Shown here: piece after piece, positions 1-64,000 of the stretch | Numbering within the stretch: position 1 is the stretch's first letter | Layout of the letters: each line of letters opens with the position of its first letter | Assembly: GCA_041671645.1 (NCBI GenBank) | Contig: JBAZBD010000001.1 | Location: 671,234 to 735,233 of the forward strand | Source: Patescibacteria group bacterium | GTDB lineage: Bacteria; Patescibacteriota; UBA1384; XYA2-FULL-43-10; 1-14-0-10-43-13 | DNA: 64,000 nucleotides | Direction of reading: 5' to 3' | Program-made: the position numbers and the translations under genes | The notes under the pieces: model-generated | Told to the model about the DNA's origin: nothing | What the model saw: the letters and a program-made list of their open reading frames with translations, nothing else | Databases searched by the model: none

Positions 1-909
1 ATAACTTCTCTGATTTCCAAATTGTGGCGCTTGGCCACTTCGAAGTCGTTCGGATCATGAGCTGGGGTAATCTTGACTGCGCCTGTGCCAAACTTGGGAT
101 CAACATAATCGTCAGCAACGACTTTAATCTTCGCCTTACCCAAGACTGTTTCGATCTCGATTTCTTTGCCAACGTATTCCTTATATCTGGCGTCGCTTGG
201 ATTGACTGCAACGGCAGTATCGCCAAATTTCGTCTCTGGACGAACGGTAGCCAAGACGAGAGGGCCATACTTTATATAGTAAAGCGGATCGACTTGCTCT
301 TCATATTTAACTTCCAAATCAGACAATGAGGTTTGATGTTTGGTACACCAGTTGACCGGGCGAGAGGCGCGATAGGCCAAGCCATCATTATATAGATCAA
401 CAAAAGTCTGATAGACAGTGGCTATAATGTCAGGGTCAAGGGTAAATTTGCCTCTTTCCCAATCGCAAGAAGCACCGAGACGTTTGAGCTGAGACTCCAT
501 TACCTCTTTGTTCTTAAGCGTAAACTCGAGTGTTGCCTTGTAGAGCTCCTCCCTGGACATGTCGAATCGGCTTTTGCCCTCTTTTTCCAATTTCTTCTCA
601 AATACAACCTGGGTTTCAAATCCTGCATGGTCTGCCCCTGGTAGCCAGAGAGCGGCCTTGCCACTGAGCCTAGCAAATCGGATCATCAAGTCTTCAATCG
701 TGATGAAAACGGCATGGCCGAGATGGAGTGAACCGTTGGCGTTGGGCGGCGGCATTATAATAGAATAGGGCTCGCCGTCAGGATTGACCTCCGGCTTGAA
801 ATAGCCCGATTCCTCCCACATTTTGTAGAGTTCGGTTTCGACTTGATTGTGATCGTATGCTTTGGCAATTTCTTTCATACTATTTTTATACCAGAAAGAG
901 GAACGCATT
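1..909 (-). CDS. valS: valyl-tRNA synthetase, N-terminal part (runs off the window start)
   Basis: Manual reverse translation is continuous from 909 to 1. Class I HIGH motif PPPNANGSLHLGHA, plus WLPGADHAG and KFGTGAVKITPAHDPNDFEVAKRHNL, all typical of ValS. No stop inside the window. Confidence 0.85.
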
Positions 910-987
910 TCCACAATTACAAATTAAACAGAAATTCAAAATCTTCCAAGACATCAAAGTTGCTCGACAACACCATATTGAGACCTG

Positions 988-1506
988 TTATTCGGAAATA
1001 GCGCTATGCTTTTCTTTGATCATATCGGGGTAGCCAAGACCAGAGACAACATTTTCTTCATTAATGCCCAGTTTCTGGACAATCTCGTTGAGTATAGACT
1101 GGTCTGGAGCTTCAATCTCAACAAACTCGCCCAAGCCGTCAACTTTATCTAACAATATCTCGGCTTCCATAAAATTATATTTTGTTCTTTCTTTTTGGAC
1201 TTTTACCTCAAAAGGAAACCCTAGCTTCTCAAGAATTTCCTGAGTAAGCGACGCATCGCCGACCACGGTTTCCCATTCATTTGTCTGAAGGTCATCTACT
1301 ACTTCATGATACGCTAGCTCACCACTTTTTTCATTTTGATCAAATCGGATACGCAAATATTTAGTTCGTGCTTGCTCCTGCGGCACATTGAAGTAATAAT
1401 CAATGGTCGTTTTCAGGCCCTTTTTCTCGGCTCCCAATGACTCGACTGTGTCCTTAAGCTCTTCATAATTATCTATCTTGAATTTTCTTTCAATCTCTAC
1501 ATTCAT
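988..1506 (-). CDS. CYTH-domain protein (CyaB/class IV adenylate cyclase-like triphosphate tunnel metalloenzyme)
   Basis: N-terminal EIERKF (ExExK) CYTH signature; about 170 aa, the usual size for stand-alone CYTH proteins. Confidence 0.65.
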   Translation of the reverse strand: MNVEIERKFKIDNYEELKDTVESLGAEKKGLKTTIDYYFNVPQEQARTKYLRIRFDQNEKSGELAYHEVVDDLQTNEWETVVGDASLTQEILEKLGFPFEVKVQKERTKYNFMEAEILLDKVDGLGEFVEIEAPDQSILNEIVQKLGINEENVVSGLGYPDMIKEKHSAISE

Positions 1507-1557
1507 TTTTATTTCTCCTTATGATTTAATCTCAATATTAAATCTTTTTGACAAATA

Positions 1558-1590
1558 AATAAACCCCCGCCAAAGGCGAGGGTTTTGTAA
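1558..1590 (-). terminator. GC-rich hairpin between the Tmk-like gene and the CYTH gene
   Basis: aaacccccgccaaaggcgagggtttt: stem ccgcc/ggcg nested in aaccc/gggtt, with flanking T/A runs. Confidence 0.4.
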
Positions 1591-1607
1591 GTAGTTGCAA
1601 TCGGCGG

Positions 1608-2150
1608 TTAGCCGATCATGTTGAAAATTTTCTGCGCAACTTCATCTGCGCTAAGCAAAGTGGTATCGATAATGTTACCGCAATAGCGGGGCAACATTAG
1701 ATCAACCTCGCGGAGGAGATCAATCTTTTCATCAGTATCTGACAAATAACCTCTGCTATAGAGTCGTTGTAGACGCACCTCCTCGGCGGCCTGTAGGCAG
1801 AAGTAATGGTCAGGCTGGACGATTGGTAATTTTGAGATATCGACAATGTCGACATCAACTCCCATCGCCTTATGAAAACATAACGTCGATATCAAATATC
1901 GATCGCAAACAACTGGACCGCTTTGGAGTAATCTTTCGATTTCTTCCGATGCAACCACATTGCAATTGAGATAAAACAGATATCTGACGAGTGGAGCGAT
2001 CCCCTCGCCATCGTAATATGCCCGCTGCCCAATCATTGGCCCGAACGGAGTTTTGATGAGCGTGGCGCCCATCAAATCGGCAAGAAGTTTCGCTACTGTA
2101 CTCTTGCCAGTACCGTCGATGCCTTCGATGGCAACCATTTTATTCGGCAT
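1608..2150 (-). CDS. thymidylate-kinase-family (d)NMP kinase, paralog 1
   Basis: P-loop IEGIDGTGKST and DRY-type motif VCDRYLIST. ATG at 2150 (MPNKMVAIEG) chosen; ATGs at 2159 and 2138 are alternatives. Ends 11 nt inside the upstream greA-like ORF. Confidence 0.7.
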   Translation of the reverse strand: MPNKMVAIEGIDGTGKSTVAKLLADLMGATLIKTPFGPMIGQRAYYDGEGIAPLVRYLFYLNCNVVASEEIERLLQSGPVVCDRYLISTLCFHKAMGVDVDIVDISKLPIVQPDHYFCLQAAEEVRLQRLYSRGYLSDTDEKIDLLREVDLMLPRYCGNIIDTTLLSADEVAQKIFNMIG

Positions 2151-2634
2151 GATCGTCATCCCCCGGTTGAATCCGCGCAATAACAATTTCTTTCTTGCCA
2201 AGCTTGAATTCATGATACTTTTTTTGGTGAATCAGGGCCTCACCCAAAGGTGACATGTTGGAGATGACCATAATTTTGCCGATTGTTGTCTCCACTTCCA
2301 GCCCCCCTACTTGCTCGGATGAAATATAGACGATTTTCTTGGAACCATCCGAATAGCCCAGAAAAACGATACAGCCGATTTCTACAGTACCATCACCGGC
2401 AATGCCTTCCTGTATTTTTTTGCGAAGTTCGTCGGCGGCTGCAATATAGTTTTGCTTGAAACCATCAGCAGCTGCAGCCTCGCGAGAGAAATCCTCCCGA
2501 TAAGTATCATATCGGGACTCGTTTCTCGTCTGCGAGGTGAGCACTCCCTCTACGGCGCTATCGACATGACCCTGGAAATCCCCTACTTTTCGAAGCAAGG
2601 CTTCCAGGATTTCATTAACAACTTTTATCCACAT
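2140..2634 (-). CDS. greA: GreA/GreB-family transcription elongation factor
   Basis: C-terminal FKBP-like domain ...GKIMVISNMSPLGEALIHQKKYHEFKLGKKEIVIARI aligns with the GreA C-terminus (ISVNSPIARGLIGK...EVEFEVIKV). N-terminal part is coiled-coil-like; 164 aa. Confidence 0.6.
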   Translation of the reverse strand: MWIKVVNEILEALLRKVGDFQGHVDSAVEGVLTSQTRNESRYDTYREDFSREAAAADGFKQNYIAAADELRKKIQEGIAGDGTVEIGCIVFLGYSDGSKKIVYISSEQVGGLEVETTIGKIMVISNMSPLGEALIHQKKYHEFKLGKKEIVIARIQPGDDDHAE

Positions 2635-3544
2635 AATTTACCCCTTCGCCCAGAGACATTATCTCTTCGAGCTGTTTTGATTTGCAGAACTCACTTAACC
2701 TGAAGTGAGACATTGAGTCGGTACGGTGTAAGCAAAGACGAACATAAAGCTCGCCGTCGATTGACTCTACCCGAGTGTTATAGAAACCCTCGAGACATGG
2801 AAGATTGCAGCCAGTGCACATAGTAGTGAGACGCTGGTTGCCAATTAGTTTCACTGTAATTTTGCCCATTTTCGTGTCGTAAACCTTTCTGGTTTCGCTC
2901 GAACCGAGACTTTCGATAGTCTCCCTCCGATTGGCCTGGATAGATTCAAGGACGACGTCAATGTTTTGAAGTGATCTGTCTGAGCCAAGGATGTTTAGAA
3001 GTCGAATATCGACGTCAAATTCACTCAACTGATTAATCACTTCGAGGGCTAACTCGGGGTCATCCCCGACGACTGTGTTCACTTTTGTAAAGATACCCAG
3101 CCTACTGCTTTCTGCGATGTTGTGGATGAGCCGGTCTATTTGTCTTTGGGATAGTGATCTATCCTCATGACCCTGGATTTTGGCCCATTCCGTCGAACGA
3201 AGGGTATGAAACGAGAAATTCACATTATCAAGCCCGGTTGCCGAAAGGGAAGTTAAAATTCTGGAGTTGAACTGACCATTTGTGGTCAAAGAGCAAGCCA
3301 GATCGTGTGATCGCACCAAACCGACCATTTCTGGAAGATCACGATGCAGGGTTGGTTCTCCACCCGTAATATGAAATTTTGAATATCCATATTGGCAGGC
3401 GAAATCGGTCAGCGTGTGAATTTGTTCGATTGTCATCGGCATGCTTACAGCACTACCTTCGCGATGGCAGAAGAAACAATTTAGATTGCAATCATTGATT
3501 ACTTTCGCACGCAAAATTCGGTCTTTAGTTGTTCTAACGTTCAT
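2615..3544 (-). CDS. MoaA-like 'twitch' radical SAM enzyme
   Basis: CNLNCFFCH (CxxxCxxC) near the N-terminus and GGEPTLH. C-terminal CTGCN...DGELYVRLCLH resembles the MoaA auxiliary-cluster segment (CxxCx13C ... DGKLrpCLF). Confidence 0.7.
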   Translation of the reverse strand: MNVRTTKDRILRAKVINDCNLNCFFCHREGSAVSMPMTIEQIHTLTDFACQYGYSKFHITGGEPTLHRDLPEMVGLVRSHDLACSLTTNGQFNSRILTSLSATGLDNVNFSFHTLRSTEWAKIQGHEDRSLSQRQIDRLIHNIAESSRLGIFTKVNTVVGDDPELALEVINQLSEFDVDIRLLNILGSDRSLQNIDVVLESIQANRRETIESLGSSETRKVYDTKMGKITVKLIGNQRLTTMCTGCNLPCLEGFYNTRVESIDGELYVRLCLHRTDSMSHFRLSEFCKSKQLEEIMSLGEGVNYVDKSC

Positions 3545-3764
3545 AGGTCACCTCTTTTTTCAAAGTACTAGCTACATGCATTCCGTTGGAAATGATATAA
3601 CTCCAATTTATCTCAATTACTTGAAATATGAATGTTACTGTGGCGAAAAGTGTGAAAGAAAATTGATAAATCTCTTTCGGTCGAAGGGTATCGCTCTGAA
3701 TCTTTCTGACGATTCCCTTGGATAATGATACTTCTCTTCCTGAGAATATTGGGCCAACAACTTA

Positions 3765-4028
3765 TTAGTTGATAACAAGTTTTGTCGGCTTGATTAGGGT
3801 TACAAGATGTGCACGAAAATTTTCAATTTCGGCGGCACTGTAATTGCCAATCAGGGTGACCGTAGTCATCCCATCATCGCTGAATTTCACAGAAATATTG
3901 AGATTTCTCATATTCGCTGCTCCATCGATGAATATTTTCGCTCTGCCTGCAATATAAAGTTTGCACTTTTTGCAGTACAGGCCTTCTCCAGGAAACACGT
4001 GGCGACATTTCATTTCATTTCCCTCCAA
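3765..4028 (-). CDS. small zinc-ribbon protein (hypothetical)
   Basis: MKCRHVFPGEGLYCKKCKLY carries two CxxC pairs; 87 aa; sits inside the rSAM/HD operon. Confidence 0.4.
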   Translation of the reverse strand: MEGNEMKCRHVFPGEGLYCKKCKLYIAGRAKIFIDGAANMRNLNISVKFSDDGMTTVTLIGNYSAAEIENFRAHLVTLIKPTKLVIN

Positions 4029-4154
4029 TCAAGAAATTAACTATTTATAACATAAACAGAGCTCTAAGTCAAACGAATGAGCTCACTCTTTCCGTTCACT
4101 GAAATAATTTGCGACATAAAAATCCCCCTGCGAGTGCAGAGGGATGGAAAATTA

Positions 4155-4823
4155 CTAAACCTTTTTGAGGTGTTTCAAGAAATCTAGCCGTTGTTCGGCC
4201 AGATTGAGAGTTTGGTGAAGATTATAGGCAAAACGTATCTGATAATCTTCTGGGATGAACCGAGTGCCTTCTTCCATCTTCTCACGGAAAGTGCCAAGAG
4301 TTTCTTCGCACTTAATGATTTCCTTAGCAACGTCTCCGTTGTAAGGGTCTAGATGGTTGACCTTTCGGTCAAGCACGCGAATGGGTAAAAGCTCCCACCA
4401 CTGCTTGGCAGCCTCGAGAAAACGAGGGTAATATAATTCGCGGTGGCGTTTCTCCTCCAAAGGGATGGAAAGAGCGTGGATGCCAAAGGCGATCTGCGGC
4501 CCGTATTTGGGTCCGAAGAATTCAGCAATATAATCTCTGCTAATGCAGATTATTGAGCCATCTGGCCCTCTGAGTTTGCCGTCTTCTTCGAAGTCATGGC
4601 CAATGGCAACGCATTGCGCCAGAAATGATAAACCGAAAACCATTGATTCCTGGCCAACTGCCAGTGAATGACCAACAGCTTTTCGACCGTCACGACGAGG
4701 ATTGAACAAGACTTCGTCAGCGAAGCCAGCAGTCCTCTGGATCAGTCCATAAGCCTCTCCGGAGAGCGCCAATAAACTGATCTTAGTAATGTAGTTGTTG
4801 AATTCTGGAAGTGTCACATACAT
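4155..4823 (-). CDS. HD-domain phosphohydrolase, YfbR-like 5'-deoxynucleotidase family (tentative)
   Basis: His then HD with proper spacing: RKAVGHSLAVG ... AIGHDFEEDG; overall resemblance to the YfbR pattern (VAEHS...LLHDxxE). Confidence 0.45.
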   Translation of the reverse strand: MYVTLPEFNNYITKISLLALSGEAYGLIQRTAGFADEVLFNPRRDGRKAVGHSLAVGQESMVFGLSFLAQCVAIGHDFEEDGKLRGPDGSIICISRDYIAEFFGPKYGPQIAFGIHALSIPLEEKRHRELYYPRFLEAAKQWWELLPIRVLDRKVNHLDPYNGDVAKEIIKCEETLGTFREKMEEGTRFIPEDYQIRFAYNLHQTLNLAEQRLDFLKHLKKV

Positions 4824-4990
4824 CGTGCGCTCTCCTTTTTCGAACGTTCGAGGGATAGATTGTCAAAGTGCTACTTTAAGCAATAAGTAAATAAGCAAAT
4901 AAGCAGGTAAGTTATTCCGAACAACTAATGATAATCTCGGATTAGTGATTCGTAATTAGTTAAATTCTGATTCGTATGAACCGCAGCTAC

Positions 4991-5024
4991 AAAAAAATGA
5001 CCCAGTGGGTCATTTCATTTTTTG
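4991..5024. terminator. palindromic hairpin flanked by A and T runs (possibly bidirectional)
   Basis: aaaaaaATGACCCAGTGGGTCATttcatttttt: near-perfect 17-nt palindrome between an A-run and a T-run. Confidence 0.6.
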
Positions 5025-5286
5025 CGCAGTCTGCCGCAGTCATCCTTCATGTTTTGGCCGGCCTTATCGGCTGGCAGGCCTGCCTCATCGGCTGGCAGGC
5101 ACAAAGTGGTGTCCAAGTATTGTTTGTACTTAAACAGCTTGTGCTTTTCTCTTGACATGTTCTAACTATAGTATTTCAATGCGGTATAGTTGTCAATAGG
5201 TATAGTTTTGTCTTCTCTCTGACTAATTAAAATAACCGCCGCCGATGCCCTAGAGAGGGTTGTCGACGACGGTTGAGCAATCAATT

Positions 5287-5883
5287 CTATTGACCGGAAA
5301 GCTTTCGAAGCTCGCCGAGAACTGATTCGACCAAACTGGTTTGAGTTTCCGAGCCACTCTTGGGGGTTGGTATTCCCCTGGTTGTCGCTGCACTCTTCCA
5401 ATAACAGTCGATAAATACATCTTTTCCGGTACATTCGGTCGCATTTTCAAACCATGTGTTGCGATTTGAGTCATAAATCCTGAAAGTCCCATCGCCGTTA
5501 TCCTTGAGATAAAGATAAGCCCCGTTCTTCTCGGCAAAACCAAGAAGTTCATTGCTCGAGTAGATATGGTTGCTATTTGCATCATCGAAGACACAGATAG
5601 CGTAAAGGCTGCGCACTCCTGAAGGAGGCAGAGGAATCGACCACTTGACGTCCTGCCAATCATTCGAAGACACTGGTATCGATGCCGATGAATACGTAGC
5701 GAAAGAGCTGCCTCCGTCATAGAGAAGTCCAATCCGCGGCTTGGTTGCGTTAGAATGAATATTTGCAACTCCTCGAAGCATCGGTTTTGGGGCGCCTCCT
5801 CCTCCGCACCCGCTGAAGAGGAACATTACAGCCATCGCTGCCAGGGCGATGGTCAGGGACGAAAGAGCGATGTGCTTAAGCAT
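5287..5883 (-). CDS. lipoprotein (hypothetical)
   Basis: MLKHIALSSLTIALAAMAVMFLFSGCGGGG is a signal peptide with lipobox LFSGC followed by a Gly-rich linker. Local GC is higher than the surroundings. Confidence 0.6.
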   Translation of the reverse strand: MLKHIALSSLTIALAAMAVMFLFSGCGGGGAPKPMLRGVANIHSNATKPRIGLLYDGGSSFATYSSASIPVSSNDWQDVKWSIPLPPSGVRSLYAICVFDDANSNHIYSSNELLGFAEKNGAYLYLKDNGDGTFRIYDSNRNTWFENATECTGKDVFIDCYWKSAATTRGIPTPKSGSETQTSLVESVLGELRKLSGQ

Positions 5884-6354
5884 CTCTACTCTCCTTTGAA
5901 TGTAGTTTGCTATTGCGAAGTGAAATCTTTCGCTCGCGAATCTGGCTACACAGTACAACATTATCACGTCCTAGTCAAGTAATTTGCTCGGCATATACGA
6001 AAACCGGCGCGCCAATATGGCACGCCAAGCATTCATTCGTAAATGGCAGAAATAAAAAATCAGTCCGAAGATTGATTGTATGTTTCAAACCATTTATATG
6101 GTTTCTAGAGATTTCATTTAGATGAATCTGCCTGAAATTTCCGAGCTGACAGTGGCTAGCATTTTGTCAACTTTGCTAGTTTAGCATCACATATCGAGAC
6201 CGTCAAAGTTAATTTTGAGCACAAGATTTTATTATTAACGTAAACTGTGGATAGATTCATCTGATGAATCAAACAACAATTCTCTCGTCAAGTGATTGTA
6301 AATGTATACGATATCTTGTACATTACATTTATATATTAATAAATCCTTTTTCCT

Positions 6355-7164
6355 ATGGAAAAAATGGACCAAGCCTCCTTCCGCAAGGAGCACCGCTCGA
6401 GAAATTTGGGGCTCCTAACCGAAGAGGAGCAGACAAAGATCAACAATACTACATTGCTCATTGCTGGTTGTGGTGTCGGCTCACAGATCGCTCTCTCTGC
6501 TGTTCGAATCGGGTTTGAAAATTTTATACTCGTCGATGGCGATACGGTAGAATTATCCAACAATAATAGACAAGGCTACAGCTGGCGCGATGTTGGACGT
6601 TACAAAGTCGATGCCCTTGCTCACAAAATCAAGGCGATCAATCCACATGCCCACATTCGCAAATATCCAATCTTTATAACTGTTGATAACGCGGCCAAAA
6701 TATCTCGCAAGGCTGATATCGTGGTCGACTCTATCGACCCAGACGCGGCCCAAGCGGTGATAGCTCTGCATAGAGCCGCCAAAAAATTTCATCACACAGT
6801 GATCCAGCCCACAGACGTCGGTTGGGGCGCCATGCTTCAGATCTTCACTCCCGATAGCATTTCATATGAAGAAATGATCGGTCTCAATCCCCGAACTCCT
6901 CTCGACAAGATTGATAATGAGGAAGCATTCACAAAATTCATCGATTTTTTTATGAAATTGATGCCTCCTTATGTACAAAAAGTCGCCTTAGATGTAGCGG
7001 AAGGACGACAAGCGCATTATCCACAACCAATCTCGGCTAGTTATATTTTGGCTGCTATGACAGTGGTAGCGGCCAAAAGAGTTGCCCTGGACTTGCCAGT
7101 TAGAGTTGCTCCTGACTATATCTCCTTTGACCCAAATACGATTTTGATCCCAGATGAAAAATAA
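6355..7164 (+). CDS. ThiF/MoeB/HesA-family E1-like adenylyltransferase
   Basis: Rossmann/E1 motif LLIAGCGVGSQIALSAVRIGFENFILVDGDTVELSNNNRQ; 269 aa with no rhodanese domain; overlaps the downstream MFS gene by 11 nt. Confidence 0.75.
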   Translation: MEKMDQASFRKEHRSRNLGLLTEEEQTKINNTTLLIAGCGVGSQIALSAVRIGFENFILVDGDTVELSNNNRQGYSWRDVGRYKVDALAHKIKAINPHAHIRKYPIFITVDNAAKISRKADIVVDSIDPDAAQAVIALHRAAKKFHHTVIQPTDVGWGAMLQIFTPDSISYEEMIGLNPRTPLDKIDNEEAFTKFIDFFMKLMPPYVQKVALDVAEGRQAHYPQPISASYILAAMTVVAAKRVALDLPVRVAPDYISFDPNTILIPDEK

Positions 7165-8470
7165 ATATAATCTGACCCTGATAATTACCGCTTTGGCGGT
7201 AGCCGATTTCTTGGGTGCTATCGACAGCACCGCACTTAATGTTGCCTTGCCCAAAATTACGAGCACTCTCCATATTTCGATTACAACTGCCCAATGGCTG
7301 CCAAACGCCTTCACTCTTGCCTTGGTCGCCCTCCTGATATTCATGGGGAAGCTCGGCAGCAAGATAGGAACTAAAAAATTGTATCTGATCGGACTCGGTG
7401 TATTTGGCATAAGCTCCCTAATACTTGGGTTCACAAACAATATCCCTCTTTTAATTTCTCTCCGTGCGATCCAAGGTATTGCTACCGCCATACTATATAC
7501 GATGCCGATGATTATTATCGCTAATCTCTGGAAGGAGCGAGAGAAAGCATTCGCAGTCACCTCCGCAACATTTGCGGGCGGTATGCTTGTCGGGCCAGTT
7601 CTCGGTGGCATGCTGGCGAATTTGGATTTTGGTAGTTTCTATGGCTGGCATTTAGTTTTTCTAATCAATGTTCCGCTTGTGATCGTTGGCTTGATCATCG
7701 CCGCCAAATACATTCCAGAGATTCCAAAAGTCGAGCAAAAGATAGATTTTGGCAGTATGCTGATCCTATCATCGGCTCTAGCTATCATCGTTCTCTCGTT
7801 TGCCCAAATCAGTAGATACTATTTGATCTTAGGAGCCTTACTTTTGATTGTCTTGTATTTCTACCAACGCAAGATCAAAAATTCGCTTGTCGACTTTCAC
7901 TTATTCCAGAATCAAACTTTTACCGCAGCCAATGTCCTGAGTTTCACATCTATGGTCTCTCTCATTGGAATGTCATTCGTCCTTACCTTCTACCTTCAGG
8001 ATATATTGAAATGGAATTCGCTCCAGGCAGGCTTGGCCCTAATCCCAGTACCAGTAATCACGGGAATATTCTCTGGCATTGGTGGTCAGCTCAAGAGTTG
8101 GCGAGTTGGCGGATTCTTGAGTGCAATATTAATTCTCCTCGGCCTCGCTTTCTTGACTAGGATCGATCCTTCAGTTTCATACGCTGCTGGCATTTTGCCA
8201 GGGCTGGCCTTGGTTTCTGCCGGTAGCGGATTTCTCATGACCTCAATATTTGCCGCAATTATTGGCTCTGCGCCTACAGAAAATTCCGGGAGCGCCTCAG
8301 GGATTCTCAATACTCTTCAGCAAATGGGAGCCCTCATCGGCATCGCCATCATCGCCTCTATCACACTCGAGTACCGACTGGCGTTCACAGTCCTTACGGG
8401 TTGTGGTATCATTGGACTAATATCCGCATTTTTTATTAAGAATAGACAAATTAATACAAGAATTGAGTAA
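7154..8470 (+). CDS. MFS transporter, DHA2/EmrB-QacA-like drug:H+ antiporter family
   Basis: Multiple predicted TM helices with MFS signature AVADFLGAIDSTALNVALPKI; 438 aa. Confidence 0.75.
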   Translation: MKNKYNLTLIITALAVADFLGAIDSTALNVALPKITSTLHISITTAQWLPNAFTLALVALLIFMGKLGSKIGTKKLYLIGLGVFGISSLILGFTNNIPLLISLRAIQGIATAILYTMPMIIIANLWKEREKAFAVTSATFAGGMLVGPVLGGMLANLDFGSFYGWHLVFLINVPLVIVGLIIAAKYIPEIPKVEQKIDFGSMLILSSALAIIVLSFAQISRYYLILGALLLIVLYFYQRKIKNSLVDFHLFQNQTFTAANVLSFTSMVSLIGMSFVLTFYLQDILKWNSLQAGLALIPVPVITGIFSGIGGQLKSWRVGGFLSAILILLGLAFLTRIDPSVSYAAGILPGLALVSAGSGFLMTSIFAAIIGSAPTENSGSASGILNTLQQMGALIGIAIIASITLEYRLAFTVLTGCGIIGLISAFFIKNRQINTRIE

Positions 8471-10019
8471 AATGGAAGAACCAAAAAAACAACCAACAAT
8501 GGCAGAAATAATGGCTGACTACGATAAAGCTATGGCATTTTTATCCCAAACTCCCGCAGAGGTATGGGAAGGAATCTCCGAGAAGACAGCGCTAGGTGTC
8601 TTCAAAGAGACCGCAGGGTCTATTCCAGCATATGGTCAAATACTAAAAAAGAATTCTGTCGACCCTGAAAAAATTACTAGTATGGCTGATTTTCATAATC
8701 TGCCAATAATTGACAAATATAACTATATAAATAAATTTTCTTTCGACGAGACTAACACTGTCAAGCCAGGAAACCATTTTTATAGTTTTACACTAAGTTC
8801 TGGGACTATAGATGAGCCAACAATCTGGCCAAGATATTATGATTGGGAAGAGTCATTACCCAGCCAGTTTGATATGTATATGAGCCTCTATTGGGGATTT
8901 AGAGACAAGTCGACCCTATTTATTAATGCCTACTCGCTTGGATGCTGGACTGCTGGTTGGACAGTAAACGTACTTGGGAGAGAGTTGACTCAGAAACGCA
9001 ATATGACGCTAGCAACCTGCGGCGCCGATCTCGACAGTATCGTCTACACTATTAAGAAATTATCAAAATATTATGACCAAACGGTTATTTGGTCATACCC
9101 CACCTTTGCTCGAACGATATTGGAACGGCTAGAAATAGAAGGTATCAACATCAGAAAGTTAAATCTTAAGCTTTTTATCGCCGGGGAGCATCACACCATT
9201 GAGTGGAAACACTACGTCAACAAATTAATCTCTGGTGATGAGTCGAAACTCACTGACATCATGGAGGGTTATGGTACCTCAGATGGTGGGATGATCGGCC
9301 TGTCTTCGGCCTTTAGCACTCTTGTGAGGGAGCTTTCCTATACGGATAAAAAATTGTGTGAAGATCTGTTTGGTAGGGATGACTGCGTTCCTTCTCTATT
9401 CCAATATTTTACCAGCACCTACTATATGGAGGAGCAGAATGGCGAAGTGATATTCACGACAAAAGCCACCACCCCCTTAATTAGATACAACATTCACGAT
9501 CGTGGAGGTGTTATAAAATTCAGAGAGATGGAGCAAAAACTCGCCGAGCATGGCTATGACTATAAAAAGATCCTCAAGGAAAAGGGCTTCTCAGCAGAGA
9601 GCATTTGGCAGCATCCATTCTTGTTTTGCTTTGGCAGGCGTGATGACACGATCGCAATTGCAGGGGTAAAGATCTACCCAGAGCAGATTGCCCCAGCAAT
9701 TTTCTCTGGAAAAATGAATGATGTTCATAACTTCAAATTAATACTCTCCTTTGACAAGCAGCAGAAACACGCCTTTGAGATCGCCCTTGAGTTGAAAGAT
9801 GGCAAAAAACATAAGCATGAAGCTGTGAGGACACTTGAACGCAAATATCACGACTTGATTACCGCCGAGTTGAGTCGGAACAATACAGATTACTATGACC
9901 TTGTGAAGATCGAAGGCAAGGGAGCTGACCCAGAAATCAGCATTTACGAATTTGGAACTGGTCCATTCTCTGGTGATCTGCGAAGGACTAAACCGAGAAT
10001 GGTCGTTCGAGAGTCATAG
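8463..10019 (+). CDS. ANL-superfamily adenylate-forming enzyme, GH3 / F390-synthetase (PaaK)-like
   Basis: SSGTIDEPTIW (P-loop-like SSGT), EGYGTSDGG, and LIRYNIHDRGGV resembling the GH3 YRYRvGDv motif; 518 aa. Confidence 0.6.
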   Translation: MSKMEEPKKQPTMAEIMADYDKAMAFLSQTPAEVWEGISEKTALGVFKETAGSIPAYGQILKKNSVDPEKITSMADFHNLPIIDKYNYINKFSFDETNTVKPGNHFYSFTLSSGTIDEPTIWPRYYDWEESLPSQFDMYMSLYWGFRDKSTLFINAYSLGCWTAGWTVNVLGRELTQKRNMTLATCGADLDSIVYTIKKLSKYYDQTVIWSYPTFARTILERLEIEGINIRKLNLKLFIAGEHHTIEWKHYVNKLISGDESKLTDIMEGYGTSDGGMIGLSSAFSTLVRELSYTDKKLCEDLFGRDDCVPSLFQYFTSTYYMEEQNGEVIFTTKATTPLIRYNIHDRGGVIKFREMEQKLAEHGYDYKKILKEKGFSAESIWQHPFLFCFGRRDDTIAIAGVKIYPEQIAPAIFSGKMNDVHNFKLILSFDKQQKHAFEIALELKDGKKHKHEAVRTLERKYHDLITAELSRNNTDYYDLVKIEGKGADPEISIYEFGTGPFSGDLRRTKPRMVVRES

Positions 10020-10036
10020 AAATTTAGGAGGGAAAC

Positions 10037-11692
10037 GTGGGGATTGTTTATATTACTGCCGCTTCTCTAGTGTGCATACTAGGTATAATTATTGGGTATG
10101 CAGTATACCGAGCAAATAAAAATAAACTAGACAATAAACTGTTTAGTATTTTTGCGTTTATCACATCTGCATGGATCATTGTCGATTTTAGCCTTTACCT
10201 GACCCAGCTGTCGGCATATCAGACTGCCCTTAACCGCTTTAACCTAGCCGTTATCACTGCGATGGTCTTCTTCCTAGCTTACTTTGTTACTATCTTCCCG
10301 GAAAGAATTTTCCCAATCAAAAAATGGATGGTCTGGCTTTTCGCAAGCATAAATAGCGGGATAATTATTATCACACTATTTTCTAATAAAATTATCCGTT
10401 TTGCCTTCATGGAAAGTTACGGATCTAACTTTGAGTCAGGAAGTTTGTTTAATTTATTCGCTGTTAATGTATCTATTGTCGCACTATATGCAGTTGCCAT
10501 TTTAATAATCAAGTACATAAAATTAGGTAGTGAGCAAAAGAAACAAATTAAGTACATGTTGTATGGGATTGGACTCCTGTCTATTCTGAATCTTATTTTC
10601 AACCTGCTTATTCCAATGCTAACTCACAGCTTTGTGTACGCAAGGTTTGGAACGTATTCTTCCTTGTTTTTTATAATATTCACTGCGTATGCGATATTAA
10701 AGACACAGTTGTTCGACGTTAAAGTAATTATTACAGAAGCAGCTGTTGTAGTAATAAATGTCATCTCTGCGATTGAAGTATTTACTTCGGGCTCCCTTTC
10801 GGAAGGCGCATTGCGGAGCGTGTTACTAATCGTACTTGCCTCTGGTAGCGTCTGGTTAGTCAAATCGGTAAAAAGGGAAATCCAGCAGAGAAAAGAAATT
10901 GAAAAGCTGGCCGAGGAGCTCAAGGAAGCCAATGAACACCTTAAGGAAGTGGACAAGCTGAAGGACGACTTTTTGAGCATGGCAAGTCATGAATTAAATA
11001 CGCCTATCGCCGCCATTCAGGGTTATCTTTCCATGATCTTGGTCGAGGGCCTCGGTGGCAAGATACCAGACAAGGCCAGAGGCTTCCTCAACAGCGTATT
11101 CGAGTCAGCCAAACGACTCGGTAACATGGTCAAGGATCTGCTCAACGTTTCTCGCATTGAGTCTGGCCGTATCCATATTATCTGGGAGCAGAAGCCGATC
11201 GAAGATGTGATTAATCAGGCCGTCACTGAGGTGATGTCCAAGGCACTTGAAGCCAAACATTCTCTCACTTTCGAAAAGCCAAAACACAAGATGCCATCTA
11301 CTTGGTTTGATGTGACTAGGATCACTGAGGTATTGATCAATATTATTGGCAACGCCATCAAATATACCGATCCAGGCGGGAAAATAGTGGCTCGCGTAAT
11401 GAACGATGACCAGAAGATCGTCGTCTCAGTCCAGGACAACGGCCGAGGTATTCCGAAGGACAAACAAACTGGCGTCTTCGAGAAATTTACTCAGGTTGAC
11501 GTGCTAAAAGACCAAGTCAAGGGCACCGGCCTTGGAATGTACATCTCCAAGAAATTTATCGAGCTCCAAAAAGGCAAAATCTGGTTTACCTCCGAGGGCG
11601 AAGGCAAAGGTACAACATTCTTTTTCACAATGCCGATACTGAAAGAGAAGCCTCACGACCCACACGAAGGCGAAGACGCCGTACTGCACTAG
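10037..11692 (+). CDS. membrane-bound sensor histidine kinase
   Basis: N-terminal multi-TM region; H-box SHELNTPIAAIQGY; HATPase_c G-boxes (DNGRGIP, GTGLGMYISKKF). GTG start with upstream aggaggga. Confidence 0.8.
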   Translation: MGIVYITAASLVCILGIIIGYAVYRANKNKLDNKLFSIFAFITSAWIIVDFSLYLTQLSAYQTALNRFNLAVITAMVFFLAYFVTIFPERIFPIKKWMVWLFASINSGIIIITLFSNKIIRFAFMESYGSNFESGSLFNLFAVNVSIVALYAVAILIIKYIKLGSEQKKQIKYMLYGIGLLSILNLIFNLLIPMLTHSFVYARFGTYSSLFFIIFTAYAILKTQLFDVKVIITEAAVVVINVISAIEVFTSGSLSEGALRSVLLIVLASGSVWLVKSVKREIQQRKEIEKLAEELKEANEHLKEVDKLKDDFLSMASHELNTPIAAIQGYLSMILVEGLGGKIPDKARGFLNSVFESAKRLGNMVKDLLNVSRIESGRIHIIWEQKPIEDVINQAVTEVMSKALEAKHSLTFEKPKHKMPSTWFDVTRITEVLINIIGNAIKYTDPGGKIVARVMNDDQKIVVSVQDNGRGIPKDKQTGVFEKFTQVDVLKDQVKGTGLGMYISKKFIELQKGKIWFTSEGEGKGTTFFFTMPILKEKPHDPHEGEDAVLH

Positions 11693-11804
11693 ATAACGTC
11701 AGAAATGGATGGCCCCGAAGGGGACCCCTTGGGTCAGATTTAACAGATAACTGATAACCCCATGCGGCCTTCCTACTTCGTTCATTCGGTGATAAAATTG
11801 TACT

Positions 11805-12620
11805 ATGACACGCAAGATATTTTCTTTTATCGTTGGATTTTTGGCTTTTATTGTATTGCTTCTTTTCTTCTTGGCATTGAATTTCAAAATTGCCCTCTCT
11901 GACCCGGGCAAGATTTCTAGATATATCAAGAATTCGGGCGCAAGTGAGTTGATTATCAGCTACATCAAAGAGAATTTGGTTGCCACCAACAATGTATCTC
12001 TCTCTGAGGGCACGAATCTGGAGATTGTGAACGAGAGCATCACGACAGAGCTAATTAATCCGCTAATAGACGAAGCGGTTCTCCGCACCAGCTTAGCGCT
12101 AAATGATCCTAGCCCAGAAAATTTGAAATTTGACCTCACGTACGACACTTCAAATCAGACAGTTTTTCCTACAAGCACTGTCTTTACCAAAACCGTGGAT
12201 CTGCGCAACAACCAATACTTTTTAATCCTGGCCAATTTGAATTTATATCTTTATATTCTAGGCGGCGCATCTCTGGCGCTAATACTGATTACCCTATTGA
12301 TATTGAAGGACACGCAGGACAGAATCGCTTTCGCTGGTCGTTTTCTGGTCGTATTGAGCCTTGCAATCGCTCTCGTATATCTGGCCCTAGTCTACCTGGC
12401 CCCGAGTTACGTCCGAAATGCCTTCAGTCTGACTGGGTTTGCCAGCGACGCCAGACTAGCCAACGCGATGAAGAAAATATGGATTTTCTCGGTAGAGAAG
12501 CAATTCGCATTATATTTTGCCGAATTTCTTGTCTTCTTTGTTTCTGGCGGAGTGCTCGGCTATCTGGGTGGGATGTTTCGAAGATTACCATTAGGCGAAA
12601 AAATGGAGATCAAGATATGA
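11805..12620 (+). CDS. membrane protein (hypothetical)
   Basis: Several hydrophobic helices; overlaps the next gene by ATGA. Confidence 0.5.
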
Positions 12621-13453
12621 AAGATTATTCATACGGTGTCATACCAATTTTCCACAAGATAATAGGCCAAGAGCCTCATTTTTTGTTGGTAGAACAGGGT
12701 GGCAAGTTTTGGAGTTTCCCCAAGGGCCACAAGGAGGATGAAGAATCTGATGTTGAGGCGGCCAAGCGGGAACTTTTCGAAGAAGCTGGGATTGCTGGCG
12801 GTGAATTGATTGAAGACAAAACTTTCAGTGAGCATTATACATATTCACAAGATGGCACCGATCTTGATAAAACTGTCACTTTCTATCCATATTTCTCGAA
12901 TCAATTCTTCCCGATAATCGACAACAAAGAGATCACCAATTTCAAATGGGTGACGTATGAAGAGGCCAAGAAAACTTTAAAATTCAAGGAAACTCTAGAT
13001 ATTTTGACGGAGGCTTATAATTGGCTTCAGGGTGAAGGAAAAGATGCTTATTTAGGGACAGAATCGACGCCCAGAAGAGTTCACGCTGATTCGCTCAAGG
13101 CCGCGATCAAAAGAGATGGTAAATATTTGCTCATAATGGACCATCATGGCAATTGGGAATTACCTGGTGGCAAGATCGAGGCCGGAGAGACGGTGGAAGA
13201 GGGATTAAGGCGAGAGTTTCGAGAAGAGACCGGTAGCACAGACCTAAAAACTGGTGAAGAAATAGGGACTTTTGATCTGACAGTCGATTACGGCCTGGCA
13301 GTATATGATTTTAGCATTCACATTTACCTTTGCTCTAGCGATATTGAGAACATCAAACTCAGCCACGAGCATCAAGACTCAGGCTGGTTTGATATAGATG
13401 AAATCAAAAATCTTCCGATGAAAGAGGGCTACAGAGAAATACTTACTCGCTAA
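12617..13453 (+). CDS. tandem Nudix hydrolase (two Nudix domains)
   Basis: Two Nudix boxes: [23 protein letters not shown] and [23 protein letters not shown]. Start set at the internal ATG ([10 protein letters not shown]) because of the ATGA overlap. Confidence 0.75.
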
Positions 13454-14072
13454 AGGTCATACGTTTGTAGACCGCTCTGGTCGCTTCAACATCTCTCTTG
13501 CAATACTTATAGATCTCTTCTGATTTGCCATCGAGGAAATATTTGTAAACCTTGGAGCCATCGATCCCCGCTTCTTTGGGCGAAGCGATACCGAGACAGA
13601 TGGTCAATTTGTGTAAGCTGACGCCCATAGCGCCCCATTTTTCCCACTCCTTCATCGTGTCAAATATCGGCTCGGAGCGATAACGAGCGAAGTTGAGCTG
13701 GCGACTTGGGCGAATCCGGTGGATGACAGAGCGCTTGTAGATGAAACGAAGGTCGAACTCCATAATGTTATGGCCGACAAAGGTGTCGACGTCCTTGGCA
13801 ATGGCCCAGAATTTGGTCAAGATATCTTTTTCATCGCCAGATAAGCACTGGATCTCGCCGTCGTCTATCCCATAACAAATGCAGAGAATTCGGCCAAATT
13901 CACCCTGGAATGAGGTATTCTCGAAGAATTGCTGGAATTCGTTCTCCCCTTTTTTGGTCGGAGCTGAGGATTTCCGTCGCGCGTCTTCCCAAAACATTTT
14001 GATGGTTTCAATTTTGTCGCCATCGGCCGGCAGTGTCTCAATATCCAAAAACATTTTCATGAAAGTCTCCAA
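13443..14072 (-). CDS. DEDDy 3'-5' exonuclease, PolB-exonuclease-domain-like stand-alone protein
   Basis: Exo I FLDIETLP, Exo [14 protein letters not shown], Exo [12 protein letters not shown]. Confidence 0.65.
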
Positions 14073-14206
14073 ATCTTTACAAATTTACTAATTGAATACA
14101 AATATTACAAAAGTTAAATAATTTTGTTGCTTAGGATTATGTAATAACAAATTTCTAATTTGTATATTTGCAGAAGATTTGTAATTTTGTAATCTTTCGG
14201 TAACTA

Positions 14207-14764
14207 TTAATAATTCTCAACAAATAATTCGTAATACGACTGTGGATGATCGCAAGCTGGGCAAATGTCTGGCGCCTTGGGACCTTTGTGGATATAGCCA
14301 CAATTTCGGCATTTCCAATAGACTTCGCCATCTTTTTCGAAAACAATATCGCCGTCAACGTTGGCCTTCAATTTGAGATATCTCTTCTCATGCTGCTCTT
14401 CGACCTCTCCAAGTTCGGTAAACACTTTAGCCTCGTCCTCGAAACCTTCTTCTTTCGCCGTCTTGGCAAAGTCCGGATACATTTTGGATGTCTCGTAATG
14501 CTCACCTGCGGCGGCGGCGGCTAGATTTTCGCTAGTAGACTTGACCATAGGGAAATCGTAATTTTCAAGTGTTGAACTCTCCCCGCCCTTAAGTAGTTTC
14601 ATCAATCTTTTGGCGTGCTCTTTCTCATTGTCAGCAGTCTCCAAGAAGATAGCTGAGATCTGTTCAAAGCCCTCTTTCTTGGCCTGCGAGGCGAAATAAG
14701 TGTACTTGTTGCGGGCCATGCTCTCTCCGGCGATCGCGCGGAGAATGTTTTTTGGTGTTTCCAT
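14207..14764 (-). CDS. rubrerythrin
   Basis: Ferritin-like ExxH pairs (NEKEHAKR, EEQHEKRY) and C-terminal rubredoxin-like CRNCGY...CPACDHP. Confidence 0.85.
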   Translation of the reverse strand: METPKNILRAIAGESMARNKYTYFASQAKKEGFEQISAIFLETADNEKEHAKRLMKLLKGGESSTLENYDFPMVKSTSENLAAAAAGEHYETSKMYPDFAKTAKEEGFEDEAKVFTELGEVEEQHEKRYLKLKANVDGDIVFEKDGEVYWKCRNCGYIHKGPKAPDICPACDHPQSYYELFVENY

Positions 14765-14779
14765 TTTGATCCTTCTTTA

Positions 14780-15142
14780 TTATTTTTTTTCGTCGATAAC
14801 TTCAGTCACGTCTTCTTCCAAAGTTTTTTCCCTCGAAAGCAACTCGGTTATGCGGCTCTCGATATGACCTATTCTACTCTCAAAATAGCCTTTTGCCAGT
14901 ACACCGAAGCAGAAGATTACCAAGGGGATGCTTATGAGTGAAAATACAGCCGTCATTATTTTGGAAAAGTCATGAGTCGGCACGAGATCGCCAAAGCCAA
15001 CCGTGGTGATCGTCATTACCGTAAAATAAAAGGCATCGACATTGCTCCAACCTTCGGTGTGGTGGTAAAACCAAGTGCCGGATAGAAACAAAATAGCTAG
15101 CACGATCACAACGCTAAAAATTCCAACACTCTTTTTCTTCAT
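14780..15142 (-). CDS. two-TM potassium channel (KcsA-like)
   Basis: Selectivity filter TTVGFGD between two hydrophobic helices; start set at the internal MKKKSVGIF. Confidence 0.7.
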   Translation of the reverse strand: MKKKSVGIFSVVIVLAILFLSGTWFYHHTEGWSNVDAFYFTVMTITTVGFGDLVPTHDFSKIMTAVFSLISIPLVIFCFGVLAKGYFESRIGHIESRITELLSREKTLEEDVTEVIDEKK

Positions 15143-15430
15143 AATTCTCCTTATGTTTACTCTCCAATTATAGCAGATAAATATCAAAATACAGCACCTA
15201 ATAATTGACAGCTTCTCCTGATTGCTGTATAGTATTAAGGTTTTGGTGCCCAAATTCTACCTGCAAGGAGGTCTGACATGACCTTGATCATGTGAGGGGC
15301 TCCCCCAGTGCGGTCACTGACGACTACTGGGCACACCGGTTGGGGGACCCCGATATTATCCAACTCTACCACGCCCCGGCTTTTGCCGGGGTTAATTCTT
15401 TGTCCGAAACATGGACAAATCATCATTTTT

Positions 15431-15440
15431 TTGTTATAAT
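15431..15440 (+). promoter_or_regulatory. -10-like TATAAT box just upstream of the inferred RNase P RNA 5' end
   Basis: ttgtTATAATtatca; TATAAT at 15435-15440, inferred 5' end of the RNA at about 15446. Confidence 0.3.
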
Positions 15441-15486
15441 TATCAAGCTCAAAGCCAATCAGATAGCAGCCCCTCACCCTTGATGC

Positions 15487-15743
15487 TATAATCGAGATAT
15501 GCATTATCTCTATTTATTGCAAAGTGAGACAGACAAGTCTTTATACATTGGCCAGACATCGGATTTAAAAGTTCGATTATGCGATCATAACTCGGGTAAA
15601 AATCAATCAACAAGATTGAAGAAACCTTGGAAATTGATTTATTACGAAGCATATCTCGATCCAAGCCTGGCAATCAAACGTGAACGGCAATTGAAAAGAT
15701 TCGCCAAATCGTATGCAATGTTGAAGAAAAGAATAGGCTTGTA
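15487..15743 (+). mobile_element. insertion in the RNase P RNA P3 loop that carries a GIY-YIG ORF (homing-endonuclease-like)
   Basis: A perfect 17-bp inverted repeat (the P3 stem) immediately flanks an 81-codon GIY-YIG ORF, and the stop codon abuts the 3' stem arm. No group-I-intron core is evident. Confidence 0.4.
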
Positions 15744-15744
15744 G
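15499..15744 (+). CDS. GIY-YIG nuclease-domain protein (YhbQ/UPF0213-like), paralog 1
   Basis: YLYLLQSETDKSLYIGQTSDLKVRLCDHNSGK ... PWKL matches the GIY-YIG core. Confidence 0.7.
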   Translation: MHYLYLLQSETDKSLYIGQTSDLKVRLCDHNSGKNQSTRLKKPWKLIYYEAYLDPSLAIKRERQLKRFAKSYAMLKKRIGL

Positions 15745-16205
15745 CATCAAGGGTGAGGGGAGGAAAGTCCAGGCACCATAGAGCAGGACGCTCGTTATAA
15801 ATGAGCAGGCAGTAATGTCTGAGAACAGCGCAACAGAAAATAAACCGCCCCTCACCCTTTGTGGACAAAAAATCCGAGATTCGGATTTTGACGCAAGTCA
15901 GTCCATGAAGGGTGAGGGGTAAGGGTGAAATCGTGCTCCGATGTTAAATTCGGAGTCTCGCAATCGTTGGATTGTTGAGAGGGTAAGAGCCCACGCGTTC
16001 GTATGGCGACATACGTCTGTGGCAAGCCTCGTTTGGTGCAAGTGGGGTGGACCGTTTGAATTAATGTCTGCTCGACAGATTCAAAAGGCCCTCACGCTTA
16101 GATAGATTGCTGTCCAAAACAGAACCTGGCTTATGCTTGACTTTGAGCAAAACAAGACTATAATTCTTATATATCACCCTGATTGAAGTAATTTGTGGCC
16201 CATAA

Positions 16206-16262
16206 CGTTCCGAGTAATTGGAACGGGGTAACACCTCAACTTCCGTTGGGGTGTTTTATTTT
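16206..16262 (+). terminator. hairpin plus T-run downstream of RNase P RNA
   Basis: aacacc tcaacttccgttgg ggtgtt ttatttt. Confidence 0.35.
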
Positions 16263-16326
16263 CATTGACAAATTTATCAATTTATTATATAGTTTCGTAA
16301 ATCTACAAAAAGGTTGGTACAGACTT

Positions 16327-16896
16327 ATGGTTAAAAATTTAACTCCTCAAGATCAGCTTGTGGAGATCGCGCGCTCTATCCTTCTCTTGGACCCGGTTCG
16401 TGCCACGGTTTATGATTGGATTGGTCTCGAAGATCGATTTGAGCAGTTGGTTCAAGAGATAGTTGAGAAAAATGTGATCTTGAAGTTTGAGACTATCGAA
16501 GAATGCCAGAAATTTTGCGAGCTAATCACACTGGCAAGTTGTAAGGTTTATGTTCTGGTGTGGTATCCATTGATCACAGAATTTATGATCAATGTCGGCA
16601 TAGATTATCTCCTTGCCCAAGACAGTAGCCAGGCAATTGTGTTGACATGCGCCACTGCATTATCAGTCTGGCCTGAATGTGCTGATTGGAGTATCGAGAC
16701 TCTTGAGGGAATAGTGCTGGTTAATTCGGCACGGCTCAATGAGAAGCCTCCGATTTCACCCCTTGATTTTGTCACTGATACTCGGCGGCTTTATCAGCAG
16801 AACAAATGCGATGATTTTCCACTCAATTTTGAACAATTTCTGGCCTCTTTGCCGAAATGCAAACAAAAGCTAATCAAGAAACCGGTTTTCAATTAA
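16327..16896 (+). CDS. hypothetical protein
   Basis: ORF 16195-16896 with start set at the internal MVKNLTPQDQ; no recognisable motif. Confidence 0.4.
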   Translation: MVKNLTPQDQLVEIARSILLLDPVRATVYDWIGLEDRFEQLVQEIVEKNVILKFETIEECQKFCELITLASCKVYVLVWYPLITEFMINVGIDYLLAQDSSQAIVLTCATALSVWPECADWSIETLEGIVLVNSARLNEKPPISPLDFVTDTRRLYQQNKCDDFPLNFEQFLASLPKCKQKLIKKPVFN

Positions 16897-16997
16897 ATCA
16901 ATTTATCCCCCACTGCTCTCACGCAGTGGTTTTTATTTTCACGAATTAATCTTATTGAAATAACGCTCATTTTAGGTTAAAATTAAGCGAAATGTGA

Positions 16998-17007
16998 TCG
17001 GGGATCG
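16998..17007 (+). repeat. direct repeat copy of the tRNA-Gln 5' end (tcggggatcg)
   Basis: Identical 10-mer at 16998-17007 and 17331-17340 brackets the GIY-YIG ORF. It is followed by two hairpins (gctgtgtc-atac-gacacagc; ccctgtc-gaat-gacaggg) and no matching 3' acceptor strand. Confidence 0.6.
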
Positions 17008-17058
17008 CTGTGTCATACGACACAGCCCTGTCGAATGACAGGGTCTAATTCATTTTTC

Positions 17059-17325
17059 ATGTATTATCTTTATATATTACATTTGAGAAAAGTTAATAAG
17101 CTTTATACTGGTTCAACCCAAGATCTGAAGAATAGGCTTTCTGAGCATCTTGCGAATAAAGTGTTATCGACAAAGAATCGTGATCCCGAAATCATACACT
17201 TTGAGACATACAAACTCAAAAGTGATGCGTTGAGGAGAGAAAAATTCCTTAAAACCACCGAGGGCAAAAGATTGCTTCGACAACAATTAAGAGATATTTT
17301 GATTTCGATAGATTATATTGATTGA
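17059..17325 (+). CDS. GIY-YIG nuclease-domain protein, paralog 2
   Basis: MYYLYILHLRKVNKLYTGSTQDLKNRLSEH; ends 6 nt before tRNA-Gln. Confidence 0.65.
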   Translation: MYYLYILHLRKVNKLYTGSTQDLKNRLSEHLANKVLSTKNRDPEIIHFETYKLKSDALRREKFLKTTEGKRLLRQQLRDILISIDYID

Positions 17326-17330
17326 TATAT

Positions 17331-17404
17331 TCGGGGATCGTCTAATGGCAGGACAGCGGCCTTTGAAGCCGTGAATCATGGTTCGAATCCATGTCCCCGA
17401 GCCA
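17331..17404 (+). tRNA. tRNA-Gln (anticodon UUG)
   Basis: Manual cloverleaf: acceptor TCGGGGA/TCCCCGA, D stem gtct/ggac, anticodon stem gcggc/gccgt, loop cTTTGAa giving anticodon TTG, T arm CATGG-TTCGAAT-CCATG, discriminator G, encoded CCA. Confidence 0.8.
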
Positions 17405-17543
17405 AAATAAAAGCGCCAAGAAATTGGTGTTTTTATTTTGGACATGGATTAGAACGGGAAGGGGTCGGGAAACGGAAGTTTCCCGTGTAGGAAAAAACTA
17501 AAAACCGTGGGTTTTTAGAAGCGAAGGATGAGCGCTCGAGATC

Positions 17544-17559
17544 CCATGTCCCCGAGCCA
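17544..17559 (+). repeat. duplicated tRNA-Gln 3' end (ccatgtccccgagcca), att-like
   Basis: 16-nt exact copy of 17389-17404 lying 155 bp downstream. Each copy is followed by a hairpin plus T-run (17410-17440 and 17562-17600). Confidence 0.6.
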
Positions 17560-17663
17560 AGAAAAACGCTCAACTATAAAGTTGGGCTTTTTTCTTGGTT
17601 AAAAGCAACAAGATTGACAAATATTGACTTCCAGCCTAATATGAGCTCAAACCAAGCACGGCG

Positions 17664-18164
17664 TTGTTTGGAATTCGTACAAAGGGGGTCATCAATATGA
17701 ACCCTAACAAATTGCTGGAATTAATCCAGACCACAGGCCGCGTCATGGCCGGACATCCTGATCATCTCGGCGATCTGAAAAGTTTTGCTGAGCAACTTTT
17801 CAAGGAGCATACTGAGGCAGAAAACCAGCCGATTTTACTCGCTGGATGGGAAAGAAAGGCTGACGGCTTTGAAGGTGATGATATTTCCGGCGACCGCGAA
17901 ACATTGGGCTTGGGTCTGCTGAGAGCGAAGATGGACGTCTGTTTCGATACTGAAAACCACGTCTACGCAACTTTTCCAAATCAGACTTCTGACACCGTTT
18001 CGACCGTAATCGAAGTCTGGGAATGGGTCTCGGACGGGGGCAAGAAGGCTGTATTCCTGGTCTTTGAAATCAACGAATACAACGGTGTCGTCGGTCTGGA
18101 CAACCGTCCAGGATCTGATACAACATGGCGGGTCGCTGCTATCCGCGTCATCAACCTTATATGA
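17664..18164 (+). CDS. hypothetical protein
   Basis: 166-aa ORF (possibly starting at MNPNKLLEL); GC higher than the window average. Confidence 0.4.
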   Translation: MFGIRTKGVINMNPNKLLELIQTTGRVMAGHPDHLGDLKSFAEQLFKEHTEAENQPILLAGWERKADGFEGDDISGDRETLGLGLLRAKMDVCFDTENHVYATFPNQTSDTVSTVIEVWEWVSDGGKKAVFLVFEINEYNGVVGLDNRPGSDTTWRVAAIRVINLI

Positions 18165-18174
18165 GGAGAACGCC

Positions 18175-18351
18175 ATGTTGAAGAAAACAGTACGCGTCAT
18201 CTTGGCGCTCCTGATCGGCTGGCTGTACCTAAATTACTTTTCAGAGTCATTCGACCAGATTTCGGCGAATTTCGCCGACAACCCACCCAAAATTTCCGAA
18301 GGATTCTTCGATCCTTCATCGATGGAGAACAACAATTTATTCCCGCCTTAA
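18175..18351 (+). CDS. small membrane protein (hypothetical)
   Basis: MLKKTVRVILALLIGWLYLNYF is a TM helix; 58 aa; the stop codon abuts the repeat copy. Confidence 0.35.
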   Translation: MLKKTVRVILALLIGWLYLNYFSESFDQISANFADNPPKISEGFFDPSSMENNNLFPP

Positions 18352-18404
18352 CCAGAGCAAGCCTGCTCTGGTATTTTATTGCCGGCCAAATGTGCCAGAG
18401 TTAA
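18348..18404 (+). repeat. about 58-bp direct repeat, copy 1 (contains a terminator-like hairpin)
   Basis: ttaaccagagcaagcctgctctggtattttattgcc..ccaaatgtgcc; hairpin ccagagca-agcc-tgctctgg followed by tatttta. Confidence 0.7.
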
Positions 18405-18442
18405 ATAAAAGTGGGCGGCTCGCGATGAGCCGCCCTGATAAA

Positions 18443-19186
18443 TTATTTTCCGTCATCGAATTGCATCGAGTCTGGATCCTCTCGTCCCATGCACATGATT
18501 CTATAGATTTTATTTGGAAAATCTTCATTTAGATAGACAGCGTACACCGGAGGATCTTCATCAGTGTATCCATGCCGTGTACGCTCATGGCAATATTCCA
18601 ATATATTTTCCAAGTCCTTATCAGTAGAGTCGCGGAAAGTCGATGCAAGTACTCCATCAGTGCCATAATATCGCACTTTGAGACTGACTCGCCTACTCTC
18701 TCTGTCGAAAGTACTGATCCTTCTGGTCAGAACAGCGGGCACAAACCCGCCAATGTTCCACCACCTTAGAATCCATACTTCGTCTCGATGGACTATCCGG
18801 GACTTTTTTCCGCGGATAAAATACCATAACATCACGCCATCAAGATCTTTGTCTGGCTGTCTTGGTGCTGATTGCGTTACAGCGCGGATGGTACGCCAGC
18901 CCAAGATAGACCACATCAACAAAATTAACGCTACTATCGATGCATCTGCACCGCAGAAAAGACAATATTGCATCAAAATATTATTGATGCAGTAGCCAGC
19001 AGTTGCGGCTGCTCCGCCAGCAATTGCTGAACGGATATCGGTCTTGTACTCTCTTCTCTTGTGAAAGTACCCAGGCCCCAGATCCATCTGACGGCCCCAT
19101 ATCTTCAGAATTGGCAATGCCACCCCGAAGAACACGCAAACTAGGAAACCCAGCCAATTTATGGCTGTTCCAATAATAATCCACAT
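18443..19186 (-). CDS. membrane-anchored hypothetical protein
   Basis: N-terminal TM helices (MWIIIGTAINWLGFLVCVFFGVALPIL) followed by a soluble domain with no recognisable motif. Confidence 0.4.
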   Translation of the reverse strand: MWIIIGTAINWLGFLVCVFFGVALPILKIWGRQMDLGPGYFHKRREYKTDIRSAIAGGAAATAGYCINNILMQYCLFCGADASIVALILLMWSILGWRTIRAVTQSAPRQPDKDLDGVMLWYFIRGKKSRIVHRDEVWILRWWNIGGFVPAVLTRRISTFDRESRRVSLKVRYYGTDGVLASTFRDSTDKDLENILEYCHERTRHGYTDEDPPVYAVYLNEDFPNKIYRIMCMGREDPDSMQFDDGK

Positions 19187-19363
19187 AAGTACCTCCTTCC
19201 TTGCTGATTTGAAAATGGGACAAGATGGTCCGATCAGCAAGTGAGCTTGTGGTAAAAACACCATAACACAAAAATTATGTGATTTAAATCGTGAGATTTG
19301 AGTTTAGATCCCTTGAATAGATAGTGCCTTTATTGTATAAATATGGCAGAGGAGGGTTGAAAA

Positions 19364-19693
19364 ATGACCCTAAAAGTTAAGGTGCCTTTTATGGCACTTG
19401 GTCTGGTAGTATTTTTCCAGATATGGCTTTGGCTCAGTACAATATTGTATATATCGCCAAAGGTTCAAACGCTAATTATTTGCTTGGCTGCAATTGCGAT
19501 CATGCTTCTAGCGCTTAAGATGCATTATCGCGCGGATCAACCGTGGGGACCCTTCATTGACGCTGCGTGTTGGGGATCCATACTTACTGTGCTTTTGGTA
19601 GGGGGAGTGAAAGGCTTCGCTCTGTGGACTCCGTGGATAAAGTTGATTGTCTCTCTGCCACCGTCCGGAAACGGCGCATATGCGTTTTACTAA
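19364..19693 (+). CDS. small membrane protein (hypothetical)
   Basis: Three hydrophobic segments; 109 aa. Confidence 0.35.
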   Translation: MTLKVKVPFMALGLVVFFQIWLWLSTILYISPKVQTLIICLAAIAIMLLALKMHYRADQPWGPFIDAACWGSILTVLLVGGVKGFALWTPWIKLIVSLPPSGNGAYAFY

Positions 19694-19730
19694 ATGCCAA
19701 AATTTCGCACAATTGTGCATTCCTTCACAC

Positions 19731-19790
19731 TTAACCAGAGCAAGCCTGCTCTGGTATTTTATTGCCTACCAAATGTGCCCATGAGTTCTG
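19731..19790 (+). repeat. about 58-bp direct repeat, copy 2
   Basis: cttaaccagagcaagcctgctctggtattttattgcctaccaaatgtgccc, two mismatches versus copy 1. Confidence 0.7.
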
Positions 19791-20199
19791 CTTCGGCCAC
19801 GATATGGCCTTCGGCCGCCGCCATGAAATCGTCACGGCCGGATTGGTTGTCGAGATCGATAGTAGTGTCGAGAGCGTATAGGTGAAAAGTATAATGATGA
19901 ACTCCGCTTGGCGGACATGGGCCCTGGTAGCCCTCTCCTCCAGAGCTATTAATTCCTTCGACTGCTCCTTCTGGCACTCCGCCCTGTTCGAGATCAGTCA
20001 ACTCTGGCGAGATATTCCAGACCAGCCAGTGAGTCCAGACACCGTCAGGCGCATCTGGGTCTTCCATCATCAAAGCCAGACTTTCTGCCTCCTCTGGTAC
20101 ATCGTCAAAGAAAAAATTTGGATTGATATTCAAGCCGTCACAGGTAAATTTCTCAGGAATACCGCCCTCATTTTCGAAATCAATAGATCCAAAATTCAT
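19759..20199 (-). CDS. YbhB/YbcL-family phosphatidylethanolamine-binding protein (PEBP/RKIP-like)
   Basis: DPDAPDGVWTHWLVWNI ... YQGPCPPSGVHHYTFHLYALD is the PEBP signature. Confidence 0.75.
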   Translation of the reverse strand: MNFGSIDFENEGGIPEKFTCDGLNINPNFFFDDVPEEAESLALMMEDPDAPDGVWTHWLVWNISPELTDLEQGGVPEGAVEGINSSGGEGYQGPCPPSGVHHYTFHLYALDTTIDLDNQSGRDDFMAAAEGHIVAEAELMGTFGRQ

Positions 20200-20215
20200 T
20201 TTGCCTCCTCCAATA

Positions 20216-21391
20216 TTATTTTGCTGCCCTTTTGACTGCTTCGCTGACTGACTGAACTACTCCTCGGTCTAGCGGACTCGGGATTATATTCTCTTCGCTT
20301 GGATTCTCGACATAATTAGCCAATGCCATGGCTGCGGCCAGAAGCATTTGGTCGGTAATCCTCTCCGCGTTTGCATCGAGCGCTCCGCGAAATATTCCGG
20401 GGAAAGCCAAGACGTTATTGATCTGATTGGGGAAATCAGATCTTCCTGTTGCCACAACACGAGCGCCAGCACCTTTGGCCACGTTTGGATCAATCTCGGG
20501 CGTTGGGTTGGCCATGGCGAAGACGATCGCGTCCTTGGCCATCGAGGCAACCATTTCCTGATTTAACAAATTTGGTGCCGAGACTCCGATGAAGACATCT
20601 GCATTTCGGATTACTTCTTCGAGTCTGCCTGGCGTCTGATTGTCTGTGATTTTTGCTAGTTCTAATTTTTCTGGAGATAAGCCTGGCCGATCGAGATTAA
20701 TGGAACCTTGTCGATCCACAACAATAATTTGTGCTCTGCTCTCCGAATAATCAAGTAATATTTTAGTTATCGCTGTTCCGGCCGCGCCAGCGCCAGAGAT
20801 AACAATTTTGACATTTTGGATGTCTTTGCCCACCACTTTGAGCGCATTGATGAGACCGGCCAACACAACCACGGCTGTGCCATGTTGATCGTCATGCATG
20901 ACTGGGATACCAATATCTTGCAATCTTCGCTCGATTTCAAAACAGCGTGGGGCGGAAATATCTTCCAGATTGATCGCGCCAAAAACTGGTGCGATGTTTT
21001 TCACACTTCGTATGATCTCTTCGGTGTCCTGGGTCGCCAAACAGATCGGGAAGGCATCAAGACCAGCAAATTCAGCCATGAGCAAGGCTTTGCCTTCCAT
21101 CACCGGAATAGCTCCCTCCGGGCCGATATTGCCAAGGCCGAGAACGGCGCTGCCGTCAGAAACGATGGCGACAGAGTTACGCTTGATTGTCAGTGTCTTG
21201 GCTAGAGATTTGTCCTCTGCGATGGCGAGAGAAACTTTGGCAATTCCAGGAGTATAGAAAGTTGAGAGATCGTCTCTAGTTTTGACCTCAACATTTGGGA
21301 TTATTTTCAATACATTTTTCTTTTTTCTGGCGTCTATCGACGCTTGTCCATAATCAATCATATAACTCCAAAATTCTTTAATAGTTCGCAT
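20216..21391 (-). CDS. maeA: NAD(P)-dependent malic enzyme (short form)
   Basis: Malic-enzyme N-terminal domain and NAD-binding GAGAAGTAI; PEGAIPVMEGKALL; about 390 aa with no PTA domain. Confidence 0.8.
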   Translation of the reverse strand: MRTIKEFWSYMIDYGQASIDARKKKNVLKIIPNVEVKTRDDLSTFYTPGIAKVSLAIAEDKSLAKTLTIKRNSVAIVSDGSAVLGLGNIGPEGAIPVMEGKALLMAEFAGLDAFPICLATQDTEEIIRSVKNIAPVFGAINLEDISAPRCFEIERRLQDIGIPVMHDDQHGTAVVVLAGLINALKVVGKDIQNVKIVISGAGAAGTAITKILLDYSESRAQIIVVDRQGSINLDRPGLSPEKLELAKITDNQTPGRLEEVIRNADVFIGVSAPNLLNQEMVASMAKDAIVFAMANPTPEIDPNVAKGAGARVVATGRSDFPNQINNVLAFPGIFRGALDANAERITDQMLLAAAMALANYVENPSEENIIPSPLDRGVVQSVSEAVKRAAK

Positions 21392-21503
21392 CATAAGATT
21401 AGCACAAATTAGGTCAAATGGCATATCCTTGCTCTGCTCGTAATAATCTGATTAATTTCAGATATAATATATATAACTTTACAAAATAAACGGAACGAAT
21501 CGA

Positions 21504-22112
21504 ATGAAAAATATTGAAGTTGAAGTACGCGGCATGCTGCCCAAAGAAAAAGTAGAGCGGCTTAAAACTTTATTCGCCAAAGATGGGAGGCTCAAAGAAT
21601 CCAAAAAACGTTTGCTAATAGATTATTCTTCATTTATTCCGGGCCAAGAGCTCGGAGACAGGGACAGGGATATCCGCCTCCGAACTACCAATGGCCAGCC
21701 CGAAATAATTGTCAAACTTGGCAATTGGGGAGTGGACGAGCGTAGAGAAGAAATCTCTATCAAGACAGAGGAGGGCAGCTTCGAGGAGCTAGTCAAAGCT
21801 TTTGCTGCCATGAACATGAGAAAAGGGATGATGGCTATCAGAGAGAGTGAAGTCTACGATTATAAAGGCATTGAGTTCGCTATCGTGACTGTACCAAACC
21901 ATAGCTACTATTTCGAGGCCGAGAAGATGTCAACCGAGGAAAATTCGAAGCAGGCTTACCAAGAAATTCTGGAAGTTTGCAAAGATTTGGGCCTAGAGCC
22001 GTTTGACCAGAAGGGATTTCTGGACTATATCGATCTTCTCAATAAGGAAGCCAACCAGGTTTTTGATTTTGAAAAGTACACGCCAGGATACTTCGATAAG
22101 TTCTTGATCTAA
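21504..22112 (+). CDS. CYTH-domain protein, paralog 2
   Basis: N-terminal IEVEVRG (ExExR/K-like CYTH start); size and pattern resemble the 988-1506 gene. Confidence 0.5.
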   Translation: MKNIEVEVRGMLPKEKVERLKTLFAKDGRLKESKKRLLIDYSSFIPGQELGDRDRDIRLRTTNGQPEIIVKLGNWGVDERREEISIKTEEGSFEELVKAFAAMNMRKGMMAIRESEVYDYKGIEFAIVTVPNHSYYFEAEKMSTEENSKQAYQEILEVCKDLGLEPFDQKGFLDYIDLLNKEANQVFDFEKYTPGYFDKFLI

Positions 22113-22184
22113 AAATTTTTCGTGCTAATCATCTGCCAAGAACTATTTTTTGGTGGCGGATTGGACGCTATAGCGTGATAACCG

Positions 22185-23396
22185 CTACTTTCGGCCAGTA
22201 GATTCATTCGGCAGATTTATTGTATGACCTAACGCTGAATGCCCGGAAGCGTTGAACTCAATAATAGCTTCTTTAAGCTTCTTGATGCCGGTTATTAATT
22301 CATCATCTTTATAAGTGGCGAAACCAAATCTCAAATATGTCCTGAAATGGTTGCTGTCTCCGGCACATTTAATGCCAGGAACAAATACGATGCCCTTTTT
22401 GTCCTTTGCAAATTGCCTAAATTTGTCATCGGCAATCAGATCTTCTTTTAGATCGGTCCAAATATAGTAACCCCCGGCAGGGGTACGAAAGCTAGACTTG
22501 GGAAAAATATCCCTTAATTCTGTAACAAGTTCTTTTTGCTTTCTCTTTAGAAATTTAACCCAGATTTCGATGATCATATTCATATCTTGATTCTGGATAA
22601 TCCCCTCCATTAATCTCGCCGATATGGGGTTAAAACCGCCTGAACTCTGTACGTATCCACTTTCGGAAATTTTCTCAATAACGGATTTCTCTGCCTCTAT
22701 CCACCCAAGCCTTACTCCTGGACCGAATATTTTTGAAAATGATCCGATGTTAATTATTCTGCCCAAATCCTTTGACAAAATATCGTCATATTCTATTTCT
22801 GCAAAATTGAGATATTTATAGACGTTATCAACTAAGAGCCAGGTGTTCTTGTTTTCTTTGATTATTTCAACCAATTTTCTAGCCCTATCCTTACTCATAC
22901 ACACGCCTGTTGGATTCTGGAAGAAAGGCGTGACATGGATGAATACATTTTCTTCATGAGGAATAGTTCGTAGATGCGACAAAATCATATCCACCGAAAT
23001 ACCCTCCGAGTCCATATCTGCGAAATGCAAACTGAGGTTTAATTCTTTAAATAAGTCTATCATAGGAAAATAGGTCGGTCGCTCCATGATTACTGATGCC
23101 CTGCCTCCAGAAAGCGAGATGATTGATAAGAGAATCCCATGTGTCGCGCCGTTGGTAATAAATAGATTCTCTGGATTCAGAATTCTTCGCTCTTTACCCC
23201 CAATAAAATTTGCGAGTATTCTCTTAAATCTTGGATAGCCTGAAGAGAATCCATATTGTAGAAGATTCGGATCTTTTTCCTTTGATAAATCAAGAGACAT
23301 TTGGTTGATTATTCTCGAAAATGGAAGTACTGAAACACAGGGTAACCCCGCGCTGATATGTATTCTATCGTGTATATCAAACATTTCGTATGACAT
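22185..23396 (-). CDS. PLP-dependent aminotransferase, class I/II
   Basis: SFSKIFGPGVRLGW (Schiff-base Lys in SFSK); about 400 aa. Confidence 0.75.
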   Translation of the reverse strand: MSYEMFDIHDRIHISAGLPCVSVLPFSRIINQMSLDLSKEKDPNLLQYGFSSGYPRFKRILANFIGGKERRILNPENLFITNGATHGILLSIISLSGGRASVIMERPTYFPMIDLFKELNLSLHFADMDSEGISVDMILSHLRTIPHEENVFIHVTPFFQNPTGVCMSKDRARKLVEIIKENKNTWLLVDNVYKYLNFAEIEYDDILSKDLGRIINIGSFSKIFGPGVRLGWIEAEKSVIEKISESGYVQSSGGFNPISARLMEGIIQNQDMNMIIEIWVKFLKRKQKELVTELRDIFPKSSFRTPAGGYYIWTDLKEDLIADDKFRQFAKDKKGIVFVPGIKCAGDSNHFRTYLRFGFATYKDDELITGIKKLKEAIIEFNASGHSALGHTINLPNESTGRK

Positions 23397-23527
23397 GCTG
23401 CTTATTTCATTAATAATCTAGATTTCGGTAATAAGGTTATCTTTTATTTTAATGGTACTTTAACATATTTACTCGACAAATGTGTACATTAAAAAAGGCC
23501 TCCTAGATAGGCGGCCTTGCGATTGAT

Positions 23528-24856
23528 TTATTTTTTGACTTCGATTTCGAGGACGTAGACCCCAAGGGCCTCACGTTCTTCTGAGTAAATCTCTCGAAGT
23601 AGCCAGAGGACCTGATCCCAATTTTTGTCTGGGACAATCTTGGTGTGATCCTCCACATTCAGCATCTCTTCAAAGTCACCGTAGACACGAACGTCTTTCA
23701 CATGGATCACGCTCTGCTCTGTGCTGGAAGCAAGGAGAATGTCCTCGCCCGGTCGGATAGTTTTGATATTATCATACCCAACACGCACTTCGATGGTTTT
23801 CTGGCCAGACGTAATTTGTCTTAAGAGATGGTTCTTTACTCTTATGGTTCTCACTGTATTCCCTCCAACTTTGAAACTCCACTGCTGTGTCACCTTTCGT
23901 GGATGATATGCAGCAGGCATTGCGGCATCCAAGCTCCAACCAAGCTTTTGTAAGACAATCGTCTCTTCTACACCCGGCACGATATGGATATAAAGCTTGT
24001 GTCCATATGCCGAAAGAACGAATGGTAGGTCTCGGAGCAGAGCGATCATTGCGCAGATATTGTTCGCGCACAGAGGCATGACCTTGATCGGTTCTCCCTT
24101 TTTGGGTGTTGCTCCCGCAACGCCCAAAACATTGTTCTCTCGATCAACAGCGACATACACCAATTTGTATTTTGTGTTAATGTCGCCAGTACCACGTCTG
24201 TAGTACCCTTCAAAAAGCGAGCCGACCCAAGAATCATCAATACCGTTAAAACACGACTTTAGATTTTCAAGGATCAACTTGCGTACCTGGTCTTCGTGTC
24301 TCAGCTCCATTGGAATTACCGAGATATTTAACGCTTCCTCGATATCACAGCTTGATGTGTCCGCAATAAGCTTGTAGAGCATCGTCTCAACAATCCCAAT
24401 CTTGTAGTGACTGTCAGACTCACCAGCGATCAGATAACCTTTCCTGAGGAAAAAACCCAGAGCTAAAGTATTCTGTTTTGCAACAGTGCAGTAAATCTGC
24501 CTCGCACCGTTGGATTCGGCATACTCTTCTGCTTTCGCGAGAAGCTGGCTACCATAACCTTTGGTCGAGCGGAAATGTGGCGATACGATCAGCGGACTGA
24601 TTTTGTACGTACCCTGTCTCTTGCCAACCACATGAACCATCCCGACAACTTCGTCGTCGACGCAACCGACAAACATTTTCTGTTCTTTGGAGAAATGTCC
24701 GATAGCATCAACCCCACCGGAAATGTGGGTCTGAAAAATCCGCTCGGCATGCGACGTATGGTCGCCACCGTAGTAAGGTTCGAGTGCTTCTTTCATCAAC
24801 TCGATAACAGTTTTAAGGTCAGCACTTATCGCTTCCCTTATGCAAAGTTCGGCCAT
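23528..24856 (-). CDS. GNAT-GNAT-ASCH fusion protein
   Basis: N-terminal GNAT (RSTKGYGSQLLAKAEEYAESNG), a second GNAT-like middle domain, and a C-terminal ASCH/PUA-like domain (LLRQITSGQKTIEVRV...VIHVKDVRV). Start set at MAELCIRE. Confidence 0.6.
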   Translation of the reverse strand: MAELCIREAISADLKTVIELMKEALEPYYGGDHTSHAERIFQTHISGGVDAIGHFSKEQKMFVGCVDDEVVGMVHVVGKRQGTYKISPLIVSPHFRSTKGYGSQLLAKAEEYAESNGARQIYCTVAKQNTLALGFFLRKGYLIAGESDSHYKIGIVETMLYKLIADTSSCDIEEALNISVIPMELRHEDQVRKLILENLKSCFNGIDDSWVGSLFEGYYRRGTGDINTKYKLVYVAVDRENNVLGVAGATPKKGEPIKVMPLCANNICAMIALLRDLPFVLSAYGHKLYIHIVPGVEETIVLQKLGWSLDAAMPAAYHPRKVTQQWSFKVGGNTVRTIRVKNHLLRQITSGQKTIEVRVGYDNIKTIRPGEDILLASSTEQSVIHVKDVRVYGDFEEMLNVEDHTKIVPDKNWDQVLWLLREIYSEEREALGVYVLEIEVKK

Positions 24857-25000
24857 GTACAGCCTCCTTCGTCTGTCGCTAACCATGCTTTGGTTTGAGC
24901 GACTGGAAACTCCCTTGCGGGGTAACATTCTTATAACATAAGAAACTAATTTAGTCAACAAAAAAATCCTCCCTCTTGCCCTGCTACGGATAGTACATTT

Positions 25001-25336
25001 CTACAATAGTGCGATCTTGATGCCTACTACGCCGAGACTTGACTCCTGTTTCGGAGTGTAGAATTCATATAATTCGGCAAGAAAATTTTGCTTGTCCGAG
25101 CCCCCTACCGCTGCTACTCCAACTTGATCAATTAGTTCGGCGAAAGTCTTACTGTATATTAGTTCAGTTACTTTAACTCTAAAAATATCGTGGCTTTTGA
25201 CATTCTCGAAATCTATAAAATCGCCAGCCTTGATCATCTTACGTTTCTCGTCAAAAAGACGGCACTCTATGCTTTTCTCGCCCGATGCGATTTTTTTGAA
25301 GTATTTTGGTTGCAGGCTCATCTTGTGATCTGGCAT
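25001..25336 (-). CDS. ASCH-domain protein
   Basis: LQPKYFKKIASGEKSIECRLFDEKR matches the ASCH N-terminal motif; 111 aa. Confidence 0.6.
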   Translation of the reverse strand: MPDHKMSLQPKYFKKIASGEKSIECRLFDEKRKMIKAGDFIDFENVKSHDIFRVKVTELIYSKTFAELIDQVGVAAVGGSDKQNFLAELYEFYTPKQESSLGVVGIKIALL

Positions 25337-25356
25337 AATAATTCCATGTTTAGCTG

Positions 25357-28182
25357 CTAATTTAGAAGTTTGGCCAGATATTGGCCGGTGTATGATGCTT
25401 TGACTTTTACGATCTCTTCTGGCGTGCCAGTGGCAACTATCTGACCGCCGCCATCCCCACCTTCGGGACCCAGATCGATGATATGATCGGCTGATTTGAT
25501 AACATCGAGGTTGTGTTCGATCACCAAGACTGTGTTACCTTTGTCGACCAGAGCTTTGAGCACTCCGATCAGCTTGTTGACGTCTTCGAAATGAAGGCCG
25601 GTCGTCGGCTCGTCTAGGATGTAAAAAGTCTTGCCTGTGCCACGGTGAGCCAATTCAGAGGCTAGTTTGATCCTCTGGGCTTCACCGCCGGATAAGGTCG
25701 TAGCTGGTTGGCCCAGTCTGATGTAGCCAAGACCAACTTCAGAGAGGACGCTCAATTTTTGATAGATTTGAGGAATATTTTTGAAAAATTGCGTCGCTTC
25801 GTCTACCGTCATAGCCAAAATATCAGCAATGTTCTTGCCTTTGAAGTGAATATCGAGCGCTTCGGAGTTGTATCTCTTGCCTTTGCACTCTTCACAAGTG
25901 ATATAAACGTCTGGTAGGAAATGCATCTCTATCTTGATCACGCCCTCGCCACGGCATTTCTCGCATCTTCCGCCTTTGACATTAAAGGAGAAGCGGCCAG
26001 CTTTGTAACCGCGAATTTTGGCCTCAGAAGTAGCGGCAAATAGATCACGAATGAGATTGAAGACTCCAGTGTAGGTGGCTGAATTTGACCTTGGGGTCTT
26101 ACCAATCGGAGATTGGTCGATATCGATCACTTTGTTTAGATACTCCAGCCCTTTGATCTCTTTGAATTGGCCTGGCTCTACTTTGGCATGGTGAAAAACT
26201 TTGGACATATGCTTGGCCAAGATATCGTTGATCAGAGTAGATTTACCCGATCCAGAGACGCCAGTGACGCAGGTGAAAGTATTTAGTGGAATCTTAGCAG
26301 AAACATCTTTCAGATTATTCTCGGTCGCACCAATAATTTCAACAAATTCGCCACTGCCTGGTCTGCGAATTTTTGGAATTGTAACCTTCTTCTTACCGGA
26401 GAGATATTGACCAGTGATTGATTCGGGACAGGCCATGATTACTTCAGGGCTTCCTTCAGCTACAATTTTTCCCCCGTGCTCCCCTGCTCCAGGTCCGACA
26501 TCAATGACCCAATCAGCTGATTTGATCGTATCTTCGTCGTGCTCAACCACGATCACAGTATTACCAAGATCACGCAGGTTGTTCAGGGTTGCGAGCAATC
26601 TGTTGTTGTCTCGCTGATGCAAACCAATCGAAGGCTCGTCCAGAATATAGAGGACTCCCATCAACCCTGAGCCGATTTGGGTAGCCAATCGGATACGTTG
26701 AGCTTCGCCACCAGCTAGAGTGGCGGCGCTTCGGTTGATAGTGAGATAGGACAATCCAACATCTTCCAAAAATTGGAGTCTCTGCATGATTTCTTTGGTG
26801 ATCAGATTGGCAATCTGTTTCTCATTTGGTGTGAGTTTGCCATCAATCTCTTTGAAAAAAGCGATTGATTTGCTGATAGTCATATCCGAAAGAGTCGAGA
26901 TATTTGTGCCATATATTTTGACCCCCAAAACCTCACGTCGAAGTCTGGCTCCACCACATATCGGGCATTTCTTGACGATCATATACTTCTCGATCTCGGT
27001 CTTGATATAGTCGGAATCAGTTTCCTTATATCTGCGTTCCATATTTGGTATGACACCTTCATACTTTGTTTCATACCCACCAACATTGAAAATTTCCTCT
27101 CCTGCACCAAACAAAATCAGGTTGAGCGAATCTTTCGAAAGTTTTCCGACAGGTATATTTAAATCGACGCCGTACTTCTCTGCCGCTTTTTCCATAGTGC
27201 GAAAATACCAACCTGGATGACCGATATTACGTGACCATGGTCTGATTGCGCCCTCGCTCAGTGTCAATTTGGGGTTTGGCAATATCAGATGTGGCTCGAT
27301 CTCTGACTTGACGCCCAGGCCCTGACAATGCTTGCAGGCACCGTGAGGTGAGTTAAAAGAGAATGAGCGGGGCTGGATTTCTGGCATCGAAATTCCGCAA
27401 TCAGGGCAGGAGTGTTGCTCAGAAAATGATTGATCTGTTTCTTTTTCGAAATCAAAAATAATAATCTTGCCGTTTGATTCTTTCAGCCCCTTCTCGATCG
27501 AATCATAAAGTCGGCTTTTGGTCGAATCATCAATATTATCAGCTTCCAATATCACGCGGTCGACTACAATTTCTATATTGTGACGTTTGTTCTTGTCAAT
27601 TTCTTTGTTCTCCGCCTCTTCGAGGTCCATGATGGTGCCGTCGATCCGGATACGAGAAAAGCCAGATTTCAAGATTTTGGCGAAGACATCTTTGTGCTCG
27701 CCCTTCTTGTCCTCGACTACTGGCGCCAAGACGGCCAGGCGACGAGTCTGGGTATTTTCTCTGATAATAGTATCGACAATTTGGCCAACGGTTTGCTTGA
27801 CCACTGCTTTGCCACATTTCGGACAGTGGATGATGCCAACTCGTGCGAATAGGAGACGATAATAGTCATATATTTCGGTGATAGTGCCGACAGTAGAGCG
27901 AGGATTGCGAGAAGCGGATTTCTGATCTATCGAGATGGCTGGTGAAAGACCTTCGATACTATCAACGTCTGGCTTTTCCATCATGCCGAGAAACTGTCGT
28001 GCATAAGAAGAGAGCGACTCAACATATTTGCGCTGTCCCTCTGCATAAATCGTGTCGAAAGCAAGGGAGGATTTACCTGAACCGGAAAGGCCGGTAATCA
28101 CGACAAACTTATCTCTCGGAATTTCGAGCGAGACATTTTTCAAATTGTGTTCCCTTGCACCGGTAATTTTTATATTATGCAT
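25357..28182 (-). CDS. uvrA: excinuclease ABC subunit A
   Basis: Two ABC ATPase modules ([29 protein letters not shown] twice), zinc-finger CxxC pairs, 941 aa. Confidence 0.95.
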
Positions 28183-28417
28183 GGAAATAATGGATTACGA
28201 ATTATTCAAATTACGAATGTTTATTCTTATCAATGCTCCGTACTGCTTCGCAGGTGAAAATTGATCCGCAAAATTATACCACTCTCAGTCAAGTATTTCA
28301 ATCGTGGCCTCCTTTCGCCCACCTTGCGGATGAAATTGCTTGCATTTTTTTGCGTTTTATTTATATAGTAAGAAAAGCAATCGATAACAAAAAAATATTT
28401 ATAAATAGGAGCAAGTT

Positions 28418-28888
28418 ATGGAGAACAACATCGACACCATCATCGGCGTCAATGTGACGCTAAAGGGCAACCTTTATAACAAAGGTTCGATCCAAGTCAA
28501 CGGCAGTGTCGAGGGGGAAGTGAAGAGTGATGAGAACATTGTGATTGGCGATTCAGCCAAGATCAAAGGCCCAGTCATCGCCAAGAAGATAGAAGTTTCC
28601 GGCGAAGTTATCGGCACTATCGAAGCTTCTGAGAAACTTGAGATCAATCCGACAGGCAGAATCGTTGGAGATTTGAAGGCCAAAACTTTGATTATCAAAG
28701 AAGGCGCTGCTTTTGTTGGCAAGAGCTTGATGCCAGCTACTTCTGCCGCAGGAGACACTGAGGCCAAGAAAGACGCCAAGGACGAAGAAACTGAGAAGGA
28801 TTCAGCCACAAACGTATTTGAAGAAGAGAGCAAATTAGCCGACAAACCAGAATCTTCCGACAAGCTAGGCTTCTTTAGCAAAAAATAA
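28418..28888 (+). CDS. bactofilin (CcmA-like cytoskeletal protein)
   Basis: Beta-helical repeat pattern (VNGSVEGEVKSDENIVIGDSAKIKGPVIAKKIEVSGEVIG...) with an acidic, Lys-rich tail. Confidence 0.75.
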   Translation: MENNIDTIIGVNVTLKGNLYNKGSIQVNGSVEGEVKSDENIVIGDSAKIKGPVIAKKIEVSGEVIGTIEASEKLEINPTGRIVGDLKAKTLIIKEGAAFVGKSLMPATSAAGDTEAKKDAKDEETEKDSATNVFEEESKLADKPESSDKLGFFSKK

Positions 28889-28918
28889 TTAATTCAAGTT
28901 CGCCTTCAATTTTCTGTT

Positions 28919-28950
28919 TTGAGATTTGAATTTTGAATTTTGAATTTTGA
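28919..28950. repeat. 8-bp tandem repeat (TTTGAATT)x4
   Basis: gatttgaattttgaattttgaattttgaa. Confidence 0.8.
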
Positions 28951-28953
28951 ATA

Positions 28954-29724
28954 ATGTACTATTATATTTTCGATATCAAGAGATGCAAGAATAAGACACT
29001 CGTAACTGACATCAAAAGCTACTTGTCTTCTCTTGGCATTTCCGGAGAATTTACCTATCCTTCGGCCGCCTACACCACCGAGGAGCTTGTCGACTTGGGC
29101 ATCTCCAAGAAATATAACACTATCGTCGGAATCGGCAGTGATGATTTGGCGAATTCGATTGCCAGTCGCCTTTGCGGGCGACAAGAAGCGATGGGTATGA
29201 TTCCGCTCGAAGCTTCGGCCGAGCTCACCGCCCTTATCGGAGCGAAAACCTGGCGCGAAGGCGCGGAGAACCTAAGATATCGCAAGATTACCACTATGAA
29301 AATAGGCAAAACCGCAAATGGTAGCGGATTTTTGACTGATTTGGAGTTGGCGTTGAAGGGACCGACTGAGATAACGATCGAATTTCGAGATTATATGGTC
29401 CAGGCTAAGGTAACCAAACTGGTTATCTCTAACTTCAACCCTGAAATTACGAAGATCGGACCAGACTTTCTCGATGTCGTATTCGAAAGTGTTGCTCCAG
29501 AACAAAATATGCTCTCTAGAATTGGAAATTTTCTCGGCATGGGCAAAGATGACCACAAAAGCAGTTTTTCCCTTTTTCGAGGCCGCTCACTCCGACTTTT
29601 CACAAGCTCTCAGATTCCGCTCGCCTCAAAGGGCCACGCGATAGCCAAAACTCCTCAGTTGGTCGAGAGCTCAGACGAAGATTTGCGTTTAATCATCGGC
29701 AAAAAGAGTGTCATCCTAGAATAA
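28954..29724 (+). CDS. hypothetical protein (weak DAGK/NAD-kinase-like GGDGT remnant?)
   Basis: TIVGIGSDDLANSIASRL; no firm assignment. Confidence 0.35.
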   Translation: MYYYIFDIKRCKNKTLVTDIKSYLSSLGISGEFTYPSAAYTTEELVDLGISKKYNTIVGIGSDDLANSIASRLCGRQEAMGMIPLEASAELTALIGAKTWREGAENLRYRKITTMKIGKTANGSGFLTDLELALKGPTEITIEFRDYMVQAKVTKLVISNFNPEITKIGPDFLDVVFESVAPEQNMLSRIGNFLGMGKDDHKSSFSLFRGRSLRLFTSSQIPLASKGHAIAKTPQLVESSDEDLRLIIGKKSVILE

Positions 29725-29787
29725 AATCTCCCGTACTCAAGAAAAAGGAAACTTATCAGGCGAAAAAGAAAAAAGCTATTACTCATT

Positions 29788-30564
29788 GTGTTCGCTTCCC
29801 TGACTGTCGTGGTTCTGGCAGTTTTGACGATTTTGTTTTTGAGATGGCGCGAAGCGCGTGAAATTCCAAAGACCGAAACGATACCTGCAGGAACAGAACA
29901 AATTGTTTATCCAGCCCCTGCGGCTCCTTACCCGGAGCCAAGCACCACGAACGAGTCGGCCCCAGCTCCAAGAGTTGCGGAGGTAAAAACAACGGCAAAG
30001 CCAGCGAAGGTCCTACTCGGAGTCCCCTTCACCTCTCAAGCGCCAAAATCTGTCTGGGACGCTCTGCATGAAGATGCCTGCGAAGAAGCGAGCCTGATCA
30101 TGGCCCACCGTTATATCGATGGCACTGAGATCGAGAGCATTGATTCTGCCGACCAAGAAATTAATGATCTGATTAAATTCGAGGAGTCCAAAGGGCTTGG
30201 CACGAGTATCACGCTCGAAGAGCTCAATAATATTGCAAAAGAATATTATGGCATGAATTCCGGCCAGATTGTTCCCAACGTAACAAGCGACATTCTGAAG
30301 GACCAGCTAGCCGAGAGCAAAGTAATCATCCTGCCAGCCGCCGGTAAATTGCTCAATAATCCAAATTTCAAGAACGGCGGGCCGAATTATCACATGTTGG
30401 TGGTAAAAGGATTCGAAAACGGCAACTTCATCACCAACGATCCAGGCACTCGCAAGGGTGAAGGCTATCAGTACACGCCGGAAACGCTGATCGATGCTCT
30501 CCACGATTGGAATCCAGATAATATTCTAAATGGCGAGAAGAATATCCTGGTTTTCGCCAAATAA
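29788..30564 (+). CDS. membrane-anchored papain-like cysteine peptidase, C39-like (Peptidase_C39_2/BtrH-like)
   Basis: N-terminal TM anchor, Pro/Ala-rich linker, then VPFTSQAPKSVWDALHEDACEEASLIMA (Cys) ... GGPNYHMLVV (His). Confidence 0.55.
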   Translation: MFASLTVVVLAVLTILFLRWREAREIPKTETIPAGTEQIVYPAPAAPYPEPSTTNESAPAPRVAEVKTTAKPAKVLLGVPFTSQAPKSVWDALHEDACEEASLIMAHRYIDGTEIESIDSADQEINDLIKFEESKGLGTSITLEELNNIAKEYYGMNSGQIVPNVTSDILKDQLAESKVIILPAAGKLLNNPNFKNGGPNYHMLVVKGFENGNFITNDPGTRKGEGYQYTPETLIDALHDWNPDNILNGEKNILVFAK

Positions 30565-30780
30565 ATAATCATTAGTAAATGATCAAAGATCAATGGTCAA
30601 TTATTCCCAAAGGGACCCTTTTAGGGCAATTAAGTATCAATTTCAAAAATTAAGAAATTAATCACTTCGATGCTTAGATGATCATTGATACTTGAGCGTT
30701 GATACTTCCTAAGAAAATATTGACCTATGCCAAGTTTTGTGCTATTTTAGTGTTGTATTAAGAATAAAAAGGAGTCCAGT

Positions 30781-31302
30781 ATCAAACCACGGTTTCTTCG
30801 TGCCAATAGACAAATTCGTTTTTCACCCATAATTGTGATCGACGACGAAGGCACGAACCTTGGAACTTTGTCCCTCGACCAGGCCTTAGCCATCGCGAAT
30901 GAAAAAGGCCTTGATCTCGTTGAGATCAATCCTACAAATCGTCCACCGATCTGCAAAATTATGGACTTCGGCAAGTATAAGTACGATTTGGCCAAAAAGG
31001 AAAAAGAGAGTCGGGCAAAGCACAAGGAAACAGAGCTGAAGGAGATACGACTTACTTTTAAGATTGGCGACCACGATCTGGAATACAAAGCCAAACAGGC
31101 GAATGGATTCATTGCAGATGGCGACCAAGTCAAAGTTTCGATGAGACTTCGCGGCCGAGAAAACGCCCTTGGCGAGATCGGATTAGGGGTATTTGCTAAG
31201 TTCGCCGAGATGGCCAACCTTTCGTATGAGAGAAACCCAGTTCGAGCAGGCAATCAGATCGTTGGAATGCTCGTCGTGAAAAAAGAAGTTAAGCAATCAT
31301 AA
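30781..31302 (+). CDS. infC: translation initiation factor IF-3, with a non-AUG (AUC/AUU-class) start
   Basis: ANRQIRFSPIIVIDDEGT ... GLDLVEINPTNRPPICKIMDFGKYKYD is the IF3 N- and C-domain pattern. The frame is open back to a TAG at 30748 with no ATG. ATC at 30781 lies 6 nt after aaaaaGGAG; ATT at 30757 is an alternative. Confidence 0.8.
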   Translation: MKPRFLRANRQIRFSPIIVIDDEGTNLGTLSLDQALAIANEKGLDLVEINPTNRPPICKIMDFGKYKYDLAKKEKESRAKHKETELKEIRLTFKIGDHDLEYKAKQANGFIADGDQVKVSMRLRGRENALGEIGLGVFAKFAEMANLSYERNPVRAGNQIVGMLVVKKEVKQS

Positions 31303-31317
31303 AGATTTAAAAATATT

Positions 31318-31500
31318 ATGAAATTAAAAACACACAAAGCAACAATCAAAAGAGTCAAGACTAGCGCAACTGGTAAGCTTTTACGAGTCAAATCAGCCAA
31401 GAGCCATCTTCTCTCCCACAAGGCCAATCCTACAAAGACTGACTTGGTTGTCGCTCACGCAGATCAGAGACGAGTCAAGAGATTGACTCCTTATAGCTAA
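31318..31500 (+). CDS. rpmI: 50S ribosomal protein L35
   Basis: MKLKTHKATIKRVKTSATGKLLRVKSAKSHLL, 60 aa, basic. Confidence 0.8.
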   Translation: MKLKTHKATIKRVKTSATGKLLRVKSAKSHLLSHKANPTKTDLVVAHADQRRVKRLTPYS

Positions 31501-31517
31501 ATTCTTTTGGAGAAAAA

Positions 31518-31859
31518 ATGAGAGTCAAAACTGGCGTCGTCAGACGAGCCAAACACAACAAAATGTTAGCAAAGACCAAGGGCTTCCAAGGACGCCGAAG
31601 GTCAGTTTATAAACTTGCCAAGCAAGCCGTTCTTAAAGCTGGCGTTTACGCTTACCGTGATCGTAAGGTCAACAAGCGCAACTTCCGCTCACTTTGGATC
31701 GTCCGCATCAACGCAGGACTTCAAAGCTTCGGCATTTCATACTCTCAGTTCATCAACAAGCTTCTGAAAGCAAACATCACACTCAATCGCAAATTCCTAG
31801 CTGATCTCGCTACCAACCACCCAGCTGAATTCGAAGCAGTGGTCAAAAAAGTCAAATAG
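31518..31859 (+). CDS. rplT: 50S ribosomal protein L20
   Basis: MRVKTGVVRRAKHNKMLAKTKGFQGRRRSVYKLAKQAVLKAGVYAYRDRKVNKRNFRSLWIVRINA. Confidence 0.9.
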   Translation: MRVKTGVVRRAKHNKMLAKTKGFQGRRRSVYKLAKQAVLKAGVYAYRDRKVNKRNFRSLWIVRINAGLQSFGISYSQFINKLLKANITLNRKFLADLATNHPAEFEAVVKKVK

Positions 31860-31867
31860 TCGCACTA

Positions 31868-31903
31868 TAAAAAAATCCTCGGACAATGTCTGGGGATTTT
31901 TTG
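31868..31903 (+). terminator. rho-independent terminator after rplT
   Basis: aaaaaaATCCTCggacaatgtctgGGGGATtttttg. Confidence 0.55.
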
Positions 31904-31936
31904 AATAAAAAAACAATCATTTTTTACTTGTAACTG

Positions 31937-31965
31937 TTGACAACATCTCTAGATTATTGTATAAA
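31937..31965 (+). promoter_or_regulatory. near-consensus sigma70 promoter
   Basis: TTGACA (31937-42), 17-nt spacer, TATAAA (31960-65); GAGGAGGT Shine-Dalgarno at 32007-14 before the ATG at 32022. Confidence 0.5.
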
Positions 31966-32021
31966 TTAGAGTCACGGAAACGGCGGTTAGGCCGACTGTT
32001 TATCGTGAAGAGGAGGTCGAT

Positions 32022-32759
32022 ATGACCATTGAAAATTTAACAGACAGAATATGTCTGCAAGAAATCCTGCTGAAGCGACTGCTGTTAGAGCACGATCGCC
32101 CAGAGTTGCAAAGAGTGCCGGCGATTGAATACGCTTTAAGTCTTTTGGCATACAGGTACCATACGGATGATATTGCTTTAAGCATTATCTATGTTGAGCG
32201 TTCCCATCACACACCGGTCGCATCTTTGGCCAACAACATTGCGCAAGCTTTCCTGTTTATGTCTCAAAACAAGCGCGGACTCGGCGCGACGAAAGATTTT
32301 TGCAAGAAAGACCGTGATAAAGCCCGTGCAATATGGGAGTGTTACGCGGCCACTAAGCAAGCCAGAACGATGAACGCCCTCTACGGAACAATTACTGGCA
32401 TTGGATACGGCGCCCATGATCCTGTCGCAATTGGGTCGAAAATAATCCAGGTATTCGGTGGAGAATGGCGCGATTGGGGTGATTCCAGTAACAGTTTTTT
32501 TTCTATCGTAAAATTGCCATGGGGCAGTATTGACCTTGTCAAAATTGGCGATGGCATGAAATGCAGTGAAAGCGTAATCACCTTCGGCACACAGATGAAC
32601 ATGGAAAGTGTCTTTGACAGCTTACGTCTTCTTGATGTTAACCCAGCGAGACAACAGGAAACCAAATCGGGGCAGCAAATAATTTGCTTTTCCTTGACGG
32701 TCGAATATACCAATGATCTCTTCGACCGTCTCTACTTCCGTATTGTCTCCTTGCCCTGA
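32022..32759 (+). CDS. hypothetical protein
   Basis: 245-aa ORF with a strong Shine-Dalgarno and no recognisable motif; GC slightly elevated. Confidence 0.45.
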   Translation: MTIENLTDRICLQEILLKRLLLEHDRPELQRVPAIEYALSLLAYRYHTDDIALSIIYVERSHHTPVASLANNIAQAFLFMSQNKRGLGATKDFCKKDRDKARAIWECYAATKQARTMNALYGTITGIGYGAHDPVAIGSKIIQVFGGEWRDWGDSSNSFFSIVKLPWGSIDLVKIGDGMKCSESVITFGTQMNMESVFDSLRLLDVNPARQQETKSGQQIICFSLTVEYTNDLFDRLYFRIVSLP

Positions 32760-32883
32760 CCGTAAAAATTACCGTTCTGTGCCAAATTTGGCACGGGGAT
32801 CCGAGACGCTGCACAAAGCAGCGTTCCGCCCCTTTTATCTCAAATCGTTGAGCTAATAGGTAGCGAGAGATCTACTTTTTAAA

Positions 32884-32916
32884 AAATCCCCTGAGATTAT
32901 CGGGGGATTTTTTGTA
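32884..32916. terminator. bidirectional terminator
   Basis: aaaaaAATCCCCtgagattatcGGGGGATTtttt. Confidence 0.65.
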
Positions 32917-32929
32917 TCAAGATAAGTAA

Positions 32930-33529
32930 TTATTTTTTGACTTGAAATTTGTCACCGTGACCAGGAATTATATAGTCTGCGACTGCGAGAATTTTCTTCC
33001 GGCTTTCGTCGTAATCGACTAAATTATTTGCCAGTGGTGGATTCACTTCCATATCGGCAAAACTTTCATCGGCCATGGCATCGCCAGCGATGACAATGTT
33101 TCCCTCGTCAGTGTTTACTAGCACTGAGATGTGATCTTCGGTGTGGCCTGGAGTTAGCAGTATCGAAACATCTTTGGCAATTTCCGTCCCATCGATAATC
33201 TCAGATCTCTGTACGCTTTTCTCCTTTGGAATATGGTATTGGCCGATATAATCTTTCCTGAGTTTGCAGAATATCTTGGCGTTTTCAAACAAATATGTGT
33301 TGACCACGTGGTCCAAATGCATATGGGTCAGAATGACGATGTCGATCTGATCGGGAGTTAGGTTCTCCTTGGCCAATGCCGCAATTAATTCATCTTTGTC
33401 TCCGAAATAGCCCGCGTCGACAAGGATATTTTGGTCCGACTTGATAAGCGTCGTAGTTGAGCCAATCCGAAGTTTACCTTCTATCGCCTTGCCATGAACA
33501 CCCTGAACTACTATTTTGATCTCTGCCAT
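32930..33529 (-). CDS. metallo-beta-lactamase-fold hydrolase
   Basis: ILTHMHLDH (HxHxDH) and later the PGHTEDH motifs. Confidence 0.7.
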   Translation of the reverse strand: MAEIKIVVQGVHGKAIEGKLRIGSTTTLIKSDQNILVDAGYFGDKDELIAALAKENLTPDQIDIVILTHMHLDHVVNTYLFENAKIFCKLRKDYIGQYHIPKEKSVQRSEIIDGTEIAKDVSILLTPGHTEDHISVLVNTDEGNIVIAGDAMADESFADMEVNPPLANNLVDYDESRKKILAVADYIIPGHGDKFQVKK

Positions 33530-33530
33530 A

Positions 33531-33923
33531 TTACTTTTTTTCCTTGCCCCAAATGATTAGAAGTACGAACATAAAACCGATAGTAATTAGAACATCAGCA
33601 ATATTGAAAACAGTCAGATGGAAAAACGGGATATAATCGACCACTCCACCGAATATGGCGCGCTCTATCAGATTGGTAACCACTCCCACCGAGATCAATA
33701 TTTTTGGCAAAACTGGTAGCGACTTTGATCGGACAAGTAGCGCTACAGCCAATATCAGAACCAGAATTACTGAGATAAATGCGATTGGTCCCTGCCAAAA
33801 GCCGAGATAGAAACTATTGTTGAGGCTTCCGAGGTTAAATTTGAATATTGAGAAATCGATCAACAAAAGCGCCGCGATATAGCACGGTATTGAGACGAAT
33901 AAATTAACGTTCTTTTTTGGCAT
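33531..33923 (-). CDS. lspA: lipoprotein signal peptidase (signal peptidase II)
   Basis: Four TM helices; GGVVDYI and FNIADVLI motifs. Confidence 0.7.
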   Translation of the reverse strand: MPKKNVNLFVSIPCYIAALLLIDFSIFKFNLGSLNNSFYLGFWQGPIAFISVILVLILAVALLVRSKSLPVLPKILISVGVVTNLIERAIFGGVVDYIPFFHLTVFNIADVLITIGFMFVLLIIWGKEKK

Positions 33924-34245
33924 TATTCTGGCATGTTACACAAAGATCAGCGTAAGGCATAATTTTCAGTCTTCCTGTCTCTATCTCGTCTCCGCACTTG
34001 GCACATTTACCATATGCGCCGCTATCAATTGATTTGAGCGCTTTGTTGATTTTCTTCAACACTACTTCGAGCTGGTCATCAACGGCCATACTATTCTCGA
34101 AATCAGTCAATTCCTGGGTGTTGTCATCGCTAATATCACCGTAGTCAGGGTATTTCTTGAGCTTTTTGATCTGCTCAGCAATACGCTCTTTTTCGGCTAG
34201 CATCGCTTCTTTTTGCTTCTCGATATATTGTTCTGTTGGTTTCAT
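33904..34245 (-). CDS. DksA/TraR-family C4 zinc-finger protein
   Basis: Coiled-coil N-terminus and CAKCGDEIETGRLKIMPYADLCVTC. Confidence 0.65.
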   Translation of the reverse strand: MKPTEQYIEKQKEAMLAEKERIAEQIKKLKKYPDYGDISDDNTQELTDFENSMAVDDQLEVVLKKINKALKSIDSGAYGKCAKCGDEIETGRLKIMPYADLCVTCQNNAKKER

Positions 34246-34973
34246 TTCGATCTCCTGATTTTATGGCCGAGTATCTTGGTCCAAAGATAAATGGCGCCGA
34301 TAATAAAAATTGCTAAACTGATGATTTGACCAAATGAAATTGGGCCCAGAATCTTAGAGTCATCTCGCCAAAAATCAATAATGAATCGAAGCCCACCGTA
34401 CATGGTGATCATGGTGTAAAAAAGTGTACCGTCGGTCTTGAACTTCTTTTTCATGGTGACAAATAAAGTCACGAGGATCAAAATTAGGGCCAGACATTCA
34501 TAGGCTGGGACTGGAATCTGATGATTGAGACTTAATTTTGAAAAAGTTCTGATACCGGAATACTCCCCCGCCATCAGATTGCCAATCCTGCCGAAGAAAA
34601 GGCCAGCGGCAAAAGCAACTGCATAGATATCGAGCCATTTCAGGATATTTTCCTTTTGGGCCTTGATCAGAAGGGCGAAGACAGCTCCGCCGACAATGAA
34701 ACCACCGTAGGAGACAAGGCCGCCGTCCCAAAGATAAAAGATTTCTTTGAGCGATTGAAATTGTTCGTGATAAAGCACGAAATATGTAATCCTAGCGCCA
34801 ATAATTCCAGCCAAGACAGAATAGACGATGTTGTCAAAAAGAAATTCTGTATTGTAGCCCTTGTACTTGGCAAGTCGATAAACGAGCAAACTACCGATCA
34901 GGATGCCCAAAACAGCCAGCACGCCATGTGTATAAAGACTAAATTGCCCGATTGTGAATAATATTGGATACAT
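34242..34973 (-). CDS. lgt: prolipoprotein diacylglyceryl transferase
   Basis: Multi-TM protein with Lgt signature GRIGNLMAGEYSG. Confidence 0.8.
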   Translation of the reverse strand: MYPILFTIGQFSLYTHGVLAVLGILIGSLLVYRLAKYKGYNTEFLFDNIVYSVLAGIIGARITYFVLYHEQFQSLKEIFYLWDGGLVSYGGFIVGGAVFALLIKAQKENILKWLDIYAVAFAAGLFFGRIGNLMAGEYSGIRTFSKLSLNHQIPVPAYECLALILILVTLFVTMKKKFKTDGTLFYTMITMYGGLRFIIDFWRDDSKILGPISFGQIISLAIFIIGAIYLWTKILGHKIRRSK

Positions 34974-35155
34974 AAGAGAAAAATTATTAATTCTTAATCT
35001 TTAATTCTTAATCAATTTTTAAGTTCTAATACCAAATTATTAAATTAGAATTAAATTAGAAATTAGCAATTATTAATTATAAATTGTTTGGTAGCTATAT
35101 TATATCTTGCTGTTGACCCGCTATGTCAAGTCTTGATAGAATCTAAATATCAAAA

Positions 35156-35860
35156 ATGACAAATGAGGAACTAAAAAAAGAGTTGAACTCCGAGATCTTG
35201 AATGACTTAAGCACCGAGGTCAATCCAAAAAAAGATATCTTGGACCTAGTGATTGACCTGGTCAAAACCGGAGTCGTCGTTTTCGTGGTGGCCTTCTTGC
35301 TCCGCTATTTCGTAATCCAGCCTTTCCTTGTTGATGGCCAGTCGATGATGCCAAATTATCATCACAAAGAGTATATCCTGACCGAAAAATTATCTTATAT
35401 GACTGGAGAGCCAAGGCGTGGCGATGTGATCGTCTTCCGCTATCCTCGCAACCCTAGCGTCAGCTACATCAAGAGAGTGATCGGGCTGCCTGGTGAGACG
35501 GTTAGAATCGCGAACAACAAAATTACAATCGTAAATTCTACAAATCCGAGCGGAATGGTGCTGACTGAGGACTATATTCCTGCTGATTTTAAGACCAAAA
35601 CTTACGACAACGGCGACAGCAAATCTGCCTTTGAGAAGACCTTGCAAGAAAAAGAGTATTTCGTCATGGGCGACAATAGAGAACATTCTTCTGACTCTCG
35701 TGAGTGGGGCGTATTACCAAAAACTCTAATTACCGGCAGAGCCTGGCTCACCCTGATGCCGCTAGATCGCATCAAAATTCATGAAAGAATCACCTACAAG
35801 ACGAGTATATCGTATATTTCAAATCGATTATCGCTTCTTGCTTCGAACTCTACCAAGTAA
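35156..35860 (+). CDS. lepB: signal peptidase I
   Basis: N-terminal TM, GDVIVFRYP, SYIKRVIGLPGETV, GDNREHSSDSREWG (S26 boxes). The C-terminal tail overlaps der on the opposite strand. Confidence 0.8.
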   Translation: MTNEELKKELNSEILNDLSTEVNPKKDILDLVIDLVKTGVVVFVVAFLLRYFVIQPFLVDGQSMMPNYHHKEYILTEKLSYMTGEPRRGDVIVFRYPRNPSVSYIKRVIGLPGETVRIANNKITIVNSTNPSGMVLTEDYIPADFKTKTYDNGDSKSAFEKTLQEKEYFVMGDNREHSSDSREWGVLPKTLITGRAWLTLMPLDRIKIHERITYKTSISYISNRLSLLASNSTK

Positions 35861-37168
35861 ATGAGTATCAATATAGATCGGAACTCCATTCATCGGGACG
35901 ACGTCTCTGATGCGATTTTCTAGATAACGAACTTGAGTGTAATGAGGGACTTTCTTGGCTGAAACCACGATTTCAAATTGAGGAGGAGTGCTTCTTTTCT
36001 GATTGAGTTTCTGGATATCTTGAAGCTGAGGATTGGATTGCTTGGAAAGTTCGATGATCTCATCCAATAACTCCTGTGGGACTATGGTATTTCTGTTCTC
36101 GGCCACTGCTACGACCTGAGTTAGGAGCGAGTTGATATTGACCTCATCTTGAGCAGAGATAAAGACTATTGGAAGCCATGGCGCAAAATTGAGTTTTCGC
36201 TGGAGAATCCAGATCGTCTTGGCCATATATTCTTGCTGGTCTCCTGGGATCAAGTCAATCTTGTTTACTGCCAAGATAATGCCCTTGCCCCACTCTTTGG
36301 CGTTGCCAAGAATGTTGGCGTCCAGAGCGACTAATCCCTCGCTAGCATCGATGACCAGTATGGCAACATCACAATTCTTGAGTGCTCTCTCGGCGCGAAT
36401 GACGCTAAAAGATTCGATCGTGTCATGGCCAACCTTGCCAGGTCTACGGATACCAGCGGTATCAGAAATTTGAATATTCTTGCCTTTGTGAAAAAAGCTG
36501 ACATTGACACTGTCGCGAGTAGTCCCGGCTTCTGCCGAAACAACCGCTCTTTTTTCGCCAATAATAGTGTTGAGCAGAGTAGATTTGCCTACATTTGGTC
36601 GCCCGATTATAGCGAGGCTAATATCATAATTAGTATGAACTTTGGCTGGTACTGTCTCATCGTCTTTCAACTCTTTGGCAATAACATCGAGAAGATCACC
36701 GGAGCTTTTGCCAGAAATAGCGGAGACAGGAATAGGATTCTGAAAGCCGAGGCGCTTGAATAGATCAATTGATTCGAGACGAGAAACATTATCAACTTTG
36801 TTGACGACCAGAAGCACCTTCTTGCCGCTTTTCTTCAGTCTGCGAGCGACTTCCTTGTCCTTCTGATTGTCTGGCTCGTTCCAGTCGACGATGAAAAGGA
36901 TGAGATCGGCGCTTTCGATAGCAGTATCGACGCCATCTTGGATTGAGAGATCAATCTCCTTCTTGGTCCCTGATTCGATACCAGCTACGTCGATGAGGGT
37001 GAATTCTTCGCCCTGCCAGTTGACCTCACCATAAAGACGGTCCCTGGTCGTGCCAGGAATCGGAGCTTCAATAGCTACGCGTTTGCCGCATAGACGATTG
37101 AACAGCGTAGATTTGCCAACGTTTGGTCGGCCGATCACCGCTACAATTTTTTGGTTTTCTTTCTCCAT
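35828..37168 (-). CDS. der: ribosome-biogenesis GTPase Der/EngA
   Basis: Two G domains ([12 protein letters not shown] and [16 protein letters not shown] twice, NKxD twice) plus a KH-like C-terminus; start set at [11 protein letters not shown]. Confidence 0.9.
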
Positions 37169-37247
37169 TGTTGATTGACTATAACATAAATATACAAAAA
37201 ATGGTAGCACTTACGTACTACCATTTTTTCTTTTATCGAGTTAACGA

Positions 37248-37589
37248 TTAGCGTCTGTCGCCGAAGCGATTTCCGCCACTGTTTCTAGAGTCTCTACCAC
37301 CACTGCGGTCGCCAGATGGGCGCTCAGTTTGTGGACGAGCAATACTTACGAAAATAGTTCTACCGTCAACTTCGGTGTTGTTGGTAAGCTCAATAGCCTT
37401 TTCGGCCATTTCTTTGTTGGCAAGGGTAACGAAACCAAAGCCACGTGATTTTCCGGTAAAACGGTCCATCACAACACGAGCTTCAACGACCTCAACTTCT
37501 GGAAGTGAACTAAAAACATCTAAAAGCTTAGCATCGTCGATGTTGTAACTAAGATTACCGACGAAAAGCTTGTTGTCTTCTTCTCTCAT
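37248..37589 (-). CDS. RRM-type RNA-binding protein with RGG tail
   Basis: RNP2 KLFVGNL and RNP1 RGFGFVT; C-terminal RSGGRDSRNSGGNRFGDRR. Confidence 0.8.
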   Translation of the reverse strand: MREEDNKLFVGNLSYNIDDAKLLDVFSSLPEVEVVEARVVMDRFTGKSRGFGFVTLANKEMAEKAIELTNNTEVDGRTIFVSIARPQTERPSGDRSGGRDSRNSGGNRFGDRR

Positions 37590-37778
37590 AATAGGATCCT
37601 TTCATTTATAAAAATCGACCTTGTTTGTCTGGTCTCAGCCGACTAATTCTCCAAAATCCCATTAGAGCCTAAGCGAGTAGTTTCAAACTTGCACATATCA
37701 TAGCACAAATGATGGAAAAAAGATAGGGGTTAGAGTCTAAAAACTGGAATTTGCGTCCGACTTTGCTATACTCATGTC

Positions 37779-39746
37779 ATGATTGTAAACGTAATACCAG
37801 AGGTCAAGGTTGGTGGAGAGATGGAGAGCTTCTCCTATTTGGTTCCCGAGGAGCTAGAGGGAGAGATACGAATCGGCTCAGTCGTCTCTATCCCTTTTGG
37901 TAATCGTAAGATTCGAGGCGTTGTCGAAGGGACGACGGAACACGGAGCAAACAATACTAAGTATGAAATAAAATCGTTAATTTCAGTTGACCCGAATATC
38001 ATTTTCACTGAAAAATACATAAAAATCGCCAAATGGATATCATCATACTATTTATGTAGTTTGGGCGAAGCAATCGAACTATTCCTCCCGCCGATGATGA
38101 AAAAACCGCGCCCAGGAGCACAGGTTGAAAGTTCAAAGTCCAAAGTCAAAAGTCCGATTGAATTAACAAATGAGCAGCAGGAAATATTTGAAAAACTGAA
38201 ACTAAGCCTGAATTCAAAAGCGAAAAAACATGCTCTGATCCGTGGAATTACTGGATCGGGGAAAACAGAAATTTATATTAAATTAGCCGAGGAAACATTA
38301 CAACTTGGGAAGCAGGTCATAGTATTGGTACCAGAGATTATTTTGACTCCCCAAACTGTCGAGCGCTTCCAAAAAACTTTTGGCGACCAAATTACCCTGA
38401 TGCACCACAATCTCTCGAAATCGGAGAAATTCAATTGTTATTTTGATTTTTATACTGGGAAGAAGCCGATTATTGTTGGACCACGATCTGCTTTGCTAAT
38501 CCCCTGTCCCAACATCGGGCTTATTATCATCGATGAAGAACAGGAAGATTCCTTCAAACAAGATCAAAATCCACGTTACCACGCTGTCACACTGGCCGAG
38601 AAAATCGCTGAGGCTACAGGCGCACAGCTCCTCCTCGGTAGCGCCACGCCCAAAATTGAAACGTTCCACAAGGCGAAAACGGGACAGTTTGATCTTTTCG
38701 AATTGACCGAACGGTACAACTCCGCCAAATTGCCTCCAGCAGAGATCGTGGACTTAAGGAATGAACTCCGGACTGGCAACAACTCCCCGATCTCAGAGAA
38801 GCTTCGCCAAAGCATAGAAGATATTTTGGAGAAGAAAAAACAGATTCTTCTCTTCCTAAATCGTCGCGGTACATCCACCTTCGTCTCTTGCCGAGATTGC
38901 GGACACGTGATAATATGCAAAAATTGCTCCATCCCACTTATCTATCACCTTTATGGCCAGAAAAGTGAGTTGAATTGCCACCACTGTGATTTTCGCCAAG
39001 ATGTCCCGATTACCTGTCCAAAATGCCACAGCCCAAAGATCAAATTTTTTGGCTCTGGGATTGAGAAAATTGAGACAGAGATCAGGAAGTTGTTTCCCCT
39101 TGCCAGGGTAGCCAGAGTAGACGCCTCAACGATCAAATCGAAGACCGACTACGAAAAGTTTTATCTCTCGTTCAAGAATCATGAGATCGATATCGCCATA
39201 GGTACGCAGATGATCGCCAAGGGCTTGGATATTCCAGGAGTTGACCTGGTCGGGATTGTTTCGGCTGATACCGGTCTCCACCTGCCATATTATCGAGCGA
39301 GCGAAAAGTCTTTTCAAATCCTGACTCAGGTCTCGGGCAGAAGCGGACGCAGAGGAGTGGCCGGCAAGACGATACTCCAGACCTACTGGCCCGAAGCCAA
39401 GCCGATTATTGACGCCAGCCTTCATGATTACCAAACCTTTTATAAGGATGAGATCGCGGAGCGTGAAAAGCATAATTATCCCCCCTTCCAGCATTTGATC
39501 AGAATAATTTCTGAGGACGAAAGCAGCGGAAAAGCAATCGAAAAGATTAGAAAAGTGGCGGCGGAATTAGCCAAAAACAAATTATCCTTCATCGGTCCTG
39601 GCGCTTGTTTCTATGAACGTCTTCACAACAAATTTCGCTTTCACATCATCGTCAAAGTCGACAAGCTTCCAGATCAAAGATTGCACGAAGTGGCAAAACT
39701 TTTTCCCCACCTCGTATGGGACGTCGACGCCGTAAATTTGTTATAA
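37779..39746 (+). CDS. priA: primosomal protein N' (replication restart helicase)
   Basis: Walker A GITGSGKTE, DExx DEEQEDSF, zinc-binding CRDCGH...CKNC...CHHC...CPKCH. Confidence 0.9.
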   Translation: MIVNVIPEVKVGGEMESFSYLVPEELEGEIRIGSVVSIPFGNRKIRGVVEGTTEHGANNTKYEIKSLISVDPNIIFTEKYIKIAKWISSYYLCSLGEAIELFLPPMMKKPRPGAQVESSKSKVKSPIELTNEQQEIFEKLKLSLNSKAKKHALIRGITGSGKTEIYIKLAEETLQLGKQVIVLVPEIILTPQTVERFQKTFGDQITLMHHNLSKSEKFNCYFDFYTGKKPIIVGPRSALLIPCPNIGLIIIDEEQEDSFKQDQNPRYHAVTLAEKIAEATGAQLLLGSATPKIETFHKAKTGQFDLFELTERYNSAKLPPAEIVDLRNELRTGNNSPISEKLRQSIEDILEKKKQILLFLNRRGTSTFVSCRDCGHVIICKNCSIPLIYHLYGQKSELNCHHCDFRQDVPITCPKCHSPKIKFFGSGIEKIETEIRKLFPLARVARVDASTIKSKTDYEKFYLSFKNHEIDIAIGTQMIAKGLDIPGVDLVGIVSADTGLHLPYYRASEKSFQILTQVSGRSGRRGVAGKTILQTYWPEAKPIIDASLHDYQTFYKDEIAEREKHNYPPFQHLIRIISEDESSGKAIEKIRKVAAELAKNKLSFIGPGACFYERLHNKFRFHIIVKVDKLPDQRLHEVAKLFPHLVWDVDAVNLL

Positions 39747-39786
39747 TTTAGCTTACTAGAAAAATATATTTGTCGAAAGTAAAAAT

Positions 39787-41118
39787 ATGAAACTAGATAT
39801 CTTCAAAAATGGATCCCCAATACTTCGCACACCCACAGAAACGGTGACTGATTTTGACATGGAACTCCAGAAAACTATAGACGATATGATCGAGACGATG
39901 AGGGGCGCCAACGGAATCGGCTTGGCCGCACCACAGATCGGTAGCTCGAAGAAATTATTGGTCTGCGAATTTGCAGGAGATGAAGAGAGCAAGATTCCGG
40001 CTGTCCCGCTAACTGTCCTTTGCAACCCCGAAATTGTTCAATCGTCAGACGAACTAAAAAATATGGTCGAGGGCTGCCTTTCCTTCCCTGGTATGGAGTT
40101 GATCGTGAAAAGACCGAAAAAGGTGAAGGTGAAGGGCTTTGATAGATATGGCGAACCGATCGAGATCGAAGCTGACAATTTGTATGCTCGAGTGCTACAG
40201 CACGAGATCGATCATCTAAATTGCACCCTTCTGGTCGACCATCTAGAGGAAGTTGACGTTATTTTTATCGGCACTGGCACGCTCGGCGTCCCTGCGCTCA
40301 ATGCCCTAGCAACAGACCCGCAATATCGCATCAAACTTGTCATCACCGGTGAAAATCTTGCCGTCTCAAGAACTCATGCCGACAACATCAACCCAATCGA
40401 GGAAACTGCCAAGAAATACAAGATCCCAATTCTCAAGACCAAGAATATCAAGGATCCTGAAACAATTGAGAAAATCAAAGCGACTAAGCCAAAAATTGGC
40501 ATTATGGCTGATTTTGGTCAGATCGTCAGCGAGGAGATTCTCAACATTCCAGAGTTTGGCATCATCAATATTCATCCTTCACTACTTCCTAAATACCGTG
40601 GACCCTCTCCAATCCAGCAACCGATTCTGGACGGCGTCAAAACTACTGGCGTAAGTCTGATACTAACGGCGAAGAAAATGGATGCTGGCGACCTTGTTTC
40701 TCAAACTATTGTGAAACTTCAAGGTTCGGAAACTTCTACTATTCTGAAGAACTTCCTGGCCGAAGTCGCTGCAACGCAACTTCTGAATTCCCTGCCCTAC
40801 TATATCGCTGGCGACTTGAAGCCTGAGCCACAGGGAGAGAAGCGGATCAGCTATACCCGCCTTTTCACGAAGGAGGATGGCCTTGTCACCGAAACAACTC
40901 CAGCAGTAGAGGTTGAGAGGAAAATTCGCGCTTTTGACGCTTGGCCCAAGGTCTACACTATGGTCAAGGGCAAGAGAGTCCAGCTTCTCTCTTCACATTT
41001 CGATAAAGAAAATAATTTCTTCATCGACCGAGTCAAACCAGAGGGCAAAAGTGAGATGAGTTATGAAGACTTTGTCCGAGGTTATCATACCGAAATCAAA
41101 TTCTCTGAATCGCGTTGA
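39787..41118 (+). CDS. def-fmt: peptide deformylase - methionyl-tRNA formyltransferase fusion protein
   Basis: Residues 1-155 carry the Def motifs GIGLAAPQIG, EGCLSFPG and QHEIDHLNC. Residues 157-443 are Fmt (VIFIGTGTLGVPALNAL; NIHPSLLPKYRGPSPIQ). Single uninterrupted ORF. Confidence 0.8.
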   Translation: MKLDIFKNGSPILRTPTETVTDFDMELQKTIDDMIETMRGANGIGLAAPQIGSSKKLLVCEFAGDEESKIPAVPLTVLCNPEIVQSSDELKNMVEGCLSFPGMELIVKRPKKVKVKGFDRYGEPIEIEADNLYARVLQHEIDHLNCTLLVDHLEEVDVIFIGTGTLGVPALNALATDPQYRIKLVITGENLAVSRTHADNINPIEETAKKYKIPILKTKNIKDPETIEKIKATKPKIGIMADFGQIVSEEILNIPEFGIINIHPSLLPKYRGPSPIQQPILDGVKTTGVSLILTAKKMDAGDLVSQTIVKLQGSETSTILKNFLAEVAATQLLNSLPYYIAGDLKPEPQGEKRISYTRLFTKEDGLVTETTPAVEVERKIRAFDAWPKVYTMVKGKRVQLLSSHFDKENNFFIDRVKPEGKSEMSYEDFVRGYHTEIKFSESR

Positions 41119-41175
41119 CATAATGCTCTTATTTTGTTATTCTAATCAGAGAAATTTAAGTTTTTTAGGAAAAAA

Positions 41176-41709
41176 ATGTTGAAAATCAGACTTACCAGAG
41201 TCGGCAAAAAGAATAGCCCGGCTTACCGTGTCGTAGTCGCAGAGCAGAAAAAAGCTGTTCAGCGCAAATTTATTGAAATCTTGGGTAATTACAACCCAGT
41301 TCTCAAACCAAAACAGCTTGTTATCGACAAAGAGCGAGCACTTTTTTGGATGAGCCAGGGCGCTCAGCCTTCTGACACCGTCAACAATTTGATGGTTGAT
41401 CTTGGCATTTTGTCCAAGGACAAGAAAATCAAAAAGGTTTTCGGCAAAGCCACCAAGAAAAAGGACGAGGGCAAGGAGCCAGAAGCTCCTAAAGCCGAAG
41501 AAGCAGTCGTAACAGCCGAGAGTGCCGAAGAAGCAGCTGCCGAAACTCCTGCAGAAGAAGCCCCAGCCGAAGAATCCAAGGCTGAAGAACCAGTTGTTGA
41601 AGAGCCAGTTGCTCCAGAAACTCCAGTTGAGGAAACTCCAGCCGAGGAACCAGTTACTGAAACCGAAGCTCCTGTTGAAGAATCTCCTGAAGATTCTGTT
41701 GAAAAATAA
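41176..41709 (+). CDS. rpsP: 30S ribosomal protein S16 with a long acidic Pro/Ala/Glu-rich C-terminal extension
   Basis: MLKIRLTRVGKKNSPAYRVVVAEQKKAVQRKFIEILGNYNP (S16 core, about 80 aa) followed by about 95 aa of PAEE/APEE-type repeats. Confidence 0.85.
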   Translation: MLKIRLTRVGKKNSPAYRVVVAEQKKAVQRKFIEILGNYNPVLKPKQLVIDKERALFWMSQGAQPSDTVNNLMVDLGILSKDKKIKKVFGKATKKKDEGKEPEAPKAEEAVVTAESAEEAAAETPAEEAPAEESKAEEPVVEEPVAPETPVEETPAEEPVTETEAPVEESPEDSVEK

Positions 41710-41777
41710 ACAAACTTTCCGTACAATAGAGCCATTAAGTAATATTTTTACACCGAAACCCGTGTAGAAAGGAAAAT

Positions 41778-42128
41778 GTGGAAGCAGATCAGAAATTTGT
41801 TGAAGATCTAGTCAAATCAATCGTCGAAAATCCAGGAGACGTTAGCACTGAAAGAACGATCGACGAAAGAGGTGTCCTTATCAAACTCAATGTCAATCCT
41901 GAAGACATGGGCAAAATCATTGGCAAAGAGGGCAAAACTGCCAAAGCTATCAGAACTTTACTTCGTGTTTTCGGCGCTAAATCAAACTCAAGACTAAACT
42001 TGAAAATTGTTGAGCCAGAAGGATCCGAGAGACCAGAGAGATCAGAAACTGCTAGCGAAGATCAAGACGACGTTGAAGATGCTACCAAAAGCGCTTTGGA
42101 CGACGTTCCAAACGACGTATTGGCCTAA
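41778..42128 (+). CDS. KH-domain RNA-binding protein (UPF0109/YlqC-like)
   Basis: GVLIKLNVNPEDMGKIIGKEGKTAKAIRTLL; conserved position between rpsP and trmD; GTG start; acidic tail. Confidence 0.75.
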   Translation: MEADQKFVEDLVKSIVENPGDVSTERTIDERGVLIKLNVNPEDMGKIIGKEGKTAKAIRTLLRVFGAKSNSRLNLKIVEPEGSERPERSETASEDQDDVEDATKSALDDVPNDVLA

Positions 42129-42230
42129 ATACAAATTGAATTTTATAAGAGTCGCCACAACTCTTACCATCCCAAAGATGGTTTGATGTGGCGATTTTCT
42201 TTTTTCAATAATTATTAATCGATATAAACT

Positions 42231-42902
42231 ATGAAATTTGACATTATTACACTGTTCCCTGAAATGTTCGTCGGCCCCTTCTCGGAGTCCATTTTGAAGA
42301 AGGCCCAAAACAAAGACCTGATCAAAATTAATTTTCACAATCTAAGAAATTGGGCTACTGACGCTCATGGCACCGTCGATGATACTCCATATGGCGGAGG
42401 TGCCGGCATGGTCTTGAAAATAGACGTAATGGACAAGGCGCTGGAAGCAGTCAAAAGTGACAAAGCTGAAGGCTCAAAAGAGAAAATTATTTTGCTATCG
42501 CCAAAAGGGCGAAGATTGAACCAAGATATCGTCAGAGACTTAGCCCAGTATGACCGTCTAATCCTGCTCTGCGGGCATTATGAGGAGTTTGACGAGCGTA
42601 TACGGGAGAATCTAGTTGATGATGACATCTCGCTCGGAGACTTCGTCCTGACGGGTGGAGAGATCCCAGCCATGGCGCTAGTTGATTCTGTCTCTCGTCT
42701 CGTACCAGGGGTGCTGAAAGAAGGATCTCCAGACGAAGAATCCTTCATGCAAAAGGATGAATCAGACAATTTCCTGCTCGAATACCCTCAATACACTAGG
42801 CCAGTAGAATACAAAGGTTGGAAAGTGCCAGAAGTCTTGCAATCCGGCAATCATGGCGAGATCGACAAATGGCGAGATCAAAACCGTCAAAAAGCTGAAT
42901 AA
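42231..42902 (+). CDS. trmD: tRNA (guanine37-N1)-methyltransferase
   Basis: MKFDIITLFPEMF ... SPKGRRLNQDIV ... LLCGHYEEFDERI ... ISLGDFVLTGGEIPAMAL. Confidence 0.9.
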   Translation: MKFDIITLFPEMFVGPFSESILKKAQNKDLIKINFHNLRNWATDAHGTVDDTPYGGGAGMVLKIDVMDKALEAVKSDKAEGSKEKIILLSPKGRRLNQDIVRDLAQYDRLILLCGHYEEFDERIRENLVDDDISLGDFVLTGGEIPAMALVDSVSRLVPGVLKEGSPDEESFMQKDESDNFLLEYPQYTRPVEYKGWKVPEVLQSGNHGEIDKWRDQNRQKAE

Positions 42903-42989
42903 ATTCACTTTTTGGGCACAAAAAATCCCCAATGAAGGGGTAGGCGGGTCTCCGCGCATGTAACATGCTTGGAGACCCTCTGAAATTAT

Positions 42990-43229
42990 CTACGTTGTGA
43001 CTGAGACGGCATATTTGCCGCTTTCTGGTGCTCTACGAAGCCATGTAATCGCTGCTCGATGGCCAGTTCCTACAGGACAATTGCGGACGACTGCTCCGTC
43101 GTTGAGGATTTTAACGCCAATGACGCCAAATTCCTGCACACAGGCTTCGATCCGTGAGACTGCCGTCTCTGCTGACATTGGCTGACTACCGTCAAGCCCT
43201 GCCAACAATTTCTTCTTTTTGTCTGCCAT
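42990..43229 (-). CDS. hypothetical small protein (uncertain; region could instead be structured RNA)
   Basis: 79-aa ORF in a locally GC-rich segment with no recognisable motif; flanked by long hairpins. Confidence 0.25.
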   Translation of the reverse strand: MADKKKKLLAGLDGSQPMSAETAVSRIEACVQEFGVIGVKILNDGAVVRNCPVGTGHRAAITWLRRAPESGKYAVSVTT

Positions 43230-43486
43230 TTGATTGGCTCCTTTGGGGGTAGAATGCTCCCTAACTTGATCCTTGGGGGATCGCCTTAGAAAGACTAGGC
43301 AAAGCTAATATCTAGCTCTGGACTAGCCTCACTAAATGCAGTATTATTACTACACAATATTTTTGGAATATTTGCAATTATACTGTTTATTAGTCTTTTT
43401 GTCAAGAGTACCGAACAAACATCGAATAAAATGATTGGATCCCCGGATCATGGCTAGCGCCTGTCCGAGGATGACAACTAAATAAT

Positions 43487-45463
43487 ATGGCCATGGAACA
43501 TCCTTTTAAAATTCATTCCGATTGGAAACCTGCCGGCGATCAGCCGGAAGCGATTTTGGCATTGACCGAAAATCTGAAAAAGGACGTGAAACATCAGACC
43601 CTTTGGGGTGTGACAGGAAGCGGCAAGACCTTCACCATGGCCAATGTGATCCAAAATGTGCAGAAGCCTACTCTAGTGATCGCACACAACAAAACTCTGG
43701 CCGCACAGCTAGCCGATGAGTTTCGCGCCTTCTTCCCAGAAAATGAAGTCCATTATTTCGTTTCGTACTATGATTATTATCAGCCAGAAGCCTATATTCC
43801 CCATTCCGATACCTATATCGAGAAGGATTCCTCGATCAATGATGAGATCGATCGCCTTCGCCACGCCGCCACCCACGCGCTACTGACCCGCAAAGACGTC
43901 ATCATCGTCGCCTCAGTTTCCTGCATCTACGGTATTGGTAGCCCAGAATTCTATCTATCGGAAAATTTCAGCTTCGAGGTCGGTCAAAAGATAAATCGCA
44001 ATGAATTCTTGCAGAAACTAAATACTCTGCGTTACGAACGCAACGATATTGATCTCAAGCGCGGAACATACCGCCTTCGCGGCGACGTCCTGGAGATCCT
44101 GCCGGCCTATGCCAATAATTCTATCCGAATTGAGTTTTTTGGCGATACAGTCGAGAAAATTTCAGAGGTTGACTGGGTCACTGGCGCACAAATGAAGGAT
44201 CTGACTGAATTTGATGTTTTCCCGGCTACTCACTTCCTGACCCCGCCAGAATTGCAGAAAAAAGCGATCGAACAGATCAAGAATGATTTGGAGATCCAAG
44301 TTGCCAGATTCAAGAAAGAGGGCAAGCCACTCGAGGCCGAGAGGATCGAGCAGAGGACAAATTTTGATATTGAGATGATCGAACAGACCGGGAGTTGCTC
44401 CGGAATTGAGAATTATTCTCGTTATTTTGATGGTCGCAAAGCGGGAGAGCCAGCCACCACCCTAATTGACTACTTCCCCGAAGATAAATTGATCTTCATC
44501 GACGAATCCCACATGACCGTGCCACAGATCGGCGCAATGTTCGAAGGCGACCGCGCCAGGAAAGATAAATTGGTCGAATACGGCTTTCGTCTACCGTCCG
44601 CCTATGACAATCGTCCGCTCCGCTGGCCAGAATTCTACAAGAAAATCGACCAAGCCATCTATGTTTCGGCTACTCCAGGTAAATACGAGATGGAGAAAAC
44701 TGCTGACAATATTATTCGTCAATTCATCCGTCCGACAGGACTGCTCGACCCAATTATCGAGATAAGGAAAACGAAAGGCCAGATTGATGATCTGATGGCT
44801 GAGATCGCCAAGACGACGGCCAAGGGCCAGAGGGTCCTCGTCACGACGCTAACCAAGAGAATGGCCGAAGAGCTCTCAGATTATCTAACGGATAAGGGAA
44901 TTAAGGTCGCCTATCTCCACTCCGATATTATTACGCTAGAGAGGCTAGAGATATTACACAAATTACGACTTGGCAAATTTGATGTCCTGATCGGGATCAA
45001 TTTGCTCAGAGAAGGACTCGACCTGCCGGAAGTCTCTCTGGTCGCCATACTAGATGCTGACAAAGAAGGATTTCTCCGTAGCAAGACTAGCCTGATCCAG
45101 ACCATGGGCCGCGCCGCCCGTCATGTTGACGGCCGAGTTATAATGTACGCTGACGTCGAGACCGATTCGATGAAAGCGGCCATTGCCGAAACAACAGCAC
45201 GCCGCGAGGTTCAGGAAAAATATAATCAGGACCATGGAATCACCCCAATCAGCATTTCGAAATCTGTCGCCCCAGAGAAGATAGAGGAGGAGAAGGAATT
45301 GTCAGAAATCGAACACGATTTTGCCAGATTGCCAAAAAGTGAAAAGAAAAGGGTCGTGGCCGATATTCAAGTAAGAATGCTAGCGGCGGCCAAGAACCTG
45401 GAATTTGAGCGTGCAGCAGAGCTTCGCGACCAAATTACCTTCTTGGAGGCCCAAATCCGCTAA
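43487..45463 (+). CDS. uvrB: excinuclease ABC subunit B
   Basis: GVTGSGKTFTMA, helicase motifs, and the C-terminal UVR domain ...AAELRDQITFLEAQI. Confidence 0.95.
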   Translation: MAMEHPFKIHSDWKPAGDQPEAILALTENLKKDVKHQTLWGVTGSGKTFTMANVIQNVQKPTLVIAHNKTLAAQLADEFRAFFPENEVHYFVSYYDYYQPEAYIPHSDTYIEKDSSINDEIDRLRHAATHALLTRKDVIIVASVSCIYGIGSPEFYLSENFSFEVGQKINRNEFLQKLNTLRYERNDIDLKRGTYRLRGDVLEILPAYANNSIRIEFFGDTVEKISEVDWVTGAQMKDLTEFDVFPATHFLTPPELQKKAIEQIKNDLEIQVARFKKEGKPLEAERIEQRTNFDIEMIEQTGSCSGIENYSRYFDGRKAGEPATTLIDYFPEDKLIFIDESHMTVPQIGAMFEGDRARKDKLVEYGFRLPSAYDNRPLRWPEFYKKIDQAIYVSATPGKYEMEKTADNIIRQFIRPTGLLDPIIEIRKTKGQIDDLMAEIAKTTAKGQRVLVTTLTKRMAEELSDYLTDKGIKVAYLHSDIITLERLEILHKLRLGKFDVLIGINLLREGLDLPEVSLVAILDADKEGFLRSKTSLIQTMGRAARHVDGRVIMYADVETDSMKAAIAETTARREVQEKYNQDHGITPISISKSVAPEKIEEEKELSEIEHDFARLPKSEKKRVVADIQVRMLAAAKNLEFERAAELRDQITFLEAQIR

Positions 45464-45503
45464 CCTTGACTTTGAGCGTCATTTTGGCTATTATAACGAA
45501 GCA

Positions 45504-45824
45504 ATGAATCATCAAGAGCTTTATAAATTGTTGGTCACGGTGCAGAAAAACGTTCGTTGCCCTCAGTGTGGCAAACAGTACGATTTTGCTTCAATCCAGA
45601 TTCGTGGCATCGTCGACACAATTCTCTTTCTTGAGCTCAATTGTTCGAGCCACATGCCCCTCCTTGCCACAGTCACCTTGAGCAAACAATCGCCCAAGAT
45701 CAAGACTGGCGTTGAGAGCAAAGTCAGCTCAGACGACGTGATCGAAACATACCGATTCCTGAAGGATTGGAACGGATCATTTGCCGAAATATTTAACGAA
45801 AAAATAGATAACAATAAGGAATAG
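45504..45824 (+). CDS. hypothetical zinc-ribbon protein
   Basis: MNHQELYKLLVTVQKNVRCPQCGKQYDF; start set at the internal ATG to avoid overlapping the uvrB end. Confidence 0.4.
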   Translation: MNHQELYKLLVTVQKNVRCPQCGKQYDFASIQIRGIVDTILFLELNCSSHMPLLATVTLSKQSPKIKTGVESKVSSDDVIETYRFLKDWNGSFAEIFNEKIDNNKE

Positions 45825-45827
45825 AAA

Positions 45828-46511
45828 ATGTCAGAAGAATTCAAACTAAAAGTAGAAATCAGAAGCGAGAAACCAAACATTACTCGCAAGAATAACAAAA
45901 TTCCAGCTATCGTCTACGGTAAACACGTCGATCCTATTGCTGTAGCTATCGACAAGCTCGAGTTTGAGCGCATCTTCCGACATGCTGGTACTTCTCATTT
46001 GATTGAGATGACCGCCGGAGATCAAAAATTCAAAACTTTGATTAACGACTTTCAGAAGCACCCCGTGACTGGTCAAATTTTGCATATTGATTTCACTAAG
46101 ATCAATATGAAAGAGAAAATCCGCGCCGAGGTCCCTCTCAAATTTGTCGGCGAATCCAATGCTGTCATCAATCTTGAAGGTTCTCTCATCAATCCAATCG
46201 ATGCTATCGAAATTGAATGTTTGCCAGCCGACCTTCCTGCTGAAATTGAAGTTGATATCGCTGTGCTTGACGACTTCGAGAAGAATATCAAGATTTCCGA
46301 CTTGAATATCCCTGCCGGTGTCGAAGTTCTCTCTGACGTCGAAGAAGTGATCGCATTTGTCCAGGAGCCAAGAAGCGAAGAAGAGCTTGAGGCCCTGAAC
46401 GAAGAAGTGGTTGAAGATGTTAGCGCAATCGAAGTTGAGAACAAGGGCGAGGACGCTCCCGTTGAAGAGGGCGCAGCCGAAGAGAAATCTGAAGACAAAA
46501 AAGAAGAGTAA
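45828..46511 (+). CDS. rplY: 50S ribosomal protein L25 / general stress protein Ctc, with acidic tail
   Basis: KLKVEIRSEKPNITRKNNKIPAIVYGKHVDPIAVAIDKLEFERIF...HIDF. Confidence 0.8.
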   Translation: MSEEFKLKVEIRSEKPNITRKNNKIPAIVYGKHVDPIAVAIDKLEFERIFRHAGTSHLIEMTAGDQKFKTLINDFQKHPVTGQILHIDFTKINMKEKIRAEVPLKFVGESNAVINLEGSLINPIDAIEIECLPADLPAEIEVDIAVLDDFEKNIKISDLNIPAGVEVLSDVEEVIAFVQEPRSEEELEALNEEVVEDVSAIEVENKGEDAPVEEGAAEEKSEDKKEE

Positions 46512-46524
46512 ATATTTCGCACTA

Positions 46525-46553
46525 AATACAAAAAATGCTCCGCAAGGGGCATT
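46525..46553 (+). terminator. terminator after rplY
   Basis: aaaaaATGCTCCgcaaGGGGCATttttt. Confidence 0.55.
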
Positions 46554-46603
46554 TTTTGGTGGACAAAGATTAAATATTATGTTAACGTATCGCCATCATC
46601 ATA

Positions 46604-46906
46604 TTGATCGTGATCGGTCTCGATCAACTAGGGGGGCACCAAGTGGATGATTTAAAATTTGGACATAGAGTTAGGGTCAGAGTCCTTGGATTCCTCGAGG
46701 GAGTAAAAATCCCAGAAGAGTTTCAGGAGGCTCGACAGATCGGCCGTTATGGCAAGATTGTTGGTTTCGTCAGCGGTTATGGCGGGAACGTCTGCATAGT
46801 CCAAATGGGCGACACCTGCCAACGCGGGTATTTCTCCCGTCATGAGCTGGGAGAGACCTTCCACGAATCTTCTCCAGAATCAAGATGGTTCGACAAATCG
46901 GCCTGA
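46604..46906 (+). CDS. hypothetical protein (low confidence)
   Basis: 100-aa ORF with an alternative start; no motif. Confidence 0.25.
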   Translation: MIVIGLDQLGGHQVDDLKFGHRVRVRVLGFLEGVKIPEEFQEARQIGRYGKIVGFVSGYGGNVCIVQMGDTCQRGYFSRHELGETFHESSPESRWFDKSA

Positions 46907-46974
46907 TGGCCGAATTAATTACACGCTCCGTAGAATCAATTTCCGCGGAGCGAATTTTATTAGTACTCGACTAA

Positions 46975-47550
46975 TTATTTTGAGATCAGTTCTAGCTTCG
47001 ATAATAATATGCGTTCATTCCCAAATCCTGTATTTTCATAGAGTGCGATGGCGTCGATCGTAGATTTCTCATCAAAATCCCTATCGGCTAAATATCGTTT
47101 TATTTCGGTAAATTTTTCTTCAGTAACATCGTTGTAGGCAAGAGTGACGTGCGGATCAAATGCCCGAGCTTGCTGAGCAGGAAAGGCATTGAACTGGAGT
47201 AACTTTCGATTAATACCTGATAGCTCGGCTCCCTTCGCCACATCAACCGTCGCTACATAAGGATTTTTGGCTGTTCCCCCGACGATAGCATTATCAAAAA
47301 ATTTGAAACCGCTCAGGACAACTTGGATAGGGCCAATTGGCGAAATAAATTCTTTAAATTGGGAGATCATGTCTGCGATCTTATCTGACGGCACGATAAG
47401 ACCAGGACGCAACGTCACATGTGGCGGCCAACTTAATGCTTCGCGCACATCAAATTTTTCAGCGATTTCAGCGCGTAATTCCTGAAGACGGTCGCTTGTT
47501 TCTTCCGAGAATAGCCCGATAACTGCAATATTTTTCTGCTCTGTGCCCAT
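46975..47550 (-). CDS. 2H-phosphoesterase / 2'-5' RNA ligase (LigT-like)
   Basis: Two HxT/S motifs: PHVTLRPG and PHVTLAYN. Confidence 0.75.
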   Translation of the reverse strand: MGTEQKNIAVIGLFSEETSDRLQELRAEIAEKFDVREALSWPPHVTLRPGLIVPSDKIADMISQFKEFISPIGPIQVVLSGFKFFDNAIVGGTAKNPYVATVDVAKGAELSGINRKLLQFNAFPAQQARAFDPHVTLAYNDVTEEKFTEIKRYLADRDFDEKSTIDAIALYENTGFGNERILLSKLELISK

Positions 47551-47678
47551 AATTATATCTCTATTTTTAATTGAATACGGTAGTTTACTTAGCGACTTCT
47601 TGTTTTTGAATGATTTATTTGCGTATAATAACCACTGCTAGTATAGCAAATTATTAATTACTATTATATTCGCTAAAT

Positions 47679-48713
47679 ATGAATTTCTATATCAAAGTTT
47701 TCGGCTGTCAGTACAACGAATGGGACAAGACACGTCTCGCTTTTGTTTTGAATAAATTTGGTCTGACGGAATCATCAGAAGAAAGTGCCGAGATTGTTTT
47801 CCTGTTAAATTGTTCTGTTCGCAAAACTGGCGTTGACCGAGCTCTCGGCTTCGCACGGAATTTTATCGATCAGAAGAAGAAGGTCGTAGTTACTGGCTGC
47901 GTCCTCGAACCCGACAAGAAAAGATTCCTGGAAAAGGGCGCCATACTTTGGGACGGCAAAGACTTTTCAAAATTGAATGAAGCTTTGAAATTAGAACCTA
48001 CAGATGAATTACAAACTAAAAACTATGAACTAAAAACTAGCCTGGTTCCCATCATGACCGGCTGCAACAATTTTTGCTCATACTGCGCCGTGCCATATAC
48101 TCGTGGCCGAGAAGTTTCACGATCGGTTGAAGACATATTAAATGACGTTCGCCGCGCTGTTGAAGCAGGAGAAAAAGAGATCGTTTTGCTTGGACAAAAC
48201 GTGAATTCTTATTCAAATGACTTTGCTAAATTGCTAGAACAAGTAAACGCGATTCCTGGTGATTTTAAAGTCAAATTTACCAGCAATCACCCCAAAGATA
48301 TGTCTGACGATATTATCGAGGCGGTCGCAACTCTGCCCAAAATTGCTAAAGAAATTCATCTCCCTCTACAATCCGGCAGTAACAAAGTATTACAGAGTAT
48401 GAATCGTCCGTACACCCGAGAGCAGTATCTCGATTTGGTAAGTAAAATCAAAAAACGTATTCCAGAGATTAGAATTACGACCGATTCAATAATTGGTTTC
48501 CCGACCGAAACGGAGGAAGATTTTGAGCTAACAGTCGACGTTTATAGACAAGTCGGCTTCGCCCAAGCGTTCAATAATAAATATTCGCCCCGCGAAGGGA
48601 CTAAGGCTTGGGAGCTAGGTGACCCGATCCCTTGGGCCGAGAAACAACGCCGCTGGCGTGTGCTCAACGACATAAGCTACCAAAAGAGCGAAAAGCCAGC
48701 TATTGCATTATAG
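47679..48713 (+). CDS. radical SAM methylthiotransferase, MiaB/RimO-like (short, no obvious TRAM domain)
   Basis: N-terminal MTTase Cys triad (VFGCQYNE..., LLNCSVR..., VTGCVLE) and radical SAM CNNFCSYCAVPYTRG. Confidence 0.7.
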   Translation: MNFYIKVFGCQYNEWDKTRLAFVLNKFGLTESSEESAEIVFLLNCSVRKTGVDRALGFARNFIDQKKKVVVTGCVLEPDKKRFLEKGAILWDGKDFSKLNEALKLEPTDELQTKNYELKTSLVPIMTGCNNFCSYCAVPYTRGREVSRSVEDILNDVRRAVEAGEKEIVLLGQNVNSYSNDFAKLLEQVNAIPGDFKVKFTSNHPKDMSDDIIEAVATLPKIAKEIHLPLQSGSNKVLQSMNRPYTREQYLDLVSKIKKRIPEIRITTDSIIGFPTETEEDFELTVDVYRQVGFAQAFNNKYSPREGTKAWELGDPIPWAEKQRRWRVLNDISYQKSEKPAIAL

Positions 48714-48760
48714 ACTATTTTGTGATATAATATATTATATTCAAGCTCGGAGGAGGTACT

Positions 48761-48901
48761 TATGAGCTTAGTTTACACATTGGTCGCATGCGCGGCCATG
48801 TTCCTGGCCTTCACCCATTTTATGGGCGGAGACCTCAAAGTCTTTGGCGAGTTTGCCAGAGACACTGCTGAAGATTTCAGCAAATTTTTCAGGAGAGGCT
48901 A
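48761..48901 (+). CDS. small hydrophobic protein (46 aa), unannotated short ORF
   Basis: GGAGGAGGT Shine-Dalgarno 5 nt before the ATG; MSLVYTLVACAAMFLAFTHFMGGDLKVFGEFARDTAEDFSKFFRRG; followed by hairpin gcgccccag...ctggggcg plus a T-run (48918-48958). Confidence 0.45.
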
Positions 48902-48960
48902 AGCCTCTCCGCAACTAGCGCCCCAGACATTTATGTACTGGGGCGTTATTCTTTTTTAGA

Positions 48961-49746
48961 TCATTTCAAGAACTCTATTACTTCATCCAAATATTGATCA
49001 ACCATATCCGGTCGCGCAAGATCGTGATTGCCGTCCCTGACCTCTAGCAATCGAATATTGCTTGGTATTTTGTCATTGCTGGCCATGGGGACGACTTCAT
49101 CAGACAAGCCGTGAATGATCAAAATATTTTCTGGCTTGGCGGTTTGTAGAAATTGTTGGTAATCCATTTCCGAATTTTCAGATAGATAACCACTATCGAG
49201 ATAGTGTTCTTTTCTCATTTGATGATCAAGTCGACAGTTGTTCTGAAACGCAGCTTCGTCCAAATAATGTTCATAGTTTGACCACTCTATTTTCTGATCT
49301 TTCAGTTCTGATTGTACGAAGAAATAACGAAGAAGTTTTTGTTGGTTCAGCCCCGGGGCGAGTAAAATTAGTTTGCCCAGAGTATCAGGATTTTCTTGAT
49401 TAAATTTGAGGGCAACGCATGCTCCCAGACTGTGAGCCACAACAGAAACATTTTTGATGTTGGTACAATTTGATTTGAGCGCCATAATGGCCGAATTTAG
49501 TTCCCCAACCATTTTGGCAACGGTTATTTTTGAAAAGTCACCATCCGAAATGCCAGCCCCAGCGAAATCTAAACGAAACGAGACAGCCTGATCCTTCAGT
49601 CGATCAACAATATTTTTAAATCTCATCCTAACTGTGCTGCCCTCAAACCCGTGGAGGAAAATAACGGCTCGGTCAGAATTAGCTTCGTCGACGATGCCAC
49701 GCAATAACTCGCCATCTTGGTTTTTGAATTCTAATAGCTTTGCCAT
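48961..49746 (-). CDS. alpha/beta hydrolase
   Basis: Nucleophile elbow VVAHSLGACVAL (GxSxG); HGFEGS; a later His. Confidence 0.7.
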   Translation of the reverse strand: MAKLLEFKNQDGELLRGIVDEANSDRAVIFLHGFEGSTVRMRFKNIVDRLKDQAVSFRLDFAGAGISDGDFSKITVAKMVGELNSAIMALKSNCTNIKNVSVVAHSLGACVALKFNQENPDTLGKLILLAPGLNQQKLLRYFFVQSELKDQKIEWSNYEHYLDEAAFQNNCRLDHQMRKEHYLDSGYLSENSEMDYQQFLQTAKPENILIIHGLSDEVVPMASNDKIPSNIRLLEVRDGNHDLARPDMVDQYLDEVIEFLK

Positions 49747-49747
49747 A

Positions 49748-50935
49748 TTATTTGGTTATTTCCTTGACCAATTCGTGAATGCCGATTTGACCCTTGTCGC
49801 CCTCGCCGTATTTGCGAACAGCCACTTTGTCGGCCTCGATTTCTTTGTCACCAATCACTAACATATATGGAATCTTTTGCATCTCTGCTTCGCGGATTTT
49901 CTTGCCAACTGATTCGGTCCTAACGTCAATTTGGACTCTGACGTCCTGGCCTGCCAATTCTTTCCTAATCTTCTCAGCGTATTCGTTGTGGCGATCAGCA
50001 ATTGGTAGAACAATCGCTTGAACGGGAGAAAGCCAAGTAGGTAGCGCTCCACCAGTTTGCTCTAGCAGTATGGCAATAAATCTCTCAACTGATCCCAAAA
50101 TTGCTCGGTGGATCATAACTGGATGCTTTTTCTCACCCTTTTCGTCGACATAATTGGCGTCGAGTCTCTCAGCCATGGCGAAGTCTAGCTGGATCGTGCC
50201 CAATTGCCAGCTTCGACCAAGCGCATCTTTGACGTGAAAATCAATCTTCGGGCCGTAAAATGCACCATCGCCTTTGTTGATTTTGAATTCAACTTTTTTG
50301 GATTTCAGGGCCTTTTCCAGCCCGCCCTCTGCCTTGGTCCAAACTTCATCACTTCCGATCGATTTCTCTGGTCTGGTAGAGAGTTCAACTCTGATATCCG
50401 TAAAGCCATAACGATGATAAGTTTCGAATACGAAATCAATCAATTTGGCAATTTCCTTCTCGATATGGTTGTCATCACAATAGATGTGCGCATCATCTTG
50501 TGTAAAATTTCGAAGACGCAATAGTCCGTTGACCTCGCCTGCCTGCTCGTAGCGAAAAACTGTGCCAAATTCGGCCAATTTGATCGGCAAATCTTTGTAC
50601 GAGTGGATTTCTTCGTTAAAGATCATGAGTGATCCTGGACAGCTCATCGGCTTCAAGCACCATTTTGGCTTGTCGAGCTCCTTTTCATTGCCGACAAAGA
50701 ATAATTTTTCGTGATAGTTGTCGAAATGTCCGCTAGTTTTGAGTGTCTCAGTGCTGATAATCGAGGCAGATTTGATCTCTTTGTACCCGTCAGCAGTAAG
50801 ATGTTTTTGCAAATCTGCGAGGATCACATTGAACAGTGTCAATCCTTTGGGCCACCAATAAACAACTCCTGGCACCTTCTCGTCAAAACTAAACAGTCCC
50901 AATTCTCGCCCCAATGCTTTGTGGTCGCTTTCCAT
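49748..50935 (-). CDS. thrS: threonyl-tRNA synthetase, catalytic plus anticodon-binding core only (no N-terminal TGS/editing domains)
   Basis: Starts at the DHRxLGxELxLF-equivalent (DHKALGRELGLFSF); class II motifs, HRAILGSVERFIAILLE, C-terminal anticodon-binding domain; only 395 aa. Confidence 0.8.
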   Translation of the reverse strand: MESDHKALGRELGLFSFDEKVPGVVYWWPKGLTLFNVILADLQKHLTADGYKEIKSASIISTETLKTSGHFDNYHEKLFFVGNEKELDKPKWCLKPMSCPGSLMIFNEEIHSYKDLPIKLAEFGTVFRYEQAGEVNGLLRLRNFTQDDAHIYCDDNHIEKEIAKLIDFVFETYHRYGFTDIRVELSTRPEKSIGSDEVWTKAEGGLEKALKSKKVEFKINKGDGAFYGPKIDFHVKDALGRSWQLGTIQLDFAMAERLDANYVDEKGEKKHPVMIHRAILGSVERFIAILLEQTGGALPTWLSPVQAIVLPIADRHNEYAEKIRKELAGQDVRVQIDVRTESVGKKIREAEMQKIPYMLVIGDKEIEADKVAVRKYGEGDKGQIGIHELVKEITK

Positions 50936-50970
50936 AATTTCCTCATGTCATTCCTGCGAAAGCAGGAATC

Positions 50971-51264
50971 TTAAATAATATTTTTATATAAGTCATCCCA
51001 GTCGGGATTTTCTTTTTCTATTAATTCAATCTTCCAATCTCTCTTCCAACGTTTCAATTTCTTTTCTCTCTCGATCGCAGATAACGGATTGTCGTACTCT
51101 TCAAAATGTACCAACTTATCTATAAAATATCTGCTCGTGAAACTCTCTTTGTCATACTTGCCCTTGTGGAAATAAATCCTTCTTTTGAGATTATTCGTAA
51201 CCCCGACGTACAAAACTCCGTCTTTCTTGCTGGCTAATATGTAAGTGTAATACTTCTTTCCCAT
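50971..51264 (-). CDS. GIY-YIG nuclease-domain protein, paralog 3
   Basis: YYTYILASKKDGVLYVGVTNNLKRRIYFHKGK. Confidence 0.65.
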   Translation of the reverse strand: MGKKYYTYILASKKDGVLYVGVTNNLKRRIYFHKGKYDKESFTSRYFIDKLVHFEEYDNPLSAIEREKKLKRWKRDWKIELIEKENPDWDDLYKNII

Positions 51265-51477
51265 CTTGCCCCTGAAGATCCCTGGTCAAGCCAGGGATGA
51301 CATTATAAAAAGACTAGTACATTTGGGAGCCCTCATTTGAGGTCGGTTCCATCCCAGTTTCTAATCTTAATTTCCTCATTCGCTTGAGATTGCGCCAAGT
51401 CTCGCTGGATGGTGGCCAGGTCAACGACTTGGATAACTTATCTAGATAATACCATTATTTGGAAAAAAGTAAATATT

Positions 51478-51930
51478 TTATTGCATGAACATTTCGGTCG
51501 CACCTTCGGGTAAGTGGACATCGCGAATTTTGCCTCTGATCATCGCCTCCCAACAAGGCTGGCAACACCACCAATGTCCCCAGAGATAGACGTCTGCCCC
51601 CTCGGTATCGATGCCCGCCTCGATCGCTTTGTTCACAACCAAAAGTTCGGAGTGGCCCTCCTGTTCGCAAATTTCCTTGCAGAGATGATAATCAGTCCCA
51701 GTCTTGCTTTTTGCAACTACCCTGGGGCAAACTTCGACTAATTTGCCAGCGTTGGTCGAAGTCATTAAAACTTTGCCGTTTTTGACCAACACTGCACCGG
51801 TCGGCTGTTTGCGACAGCCGGTCTTCTCGGTCGCTTTCTTGGCCGCTAGGATGAACGGATTATCGACCGCCACATATTTGATCTCTCTGCCTTCAGGCAG
51901 ATAGGGGCAATTGATTTTTTTCTTCGTCAT
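51478..51930 (-). CDS. cytidine/deoxycytidylate deaminase-family protein (dCMP deaminase-like)
   Basis: HSELLVVNKAI (HxE) and CQPC zinc ligands in WWCCQPCWEAMI. Confidence 0.65.
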   Translation of the reverse strand: MTKKKINCPYLPEGREIKYVAVDNPFILAAKKATEKTGCRKQPTGAVLVKNGKVLMTSTNAGKLVEVCPRVVAKSKTGTDYHLCKEICEQEGHSELLVVNKAIEAGIDTEGADVYLWGHWWCCQPCWEAMIRGKIRDVHLPEGATEMFMQ

Positions 51931-52621
51931 TTTTTTCTGTTTTTATCGGTGCATCTGGAACTTCTACGAGATAATTCTTCTTGATTTTGTCGACTGCACC
52001 ATCTCGAAGAAGGTTAATTTCATCGTGCGGATCAAATTTGTAGTCTAGCTGATAGCCTTCGACACCCTGATATTTTGGCTTGGAAAGGCCATGTTCCTCC
52101 GCTTCTTTGACCGTGATATCATGCTCCATGGTCTGGAAGACGAGCTGTGCGATTCTCTCGCCGGGATAAATTCTGATTTTCTGAGTCTTGGTCATGTTGA
52201 AAACTGGAATCATGAGAGAGCCAGAGAAATGAGGGTCGATAATGCCTGATTCGATCGAGATGCCACGACGAGTAGTCGAACTCCGAGGGTAGAGAGTGGC
52301 CATGATCCGACCGGAGTTGATATTGATCTTCTCGAGAGTCGAAATGAGGATGAATTCACCCGGAAGTAATTCGAAGGTTTGGCCGGGCTTCAGGTGCAGG
52401 ATATCTAGAACTTCGCTTTTCACCTCGTTGTTCAAATGATCAACCATCAATTCTGTCCGGCCTTCTTCGCTGAAAGACCAAGTCTTGGGGATAAAGAAGT
52501 TGGAGCCGACGCGAACATCAATTGCGGCTGGTTGAAGTTGAAATTGGTCAACTCCTGGCTCAAAAGTTAGCTCGCCCTGGCTGATAGATTTGATAATTTC
52601 ACTCTTTGTCAGAATTCCCAT
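51893..52621 (-). CDS. dCTP-deaminase-fold (dUTPase superfamily) protein lacking the catalytic Glu; candidate dCTP/dUTP pyrophosphatase
   Basis: Aligns with E. coli Dcd (AIDVRVG; RSSTTRRGISIESGIIDPHFSGSLMIPVFN against [32 protein letters not shown]). The Glu of VLEF is replaced by Pro. About 60 aa of C-terminal extension. Confidence 0.6.
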   Translation of the reverse strand: MGILTKSEIIKSISQGELTFEPGVDQFQLQPAAIDVRVGSNFFIPKTWSFSEEGRTELMVDHLNNEVKSEVLDILHLKPGQTFELLPGEFILISTLEKININSGRIMATLYPRSSTTRRGISIESGIIDPHFSGSLMIPVFNMTKTQKIRIYPGERIAQLVFQTMEHDITVKEAEEHGLSKPKYQGVEGYQLDYKFDPHDEINLLRDGAVDKIKKNYLVEVPDAPIKTEKNDEEKNQLPLSA

Positions 52622-53132
52622 AGTTCACTCCGTATTTTAATAATACCGTTTGATTTGCTTTTTTGACGCTCTTCAAATGCAGATTAACATCTCTTTTGAC
52701 GTCGGACAATATTCTCATGCCAAAACCGAATATCTTGGGCTCTACTGTAATCCAGAGCTCATCGATAAGTTGCTTGTCGAAGAAAAGACTATTAATCATG
52801 CTTCCGCCGCCAATGAATACTTTCTTGAATCCCCGCTTTTTCAAATTTTTTAGTACCTCAGCTGGAGGCGTGTTGACCACAAACTCGAGCAAACCCGGTT
52901 TCTCTAATTTTTTGTCCTCCGGGTTCATAGTCATGACATAATTGAGACGACCTGGAAGTGGCCTGTCGCCAAAGGTGGCGAAGGTGTTGCGGCCAAAGAC
53001 AATGGCGCCGCCCTTTTTCGTTTCTGCGACGAAGAACTGTTTGTCTTCCTTCGAGGTCCAATTGGCGGTGTGATCCTTGTCATGAGCGATCACTCCGTCC
53101 AGAGACTCAGCCATAATAATTATTGTTTTCAT
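52599..53132 (-). CDS. dihydrofolate-reductase-superfamily protein (RibD_C-like)
   Basis: MKTIIIMAESLDGVIAHDKDHTANW ... VFIGGGSMINSLF; overlaps the thyA-like gene by 4 nt. Confidence 0.65.
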   Translation of the reverse strand: MKTIIIMAESLDGVIAHDKDHTANWTSKEDKQFFVAETKKGGAIVFGRNTFATFGDRPLPGRLNYVMTMNPEDKKLEKPGLLEFVVNTPPAEVLKNLKKRGFKKVFIGGGSMINSLFFDKQLIDELWITVEPKIFGFGMRILSDVKRDVNLHLKSVKKANQTVLLKYGVNYGNSDKE

Positions 53133-53959
53133 AATGCGATTTTCATTTTTTTAACTGCTGCTTTGGGATTGTATTGACTGCTTAAGATTTCAAATATTTC
53201 CATAATCAGTGATTCATCGCCTGCCATCGCTCGATCGAGCCAATCTGCCTTGGGCTCAAATACAATGGGGGGATGAGAATTTACCCGATTGAGAAGTTCG
53301 TGTGCTTGAGCATAATGATTTTCATAGATGTGAGCGTTGGAAACGGTATGGGTATAGACACCTGGCTTCACTCCCAATTTGGCGGCTAATAGATACTGAA
53401 GTAATGCAAAGCCAGCGGTGTCGTGAGGACAGCCCAACATCATGTCGTTTGAACGAACGACCGAATGAAGGTGGAGTTTGTTGCCGATAATATTGACGGT
53501 GAAAGTGTATGGACAGGGCACATTTTTCTTCTTGGTGCCGCTCGATAGCCCATCATCAGCTGGGTCCCAGGTCACCACCACTCCATGGCGAGATGAAGGA
53601 TCCTTTTGTAGTAATGTAACCAGATCGGCAATCTGATCACGGCCAAAGGCGTGACGCCAACGATAACCGTAGGCCGCCGCCACTGTCCCGTCTTCCTCCA
53701 AGAAGTCGTCCCAAATCTTGGTGTATTTGTCCAAGAACTCGTCCGGCCTCTGTCCCCCTGAGAGATACCAGACCATTTCAGCCACGAATATTTTGATCGG
53801 GATTTTGCGCAAAGTCAGAATTGGAAAGCCAAAATCAACTTGAAAAGTGAGTCCTGGCACCGCCTTGGTCTTGAGACCCGTGCGGACATTCAACTCTTCA
53901 ATGCCTTCGTTCATCACTCTGGCGATTGCGTTTTGGTAGACCTTGTCAAACTGTGTCAT
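53129..53959 (-). CDS. thymidylate-synthase-family enzyme with Asp at the pyrimidine-specificity position (predicted dCMP 5-methylase/hydroxymethylase rather than canonical ThyA)
   Basis: Aligns end to end with E. coli ThyA (RWRHAFG, DQIADLVTLLQKDPSSRH, catalytic Cys in VPCPYTF, RSNDMMLG). The segment LGLPFNIASYALL of TS reads LGCPHDTAGFALL here, so Asn177 is replaced by Asp. Confidence 0.75.
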   Translation of the reverse strand: MTQFDKVYQNAIARVMNEGIEELNVRTGLKTKAVPGLTFQVDFGFPILTLRKIPIKIFVAEMVWYLSGGQRPDEFLDKYTKIWDDFLEEDGTVAAAYGYRWRHAFGRDQIADLVTLLQKDPSSRHGVVVTWDPADDGLSSGTKKKNVPCPYTFTVNIIGNKLHLHSVVRSNDMMLGCPHDTAGFALLQYLLAAKLGVKPGVYTHTVSNAHIYENHYAQAHELLNRVNSHPPIVFEPKADWLDRAMAGDESLIMEIFEILSSQYNPKAAVKKMKIAL

Positions 53960-54523
53960 TTATTTCTCGCCCAATTCTAATATTATTTTGTCGATCTTCT
54001 GATAAAGATCGTCGAAGTTACCCGAGTTGTCAATTTTCCGATCGGCCATAGCGGTTGTCAAGTCGATCTGGGGAGCGTTATTGGCACCAGACTTTTCCTG
54101 CTCCTCTTTCGCAACCAAATCATCAATCGTTTTGATCGCGTCATCCTCGCCACCTTTGTTCCTCGCCTGCATGCGCTGAAAACGTATCTCTATTGGCGCA
54201 TATATTTCCCAAAGTTCAAAATCAGGGCTTTTTTTCAAAGCTTCAACTTCGCCAGTTTGGCGAACAGCCGGGACGACCCAATCGCCGCCAGTTTCGTTTA
54301 TTTTTTTGAGAGCTTGTTCCGCCAAGTATCCCGTCCCGAACTCGGCACGTAATTCGTTGCCTTTTTGTAGTAAATTTTCACGAATTAATTCTTTGCCTTC
54401 CGCTCGCAAATGGTCACGAATTATATCTGAAAGAGAAACACGTTTATATCCCTTTTTCTCAACTAAATAATCACCCACTGTGTCTTTGCCGCCAGCAAAC
54501 CAACCTGTAATTCCGATAATCAT
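53960..54523 (-). CDS. P-loop nucleotide kinase with GxxxxGKDT Walker A (T4 gp1 dNMP-kinase-like; tentative)
   Basis: MIIGITGWFAGGKDTVGDYL compared with T4 gp1 MKLIFLSGVKRSGKDTTADFI; 187 aa; abuts the thyA-like start. Confidence 0.5.
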   Translation of the reverse strand: MIIGITGWFAGGKDTVGDYLVEKKGYKRVSLSDIIRDHLRAEGKELIRENLLQKGNELRAEFGTGYLAEQALKKINETGGDWVVPAVRQTGEVEALKKSPDFELWEIYAPIEIRFQRMQARNKGGEDDAIKTIDDLVAKEEQEKSGANNAPQIDLTTAMADRKIDNSGNFDDLYQKIDKIILELGEK

Positions 54524-54565
54524 ATTTTCCTTATTACTTTATAGACTTTACGAACTTTATGAACT

Positions 54566-55810
54566 TTATGACTCAACCCCAGGGACCGGGAACTTCGTCG
54601 CCATTTCTTTGACCTCAGCTTTGACTTCGGCCAATTTCTCGGCCTTGTCCATATTCTCTGCCACTATATTAAACATTTCGGCGATTCTCTGCATCTCGGC
54701 CACGCCCATGCCACGAGTAGTCAACGCGGCTGTCCCCACTCGAATGCCCGAAGCAATTTTGGGCGGATTGGGATCTGCCGGCACTCCGTTTTTGTTGACT
54801 GTAATACCAGCTTCGTGAAGAGCGTACTCAAAATCCTTGCCGGTCAGATTTTTGTTTCGTAAATCAACTAATACCAGATGATTGTCCGTCCCGCCAGTGA
54901 CCAGCTCAAAATCAAAGGATTGGAGGGTCTTGGCAAAGGCTTGCATATTCTCCAGTACCTTGCCGATATATTCTTTGAAATCTGGGCGCAGTGCCTCGCC
55001 AAATGCGACCGCTTTGGCCGCGATGACGTGCTCGAGCGGCCCGCCCTGGAGCATGGGGAAGACGGCTTTGTCGATCTTCTTGGCCAGCTCCTCGTCATTG
55101 GTCATAATAATCCCACTTCGAGGCCCGCGCAAGGTTTTGTGAGTGGTGGAAGTTACAATGTCGGCAATTCCGATTGGTGACTCATGATATCCAGTCGCGA
55201 CCAAGCCAGCGATATGGGCGATGTCAGCGATCAAAACAGCGCCGACTTCATCAGCTATCTCCCTGAATTTCTTGAAATCAATTGCGCGAGGATAAGCTGA
55301 GTAGCCGCACATGATCACTTTTGGCTTGACTTCGAGGGCGATTTCTCTGATCTTGTCATAATTCAATCTGCCAGTCTCGGGATCAATGCCGTAAAAGTGG
55401 GAGGTGAACCATTTGCCGGAAAATGAAACCTTGGCGCCGTGGGTCAAATGTCCCCCCGCGTCCATGGCTTGGCCGAGAATAACGTCGCCTGGTGATGCCA
55501 CAGCGGCGTAAGCGGCCATATTGGCAGAGGAGCCGGAGTGCGGCTGGACATTGGCAAAGTTGCAACCAAAAAGCTTCTTGAGCCTATCGATCGCTAGAGA
55601 TTCGGCCTGATCGACGCATTCGCAACCGCCATAATATCGAGAAGCAGGATAACCTTCGGCGTATTTGTTGGTCAATATCGATCCCGTTGCCTCCAATACG
55701 GCTTCTGAAGCGTAGTTTTCCGAAGCGATCATCTCAAGTCCTTCGACTTGGCGCTTTTTTTCGCACTCGATAATTTCAAATATTTCTTTGTCTGATTCTT
55801 TTAAATTCAT
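54566..55810 (-). CDS. glyA: serine hydroxymethyltransferase
   Basis: LIASENY-like IASENYAS, PLP-Lys region TSTTHKTLRGPRSG, full-length conservation. Confidence 0.95.
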   Translation of the reverse strand: MNLKESDKEIFEIIECEKKRQVEGLEMIASENYASEAVLEATGSILTNKYAEGYPASRYYGGCECVDQAESLAIDRLKKLFGCNFANVQPHSGSSANMAAYAAVASPGDVILGQAMDAGGHLTHGAKVSFSGKWFTSHFYGIDPETGRLNYDKIREIALEVKPKVIMCGYSAYPRAIDFKKFREIADEVGAVLIADIAHIAGLVATGYHESPIGIADIVTSTTHKTLRGPRSGIIMTNDEELAKKIDKAVFPMLQGGPLEHVIAAKAVAFGEALRPDFKEYIGKVLENMQAFAKTLQSFDFELVTGGTDNHLVLVDLRNKNLTGKDFEYALHEAGITVNKNGVPADPNPPKIASGIRVGTAALTTRGMGVAEMQRIAEMFNIVAENMDKAEKLAEVKAEVKEMATKFPVPGVES

Positions 55811-55905
55811 AAAAATCCTTGTGATTGTCATCCTGAACTTGATTCAGGATCTAGATTATTTGGTAGGTTCCGGATCAAGTCCGGAATGACATTCTTCGCC
55901 TCAAC

Positions 55906-56556
55906 TCATAGGTCCTCGCTTTTGATCTCACTTTTCAGCTCATCTAGAAAAACTTTTGTAAAATTGTATCTTTTCTCAGCAATTTCCTTCGAATATGGGA
56001 AGTTCAGATTTTCGTATTTTTGAAGAGGCCCTCGGTCTAGAGCGTCTACAAAGCTGTGATTTAGCCAGACTTCCTTTGACTCCGGCACAGGTTCGTCATT
56101 CACAATTGGATAGCCTCTCTCGCCATAATAATAGGCGATTCTACTGATCCCGATCGCTCCCATCGATTCCAGACGGTCTGCGTCCTGTAAAATCTTTGTC
56201 TCGACATGGTTAGTCTCTTCTCCGTCATGACCCCAAGCATAATTATCATGCAGACGAATCGCTTCCAATACGTCATCCATTTTGGCAGGAGGGAAACCGA
56301 GCTCAGGCAACCATTTTTTGGCGATTTCCATACTGTACTTAAAATGATGCTTGTCATCATCTTCATGATTTTTGTATCCGATATCGTGAAGCAAAACTGC
56401 TGCAACTAAAATCTCTTCATCGCAAGCAATATTTTTTGAGATTTTAATTGCAATATCTTTGACCCTTTCCAAATGATAAAAATCGTGGCAAGCGGTGTAG
56501 CCTTTCAAATATTCTTTGATCTTCTTTTCTAATTTGTCTTGCCAATCATATTTCAA
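55906..56556 (-). CDS. HD-domain phosphohydrolase
   Basis: H...HD...D: CHDFYHLERV, LLHDIG, DADRLE. Confidence 0.7.
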   Translation of the reverse strand: MKYDWQDKLEKKIKEYLKGYTACHDFYHLERVKDIAIKISKNIACDEEILVAAVLLHDIGYKNHEDDDKHHFKYSMEIAKKWLPELGFPPAKMDDVLEAIRLHDNYAWGHDGEETNHVETKILQDADRLESMGAIGISRIAYYYGERGYPIVNDEPVPESKEVWLNHSFVDALDRGPLQKYENLNFPYSKEIAEKRYNFTKVFLDELKSEIKSEDL

Positions 56557-57239
56557 ATCAATTCCTTCTTTACAATCTCAAAAACCTTCTCTGATATCTC
56601 TTCAATCGGCAAAATCTTGTCGTCAACTGCGCAATCAATTTTACGCCATTCTGGGTACCTATCTGCTAGCCAAAGATATGTTTTTTCGACTTCAAGCAAA
56701 TACTCGCTGTTGCTTTCGTGGATATCTCTTTTTGCGTCAGTATAACTTCTTTTGGCCTTCTGATCGACTAGAATCTGGCCAATCTTGAAAGGGACATAAA
56801 GATAAACAACCAGATCAGGCTTTGGGATATTGAAAACATGGTATTCCAATTCGTAAAGCCAATCTAGAAATTTCTGGCGTTCTTTTTCATCTGGAAACAG
56901 CGCGCCAGAGAAAGCCATGTTTGATTGCACGTAACGATTTGAGACAATGATCTTGCCCGCGCTCAAATCATTCCGCATCTTCTCAGACACCTCGTAACGA
57001 TCGCCTGCGTACATTAGAGAGATTAGATATGGCGAAATTTGTTTGGTTGTTCCAAATTCGCCATTGAGATATCGTCCCACCATCTTGCCAAAGAATGTCT
57101 CTGTGTACTGGGGGAAATCATAATAGGCGATCGAGTGGCCCAGGCTTTTCAACTTTTCAACTAAAATATCAGACTGCGTCTTCTTGCCCGCTCCGTCAGA
57201 TCCGTCAATGACGATAAAAGTTCCTTTTTGTTTTGCCAT
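56553..57239 (-). CDS. tmk: thymidylate kinase
   Basis: FIVIDGSDGAGKKTQ P-loop, SNRYVQSNMAF (DRY-type); 228 aa; 4-nt overlap with the HD gene. Confidence 0.8.
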   Translation of the reverse strand: MAKQKGTFIVIDGSDGAGKKTQSDILVEKLKSLGHSIAYYDFPQYTETFFGKMVGRYLNGEFGTTKQISPYLISLMYAGDRYEVSEKMRNDLSAGKIIVSNRYVQSNMAFSGALFPDEKERQKFLDWLYELEYHVFNIPKPDLVVYLYVPFKIGQILVDQKAKRSYTDAKRDIHESNSEYLLEVEKTYLWLADRYPEWRKIDCAVDDKILPIEEISEKVFEIVKKELI

Positions 57240-57242
57240 GGT

Positions 57243-57539
57243 TTAGTCGTTATTTTTTAATAATGCACTCAGCTTATTTTGCAGATCGTCCAAACGAAAT
57301 GATTCGTGAATTTCGGCTTCAGAATATCTACCTTTTTGTTCAGCAGCCGCGTCGATAATGTCGATTCTCTTCTGCGCCTCTTCGATGATCATGCCTATCA
57401 GATTTGGTCTGATTCGAGCGAGTTTGATAATCGGAGCAACGTTCCAAGACATCTCAAAGTCATTAAGCAATTCCGAAATATCAATTCGTTGATAATCCTC
57501 TTTCATCGGCCTCTGTTCTGTCGGTTCGCCCTCTGCCAT
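57243..57539 (-). CDS. hypothetical protein
   Basis: 98 aa, acidic, no motif; operonic with tmk and the mazG-like gene. Confidence 0.4.
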   Translation of the reverse strand: MAEGEPTEQRPMKEDYQRIDISELLNDFEMSWNVAPIIKLARIRPNLIGMIIEEAQKRIDIIDAAAEQKGRYSEAEIHESFRLDDLQNKLSALLKNND

Positions 57540-57540
57540 T

Positions 57541-57912
57541 TTAGCTCTCCAATTCTTTGCGCTCTTTGTCGGTTTGTCGATTAATATTCATCTCGTGGTC
57601 GTATTTGTCAGGATAGCGAGTCTTCAATTTACGAATATTCTTGTCCCAAATATCTTCGAAAGAAACACCCAATTCATCGGCCAAAATAGCCAGGTACCAC
57701 ATTACATCTCCCGCTTCCTCAACCAAATTGATCTTGTCGAGCGGTTTTTCGTAAATTTTTGTCTTCTTAACCGCCGACATGAGCTCGCCCGCTTCGGTCA
57801 CAATGCCATAAACAGCATGCTCGATCCGAGGTGACAAATCCCGAAAGGCAGGAAAAGCGTATGGTTTTGACTCTGTCCTCTTGGCATTCTCAATATATTC
57901 TTTTGGTGTCAT
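57541..57912 (-). CDS. MazG-like all-alpha NTP pyrophosphohydrolase
   Basis: VTEAGELMSAV and EEAGDVMWYLAILADELG, the EExx[ED] pattern of the MazG/HisE family; 123 aa. Confidence 0.65.
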   Translation of the reverse strand: MTPKEYIENAKRTESKPYAFPAFRDLSPRIEHAVYGIVTEAGELMSAVKKTKIYEKPLDKINLVEEAGDVMWYLAILADELGVSFEDIWDKNIRKLKTRYPDKYDHEMNINRQTDKERKELES

Positions 57913-58228
57913 CTTGGCTCCGTTACTTATGTGTCGACGAAAAAAGCGCGCATCTCGCCGCTTCTTTGTTTTTATTTTTGCTTGCCATCCATAGCCTTGC
58001 GCGTAGGATGGTTTGGTTTAAGTTTAGACCAATTCCCAGAAAGTGTCCAACGATCTTTTCCACATATATTTTCGTATGAATATGGTCGATCGACGAGAAT
58101 CATACGAATGATGAAGATCTCCATGCTATCTATAATTTTCATTTTTTGTTGTTTGGCTCTAAGACTCGGCTCTAAGCGTTGAAAAAAAAGCCATAATTTG
58201 ATATTATAGCAAAGTAAAAGTCCGCTGC

Positions 58229-58305
58229 GCGCCCATAGCTCAGTTGGTTAGAGCGCCTCATTGACGTTGAGGAGGTCAGAGGTTCGAATCCTCTTGGGCG
58301 CACCA
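58229..58305 (+). tRNA. tRNA-Val (anticodon GAC)
   Basis: Acceptor GCGCCCA/TGGGCGC, D arm GCTC-AGTTGGTTA-GAGC, anticodon stem CCTCA/TGAGG with loop TTGACGT, T arm AGAGG-TTCGAAT-CCTCT, disc A, CCA. Confidence 0.85.
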
Positions 58306-58384
58306 TAAAAAAATCATCACCCTCCTTCGTTAAAACTACGGACGGCAGGCAGTGGTGATTTTTTTATGAGAATATTTAATAGAA

Positions 58385-59179
58385 TTATTTTTTACTCAGG
58401 GCTGATTTTATGATCGGAGTGATCGCTTCGCAAATCGATTTATTTGCGCAGATGACAAAGTATTCACTTCCGAAAGAACGATCGGAAACCTCGTCGAAAT
58501 ATAATATAACTGCGCCGGCCTCCTCTGCAATCAATTTGCCGGCCGCATAATCATATATTTCGGTGGCACTATTGACCAAGACCTCGACTCGGCCCAAGGC
58601 AATGAGGGTACAGTCAACCGCTATGGACCAGTTTTCCATCCAGCGCTTGATGCCTATTTGGTCGAAGGCAATCCGAAATTTGCTAATTTGTTCTCGTGAG
58701 CCCTCATAGCCGGTAGTGTGACAAATTGTAGAATTGGCCAATATCCCTTCGTTGCTGGTCTGGATCTTCTTGCCGTCCATCCAGGTGCCCTGGCCCTTTT
58801 CGGCCCAGAAGGTCTCTCCCGTGATCGGCTGGTGGATGACGCCAAAGATTACTTCTCCTTTGTGGGCCAAAGCGATCGAGACACCAAAATTTGGGATGCC
58901 AAGGAAAAAGTTGTTGGTGCCATCGAGCGGATCGATAATGAACTCATATTCCGAGCCCTTGGCAATCTTGCCGGCCTCCTCCGAATAGATATTGTAATCA
59001 GGAAATTCACGCTCCAAAATCTCAAGTATTACTCTCTCCGAACCAAGATCTGCCTTGGTCCGAAAGTTAGCAGCCATGCCCTTGTCCTCCAACTCAAGAG
59101 CTTCGCCAAAATACTCCTTGACGATTTTCCCGCCAGCCTCCGCCGCTTCGATAATAATTTTGTATTTTTCTGTAATCAT
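58385..59179 (-). CDS. inositol monophosphatase-family protein (SuhB/CysQ-like)
   Basis: IDPLDGTNNF and WMDGKK motifs. Confidence 0.8.
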   Translation of the reverse strand: MITEKYKIIIEAAEAGGKIVKEYFGEALELEDKGMAANFRTKADLGSERVILEILEREFPDYNIYSEEAGKIAKGSEYEFIIDPLDGTNNFFLGIPNFGVSIALAHKGEVIFGVIHQPITGETFWAEKGQGTWMDGKKIQTSNEGILANSTICHTTGYEGSREQISKFRIAFDQIGIKRWMENWSIAVDCTLIALGRVEVLVNSATEIYDYAAGKLIAEEAGAVILYFDEVSDRSFGSEYFVICANKSICEAITPIIKSALSKK

Positions 59180-59185
59180 AATAGG

Positions 59186-59260
59186 TGGTGGTCGCTACTG
59201 GATTTGAACCAGTGGCTTCCTCAATGTGAATGAGGCACTCTACCGCTGAGTTAAGCGACC
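59186..59260 (-). tRNA. tRNA-Val (anticodon CAC)
   Basis: Reverse complement folds: GGTCGCT-TA-ACTC-AGCGGTAG-AGT-G-CCTCA-TTCACAT-TGAGG-AAGCC-ACTGG-TTCAAAT-CCAGT-AGCGACC-A-CCA. Confidence 0.8.
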
Positions 59261-59299
59261 ATGGTGCGACGCTGAGCGTCGCTTTCACCACGCTTAGCG

Positions 59300-59373
59300 T
59301 GGTGGACCTACCGAGAATCGAACTCGGGACTCAGCAATGCGAATGCCGTGTTAAACCACTTAACTATAGGCCC
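59300..59373 (-). tRNA. tRNA-Ala (anticodon CGC)
   Basis: Reverse complement: GGGCCTA ... anticodon loop TTCGCAT, T arm CCGAG-TTCGATT-CTCGG, acceptor with a G3:U70 wobble (Ala identity element), A, CCA. Confidence 0.7.
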
Positions 59374-59429
59374 ATCTATGTTTTACAAGGCTGATTCTAA
59401 CAAATTATAGCCGGTTGAACAAGAAAAAA

Positions 59430-59457
59430 TCCTCCAGCAACGGAGGATTTTCCCAAT
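59430..59457. terminator. hairpin plus T-run
   Basis: aaaaaATCCTCCagcaacGGAGGATttt. Confidence 0.5.
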
Positions 59458-59550
59458 TTGATATCTGGATCCCGGATCAAGAGCCAAAGGAGCCGAGGGT
59501 TACCCTTTGGGTCTTCCCTTCGGGTTCCGGGATGACAATAAGCCGTCAGT

Positions 59551-59811
59551 CTACCTGGCGTTTTCTAAAATAGTTTTAGTTTTCTCGATAAAACCGCCCA
59601 TGAAAGGTGCAAAATCAACGCGGTTGAGAACATAGGCTAGACCCGAAATAACGATGGCGGCACCGATGGAAGCGCCGAGACCGGCGATAATGCCGCGACC
59701 AAAAACGTAGTACCATTTGTTTAGCTTGAGACTTTTACTAAGCAATTTATTATTTAAATCAATTTTGTCCATTGAATTTTCGGGGATCTTGTCGTTTGCC
59801 ATATGACCCAT
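59551..59811 (-). CDS. small membrane protein (hypothetical)
   Basis: One long hydrophobic segment, GIIAGLGASIGAAIVISGLAYVL. Confidence 0.4.
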   Translation of the reverse strand: MGHMANDKIPENSMDKIDLNNKLLSKSLKLNKWYYVFGRGIIAGLGASIGAAIVISGLAYVLNRVDFAPFMGGFIEKTKTILENAR

Positions 59812-59903
59812 TCGTTAATTAGTACATCATTATTGTACTTTTAATTTTGCAATCCGACAAATTGTACCCAATGGGGTTGATTCAAGAAATGACGGCAGAA
59901 CCG

Positions 59904-60494
59904 TCATTTTTTCTTAACTGTAATCTTTTGCGCTTTCTTCGGCTCAGCTTTTGGCACTGTGATCGAGAGAATGCCGTCTTTCATTTCGGCCTCTGCTTTA
60001 TCGGCAACTACTTCGGCTGGCAAAGTGAAACTCCGCTCAAACCTGCCCGTATGGCTCTCTTTATAATAATAGTGCTCTTCGTTATCGGAATATTCGCCCG
60101 CGATCGTCATCACATTGTCCATGATCTCGACATTGATATCTTCCTCTTTCATCCCTGGCAATTCTACTCTGACCACGATAGCATCTTTGGAATCTAGAAT
60201 ATCAATTTTTGGTGTTAGGCTTTGCGGATTCGGCGCGGCGAAACCATCGCGTGACTCGTCAATCAATATCTTTTCTATTTCATGTTCAAATTCAAAAATA
60301 TCTTCGAAGGCGGTATCAAAAAATTGGCAGAGCGAAACTGCCAGCGGCAGAGAAGGCATTGAGCGCCCCGACTCGAGCGAAATTATTGATTGGCGAGAAA
60401 TGCCGAGATGTTCGGCTAGCGCTTCCTGAGAGAGATCGCGCTTCTTGCGCCAATCCTTAATCCTGATTTCAATTGGAAAATCTTTGTCATCCAT
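59904..60494 (-). CDS. XRE-family HTH fused to an Hsp20/alpha-crystallin domain
   Basis: N-terminal LSQEALAEHLGISRQSIISLESGRSMPSL (Cro/C1 HTH); C-terminal AIVVRVELPGMKEEDINVEI...GRFERSFTLP...DGILSITVPK (sHSP ACD). Confidence 0.8.
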   Translation of the reverse strand: MDDKDFPIEIRIKDWRKKRDLSQEALAEHLGISRQSIISLESGRSMPSLPLAVSLCQFFDTAFEDIFEFEHEIEKILIDESRDGFAAPNPQSLTPKIDILDSKDAIVVRVELPGMKEEDINVEIMDNVMTIAGEYSDNEEHYYYKESHTGRFERSFTLPAEVVADKAEAEMKDGILSITVPKAEPKKAQKITVKKK

Positions 60495-60542
60495 GACATA
60501 AATGTAAAGTAGACTTTACATTATGTCAAGACCTGACTCGTT

Positions 60543-61157
60543 CTATTTGATGTTTTCAATAGTGACTGAGTCCATCTTGTCGCCAACTGCGATGTTCTTG
60601 ACGACGTCCATGCCGCCAGTCACTTGACCAAAGAGGCTGTAGCTCTTGGGCAAACTTGGCTGATCTTCGAGACAGATGAAGAATTGTGAGCCATTGGTAT
60701 CGGGGCCAGAGTTCGCCATAGCAACGGTGCCAGCTAAGTATTCACCGACAACTGGCTCATCTGGGAATTTATAGCCTGGTCCACCGCTTCCAGTGCCAGT
60801 CGGATCGCCACCCTGAATTACAAAATTTGGCACGACTCGGTGAAAAATTAGCCCATCATAATATTTCTGATCGGCCAGGTAGACAAAATTGCTCACTGTC
60901 TTGGGCGCCTTGTCAGCATAAAGCGTAAATTCGATCGTACCTTTGGTCGTCTTGATCACTGCCTTCTTGTCCGCGATTTGGCTCTGGTCCAGAGCACCAG
61001 GAAATTGATAAGTACTCACTTTGCTCTCCTTATTTTCGTTAGTTATTTGTTGTTGATTGTCTTCATTTTTGGCTGGGGCAATAGTCTTCTTGGGCCAGAG
61101 AAAATATCCTCCGATCAGGATAATGATAATGACGGAAAAAAAGATAAATTTCTTCAT
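60543..61157 (-). CDS. ppiB: cyclophilin-type peptidyl-prolyl isomerase with N-terminal membrane anchor/signal
   Basis: FHRVVPNFVIQGGDPTGTGSGGPGY ... NGSQFFI. Confidence 0.9.
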   Translation of the reverse strand: MKKFIFFSVIIIILIGGYFLWPKKTIAPAKNEDNQQQITNENKESKVSTYQFPGALDQSQIADKKAVIKTTKGTIEFTLYADKAPKTVSNFVYLADQKYYDGLIFHRVVPNFVIQGGDPTGTGSGGPGYKFPDEPVVGEYLAGTVAMANSGPDTNGSQFFICLEDQPSLPKSYSLFGQVTGGMDVVKNIAVGDKMDSVTIENIK

Positions 61158-61315
61158 ACTTCGTCTTTCCTTTGATTAAGCTGAACTCAACTATAATAAT
61201 AGAGATCATGAAGTTTAGTCAATGCTAAATCCCTCTCCGATTGACAATGAGGCTCAATTTTGTTATGATAAATTCATACCATTAAGTACTATCCCGAGGG
61301 GATTTTTTATTTATT

Positions 61316-63151
61316 ATGAAAAACGAACAAATCAGAAACGTTGCTATTATCGCCCACGTTGACCACGGCAAAACCACTCTTGTCGACGGATTTTTGAAGC
61401 AATCCAAAACTTTTCGCGAAAATGAAGCTGAAATGGGTCAAGACTTGATCATGGACTCCAACGATCAGGAACGTGAACGCGGCATCACAATCCTGGCCAA
61501 AAACACTGCTATCAATTATAAAAGTGTCAAAATCAACATTATCGACACTCCTGGCCATGCTGACTTTGGTGGTGAAGTAGAGCGTACTCTCAATATGGCA
61601 GACGGTGCCGTACTCGTCATCGATGCTCAAGAGGGCCCGATGCCTCAGACCAAATTTGTGCTGAAGAAAGCACTCGAACTTGGCCTCAAGGTGATTGTAA
61701 TTATCAACAAAATCGACAAGGCAAACGCTGATATCCCAGCCACTATCGACAAAACATATGACCTCTTCCTCGAGATGGCAACCAAAGACGACCAGCTCGA
61801 TTTTCCAATTTTCTACGCTATCGGACGCGAAGGCAAAGCTTGGGCCGAACTGCCAGATGACGAAAGCCAACCAGCTGATCTTTCCCCTATCCTCGACGCA
61901 ATTGTCGAATCAATTCCAGCGCCGGAGGGAGACGTCGAGGGCGGCTTCCAGATGGTGATCTCCGCACTCGCACAGGACAGCTTCATCGGCAAGTATTCGA
62001 TCGGTCGTATCACTCGTGGAATCGCCAAGACCAACATGCCAGTAGCATTGATCAACGAAAATGGCATTATCGAGAGTGGCCGAATGGAAAAAATCTATGT
62101 CAACTCTGGACTCAAAAAAGTTGAGGTCTCTGAGGCTGTGGCTGGAGATATTATCTCCGTGGCCGGACTAGCCAAAGCGACTATCGGCTACACTATTGCC
62201 GACAAAGAAAATCCTGAAGCCCTTCCATCCATCGAAATCGAAGAGCCAACCCTCTCAATCTCGATGTACGCCAATACTTCCCCATTTGCTGGTCGTGAAG
62301 GCAAATTTGTGACTGCAAGACAATTGCTTGATCGAATTCAAAGAGAGCTAGAAACAAATATCTCGATGAAATATCGACTCGGCGACGACAGCACCTATAT
62401 TATCTCTGGCCGTGGCGAGCTCCACCTCTCTGTCTTCATCGAAACCCTTCGCCGCGAAGGATTCGAACTTCAGGTTGGCAAACCACAGGTCATTACGAAA
62501 GTAATTGATGGCACTGTTTGCGAACCAGTCGAAGAATTGACCGTAGACGTTCAAAACGATTTTACCAGCTCTGTGATTAGCGAAATTTCTCAACGTCGTG
62601 GCATCCTCCACAATCAGATGGAAAACGCGGATGGCACGACTAGACTCGTGTTTGAGATTACGACTCGTGGCACACTCGGACTTCGTAACACTTTGCTTAC
62701 GCTTTCCAAGGGTACTGCTATCACCAACACGATGTTCCTCCGCCACCAACCAATCGGCGCCAAAATTCCGAAAATGAGAAACGGCGTTTTGATCGCCTAC
62801 TCTTCTGGCAAGGCCGTTGGATTTGGTCTCAATATTGCTCAGCAACGTGGCACAACTTTCATCCATCCAAATACAGAAGTTTACGAAGGTATGATCGTCG
62901 GTCAGAATCAGCGTGAGGACGACCTTGAGATTAACGTAACAAAAGAAAAACAATTGACCAACATGCGTGCTTCTAGCGCTGATGCGATCACAGTGCTCAC
63001 TCCTCCGACTATCTTCTCGCTAGAGCAGTGCATCGACTTCCTCGAAGACGATGAACTACTCGAAGTAACACCAAAAAGTTTGCGCCTCCGCAAGAAACAT
63101 TTGGACTCCGGTAGCCGCAACAAGGCTAGAAAATCTGCAGGCCAATCCTAA
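61316..63151 (+). CDS. typA: translational GTPase TypA/BipA
   Basis: AHVDHGKTT, DTPGHADF, NKID; EF-G-like domain order; 611 aa. Confidence 0.95.
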   Translation: MKNEQIRNVAIIAHVDHGKTTLVDGFLKQSKTFRENEAEMGQDLIMDSNDQERERGITILAKNTAINYKSVKINIIDTPGHADFGGEVERTLNMADGAVLVIDAQEGPMPQTKFVLKKALELGLKVIVIINKIDKANADIPATIDKTYDLFLEMATKDDQLDFPIFYAIGREGKAWAELPDDESQPADLSPILDAIVESIPAPEGDVEGGFQMVISALAQDSFIGKYSIGRITRGIAKTNMPVALINENGIIESGRMEKIYVNSGLKKVEVSEAVAGDIISVAGLAKATIGYTIADKENPEALPSIEIEEPTLSISMYANTSPFAGREGKFVTARQLLDRIQRELETNISMKYRLGDDSTYIISGRGELHLSVFIETLRREGFELQVGKPQVITKVIDGTVCEPVEELTVDVQNDFTSSVISEISQRRGILHNQMENADGTTRLVFEITTRGTLGLRNTLLTLSKGTAITNTMFLRHQPIGAKIPKMRNGVLIAYSSGKAVGFGLNIAQQRGTTFIHPNTEVYEGMIVGQNQREDDLEINVTKEKQLTNMRASSADAITVLTPPTIFSLEQCIDFLEDDELLEVTPKSLRLRKKHLDSGSRNKARKSAGQS

Positions 63152-63231
63152 AAAATTATTAGATCTACAAAGCAAAAATCGCTTCACAGGAAGCGGTTTT
63201 TGTGTTATAAGTGCTACAAGAGGTGAGGACA

Positions 63232-63972
63232 ATGAAAATTGATTTTGGCATTCTTGCAGGCGGCGATGGAAAACGTTTGAACGCTGGCATTCCAAAAGCC
63301 TGGGTGACCATAGGCGGTCAATCAATCCTGAGCCGCGTTTATTACGAAATTCCGCCCTTGGCGAACAAAATATTTGTTGTTGGCCATGACGATCGGAGAG
63401 TCGACATTCTCGGACTTGGCGAGAAAAGTGTTTGGGTCCAGAAAACCGGCAAGTATATCAGCGATTTATTTGCCATCGTGAACAGTTCTGATGCTGACTT
63501 GCTTATCGTTATCAACGCAGATGCAGTGTTGGTGACTGAGGAAAATCTGGATCATTTAGTTTGGGTGCTGGGTAGCTTTCCTGATTGCGGGGTGGTTTGG
63601 CCAGCCGTGCCAATCGACGAATGTTTTCCTGAGGCCGGTGGCAGACGATACATTCCGGGGAGCAAAAGCTTGGCTCGGGGAAATGTCTTCGCTTTCCGAC
63701 CGAAGATGGTCCGTATGCATGAGAAAATCATCAAGCGTATGGAAGAAAATCCCACTTTCGGCGAAGTTATCGCCTTGGGTCTGGGGCTATGCCTCCGCTA
63801 CGCCACACGCAGTCTCAAGCCGCACCACGTGGCCGAACGGCTCGGACTTTTGTTCGGGTGCAAGGCCTTTATAGCACAAATGTCGACACCGGAGTTTGCC
63901 TTCGACGTCGATCATCCAAAAGACCGAGTGACCGCACTCGAAATCTTGCGCAAGCAAGGTCGTATAAAGTAA
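63232..63972 (+). CDS. nucleotidyltransferase (MobA/GlmU-N-terminal-like NTP_transferase fold)
   Basis: GILAGGDGKRL matches the LAGGxGxRL motif; GC higher than the window average. Confidence 0.55.
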   Translation: MKIDFGILAGGDGKRLNAGIPKAWVTIGGQSILSRVYYEIPPLANKIFVVGHDDRRVDILGLGEKSVWVQKTGKYISDLFAIVNSSDADLLIVINADAVLVTEENLDHLVWVLGSFPDCGVVWPAVPIDECFPEAGGRRYIPGSKSLARGNVFAFRPKMVRMHEKIIKRMEENPTFGEVIALGLGLCLRYATRSLKPHHVAERLGLLFGCKAFIAQMSTPEFAFDVDHPKDRVTALEILRKQGRIK

Positions 63973-64000
63973 CCCAAGATGGCTCAGTCAGCCATCTTTT

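Follow-up and report, generated by a model that had tools for sequence, protein, structure and literature searches.

Gene content and genomic setting

Ten open reading frames on the minus strand form a co-directional cluster at positions 51478–57912 of the window, the whole 64-kb stretch of Patescibacteria DNA analysed here. From the highest coordinate downwards they encode a MazG-like all-alpha NTP pyrophosphatase (57541–57912; Pfam MazG 5e-10, PRA-PH 8e-6), a 98-aa protein of no family (57243–57539), the thymidylate kinase Tmk (56553–57239; TIGR00041 above cut-off), a YedJ-like HD-domain phosphohydrolase (55906–56556; Pfam HD 6e-14; NF007515 1e-23, below cut-off), the serine hydroxymethyltransferase GlyA (54566–55831; Pfam SHMT 4e-157, NF000586 2e-184), a P-loop protein of the NMP-kinase fold with the sequence GKDT (53960–54523; phrog_139 dNMP kinase 2e-14), a ThyA homologue of the Asp177/Pro147/Phe83 type (53129–53959; Pfam Thymidylat_synt 5e-54), a RibD_C-like DHFR (52599–53132; Pfam RibD_C 9e-20, DHFR_1 2e-14; phrog_316 DHFR), a DCD/dUTPase-fold pyrophosphatase (51893–52621; Pfam DCD 2e-28, dUTPase 1e-16) and a dCMP-deaminase-like CDA-fold zinc deaminase (51478–51930; Pfam MafB19-deam 7e-9, dCMP_cyt_deam_1 2e-7). 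Coordinates, Pfam and NCBIfam agree with each family that a first-pass annotation had assigned. Its picture of a tight operon holds for the common orientation, but not for the spacing throughout: true gaps lie between HD and GlyA (74 nt, or 95 nt with the GlyA ATG start of the public gene call) and between GlyA and kinase (42 nt), and the longest overlaps are 23 nt (DHFR/DCD) and 38 nt (DCD/deaminase), while the DHFR frame overlaps the stop of the ThyA homologue by 4 nt. The spacer between HD and GlyA (55811–55908, minus strand) can fold into a long hairpin with a U run after it (MFE -25.7 kcal/mol; z = -2.26 against shuffles) and has no Rfam match; judged from this folding, it is possibly an internal attenuator or processing site that splits the cluster in two.

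The GC content of the cluster is uniform with the window, and its neighbours include housekeeping genes for ThrRS, tRNAs, UvrA/B, PriA and ribosomal proteins. The linked glycosyltransferase or restriction genes that the first-pass annotation proposed to look for did not turn up: no glycosyltransferase, DNA methyltransferase or restriction gene, and no glucosyltransferase or other gene for decorating 5hmC, was found within the 64 kb. A GIY-YIG ORF lies directly downstream of the cluster.

The ThyA homologue occurs in at least 291 Patescibacteria species across CPR classes at 57–68% identity. Since a further 80 Patescibacteria genomes have the cluster genes around it, with an order that varies, their arrangement is not due to chance; linkage is given below as counts among the 81 Patescibacteria loci that carry the ThyA homologue. 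IMG/VR holds a single contig with a CPR-grade copy. Neither ThyX nor an Asn-type ThyA was seen in about 1.3 Mb of flanking sequence, a scan of little power. The GC content of the carriers varies widely, up to about 59% as read from MAG names.

An Asp-type ThyA homologue related to phage enzymes

In many ultra-small CPR/Patescibacteria the public annotation calls this protein an ordinary thymidylate synthase, and the name thyA is also used in CPR papers (PMC12455944). At the base-specifying position (Asn177 in E. coli), however, Asp is present in 120 of 120 closest homologues, with 'GCPHD' aligned to the 'GVPFN' of true ThyA. Compared to E. coli, Pro replaces His147, Phe replaces Trp83, Val replaces Gln165 and His replaces Arg127. 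The O4/N3 recognition network is therefore altered at positions 147, 165 and 177 together. About 130 of the 150 nearest representatives show the co-varying combination Pro147/Phe83/variable-165/Asp177, against 19 canonical His/Asn forms. The catalytic Cys146 is conserved, as are Glu58, Tyr94, Arg21/126/166, Asp169, His207 and Tyr209. According to work cited in PMC8670742, exchange of Asn177 for Asp turns the E. coli and L. casei thymidylate synthases (TS) to dCMP, and the reverse exchange turns T4 dCMP hydroxymethylase (CH) to dUMP; cytosine modification of DNA is most strongly associated with residues 177 and 147 (PMC8670742).

The best phage matches are the Xp12/PaMx74-type enzymes, which makes dCMP-modifying phage proteins the nearest characterised relatives; with the invariant Asp177, this supports the cytosine-type enzyme of the first-pass annotation. 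Identity to them is 37–43%, compared to 21–24% for T4 gp42, and blastp gave 1e-53 for PaMx74, 6e-34 for E. coli ThyA and 6e-10 for gp42. An 'EDGLG..KNVPCP' insertion and an 'AAYGYRWR..FGRDQ' motif are common to the ThyA homologue and the Xp12 and PaMx74 enzymes, although the latter are 5 residues shorter at the C-terminus and differ at position 127, where the CPR enzyme has His for Arg. The C-terminal tail is full length and of the ThyA type, while it is absent in gp42. Full-length TS gives the best superposition with an AF2 model (TM about 0.8), and gp42 is not among the top 50 structural matches of the model. The protein also recalls the CMP hydroxymethylases MilA and BcmA of nucleoside antibiotic pathways, ThyA homologues that are likewise encoded in bacterial chromosomes and carry Asp at the position specifying the base. 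Those enzymes, however, use Ala176 and Lys133' for ribose, whereas Arg126 and Ser167 here form the deoxy-specific signature (PMC5175136), and MilA carries a large additional domain at its C-terminus and lacks a DHFR partner. As 5-methyl-dCMP is the product of the Xp12 enzyme and of 5 of 7 metagenomic enzymes of the Asp type (bioRxiv 10.1101/2024.12.05.627091), we predict from the sequence that the ThyA homologue is a dCMP C5-methyltransferase, which would consume 5,10-CH2-THF and release dihydrofolate.

Partner genes

A DHFR, either RibD_C-like or canonical, is linked in 78 of the 81 loci. Hydroxymethylases release THF and do not need a DHFR (PMC5175136); the recurrence of this linkage in two non-orthologous forms therefore points to dihydrofolate release and to methylation rather than hydroxymethylation. 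The RibD_C-like DHFR is predicted to recycle the dihydrofolate formed by the methylase, and GlyA (19/81) to regenerate 5,10-methylene-THF.

After DHFR the tightest partner is the CDA-fold deaminase (71/81). Its active site is intact, with H93, E95, C123 and C126 invariant in 71 homologues, and blastp detected no relatedness to the Xp12 deaminase. The deaminases adjoining the Xp12 and metagenomic enzymes that make 5-methyl-dCMP are 5mC-selective and yield dT nucleotides, and the one characterised phage deaminase acts on 5-methyl-dCTP, not on the monophosphate (bioRxiv 10.1101/2024.12.05.627091). By its sequence and position, the CPR deaminase is predicted to convert a 5-methyl-dC nucleotide to a dT nucleotide. 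Fusions of a deaminase (P0148) and of a PRA-PH domain (P0179) to an Asp-type TS were also found.

The DCD-fold protein is linked in 41 loci. In alignment with the dCTP deaminases of M. tuberculosis and B. halodurans, Pro139 takes the place of their catalytic Glu, and 40 of 41 CPR homologues have Pro at this position. The RSS motif and Asp129 are conserved. A function as dCTP deaminase was rejected due to the missing Glu, and the protein is thus not redundant with the CDA-fold deaminase; it is predicted to be a dCTP (or dUTP) diphosphatase. The idea of a dCTPase in the gene set, raised in the first-pass annotation, fits this protein, whereas the MazG-like protein is not specifically gp56-like. 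The latter (phrog_229 2e-39) may be an accessory house-cleaning enzyme for dCTP, dUTP or 5-methyl-dCTP. It is linked in only 5 CPR loci and the HD phosphohydrolase, a lineage-specific passenger, in 2. The 98-aa ORF matches no Pfam, NCBIfam or PHROG family and is probably not a functional member; the nearest relative (L002) carries in the same place a 96-aa ORF without detectable similarity. These three are thus not conserved partners of the ThyA homologue, although MazG and HD had been counted as members of the set.

The GKDT kinase (23/81) resembles PDB 3LW7/3H0K in sequence (8e-11) and fold (TM 0.71–0.78), and also matches the kinase-like domain of the PADLOC 'dCTPase' model, a dCTP-acting defence protein (6e-15). 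Comparison to T4 gp1, suggested earlier, gave a match over the P-loop only, and membership of the gp1 family was rejected in favour of a UPF0200/SSO1041-like protein. It is a candidate (5-methyl-)dCMP or general dNMP kinase. Tmk (26/81) keeps the thymine-O4-binding Arg in alignment with human TMPK and by this residue is a true thymidylate kinase (dTMP to dTDP); in Falkowbacteria (L012) it is fused with thymidine kinase.

A proposed thymidine-nucleotide route and its alternatives

We put at about even the chance that the cluster is a housekeeping operon for thymidine-nucleotide supply of the CPR chromosome, in which an Xp12-type deoxycytidylate C5-methyltransferase stands in place of the dUMP-methylating thymidylate synthase. 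The Glu-less DCD-fold pyrophosphatase, in this lineage perhaps together with MazG, would hydrolyse dCTP to dCMP. The Asp177 ThyA homologue would take a one-carbon unit from 5,10-methylene-THF, attach it to C5 of dCMP and reduce it, yielding 5-methyl-dCMP and dihydrofolate, while DHFR and GlyA would regenerate methylene-THF. The deaminase would then turn the 5-methyl-dC nucleotide into a dT nucleotide, either as monophosphate, followed by Tmk, or as triphosphate, after the extra NMP kinase. In sum, dTTP would be formed without a dUMP intermediate and the DNA would stay essentially canonical. The ThyA-type C-terminus and the DHFR linkage fit methylase, not hydroxymethylase, chemistry, and the housekeeping setting and the conservation across CPR classes agree with such a role. 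A route from dC over 5-methyl-dC to dT nucleotides was proposed for 5mC phages (bioRxiv 10.1101/2024.12.05.627091); for cells we found no description in the literature. The first-pass annotation had held that ordinary thymidylate synthesis has no need of a dNTP pyrophosphatase pair, a dedicated dNMP kinase and an HD nucleotidase beside thyA and glyA, a view that has to be reversed, as the cluster itself looks to be how this lineage makes thymidylate. The observation of the first-pass annotation is confirmed, and its interpretation is partly supported, including the company of nucleotide pyrophosphatases and an extra NMP kinase.

The closest known system is the Xp12/PaMx74 module of a MazG-like dCTPase, a ThyA-homologue dCMP methyltransferase, a 5mC-selective deaminase and DHFR. 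Both share Asp177, Pro147 and Phe83, the partner functions deaminase, DHFR and NTP pyrophosphatase, and the proposed formation of dT from 5-methyl-dC nucleotides. In contrast to the phage module, the CPR version is chromosomal and has been kept throughout a bacterial radiation in the manner of a housekeeping gene, its deaminase is not detectably homologous, its pyrophosphatase is usually of DCD fold, and GlyA, Tmk and the NMP kinase are added.

If deamination occurs at the triphosphate level, 5-methyl-dCTP would be exposed to the polymerase. These cells possibly place some 5-methylcytosine into their DNA. A stronger form, in which the same chemistry serves a genome with cytosine largely or wholly replaced by 5-methylcytosine, as in phages Xp12 and PaMx74, appears unlikely to us. 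Here much or all of the 5-methyl-dC nucleotide pool would be phosphorylated by the extra kinase and incorporated; the pyrophosphatases would keep dCTP low, and some of the pool would reach dTTP through the deaminase. Owners of the phage module have complete 5mC substitution, and the characterised phage deaminase works on the triphosphate (bioRxiv 10.1101/2024.12.05.627091), so that 5-methyl-dCTP would be an obligatory intermediate. MazG, the deaminase and DHFR accompany the Asp-type TS in 39, 41 and 33 of 46 phage loci; phage module and CPR core have all four functions in common, and 41 of the 81 CPR clusters have a pyrophosphatase in the same slot. A second NMP kinase besides Tmk, whose family has a relative in the kinase-like domain of a defence protein acting on dCTP, would suit this reading; the 1.3 Mb of flanks showed no C5 DNA methyltransferase (a weak scan), and 5mC is invisible to short-read sequencing. 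However, only about half of the loci link the DCD-fold pyrophosphatase and 5 of 81 MazG, and Tmk and the Tmk–thymidine kinase fusion tie the cluster to dTMP metabolism. Carriers with up to about 59% GC lack the drift towards AT that unrepaired deamination of 5mC should cause, although this is a weak argument. To our knowledge, genome-wide base replacement occurs in no cellular organism.

Quite unlikely, in our view, is ordinary thymidylate synthesis, with an Asp-type enzyme that methylates dUMP supplied by a DCD-fold dUTPase and dCMP deaminase, and with DHFR, GlyA and Tmk completing the classical pathway. A classical role exists for every gene, the name thyA is in use, and fold, catalytic residues, C-terminus and coupling to DHFR and SHMT are those of canonical ThyA/FolA (EC 2.1.1.45/1.5.1.3). 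The DCD-fold protein matches NF002598 (archaeal DCD-like dUTPases) and, lacking the Glu, could be a plain dUTPase, in which case the gene set would also fit the dUMP route. Base recognition argues against this: besides Phe83 and His127, positions 147, 165 and 177 differ together from canonical ThyA, the Asn177/Asp swaps cited in PMC8670742 switch the dUMP/dCMP preference of TS and T4 CH, and all assayed natural Asp-type enzymes act on cytosine nucleotides (bioRxiv 10.1101/2024.12.05.627091; PMC5175136), so that dCMP is the predicted substrate. Moreover, adjacency of deaminase and TS is found in 70% of cytosine-modifying contigs but in 6% of canonical ones (bioRxiv 10.1101/2024.12.05.627091).

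We consider it very improbable that the ThyA homologue is a dCMP hydroxymethylase providing 5-hydroxymethyl-dCMP for DNA, the T4 analogy on which the first-pass annotation was built. Like T4, the cluster combines a cytosine-specific ThyA-superfamily enzyme carrying Asp177, as does gp42, with NTP pyrophosphatases, a GKDT dNMP kinase, a deaminase and DHFR. Yet gp42 is distant in sequence and structure, the C-terminus by which TS closes its folate site is kept here but missing from CH (PMC5175136), the DHFR linkage implies methylation, and T4 Frd serves Td rather than gp42. Kinase and MazG do not belong to the gp1 and gp56 families, genes for decorating 5hmC are absent from the 64 kb, and the predicted CPR chemistry is methyl, not hydroxymethyl. 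Hardly credible is a reading as remnant prophage or as an anti-phage system that depletes nucleotides by a dCTP-acting enzyme, an HD hydrolase and a kinase: although the kinase match to the PADLOC 'dCTPase' model, the GIY-YIG ORF and the phage genes as closest characterised relatives would suit it, PADLOC gave no further match, GC content and neighbours are those of the chromosome, IMG/VR yielded only the one contig, and the ThyA homologue is conserved in hundreds of species across CPR classes.

Results

The ORF check bore out the ten minus-strand genes at 51478-57912 that the first-pass annotation had read as a T4-like deoxycytidylate modification operon, and the family calls match Pfam and NCBIfam. 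The cluster comprises MazG (57541-57912), an unassigned ORF of 98 aa, Tmk, an HD phosphohydrolase, SHMT/GlyA, a GKDT P-loop kinase (53960-54523), a Thymidylat_synt protein (53129-53959), a RibD_C/DHFR reductase, a DCD/dUTPase-fold protein (51893-52621) and a CDA-fold deaminase (51478-51930). While the gene set stands, the spacing, described as tight with a single gap of 75 bp, needs slight correction: there are two gaps (74-95 nt 5' of GlyA and 42 nt 5' of the kinase), and ORFs overlap by up to 38 nt. Promoter and terminator scans gave a single weak promoter-like site 5' of MazG and no convincing internal terminator in the cluster, and an Rfam scan detected neither a THF nor a ZTP riboswitch there. 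The HD-GlyA spacer (55811-55908, minus strand) has no Rfam match; it can fold into a long hairpin (-25.7 kcal/mol, z = -2.26), and UUUUU follows directly before the GlyA start. This hairpin may act as an internal attenuator or processing site, splitting MazG-ORF98-Tmk-HD from GlyA-Kin-ThyA-DHFR-DCD-Deam.

The ThyA homologue (53129-53959, minus strand; 276 aa, Pfam 5e-54), here called ThyA(Asp), retains Cys146, Arg21, Arg126 and Arg166 of the canonical fold, and Foldseek superposed it on E. coli and E. faecalis TS with a TM of ~0.8. Its 'GCPHD' aligns with 'GVPFN' of solved thymidylate synthases, which puts Asp in place of Asn177. In E. coli numbering Glu58, Trp80, Tyr94, Ser167, Asp169, His207 and Tyr209 are kept as well, and His147 is changed to Pro, Gln165 to Val, Trp83 to Phe and Arg127 to His. 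Positions 147, 165 and 177 make up the network for uracil O4/N3-H recognition, in which ThyA(Asp) has Pro, Val and Asp instead of the canonical His, Gln and Asn. According to mutagenesis summarised in PMC8670742, Asn177/229 to Asp turns TS into a dCMP methylase, and Asp179 to Asn shifts T4 gp42 (CH, dCMP hydroxymethylase) towards dUMP. In the MetaGPA analysis, no residues were more strongly associated with cytosine-modified DNA than positions 177 and 147 (PMC8670742).

Asp177-type enzymes form a large clade. The residue is invariant across the 120 closest database homologues, all of them Patescibacteria (CPR) MAG proteins labelled "thymidylate synthase". Searching 1.8 billion cluster representatives exhaustively, with a census on the nearest 150, we found Asp177 in ~130 of the 150, 104 of these having Pro147 as well; canonical His/Asn enzymes start only at about E=1e-42. 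The top phage matches are the enzymes of Xanthomonas phage Xp12, Pseudomonas phage PaMx74 and their relatives. In the alignment, ThyA(Asp) and the Xp12/PaMx74 enzymes have Asp177, Pro147 and Phe83 in common, as well as an 'EDGLG..KNVPCP' insertion and an 'AAYGYRWR..FGRDQ' motif, both missing from E. coli ThyA. Blastp ranks PaMx74 (1e-53) before E. coli ThyA (6e-34) and T4 gp42 (6e-10).

A genome scan located ThyA(Asp) homologues in at least 291 species-level genomes, whose content marks all of them as Patescibacteria, and which span ABY1 and Paceibacteria lineages. Many of the cluster-bearing MAG records (L006-L011, L019, L022 and others) are titled 'uncultured Gammaproteobacteria' or 'Candidatus Saccharibacteria', with Patescibacteria-like gene content and size (e.g., OZ246400.1, a 931-kb chromosome); these titles are probably placeholder or wrong taxonomy labels. 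Conservation of the operon in relatives, which the first-pass annotation had put forward as a check, was confirmed for its core: within ±10 kb of ThyA(Asp) in 81 CPR loci, a DHFR of either RibD_C-like or canonical FolA-like type is linked in 78, the deaminase in 71 and the DCD-fold protein in 41, followed by Tmk (26/81), the extra kinase (23/81), GlyA (19/81), MazG (5/81) and HD (2/81), an NTP pyrophosphatase being thereby linked in 41(+5) of the 81. Loci of Moranbacteria contain GlyA-Kin-ThyA(Asp)-DHFR-DCD-Deam-Tmk-MazG, almost the same set as the window in a different order. IMG/VR yielded 46 Asp-type phage loci with the fixed order MazG-TS-deaminase-DHFR (MazG in 39, deaminase in 41 and DHFR in 33). 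Only one viral contig there, L089 (IMGVR_UViG_3300025858_000007), carries a CPR-grade copy (57% identity), and neither a deaminase nor a DHFR nor a MazG was detected in the vicinity of this copy. The contig may come from a CPR phage or be a piece of CPR DNA wrongly classed as viral.

Fusion proteins of the Asp177 clade combine TS with a deaminase (P0148, 433 aa, on a contig of 210 kb), with PRA-PH/MazG (P0179, 424 aa) or with an HNH endonuclease (P0150, 432 aa), the long canonical forms being DHFR-TS fusions. The first two tie steps of the proposed pathway together. At a Falkowbacteria locus (L012, 14845-16122) the cluster Tmk is fused to a thymidine kinase (Pfam Thymidylate_kin 3e-50 and TK 1e-54), and TK-like matches occur in 6 loci. 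Between kinase and Tmk, the clusters of L012 (13664-14527) and of L018 (13067-14059), loci of the ABY1 lineage, contain an ORF of 283-330 aa without Pfam domain, which has homologues in 4 loci and may be a further pathway component.

Among the partner enzymes, the deaminase has intact HxE and CxxC residues in 71/71 copies and has no blastp match to the deaminases of Xp12, PaMx74 and Donnerlittchen. The catalytic Glu that dCTP deaminases have in the 'ITLEL' strand (E. coli Glu138, M. tuberculosis Glu129) is missing from the DCD-fold protein: the Glu of 2QXX and 4XJC aligns with its Pro139, a Pro in 40/41 family members. The motif II RSS and the motif III Asp (GxIDxxY/F) of trimeric dUTPases are present: among the 41 members R113-S114-S115 and G126 are conserved, D129 is found in 40/41, and position 132 is Tyr or Phe. 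Judged by these residues, the protein is a predicted pyrophosphatase for dCTP or dUTP rather than a second deaminase.

The operon Tmk has a P-loop, a DR(Y/F)-type motif and the thymine-O4-binding Arg, its 'GDRYE' aligning with human 'ANRWE', and it scores 86.3 bits against TIGR00041 (cut-off 83.25). A second Tmk-family ORF lies at 1608-2213 (minus strand; 201 aa, Pfam Thymidylate_kin 1e-17). It has Asn at the thymine-O4 Arg position ('NCNVV' versus 'AMRRE' of Ehrlichia Tmk, 3LD9) and may have another base specificity, e.g., for (5-methyl-)dCMP.

For the GKDT kinase, the suggested kinship with T4 gp1 did not hold: hhalign against gp1 (PDB 1DEK) covered 39 P-loop columns only, with a probability of 59%, and in Foldseek gp1 was not among the top 50, the best match being the archaeal AMP-bound protein SSO1041/UPF0200 (3LW7/3H0K). 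The kinase matches the phage family phrog_139 'dNMP kinase' (2e-14) and is homologous to the kinase-like domain of an anti-phage 'dCTPase' (dCTP deaminase) defence protein (PADLOC PDLC02373, 6e-15), which suggests that the family binds deoxycytidine nucleotides. A defence system was considered and rejected, as PADLOC matched only this kinase-like domain. Homologues of the kinase also occur in the DPANN archaea Aenigmatarchaeota and Nanoarchaeota. For the proposed match of the MazG family to phage dCTPases, hhalign found motif-level similarity only, with probabilities of 7% for T4 gp56 and 0.1% for the MazG-like protein of Xp12. In the nearest relative, the 98-aa ORF has a counterpart by position only, without sequence similarity. 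MazG, HD and the 98-aa ORF are lineage-specific passengers.

Discussion

According to a 2024 preprint, 5-methyl-dCMP is the product of the enzyme of Xp12 and of five out of seven Asp-type enzymes from metagenomes, and in the DNA of Xp12 and PaMx74 all C is replaced by 5mC (10.1101/2024.12.05.627091). ThyA(Asp) shares both the residue signature and the insertion of this clade, and its linkage to deaminase, DHFR and pyrophosphatase recurs in CPR and phages. In T4 CH the ~27 C-terminal residues with which TS closes its folate site are absent, and neither CH nor MilA needs a DHFR, as both release THF (PMC5175136). ThyA(Asp) has Asp at the base-specifying position like gp42, but its C-terminus is of ThyA length and aligns with E. 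coli '...YDPHPGIKAPVAI', and full-length TSs give the best superpositions with its AF2 model, gp42 not being among the top 50. The linkage to DHFR is kept despite non-orthologous replacement between the two DHFR types, which points to dihydrofolate as product; together with the C-terminus, this gives strong if indirect support to a predicted release of dihydrofolate by reductive methyl transfer. We rejected chemistry at the CMP level on account of Ser167/Arg126, where the ribo-specific MilA and BcmA have Ala and Lys (PMC5175136). Due to C-terminus, DHFR linkage and Ser167/Arg126, we read ThyA(Asp) as a predicted dCMP C5-methyltransferase, on the basis of homology and gene context.

We propose that the Glu-less DCD-fold pyrophosphatase, helped in the lineage of the window by MazG as a putative accessory, would hydrolyse dCTP to dCMP, and that ThyA(Asp) would methylate dCMP to 5-methyl-dCMP, releasing dihydrofolate, from which DHFR and GlyA would regenerate the cofactor. 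The deaminase would then turn a 5-methyl-dC nucleotide into a dT nucleotide, and the path to dTTP could be finished by Tmk, or by the extra kinase if deamination takes place at the triphosphate level. Gene content, residues, linkage and relatedness are observed; the Asp-to-dCMP rule and the activity of the Xp12 clade are taken from the literature, and we infer the substrates of deaminase, pyrophosphatase and kinase. The level of deamination is the main uncertainty of the scheme. The single characterised phage deaminase takes 5-methyl-dCTP as its substrate but not the monophosphate (10.1101/2024.12.05.627091). If the CPR deaminase acted on triphosphates like the phage enzyme, 5-methyl-dCTP would be obligatory in the pool and would be incorporated into DNA in part or in full.

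Carried further, much of the Patescibacteria (291 species-level genomes or more) might make 5-methyl-dCTP pre-replicatively and have chromosomal C largely or completely replaced by 5mC. The chemistry would be identical to that of the pathway proposed here, and the machinery would be common with Xp12-like phages; we consider such a substitution rather unlikely. A motif scan of the window and ~1.3 Mb of flanking CPR sequence gave 0 C5 DNA methyltransferases (PCQ/ENV), 0 ThyX (RHRxxS) and 1 N-methyltransferase, a sample with too little power to tell a 5mC genome from a purely metabolic route. A classical dUMP route, in which the DCD-fold protein would serve as Dut and the deaminase would be a dCMP deaminase, would account for the gene list, but leaves unexplained both the triple change in the base-recognition network and the membership in the Asp177 clade, and is in our view an unlikely reading.

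Hydroxymethylation as in T4 appears highly improbable. A predicted cytosine-specific enzyme accompanied by pyrophosphatases and a kinase survives from the first-pass annotation, whereas T4-like hydroxymethyl-dC has to give way to a proposed methylation of the Xp12 kind that would feed thymidylate supply. The C-terminus, the DHFR linkage and the distance to gp42 speak against the T4-like route, and so does the lack of a gene for decorating 5hmC. Linked glycosyltransferase or restriction genes, which the first-pass annotation had suggested looking for, are not found in the 64-kb window, nor is a DNA methyltransferase. A mobile or defence island is scarcely credible given the deep conservation, the even GC content along the 64 kb and the housekeeping context (UvrA, UvrB, PriA, Def-Fmt, Der, S16, L25, TrmD, Lgt, LepB, BipA, ThrRS and tRNAs); the window is a stretch of ordinary CPR chromosome.

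The closest known system is the module of the Xp12/PaMx74 phages. In contrast to it, the CPR version is chromosomal and conserved throughout a bacterial radiation, its pyrophosphatase is usually of DCD fold instead of MazG, its deaminase is not detectably related to the phage deaminase, GlyA, Tmk and the NMP kinase are added, and the enzyme has the full ThyA C-terminus. Previous work on CPR treats the gene as plain thyA (PMC12455944); CPR folA has been shown to be functional and the thyA-folA synteny was noted, the Asp not being remarked on (PMC11974145). Our literature search found no description of the pathway in cells and nothing relevant on CPR methylomes or ThyX in CPR. The CPR system would be categorically new if its DNA proves to be 5mC-substituted, in which case a non-canonical base used genome-wide would be seen in cellular organisms for the first time.

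If the proposed pathway is correct, a major bacterial radiation would make thymidine nucleotides without dUMP, via dC, 5-methyl-dC and dT, as so far proposed only for 5mC phages, and the CPR "thyA" counted in minimal metabolism would not be a thymidylate synthase in the textbook sense. Metabolic reconstructions of the symbionts would change with regard to the need for dUTPase, Ung and Dcd, the folate economy and the recently raised idea that CPR folA serves as a public good. Cellular and phage nucleotide-modification systems would be linked evolutionarily, and a cellular dCMP methylase together with a 5mC-nucleotide deaminase would represent a new enzyme pair of a kind already exploited for methylation sequencing. 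This raises the question of whether 5-methyl-dCTP gets into CPR DNA, by leakage or up to full occupancy, which would bear on nanopore basecalling, restriction biology and host-symbiont-phage interactions.

Several features of the window lie outside the cluster. Directly 3' of the deaminase, a small ORF with a GIY-YIG nuclease domain (50971-51264, minus strand) has a counterpart of 90% identity at the same position in L002, the nearest relative (9132-9629), and occurs in 3/81 loci. The ThrRS ORF (49748-50935, minus strand) has 395 aa only, comprising catalytic core and anticodon-binding domain; compared to the 580-aa ThrRS at the same position in L002, it seems to lack the N-terminal editing/TGS region. 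Peptide deformylase and methionyl-tRNA formyltransferase are fused in one ORF of 443 aa (39787-41118, plus strand; Pep_deformylase 5e-50 and Formyl_trans_N/C). Two further, unusual domain fusions are HTH_3 with HSP20 (196 aa, 59904-60494, minus strand) and a GNAT acetyltransferase with ASCH (477 aa, 23528-24961, minus strand), and two ORFs contain a CYTH domain (988-1506 and 21504-22112).

Follow-up and report, generated by a model that had tools for sequence, protein, structure and literature searches.

A tightly packed run of genes lies within the window, by which we mean the whole 64,000-nucleotide stretch of Patescibacteria (CPR) DNA that was analysed. It begins with tmk and includes a gene for a protein of the thymidylate synthase (TS) family, hereafter TS(D) (Table 1). 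From the kinase-like gene through to the deaminase gene the spacing is a 0-bp gap, the stop codon of the kinase-like gene abutting the start codon of TS(D), followed by overlaps of 4, 23 and 38 bp, and these genes are translationally coupled. Counts of neighbouring genes given below refer to the genes found within +/-10 kb of TS(D) at 84 Patescibacteria loci (83 for some counts).

Table 1. Genes and codons of the TS(D) locus, with positions in the window
Feature	Coordinates	Strand	Details
Divergent zinc deaminase, dCMP-deaminase branch (HSE ... CQPC)	51478..51930	-	Pfam PF00383/PF14437
dCTP-deaminase-fold (DCD-like) protein without catalytic Glu	51893..52621	-	PF22769, E 2e-28
Dihydrofolate reductase, DHFR (DHFR_1/RibD_C)	52599..53132	-	Pfam; 4-bp overlap with the TS(D) gene
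TS-family enzyme TS(D), predicted dCMP C5-methyltransferase	53129..53959	-	276 aa; ATG start; stop within coordinates
Codon of Asp180 (GAC), equivalent to E. coli Asn177 / L. casei Asn229, the pyrimidine-specificity residue	53420..53422	-	HMMER, MAFFT
Codons of catalytic Cys149 and Pro150 (E. coli C146; H147 to Pro)	53510..53515	-	MAFFT alignment with E. coli ThyA
P-loop NMP-kinase-like protein (UPF0200/AdkA-like)	53960..54523	-	Phage dNMP-kinase family phrog_139, E 2e-14
Serine hydroxymethyltransferase (SHMT)	54566..55831	-	PF00464, E 4e-157; NF000586, 613 bits
HD-domain phosphohydrolase	55906..56556	-	4-bp overlap with tmk
dTMP kinase (Tmk)	56553..57239	-	TIGR00041, 86.3 bits against a cut-off of 83.25; PF02223
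MazG-like NTP pyrophosphohydrolase	57541..57912	-	phrog_229, E 2e-39; 301 bp upstream of tmk

An earlier note on this DNA had described a full-length TS homologue at this position, and the present analysis agrees. The open reading frame is exact, its product matches PF00303 (Thymidylat_synt) over residues 7-236 (E 5e-54, 183.6 bits against a gathering cut-off of 24.3), and the whole of an AlphaFold (AF2) model (pLDDT 86) can be superposed on solved TSs, with TM values of 0.77-0.80. Identity to these solved enzymes is only 25-29%. The database annotation of the protein is 'thymidylate synthase', and it scores above the cut-off of the NCBIfam model of that name (TIGR03284; 125.2 against 108.35). 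Against each of the other seven TS equivalog models of NCBIfam it scores under the cut-off, in six cases far under (for NF002497, 151.9 against 327 bits). The C-terminal tail (...KKMKIAL) is TS-like and comparable to that of the E. coli enzyme (...IKAPVAI).

To place the active-site residues, the protein was aligned by HMMER with solved TSs and by MAFFT with E. coli ThyA. The former sets 'lgcphdtagfall' on 'lgvpfniasyall', with Asp180 on E. coli Asn177, and the latter gives an identical register, so the assignment of Asp to this position in the earlier note does not come from a shifted alignment. The motif concerned, LGCPHDTAGF, covers residues 175-184 (53408..53437). Most of the catalytic residues that had been listed as kept are indeed retained, namely Cys149 (E. 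coli C146), Arg26 (R21), Arg124 (R126) and Arg169-Ser170-x-Asp172 (RSxD), and to these can be added Glu61 (Glu58), Tyr97 (Tyr94), His210 (His207), Tyr212 (Tyr209) and the equivalent of E. coli Trp80. The exception is the phosphate-binding Arg127 of E. coli, which is replaced by His125. The view that the LGCPHDTAGF segment is the only striking change was too narrow: as well as Asn177 to Asp180 there are changes of His147 to Pro150, Gln165 to Val168, Leu143 to Asn146 and Phe176 to His179, and an insertion (DPADDGLSSGTKKKNVPCP) lies N-terminal of the catalytic Cys. In TS structures, His147 and Gln165 bond to O4 via water and orient Asn177. Two related activities were rejected on the basis of signature residues. 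A CMP hydroxymethylase of the MilA/BcmA type is ruled out by the deoxyribose signature (E. coli Arg126'/Ser167), which is present as Arg124 and Ser170 in place of the Lys/Ala pair of MilA, and a 5-hydroxy-dCMP synthase (D169N) is ruled out by the retention of Asp169 as Asp172.

Asp at position 177 (E. coli numbering, used from here on for specificity positions) was found in all 120 close database homologues (62-97% identity) and in the orthologues at all 84 Patescibacteria genome loci, so that it represents neither a chance event nor a sequencing error. Cys149, Arg26, Arg124, Arg169, Ser170 and Asp172 are invariant among the orthologues; Pro147 occurs in 83 of the 84, and the co-substitutions H147P, Q165V/I/L and R127H/Q in 83-84 of them. 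Among the nearest 150 cluster representatives, N177 pairs with H147 and R127, and in D177 sequences position 147 holds Pro or an aliphatic residue; the N177 sequences in this set retain Arg127 without exception and His147 in 17 of 18 cases. Positions 177 and 147 have been reported as the two that best tell phage contigs with modified cytosine from unmodified ones (eLife 2021, PMC8670742). N177D and N229D mutants of TS methylate dCMP (PMC8670742), and Asn to Asp is the sole substitution known to turn TS from dUMP to dCMP (PMC8670742, PMC13326640). The switch to a cytosine substrate proposed in the earlier note is thus backed by more than a lone Asp, given the change at position 147, the covariation of N177 with H147 and the match to the phage Xp12 enzyme described below.

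The TS(D) family is cellular. It is present in at least 291 species genomes from many Patescibacteria classes, amid housekeeping genes, and a scan of IMG/VR gave a single close viral-labelled contig (57% identity), which was without the operon. A neighbour-joining tree of the 150 nearest representatives with references gave a CPR clade that is entirely D-type and N-type sequences that are nearly monophyletic. In this tree, which is weak in rooting and method, the CPR and Xp12 sequences do not form sister clades, so the signature they have in common may be convergent. A phmmer search for a second TS over the 64-kb window (of an 868-kb genome) and +/-10 kb of 83 orthologues found one TS per locus. 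A regular expression for the ThyX motif (RHR-x7,8-S-x-R), run over the window and the 83 loci, matched short or antisense ORFs and no thyX; one long match (locus L060, 540-1307) was rejected as a spurious ORF. Among 20 further large ORFs of the window, Pfam analysis identified housekeeping genes but neither dcm nor thyX nor thyA.

The best phage matches of TS(D) include Xp12, PaMx74 and their relatives (E 1e-42 to 8e-48). The Xp12 enzyme (EC 2.1.1.54) has the TS fold and approximately 39% identity to TS(D) over 240 residues (tblastn E 1e-42), and Xp12 and its PaMx74-like and Bradleyvirinae phage relatives carry Asn143, Pro147, a hydrophobic residue at 165 and Asp177, as does TS(D). The insertion before the catalytic Cys (DPAEDGLG..KNVPCP) is also common to these phages and TS(D). 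The TS homologue of Xp12 and five of seven other D177 phage TSs made 5-methyl-dC in E. coli (bioRxiv 10.1101/2024.12.05.627091). The surroundings of the phage gene are similar to those in CPR, with a dCMP-deaminase-family gene, a DHFR and a pyrophosphohydrolase nearby. Unlike the Xp12 enzyme, TS(D) is encoded on the chromosome of a free-standing lineage of bacteria and is inherited in many classes of Patescibacteria, and the E. coli Arg127 position, which is Arg in Xp12, is His or Gln in CPR. The CPR locus also differs in having the Glu-less DCD-fold partner and often Tmk. In comparison, ThyA (EC 2.1.1.45) of E. coli and L. casei resembles TS(D) in fold, catalytic residues, C-terminal tail and coupling to DHFR and SHMT, and differs from it in having Asn177, His147, Gln165, Arg127, Leu143 and Phe176.

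With regard to the neighbouring genes, DHFR is found at 81 of the 84 loci and would recycle the dihydrofolate (DHF) arising from a reductive methylation, while the SHMT is predicted to regenerate 5,10-methylene-tetrahydrofolate (CH2-THF). Tmk is encoded close to TS(D) in 35 of the 84 loci. The HD-domain protein is possibly a nucleotidase. The kinase-like gene occurs in 27 of the 84 loci and its product could be a dCMP or 5-methyl-dCMP kinase. Such a protein could also drive 5-methyl-dCMP through 5-methyl-dCTP into DNA, a point that stands against the reading preferred below. The MazG-like protein is a possible dCTPase; its gene was present in five of 83 loci and is not a conserved partner. When the kinase-like and DCD-like proteins were compared by tblastn, neither had any special similarity to proteins of 5mC phages, the weak matches being to dNMP kinases of Gram-positive phages for the former and to haloviral and enterobacterial Dcd for the latter.

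The DCD-like protein scores above the cut-off of TIGR02274 (104.7 against 92.8) and is for this reason annotated as a dCTP deaminase. It has the fold and nucleotide-binding motifs of the DCD-DUT proteins of M. tuberculosis and M. jannaschii and of E. coli Dcd, keeping the RSS..R motif, the IDP Asp and a C-terminal KYQG. It differs from them in a C-terminal extension, in the aromatic residue at the E. coli W131 position (Phe in the window protein, a dUTPase-type Tyr in most orthologues) and in the catalytic Glu (E. coli E138, M. tuberculosis E129), which is Pro in the window protein when aligned to M. tuberculosis DCD-DUT and E. coli Dcd. A DCD-like gene is found near TS(D) in 46 of the 84 loci, with Pro at the catalytic position in 43 of these, and Pro is also found in all 110 confident database homologues; Glu was seen in none, neighbours included. 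Given Pro for Glu across the family, deamination by this protein is not expected, and since the partner never carries the catalytic Glu, the usual step from dCTP to dUTP/dUMP is not encoded at the locus. The C-terminal half resembles E. coli Dut (LMIPVFN and PGERIAQ, as read by eye from the sequence). We predict the protein to be a pyrophosphatase of dCTP (or of dUTP or 5-methyl-dCTP) and not a deaminase. Dcd2 of Dictyostelium, a functional deaminase, has relatives in CPR.

A gene for the divergent deaminase is found in 74 of the 84 loci, lying no more than 3 kb from the TS(D) gene in 69 of the 74. The HSE and CQPC zinc motifs are invariant across this CPR family, whose profile matches the dCMP deaminase of S. 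mutans in the PDB (2hvv, E 4.5e-10). The AF2 model of the deaminase (pLDDT 90) has its best fold matches among dCMP and dCMP/dCTP deaminases, namely T4 Cd, the S. mutans and S-TIM5 enzymes, the bi-DCD of PBCV-1 (7FH4) and human DCTD. Its score of 21 bits against the ComEB equivalog is far under the cut-off of 219, which makes it a divergent member of the family. The phage mSCD-B5-type deaminases likewise belong to PF00383, are encoded beside a D177 TS homologue and have been proposed to act from 5-methyl-dC to dT; the CPR deaminases are divergent and make up a clade of their own, in which further Cys, Arg and Tyr residues are conserved and a GHWWCxxCW motif is present. Deaminases beside phage D177 TSs prefer 5mC substrates and have been proposed as a source of dTTP, and a methylate-then-deaminate route to dT has been proposed for Xp12-like phages (bioRxiv 10.1101/2024.12.05.627091). 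BLASTP of the CPR deaminase against that of Xp12 gave no significant similarity, and selectivity for 5mC therefore cannot be transferred to it by homology. The CPR deaminase is predicted to convert a 5-methyl-dC nucleotide to a dT nucleotide.

The case for dCMP methylation in the CPR clade is made up of signature residues and gene context. From these we consider it likely that TS(D) is an Xp12-type dCMP C5-methylase, catalysing dCMP + CH2-THF to 5-methyl-dCMP + DHF, and on the best reading it is not a dUMP thymidylate synthase but the counterpart of EC 2.1.1.54 in cells. In the scheme that we propose, the DCD-fold protein lacking the deaminase Glu would hydrolyse dCTP to dCMP. Cys149 of TS(D) would attack C6 of this dCMP while Asp180 hydrogen-bonds to N3/N4 of the cytosine, and the carbon of CH2-THF would be transferred and reduced to yield 5-methyl-dCMP and dihydrofolate, as the signature and the phage and mutant precedents suggest. 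Folate would be recycled by DHFR and SHMT, functions that are shown at family level, the neighbouring deaminase would turn the 5-methyl-dC mono- or triphosphate into dTMP or dTTP, and Tmk would take dTMP onward. For the whole of this methylate-first, deaminate-second route to dT nucleotides in the Patescibacteria operon, the chances appear to be about even. Fusion proteins of deaminase with TS(D) and of MazG-like protein with TS(D), which occur among the relatives, speak in its favour. The order of the steps is not fixed by adjacency, because TS, dCMP deaminase, DHFR and Tmk also make up the canonical set of Gram-positive bacteria and T4, in which deamination comes first. More broadly, the locus suggests that these cells probably either make dT nucleotides by methylating and then deaminating or place 5mC in their DNA. 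Full-text literature searches turned up no publication that connects Patescibacteria/CPR with dCMP methylation, 5-methyl-dCMP or unusual DNA, and we found no report of a methylate-then-deaminate dT route in cells; the finding of a dCMP methylase in Patescibacteria is apparently unreported so far.

The canonical set also speaks for reading TS(D) as an ordinary dUMP-dependent TS that tolerates Asp, either protonated or offset by His179, with the deaminase supplying dUMP and the DCD-like protein acting as a dUTPase. DHFR, SHMT, a dCMP-deaminase-family protein and Tmk are the textbook thymidylate set, the catalytic residues (Cys, Glu58, Tyr94, RSxD, His207, Tyr209) and TS-like C-terminus are intact, the annotation and the TIGR03284 score agree, and the Dut-like half of the DCD-like protein and the Tyr at its W131 position in most orthologues would suit a dUTPase. 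It is unlikely nonetheless, as the change at 177 is, in the sources cited above, the one known dUMP-to-dCMP switch, and it comes together with the near-universal loss of His147 and Gln165 among the orthologues. The nearest N177 relatives keep Arg127 and, with one exception, His147; natural enzymes with N143, P147 and D177 make 5-methyl-dC (bioRxiv 10.1101/2024.12.05.627091); and most of the other NCBIfam TS models score the protein far under their cut-offs. The earlier note had left methylase and hydroxymethylase side by side. The methylase is now favoured, because Asn is found at 143, Asp169 is kept, the fold and C-terminus are TS-like and DHFR is so constant a partner. A dCMP hydroxymethylase like T4 gp42, supplying 5-hydroxymethyl-dCMP either for DNA hypermodification or for the making of a nucleoside natural product, would have in common with TS(D) the superfamily and the Asp at the 177-equivalent by which gp42 and MilA recognise cytosine. 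However, T4-type hydroxymethylases, and MilA too, typically have Asp or Glu at 143 (PMC13326640), by which signature the T4 type was ruled out. Neither gp42 nor MilA has the TS C-terminus, and both regenerate THF unoxidised and have no need of DHFR. TS(D) has the full-length TS architecture in contrast to the shorter gp42, no hydroxymethylase was among its top 50 fold matches, the ribose signature of MilA (Lys126', Ala167) is absent, and neither a glycosyltransferase nor other tailoring genes were found among the annotated genes near TS(D). We regard this activity as highly improbable.

A further alternative, which overlaps with the preferred methylate-then-deaminate reading, is that 5-methyl-dCMP is phosphorylated by the dNMP-kinase-like protein and polymerised, so that genomic C is largely or wholly 5mC, with the DCD-like and MazG-like proteins depleting dCTP and the deaminase shunting part of the 5-methyl-dCTP to dTTP. 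Phages Xp12 and PaMx74 do have C fully replaced by 5mC, and mSCD-B5 acts on triphosphates only (bioRxiv 10.1101/2024.12.05.627091). The CPR set of pyrophosphohydrolase, TS(D), deaminase and DHFR parallels their module, the operon kinase and the MazG-like protein match phage families (phrog_139 and phrog_229), and the DCD-fold protein without its deaminase Glu could be a dCTPase. Against this, the kinase and MazG genes are found at fewer loci than Tmk, which acts on dTMP; the kinase and DCD-like proteins have no special likeness to those of 5mC phages; and the conservation of a core gene throughout a superphylum of minimal genomes has a simpler explanation in the essential need for dTTP. The lack of any report of unusual Patescibacteria DNA in the literature searched counts weakly in the same direction. 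We consider 5mC genomes of this kind doubtful. The earlier note had taken a dCMP-specific enzyme to imply genomic hypermodification, which does not follow: the most constant partners, DHFR and the deaminase, and often Tmk, fit a step from the 5-methyl-dC nucleotide to a dT nucleotide, as has been proposed for Xp12-like phages. That Patescibacteria/CPR lack a dUMP-methylating TS altogether, have genomic C that is largely or completely 5mC and obtain dT by deamination of 5-methyl-dC, all at once, is less probable still.

If the preferred reading of TS(D) as a dCMP methylase followed by a deaminase is true, a large bacterial branch would make dT by the route dCMP to 5-methyl-dCMP to dT nucleotide, which is unreported for cells, and, by inference, the dUMP/dUTP pool would be avoided. 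Hundreds to thousands of Patescibacteria genomes would then bear wrong 'thymidylate synthase' and 'dCTP deaminase' labels, and metabolic reconstructions of these minimal genomes would change. The CPR deaminases would offer a new and varied set of nucleotide deaminases that may be selective for 5mC, a type of enzyme already used in methylation sequencing (bioRxiv 10.1101/2024.12.05.627091). The preferred reading could also explain the origin of Xp12-type phage modules, or exchange with them, and 5mC-rich cellular DNA would become a possibility; were 5mC-substituted Patescibacteria genomes to exist, pre-replicative, genome-wide base substitution, so far seen in phages only, would be present in a cellular lineage for the first time.

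Both HMMER, which aligned 'LGCPHDTAGFALL' of TS(D), the thymidylate synthase (TS) homologue, onto 'LGVPFNIASYALL' of solved TSs, and a MAFFT alignment with E. coli ThyA gave the same register, and Asp180 (codon GAC, 53420..53422) therefore lies at the Asn177 position of the E. coli enzyme, as the earlier note had proposed. The complete ORF encodes 276 aa (Pfam Thymidylat_synt, E 5e-54), and its AlphaFold model (pLDDT 86, pTM 0.88) superposes over the whole length on solved TSs (TM 0.77-0.80). The Asp is no sequencing accident, since 120/120 close database homologues and all 84 orthologues from Patescibacteria genomes share it. Nor is it, contrary to the earlier note, the sole striking change. 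Relative to E. coli, TS(D) has His147 replaced by Pro150, Gln165 by Val168, Arg127 by His125, Phe176 by His179 and Leu143 by Asn146, along with an insertion ahead of the catalytic Cys. The co-substitutions at 147, 165 and 127 (E. coli numbering) are fixed across the family, with Pro147 in 83 of the 84 orthologues and V/I/L165 and H/Q127 in every one.

Asn-to-Asp exchange at this position in the TSs of E. coli (Asn177Asp) and L. casei (Asn229Asp) switches the enzyme to dCMP methylation, and a metavirome study relating genotype to phenotype found 177 and 147 to be the two TS positions that best discriminated cytosine-modified from unmodified contigs (PMC8670742). Residue co-variation was followed in 150 representatives of 50%-identity clusters, those nearest to TS(D), where position 177 is Asp in 126 and Asn in 18. 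Those with Asn177 carry Arg127 (18/18) and His147 (17/18); in those with Asp177, position 147 is Pro or aliphatic. A search of 50,697 phage genomes gave Xanthomonas phage Xp12, the related phage PaMx74 and their relatives among the best matches, and the TS homologues of these phages have Asn143/Pro147/Asp177 and the 'DPAEDGLG..KNVPCP' insertion in common with TS(D). In Xp12 and PaMx74 C is fully replaced with 5mC, and 5mdC was made in E. coli by the Xp12 enzyme and five of seven other D177 TSs; deaminases encoded beside D177 TSs favour 5mC substrates and were proposed to turn 5mdCTP into dTTP (10.1101/2024.12.05.627091, preprint 2024).

The window is ordinary bacterial chromosome, with RNase P RNA, tRNAs, UvrA, UvrB, PriA, Der, BipA and a Def-Fmt fusion; the class A bacterial RNase P RNA (121 bits, model matched full length) confirms a bacterial, cellular origin. 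TS(D) is found within a tightly packed minus-strand gene run, transcribed from tmk to a zinc deaminase gene. It abuts the NMP-kinase-like gene (0-bp gap), and overlaps occur between tmk and HD (4 bp), TS and DHFR (4 bp), DHFR and DCD-like (23 bp) and DCD-like and deaminase (38 bp), with gaps of 74 bp (HD-SHMT) and 42 bp (SHMT-kinase). A gap of 301 bp separates tmk from a MazG-like gene upstream.

Features of the window, with the number of loci (n=84, window included) having each partner gene within +/-10 kb of TS(D)
Feature	Position	Strand	Order in run	Loci
tmk	56553..57239	-	1	35/84
HD phosphohydrolase	55906..56556	-	2	
SHMT	54566..55831	-	3	19/84
NMP-kinase-like	53960..54523	-	4	27/84
TS(D)	53129..53959	-	5	
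DHFR	52599..53132	-	6	81/84
DCD-like	51893..52621	-	7	46/84
Zinc deaminase	51478..51930	-	8 (last)	74/84
Thymidine kinase				8/84
RNase P RNA	15716..16149	+		
NUDIX protein	12479..13453	+		
Def-Fmt fusion	39787..41118	+		
HTH_3-Hsp20 protein	59904..60494	-		
GNAT-ASCH protein	23528..24961	-		
MiaB-like protein	47679..48713	+		
ORF	8463..10019	+		
ORF	11805..12620	+		
ORF	18443..19264	-		
ORF	28954..29724	+		

The window's Def-Fmt fusion (443 aa) joins peptide deformylase (residues 4-156) to methionyl-tRNA formyltransferase (158-409), uniting the enzymes that remove and add N-formyl groups, and its formyltransferase half is folate-dependent. An unusual pairing of N-terminal HTH_3 (Cro/C1-type) DNA-binding and C-terminal Hsp20/alpha-crystallin domains is seen in a 196-aa protein. 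Another protein, of 477 aa, contains GNAT acetyltransferase (58-176) and ASCH (375-476) domains, the latter at its C-terminus. The MiaB-like protein (UPF0004 and radical-SAM) has just 344 aa and no TRAM domain reported by Pfam. Four ORFs of 256-518 aa gave no Pfam match at E <= 1e-4.

When GTDB was scanned with each species represented by one genome, a close TS(D) relative was encoded in 291 genomes, spanning Falkow-, Uhr-, Kuenen-, Magasanik-, Nomura-, Moran-, Harrison- and Portnoybacteria, Paceibacterota and Minisyncoccia; the window's operon order also occurs on a Gracilibacteria-labelled contig. With these 291 cellular genomes and only one close relative in IMG/VR, TS(D) is a core gene of cells, probably vertically inherited, and no prophage cargo. 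That sole viral-labelled contig with a close CPR-type (Patescibacteria) relative (IMGVR_UViG_3300025858_000007, 5001..5831; 57% identity), where DHFR and deaminase are not adjacent to TS, may represent a phage of Patescibacteria or a cellular fragment that was sorted wrongly. The deaminase gene is within 3 kb of TS at 69 of its 74 loci. At a Falkowbacteria-type locus (L007, 14881..16125) a single 414-aa protein, encoded a few genes downstream from the TS(D) operon, combines dTMP kinase with thymidine kinase, and at locus L009 the two genes are adjacent and unfused.

The DCD-like neighbour shows the fold of dCTP deaminases and exceeds the NCBIfam dCTP-deaminase cut-off (TIGR02274). Its catalytic Glu (E. 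coli E138, Mtb E129) is Pro, as in 43/46 neighbouring orthologues (Glu in none) and 110/110 confident database homologues (P0391-P0500). Because of this replacement, together with retained nucleotide-binding motifs, the IDP Asp and, in most orthologues, a dUTPase-like Tyr, the protein is probably a (d)NTP pyrophosphatase and not a deaminase, and the 'dCTP deaminase' label of this Patescibacteria family looks like systematic mis-annotation. The zinc deaminase belongs, as a divergent member, to the dCMP-deaminase branch; its family profile hits the dCMP deaminase of S. mutans (E 4.5e-10), and by fold it is closest to T4 Cd, the S. mutans and S-TIM5 enzymes, the bifunctional dCMP/dCTP deaminase of PBCV-1 and human DCTD. 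No similarity to the Xp12 deaminase was detectable. Among the nearest relatives, the cluster representatives P0148 (433 aa) and P0179 (424 aa) have the Asp177-type TS domain fused to a dCMP-deaminase or a MazG/PRA-PH pyrophosphohydrolase domain. Elsewhere in the window, a 324-aa protein with two NUDIX stretches (MutT/pyrimidine dNTP diphosphatase-like matches) is another nucleotide-pool enzyme and could bear on dCTP/5mdCTP sanitation.

The earlier note had allowed for either a dCMP methylase or a hydroxymethylase; judged from sequence and gene context, the former is likely and the latter highly improbable. Hydroxymethylases (T4-like enzymes, MilA) are recognised by an acidic residue at 143, and 5-hydroxy-dCMP synthases by D169N (PMC13326640). 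Position 143 is Asn in TS(D), as in Xp12 and in 120/120 close homologues, whereas T4 gp42 has Asp; Asp169 is retained. TS(D) ends in '...KKMKIAL', similar to the '...IKAPVAI' of E. coli TS, and the near-universal, translationally coupled DHFR argues for a dihydrofolate product, i.e., reductive methylation. The CMP-preferring MilA has Lys/Ala where TS(D) keeps Arg126/Ser167.

Given the residues, conservation, gene order and family assignments observed, we infer substrate specificities and an order of steps as follows. The Glu-less DCD-fold protein would convert dCTP to dCMP, which TS(D) would methylate with CH2-THF to 5-methyl-dCMP and DHF, the folate being recycled by DHFR and SHMT; the zinc deaminase would then turn a 5-methyl-dC nucleotide into a dT nucleotide, and Tmk would carry dTMP onward. 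For this complete route, methylation then deamination, the chances appear about even. The same chemistry could instead feed 5mdCMP, once phosphorylated, into DNA to give a 5mC genome like that of Xp12, an outcome compatible with the route and with the dNMP-kinase-like gene in the operon, though we think it unlikely. It is similarly doubtful that TS(D) is an ordinary dUMP TS tolerating Asp; the neighbouring genes also make up the canonical thymidylate set, and whether deamination precedes methylation cannot be read from adjacency.

Methylation followed by deamination has a precedent in phages (10.1101/2024.12.05.627091), and full-text searches of the literature yielded no report of the route or signature in Patescibacteria or other cellular organisms. 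TS(D) falls outside the defining active-site pattern of canonical ThyA and is still called thymidylate synthase by automated pipelines; it would fit best as a cellular clade within the Xp12-type deoxycytidylate methyltransferases (EC 2.1.1.54).
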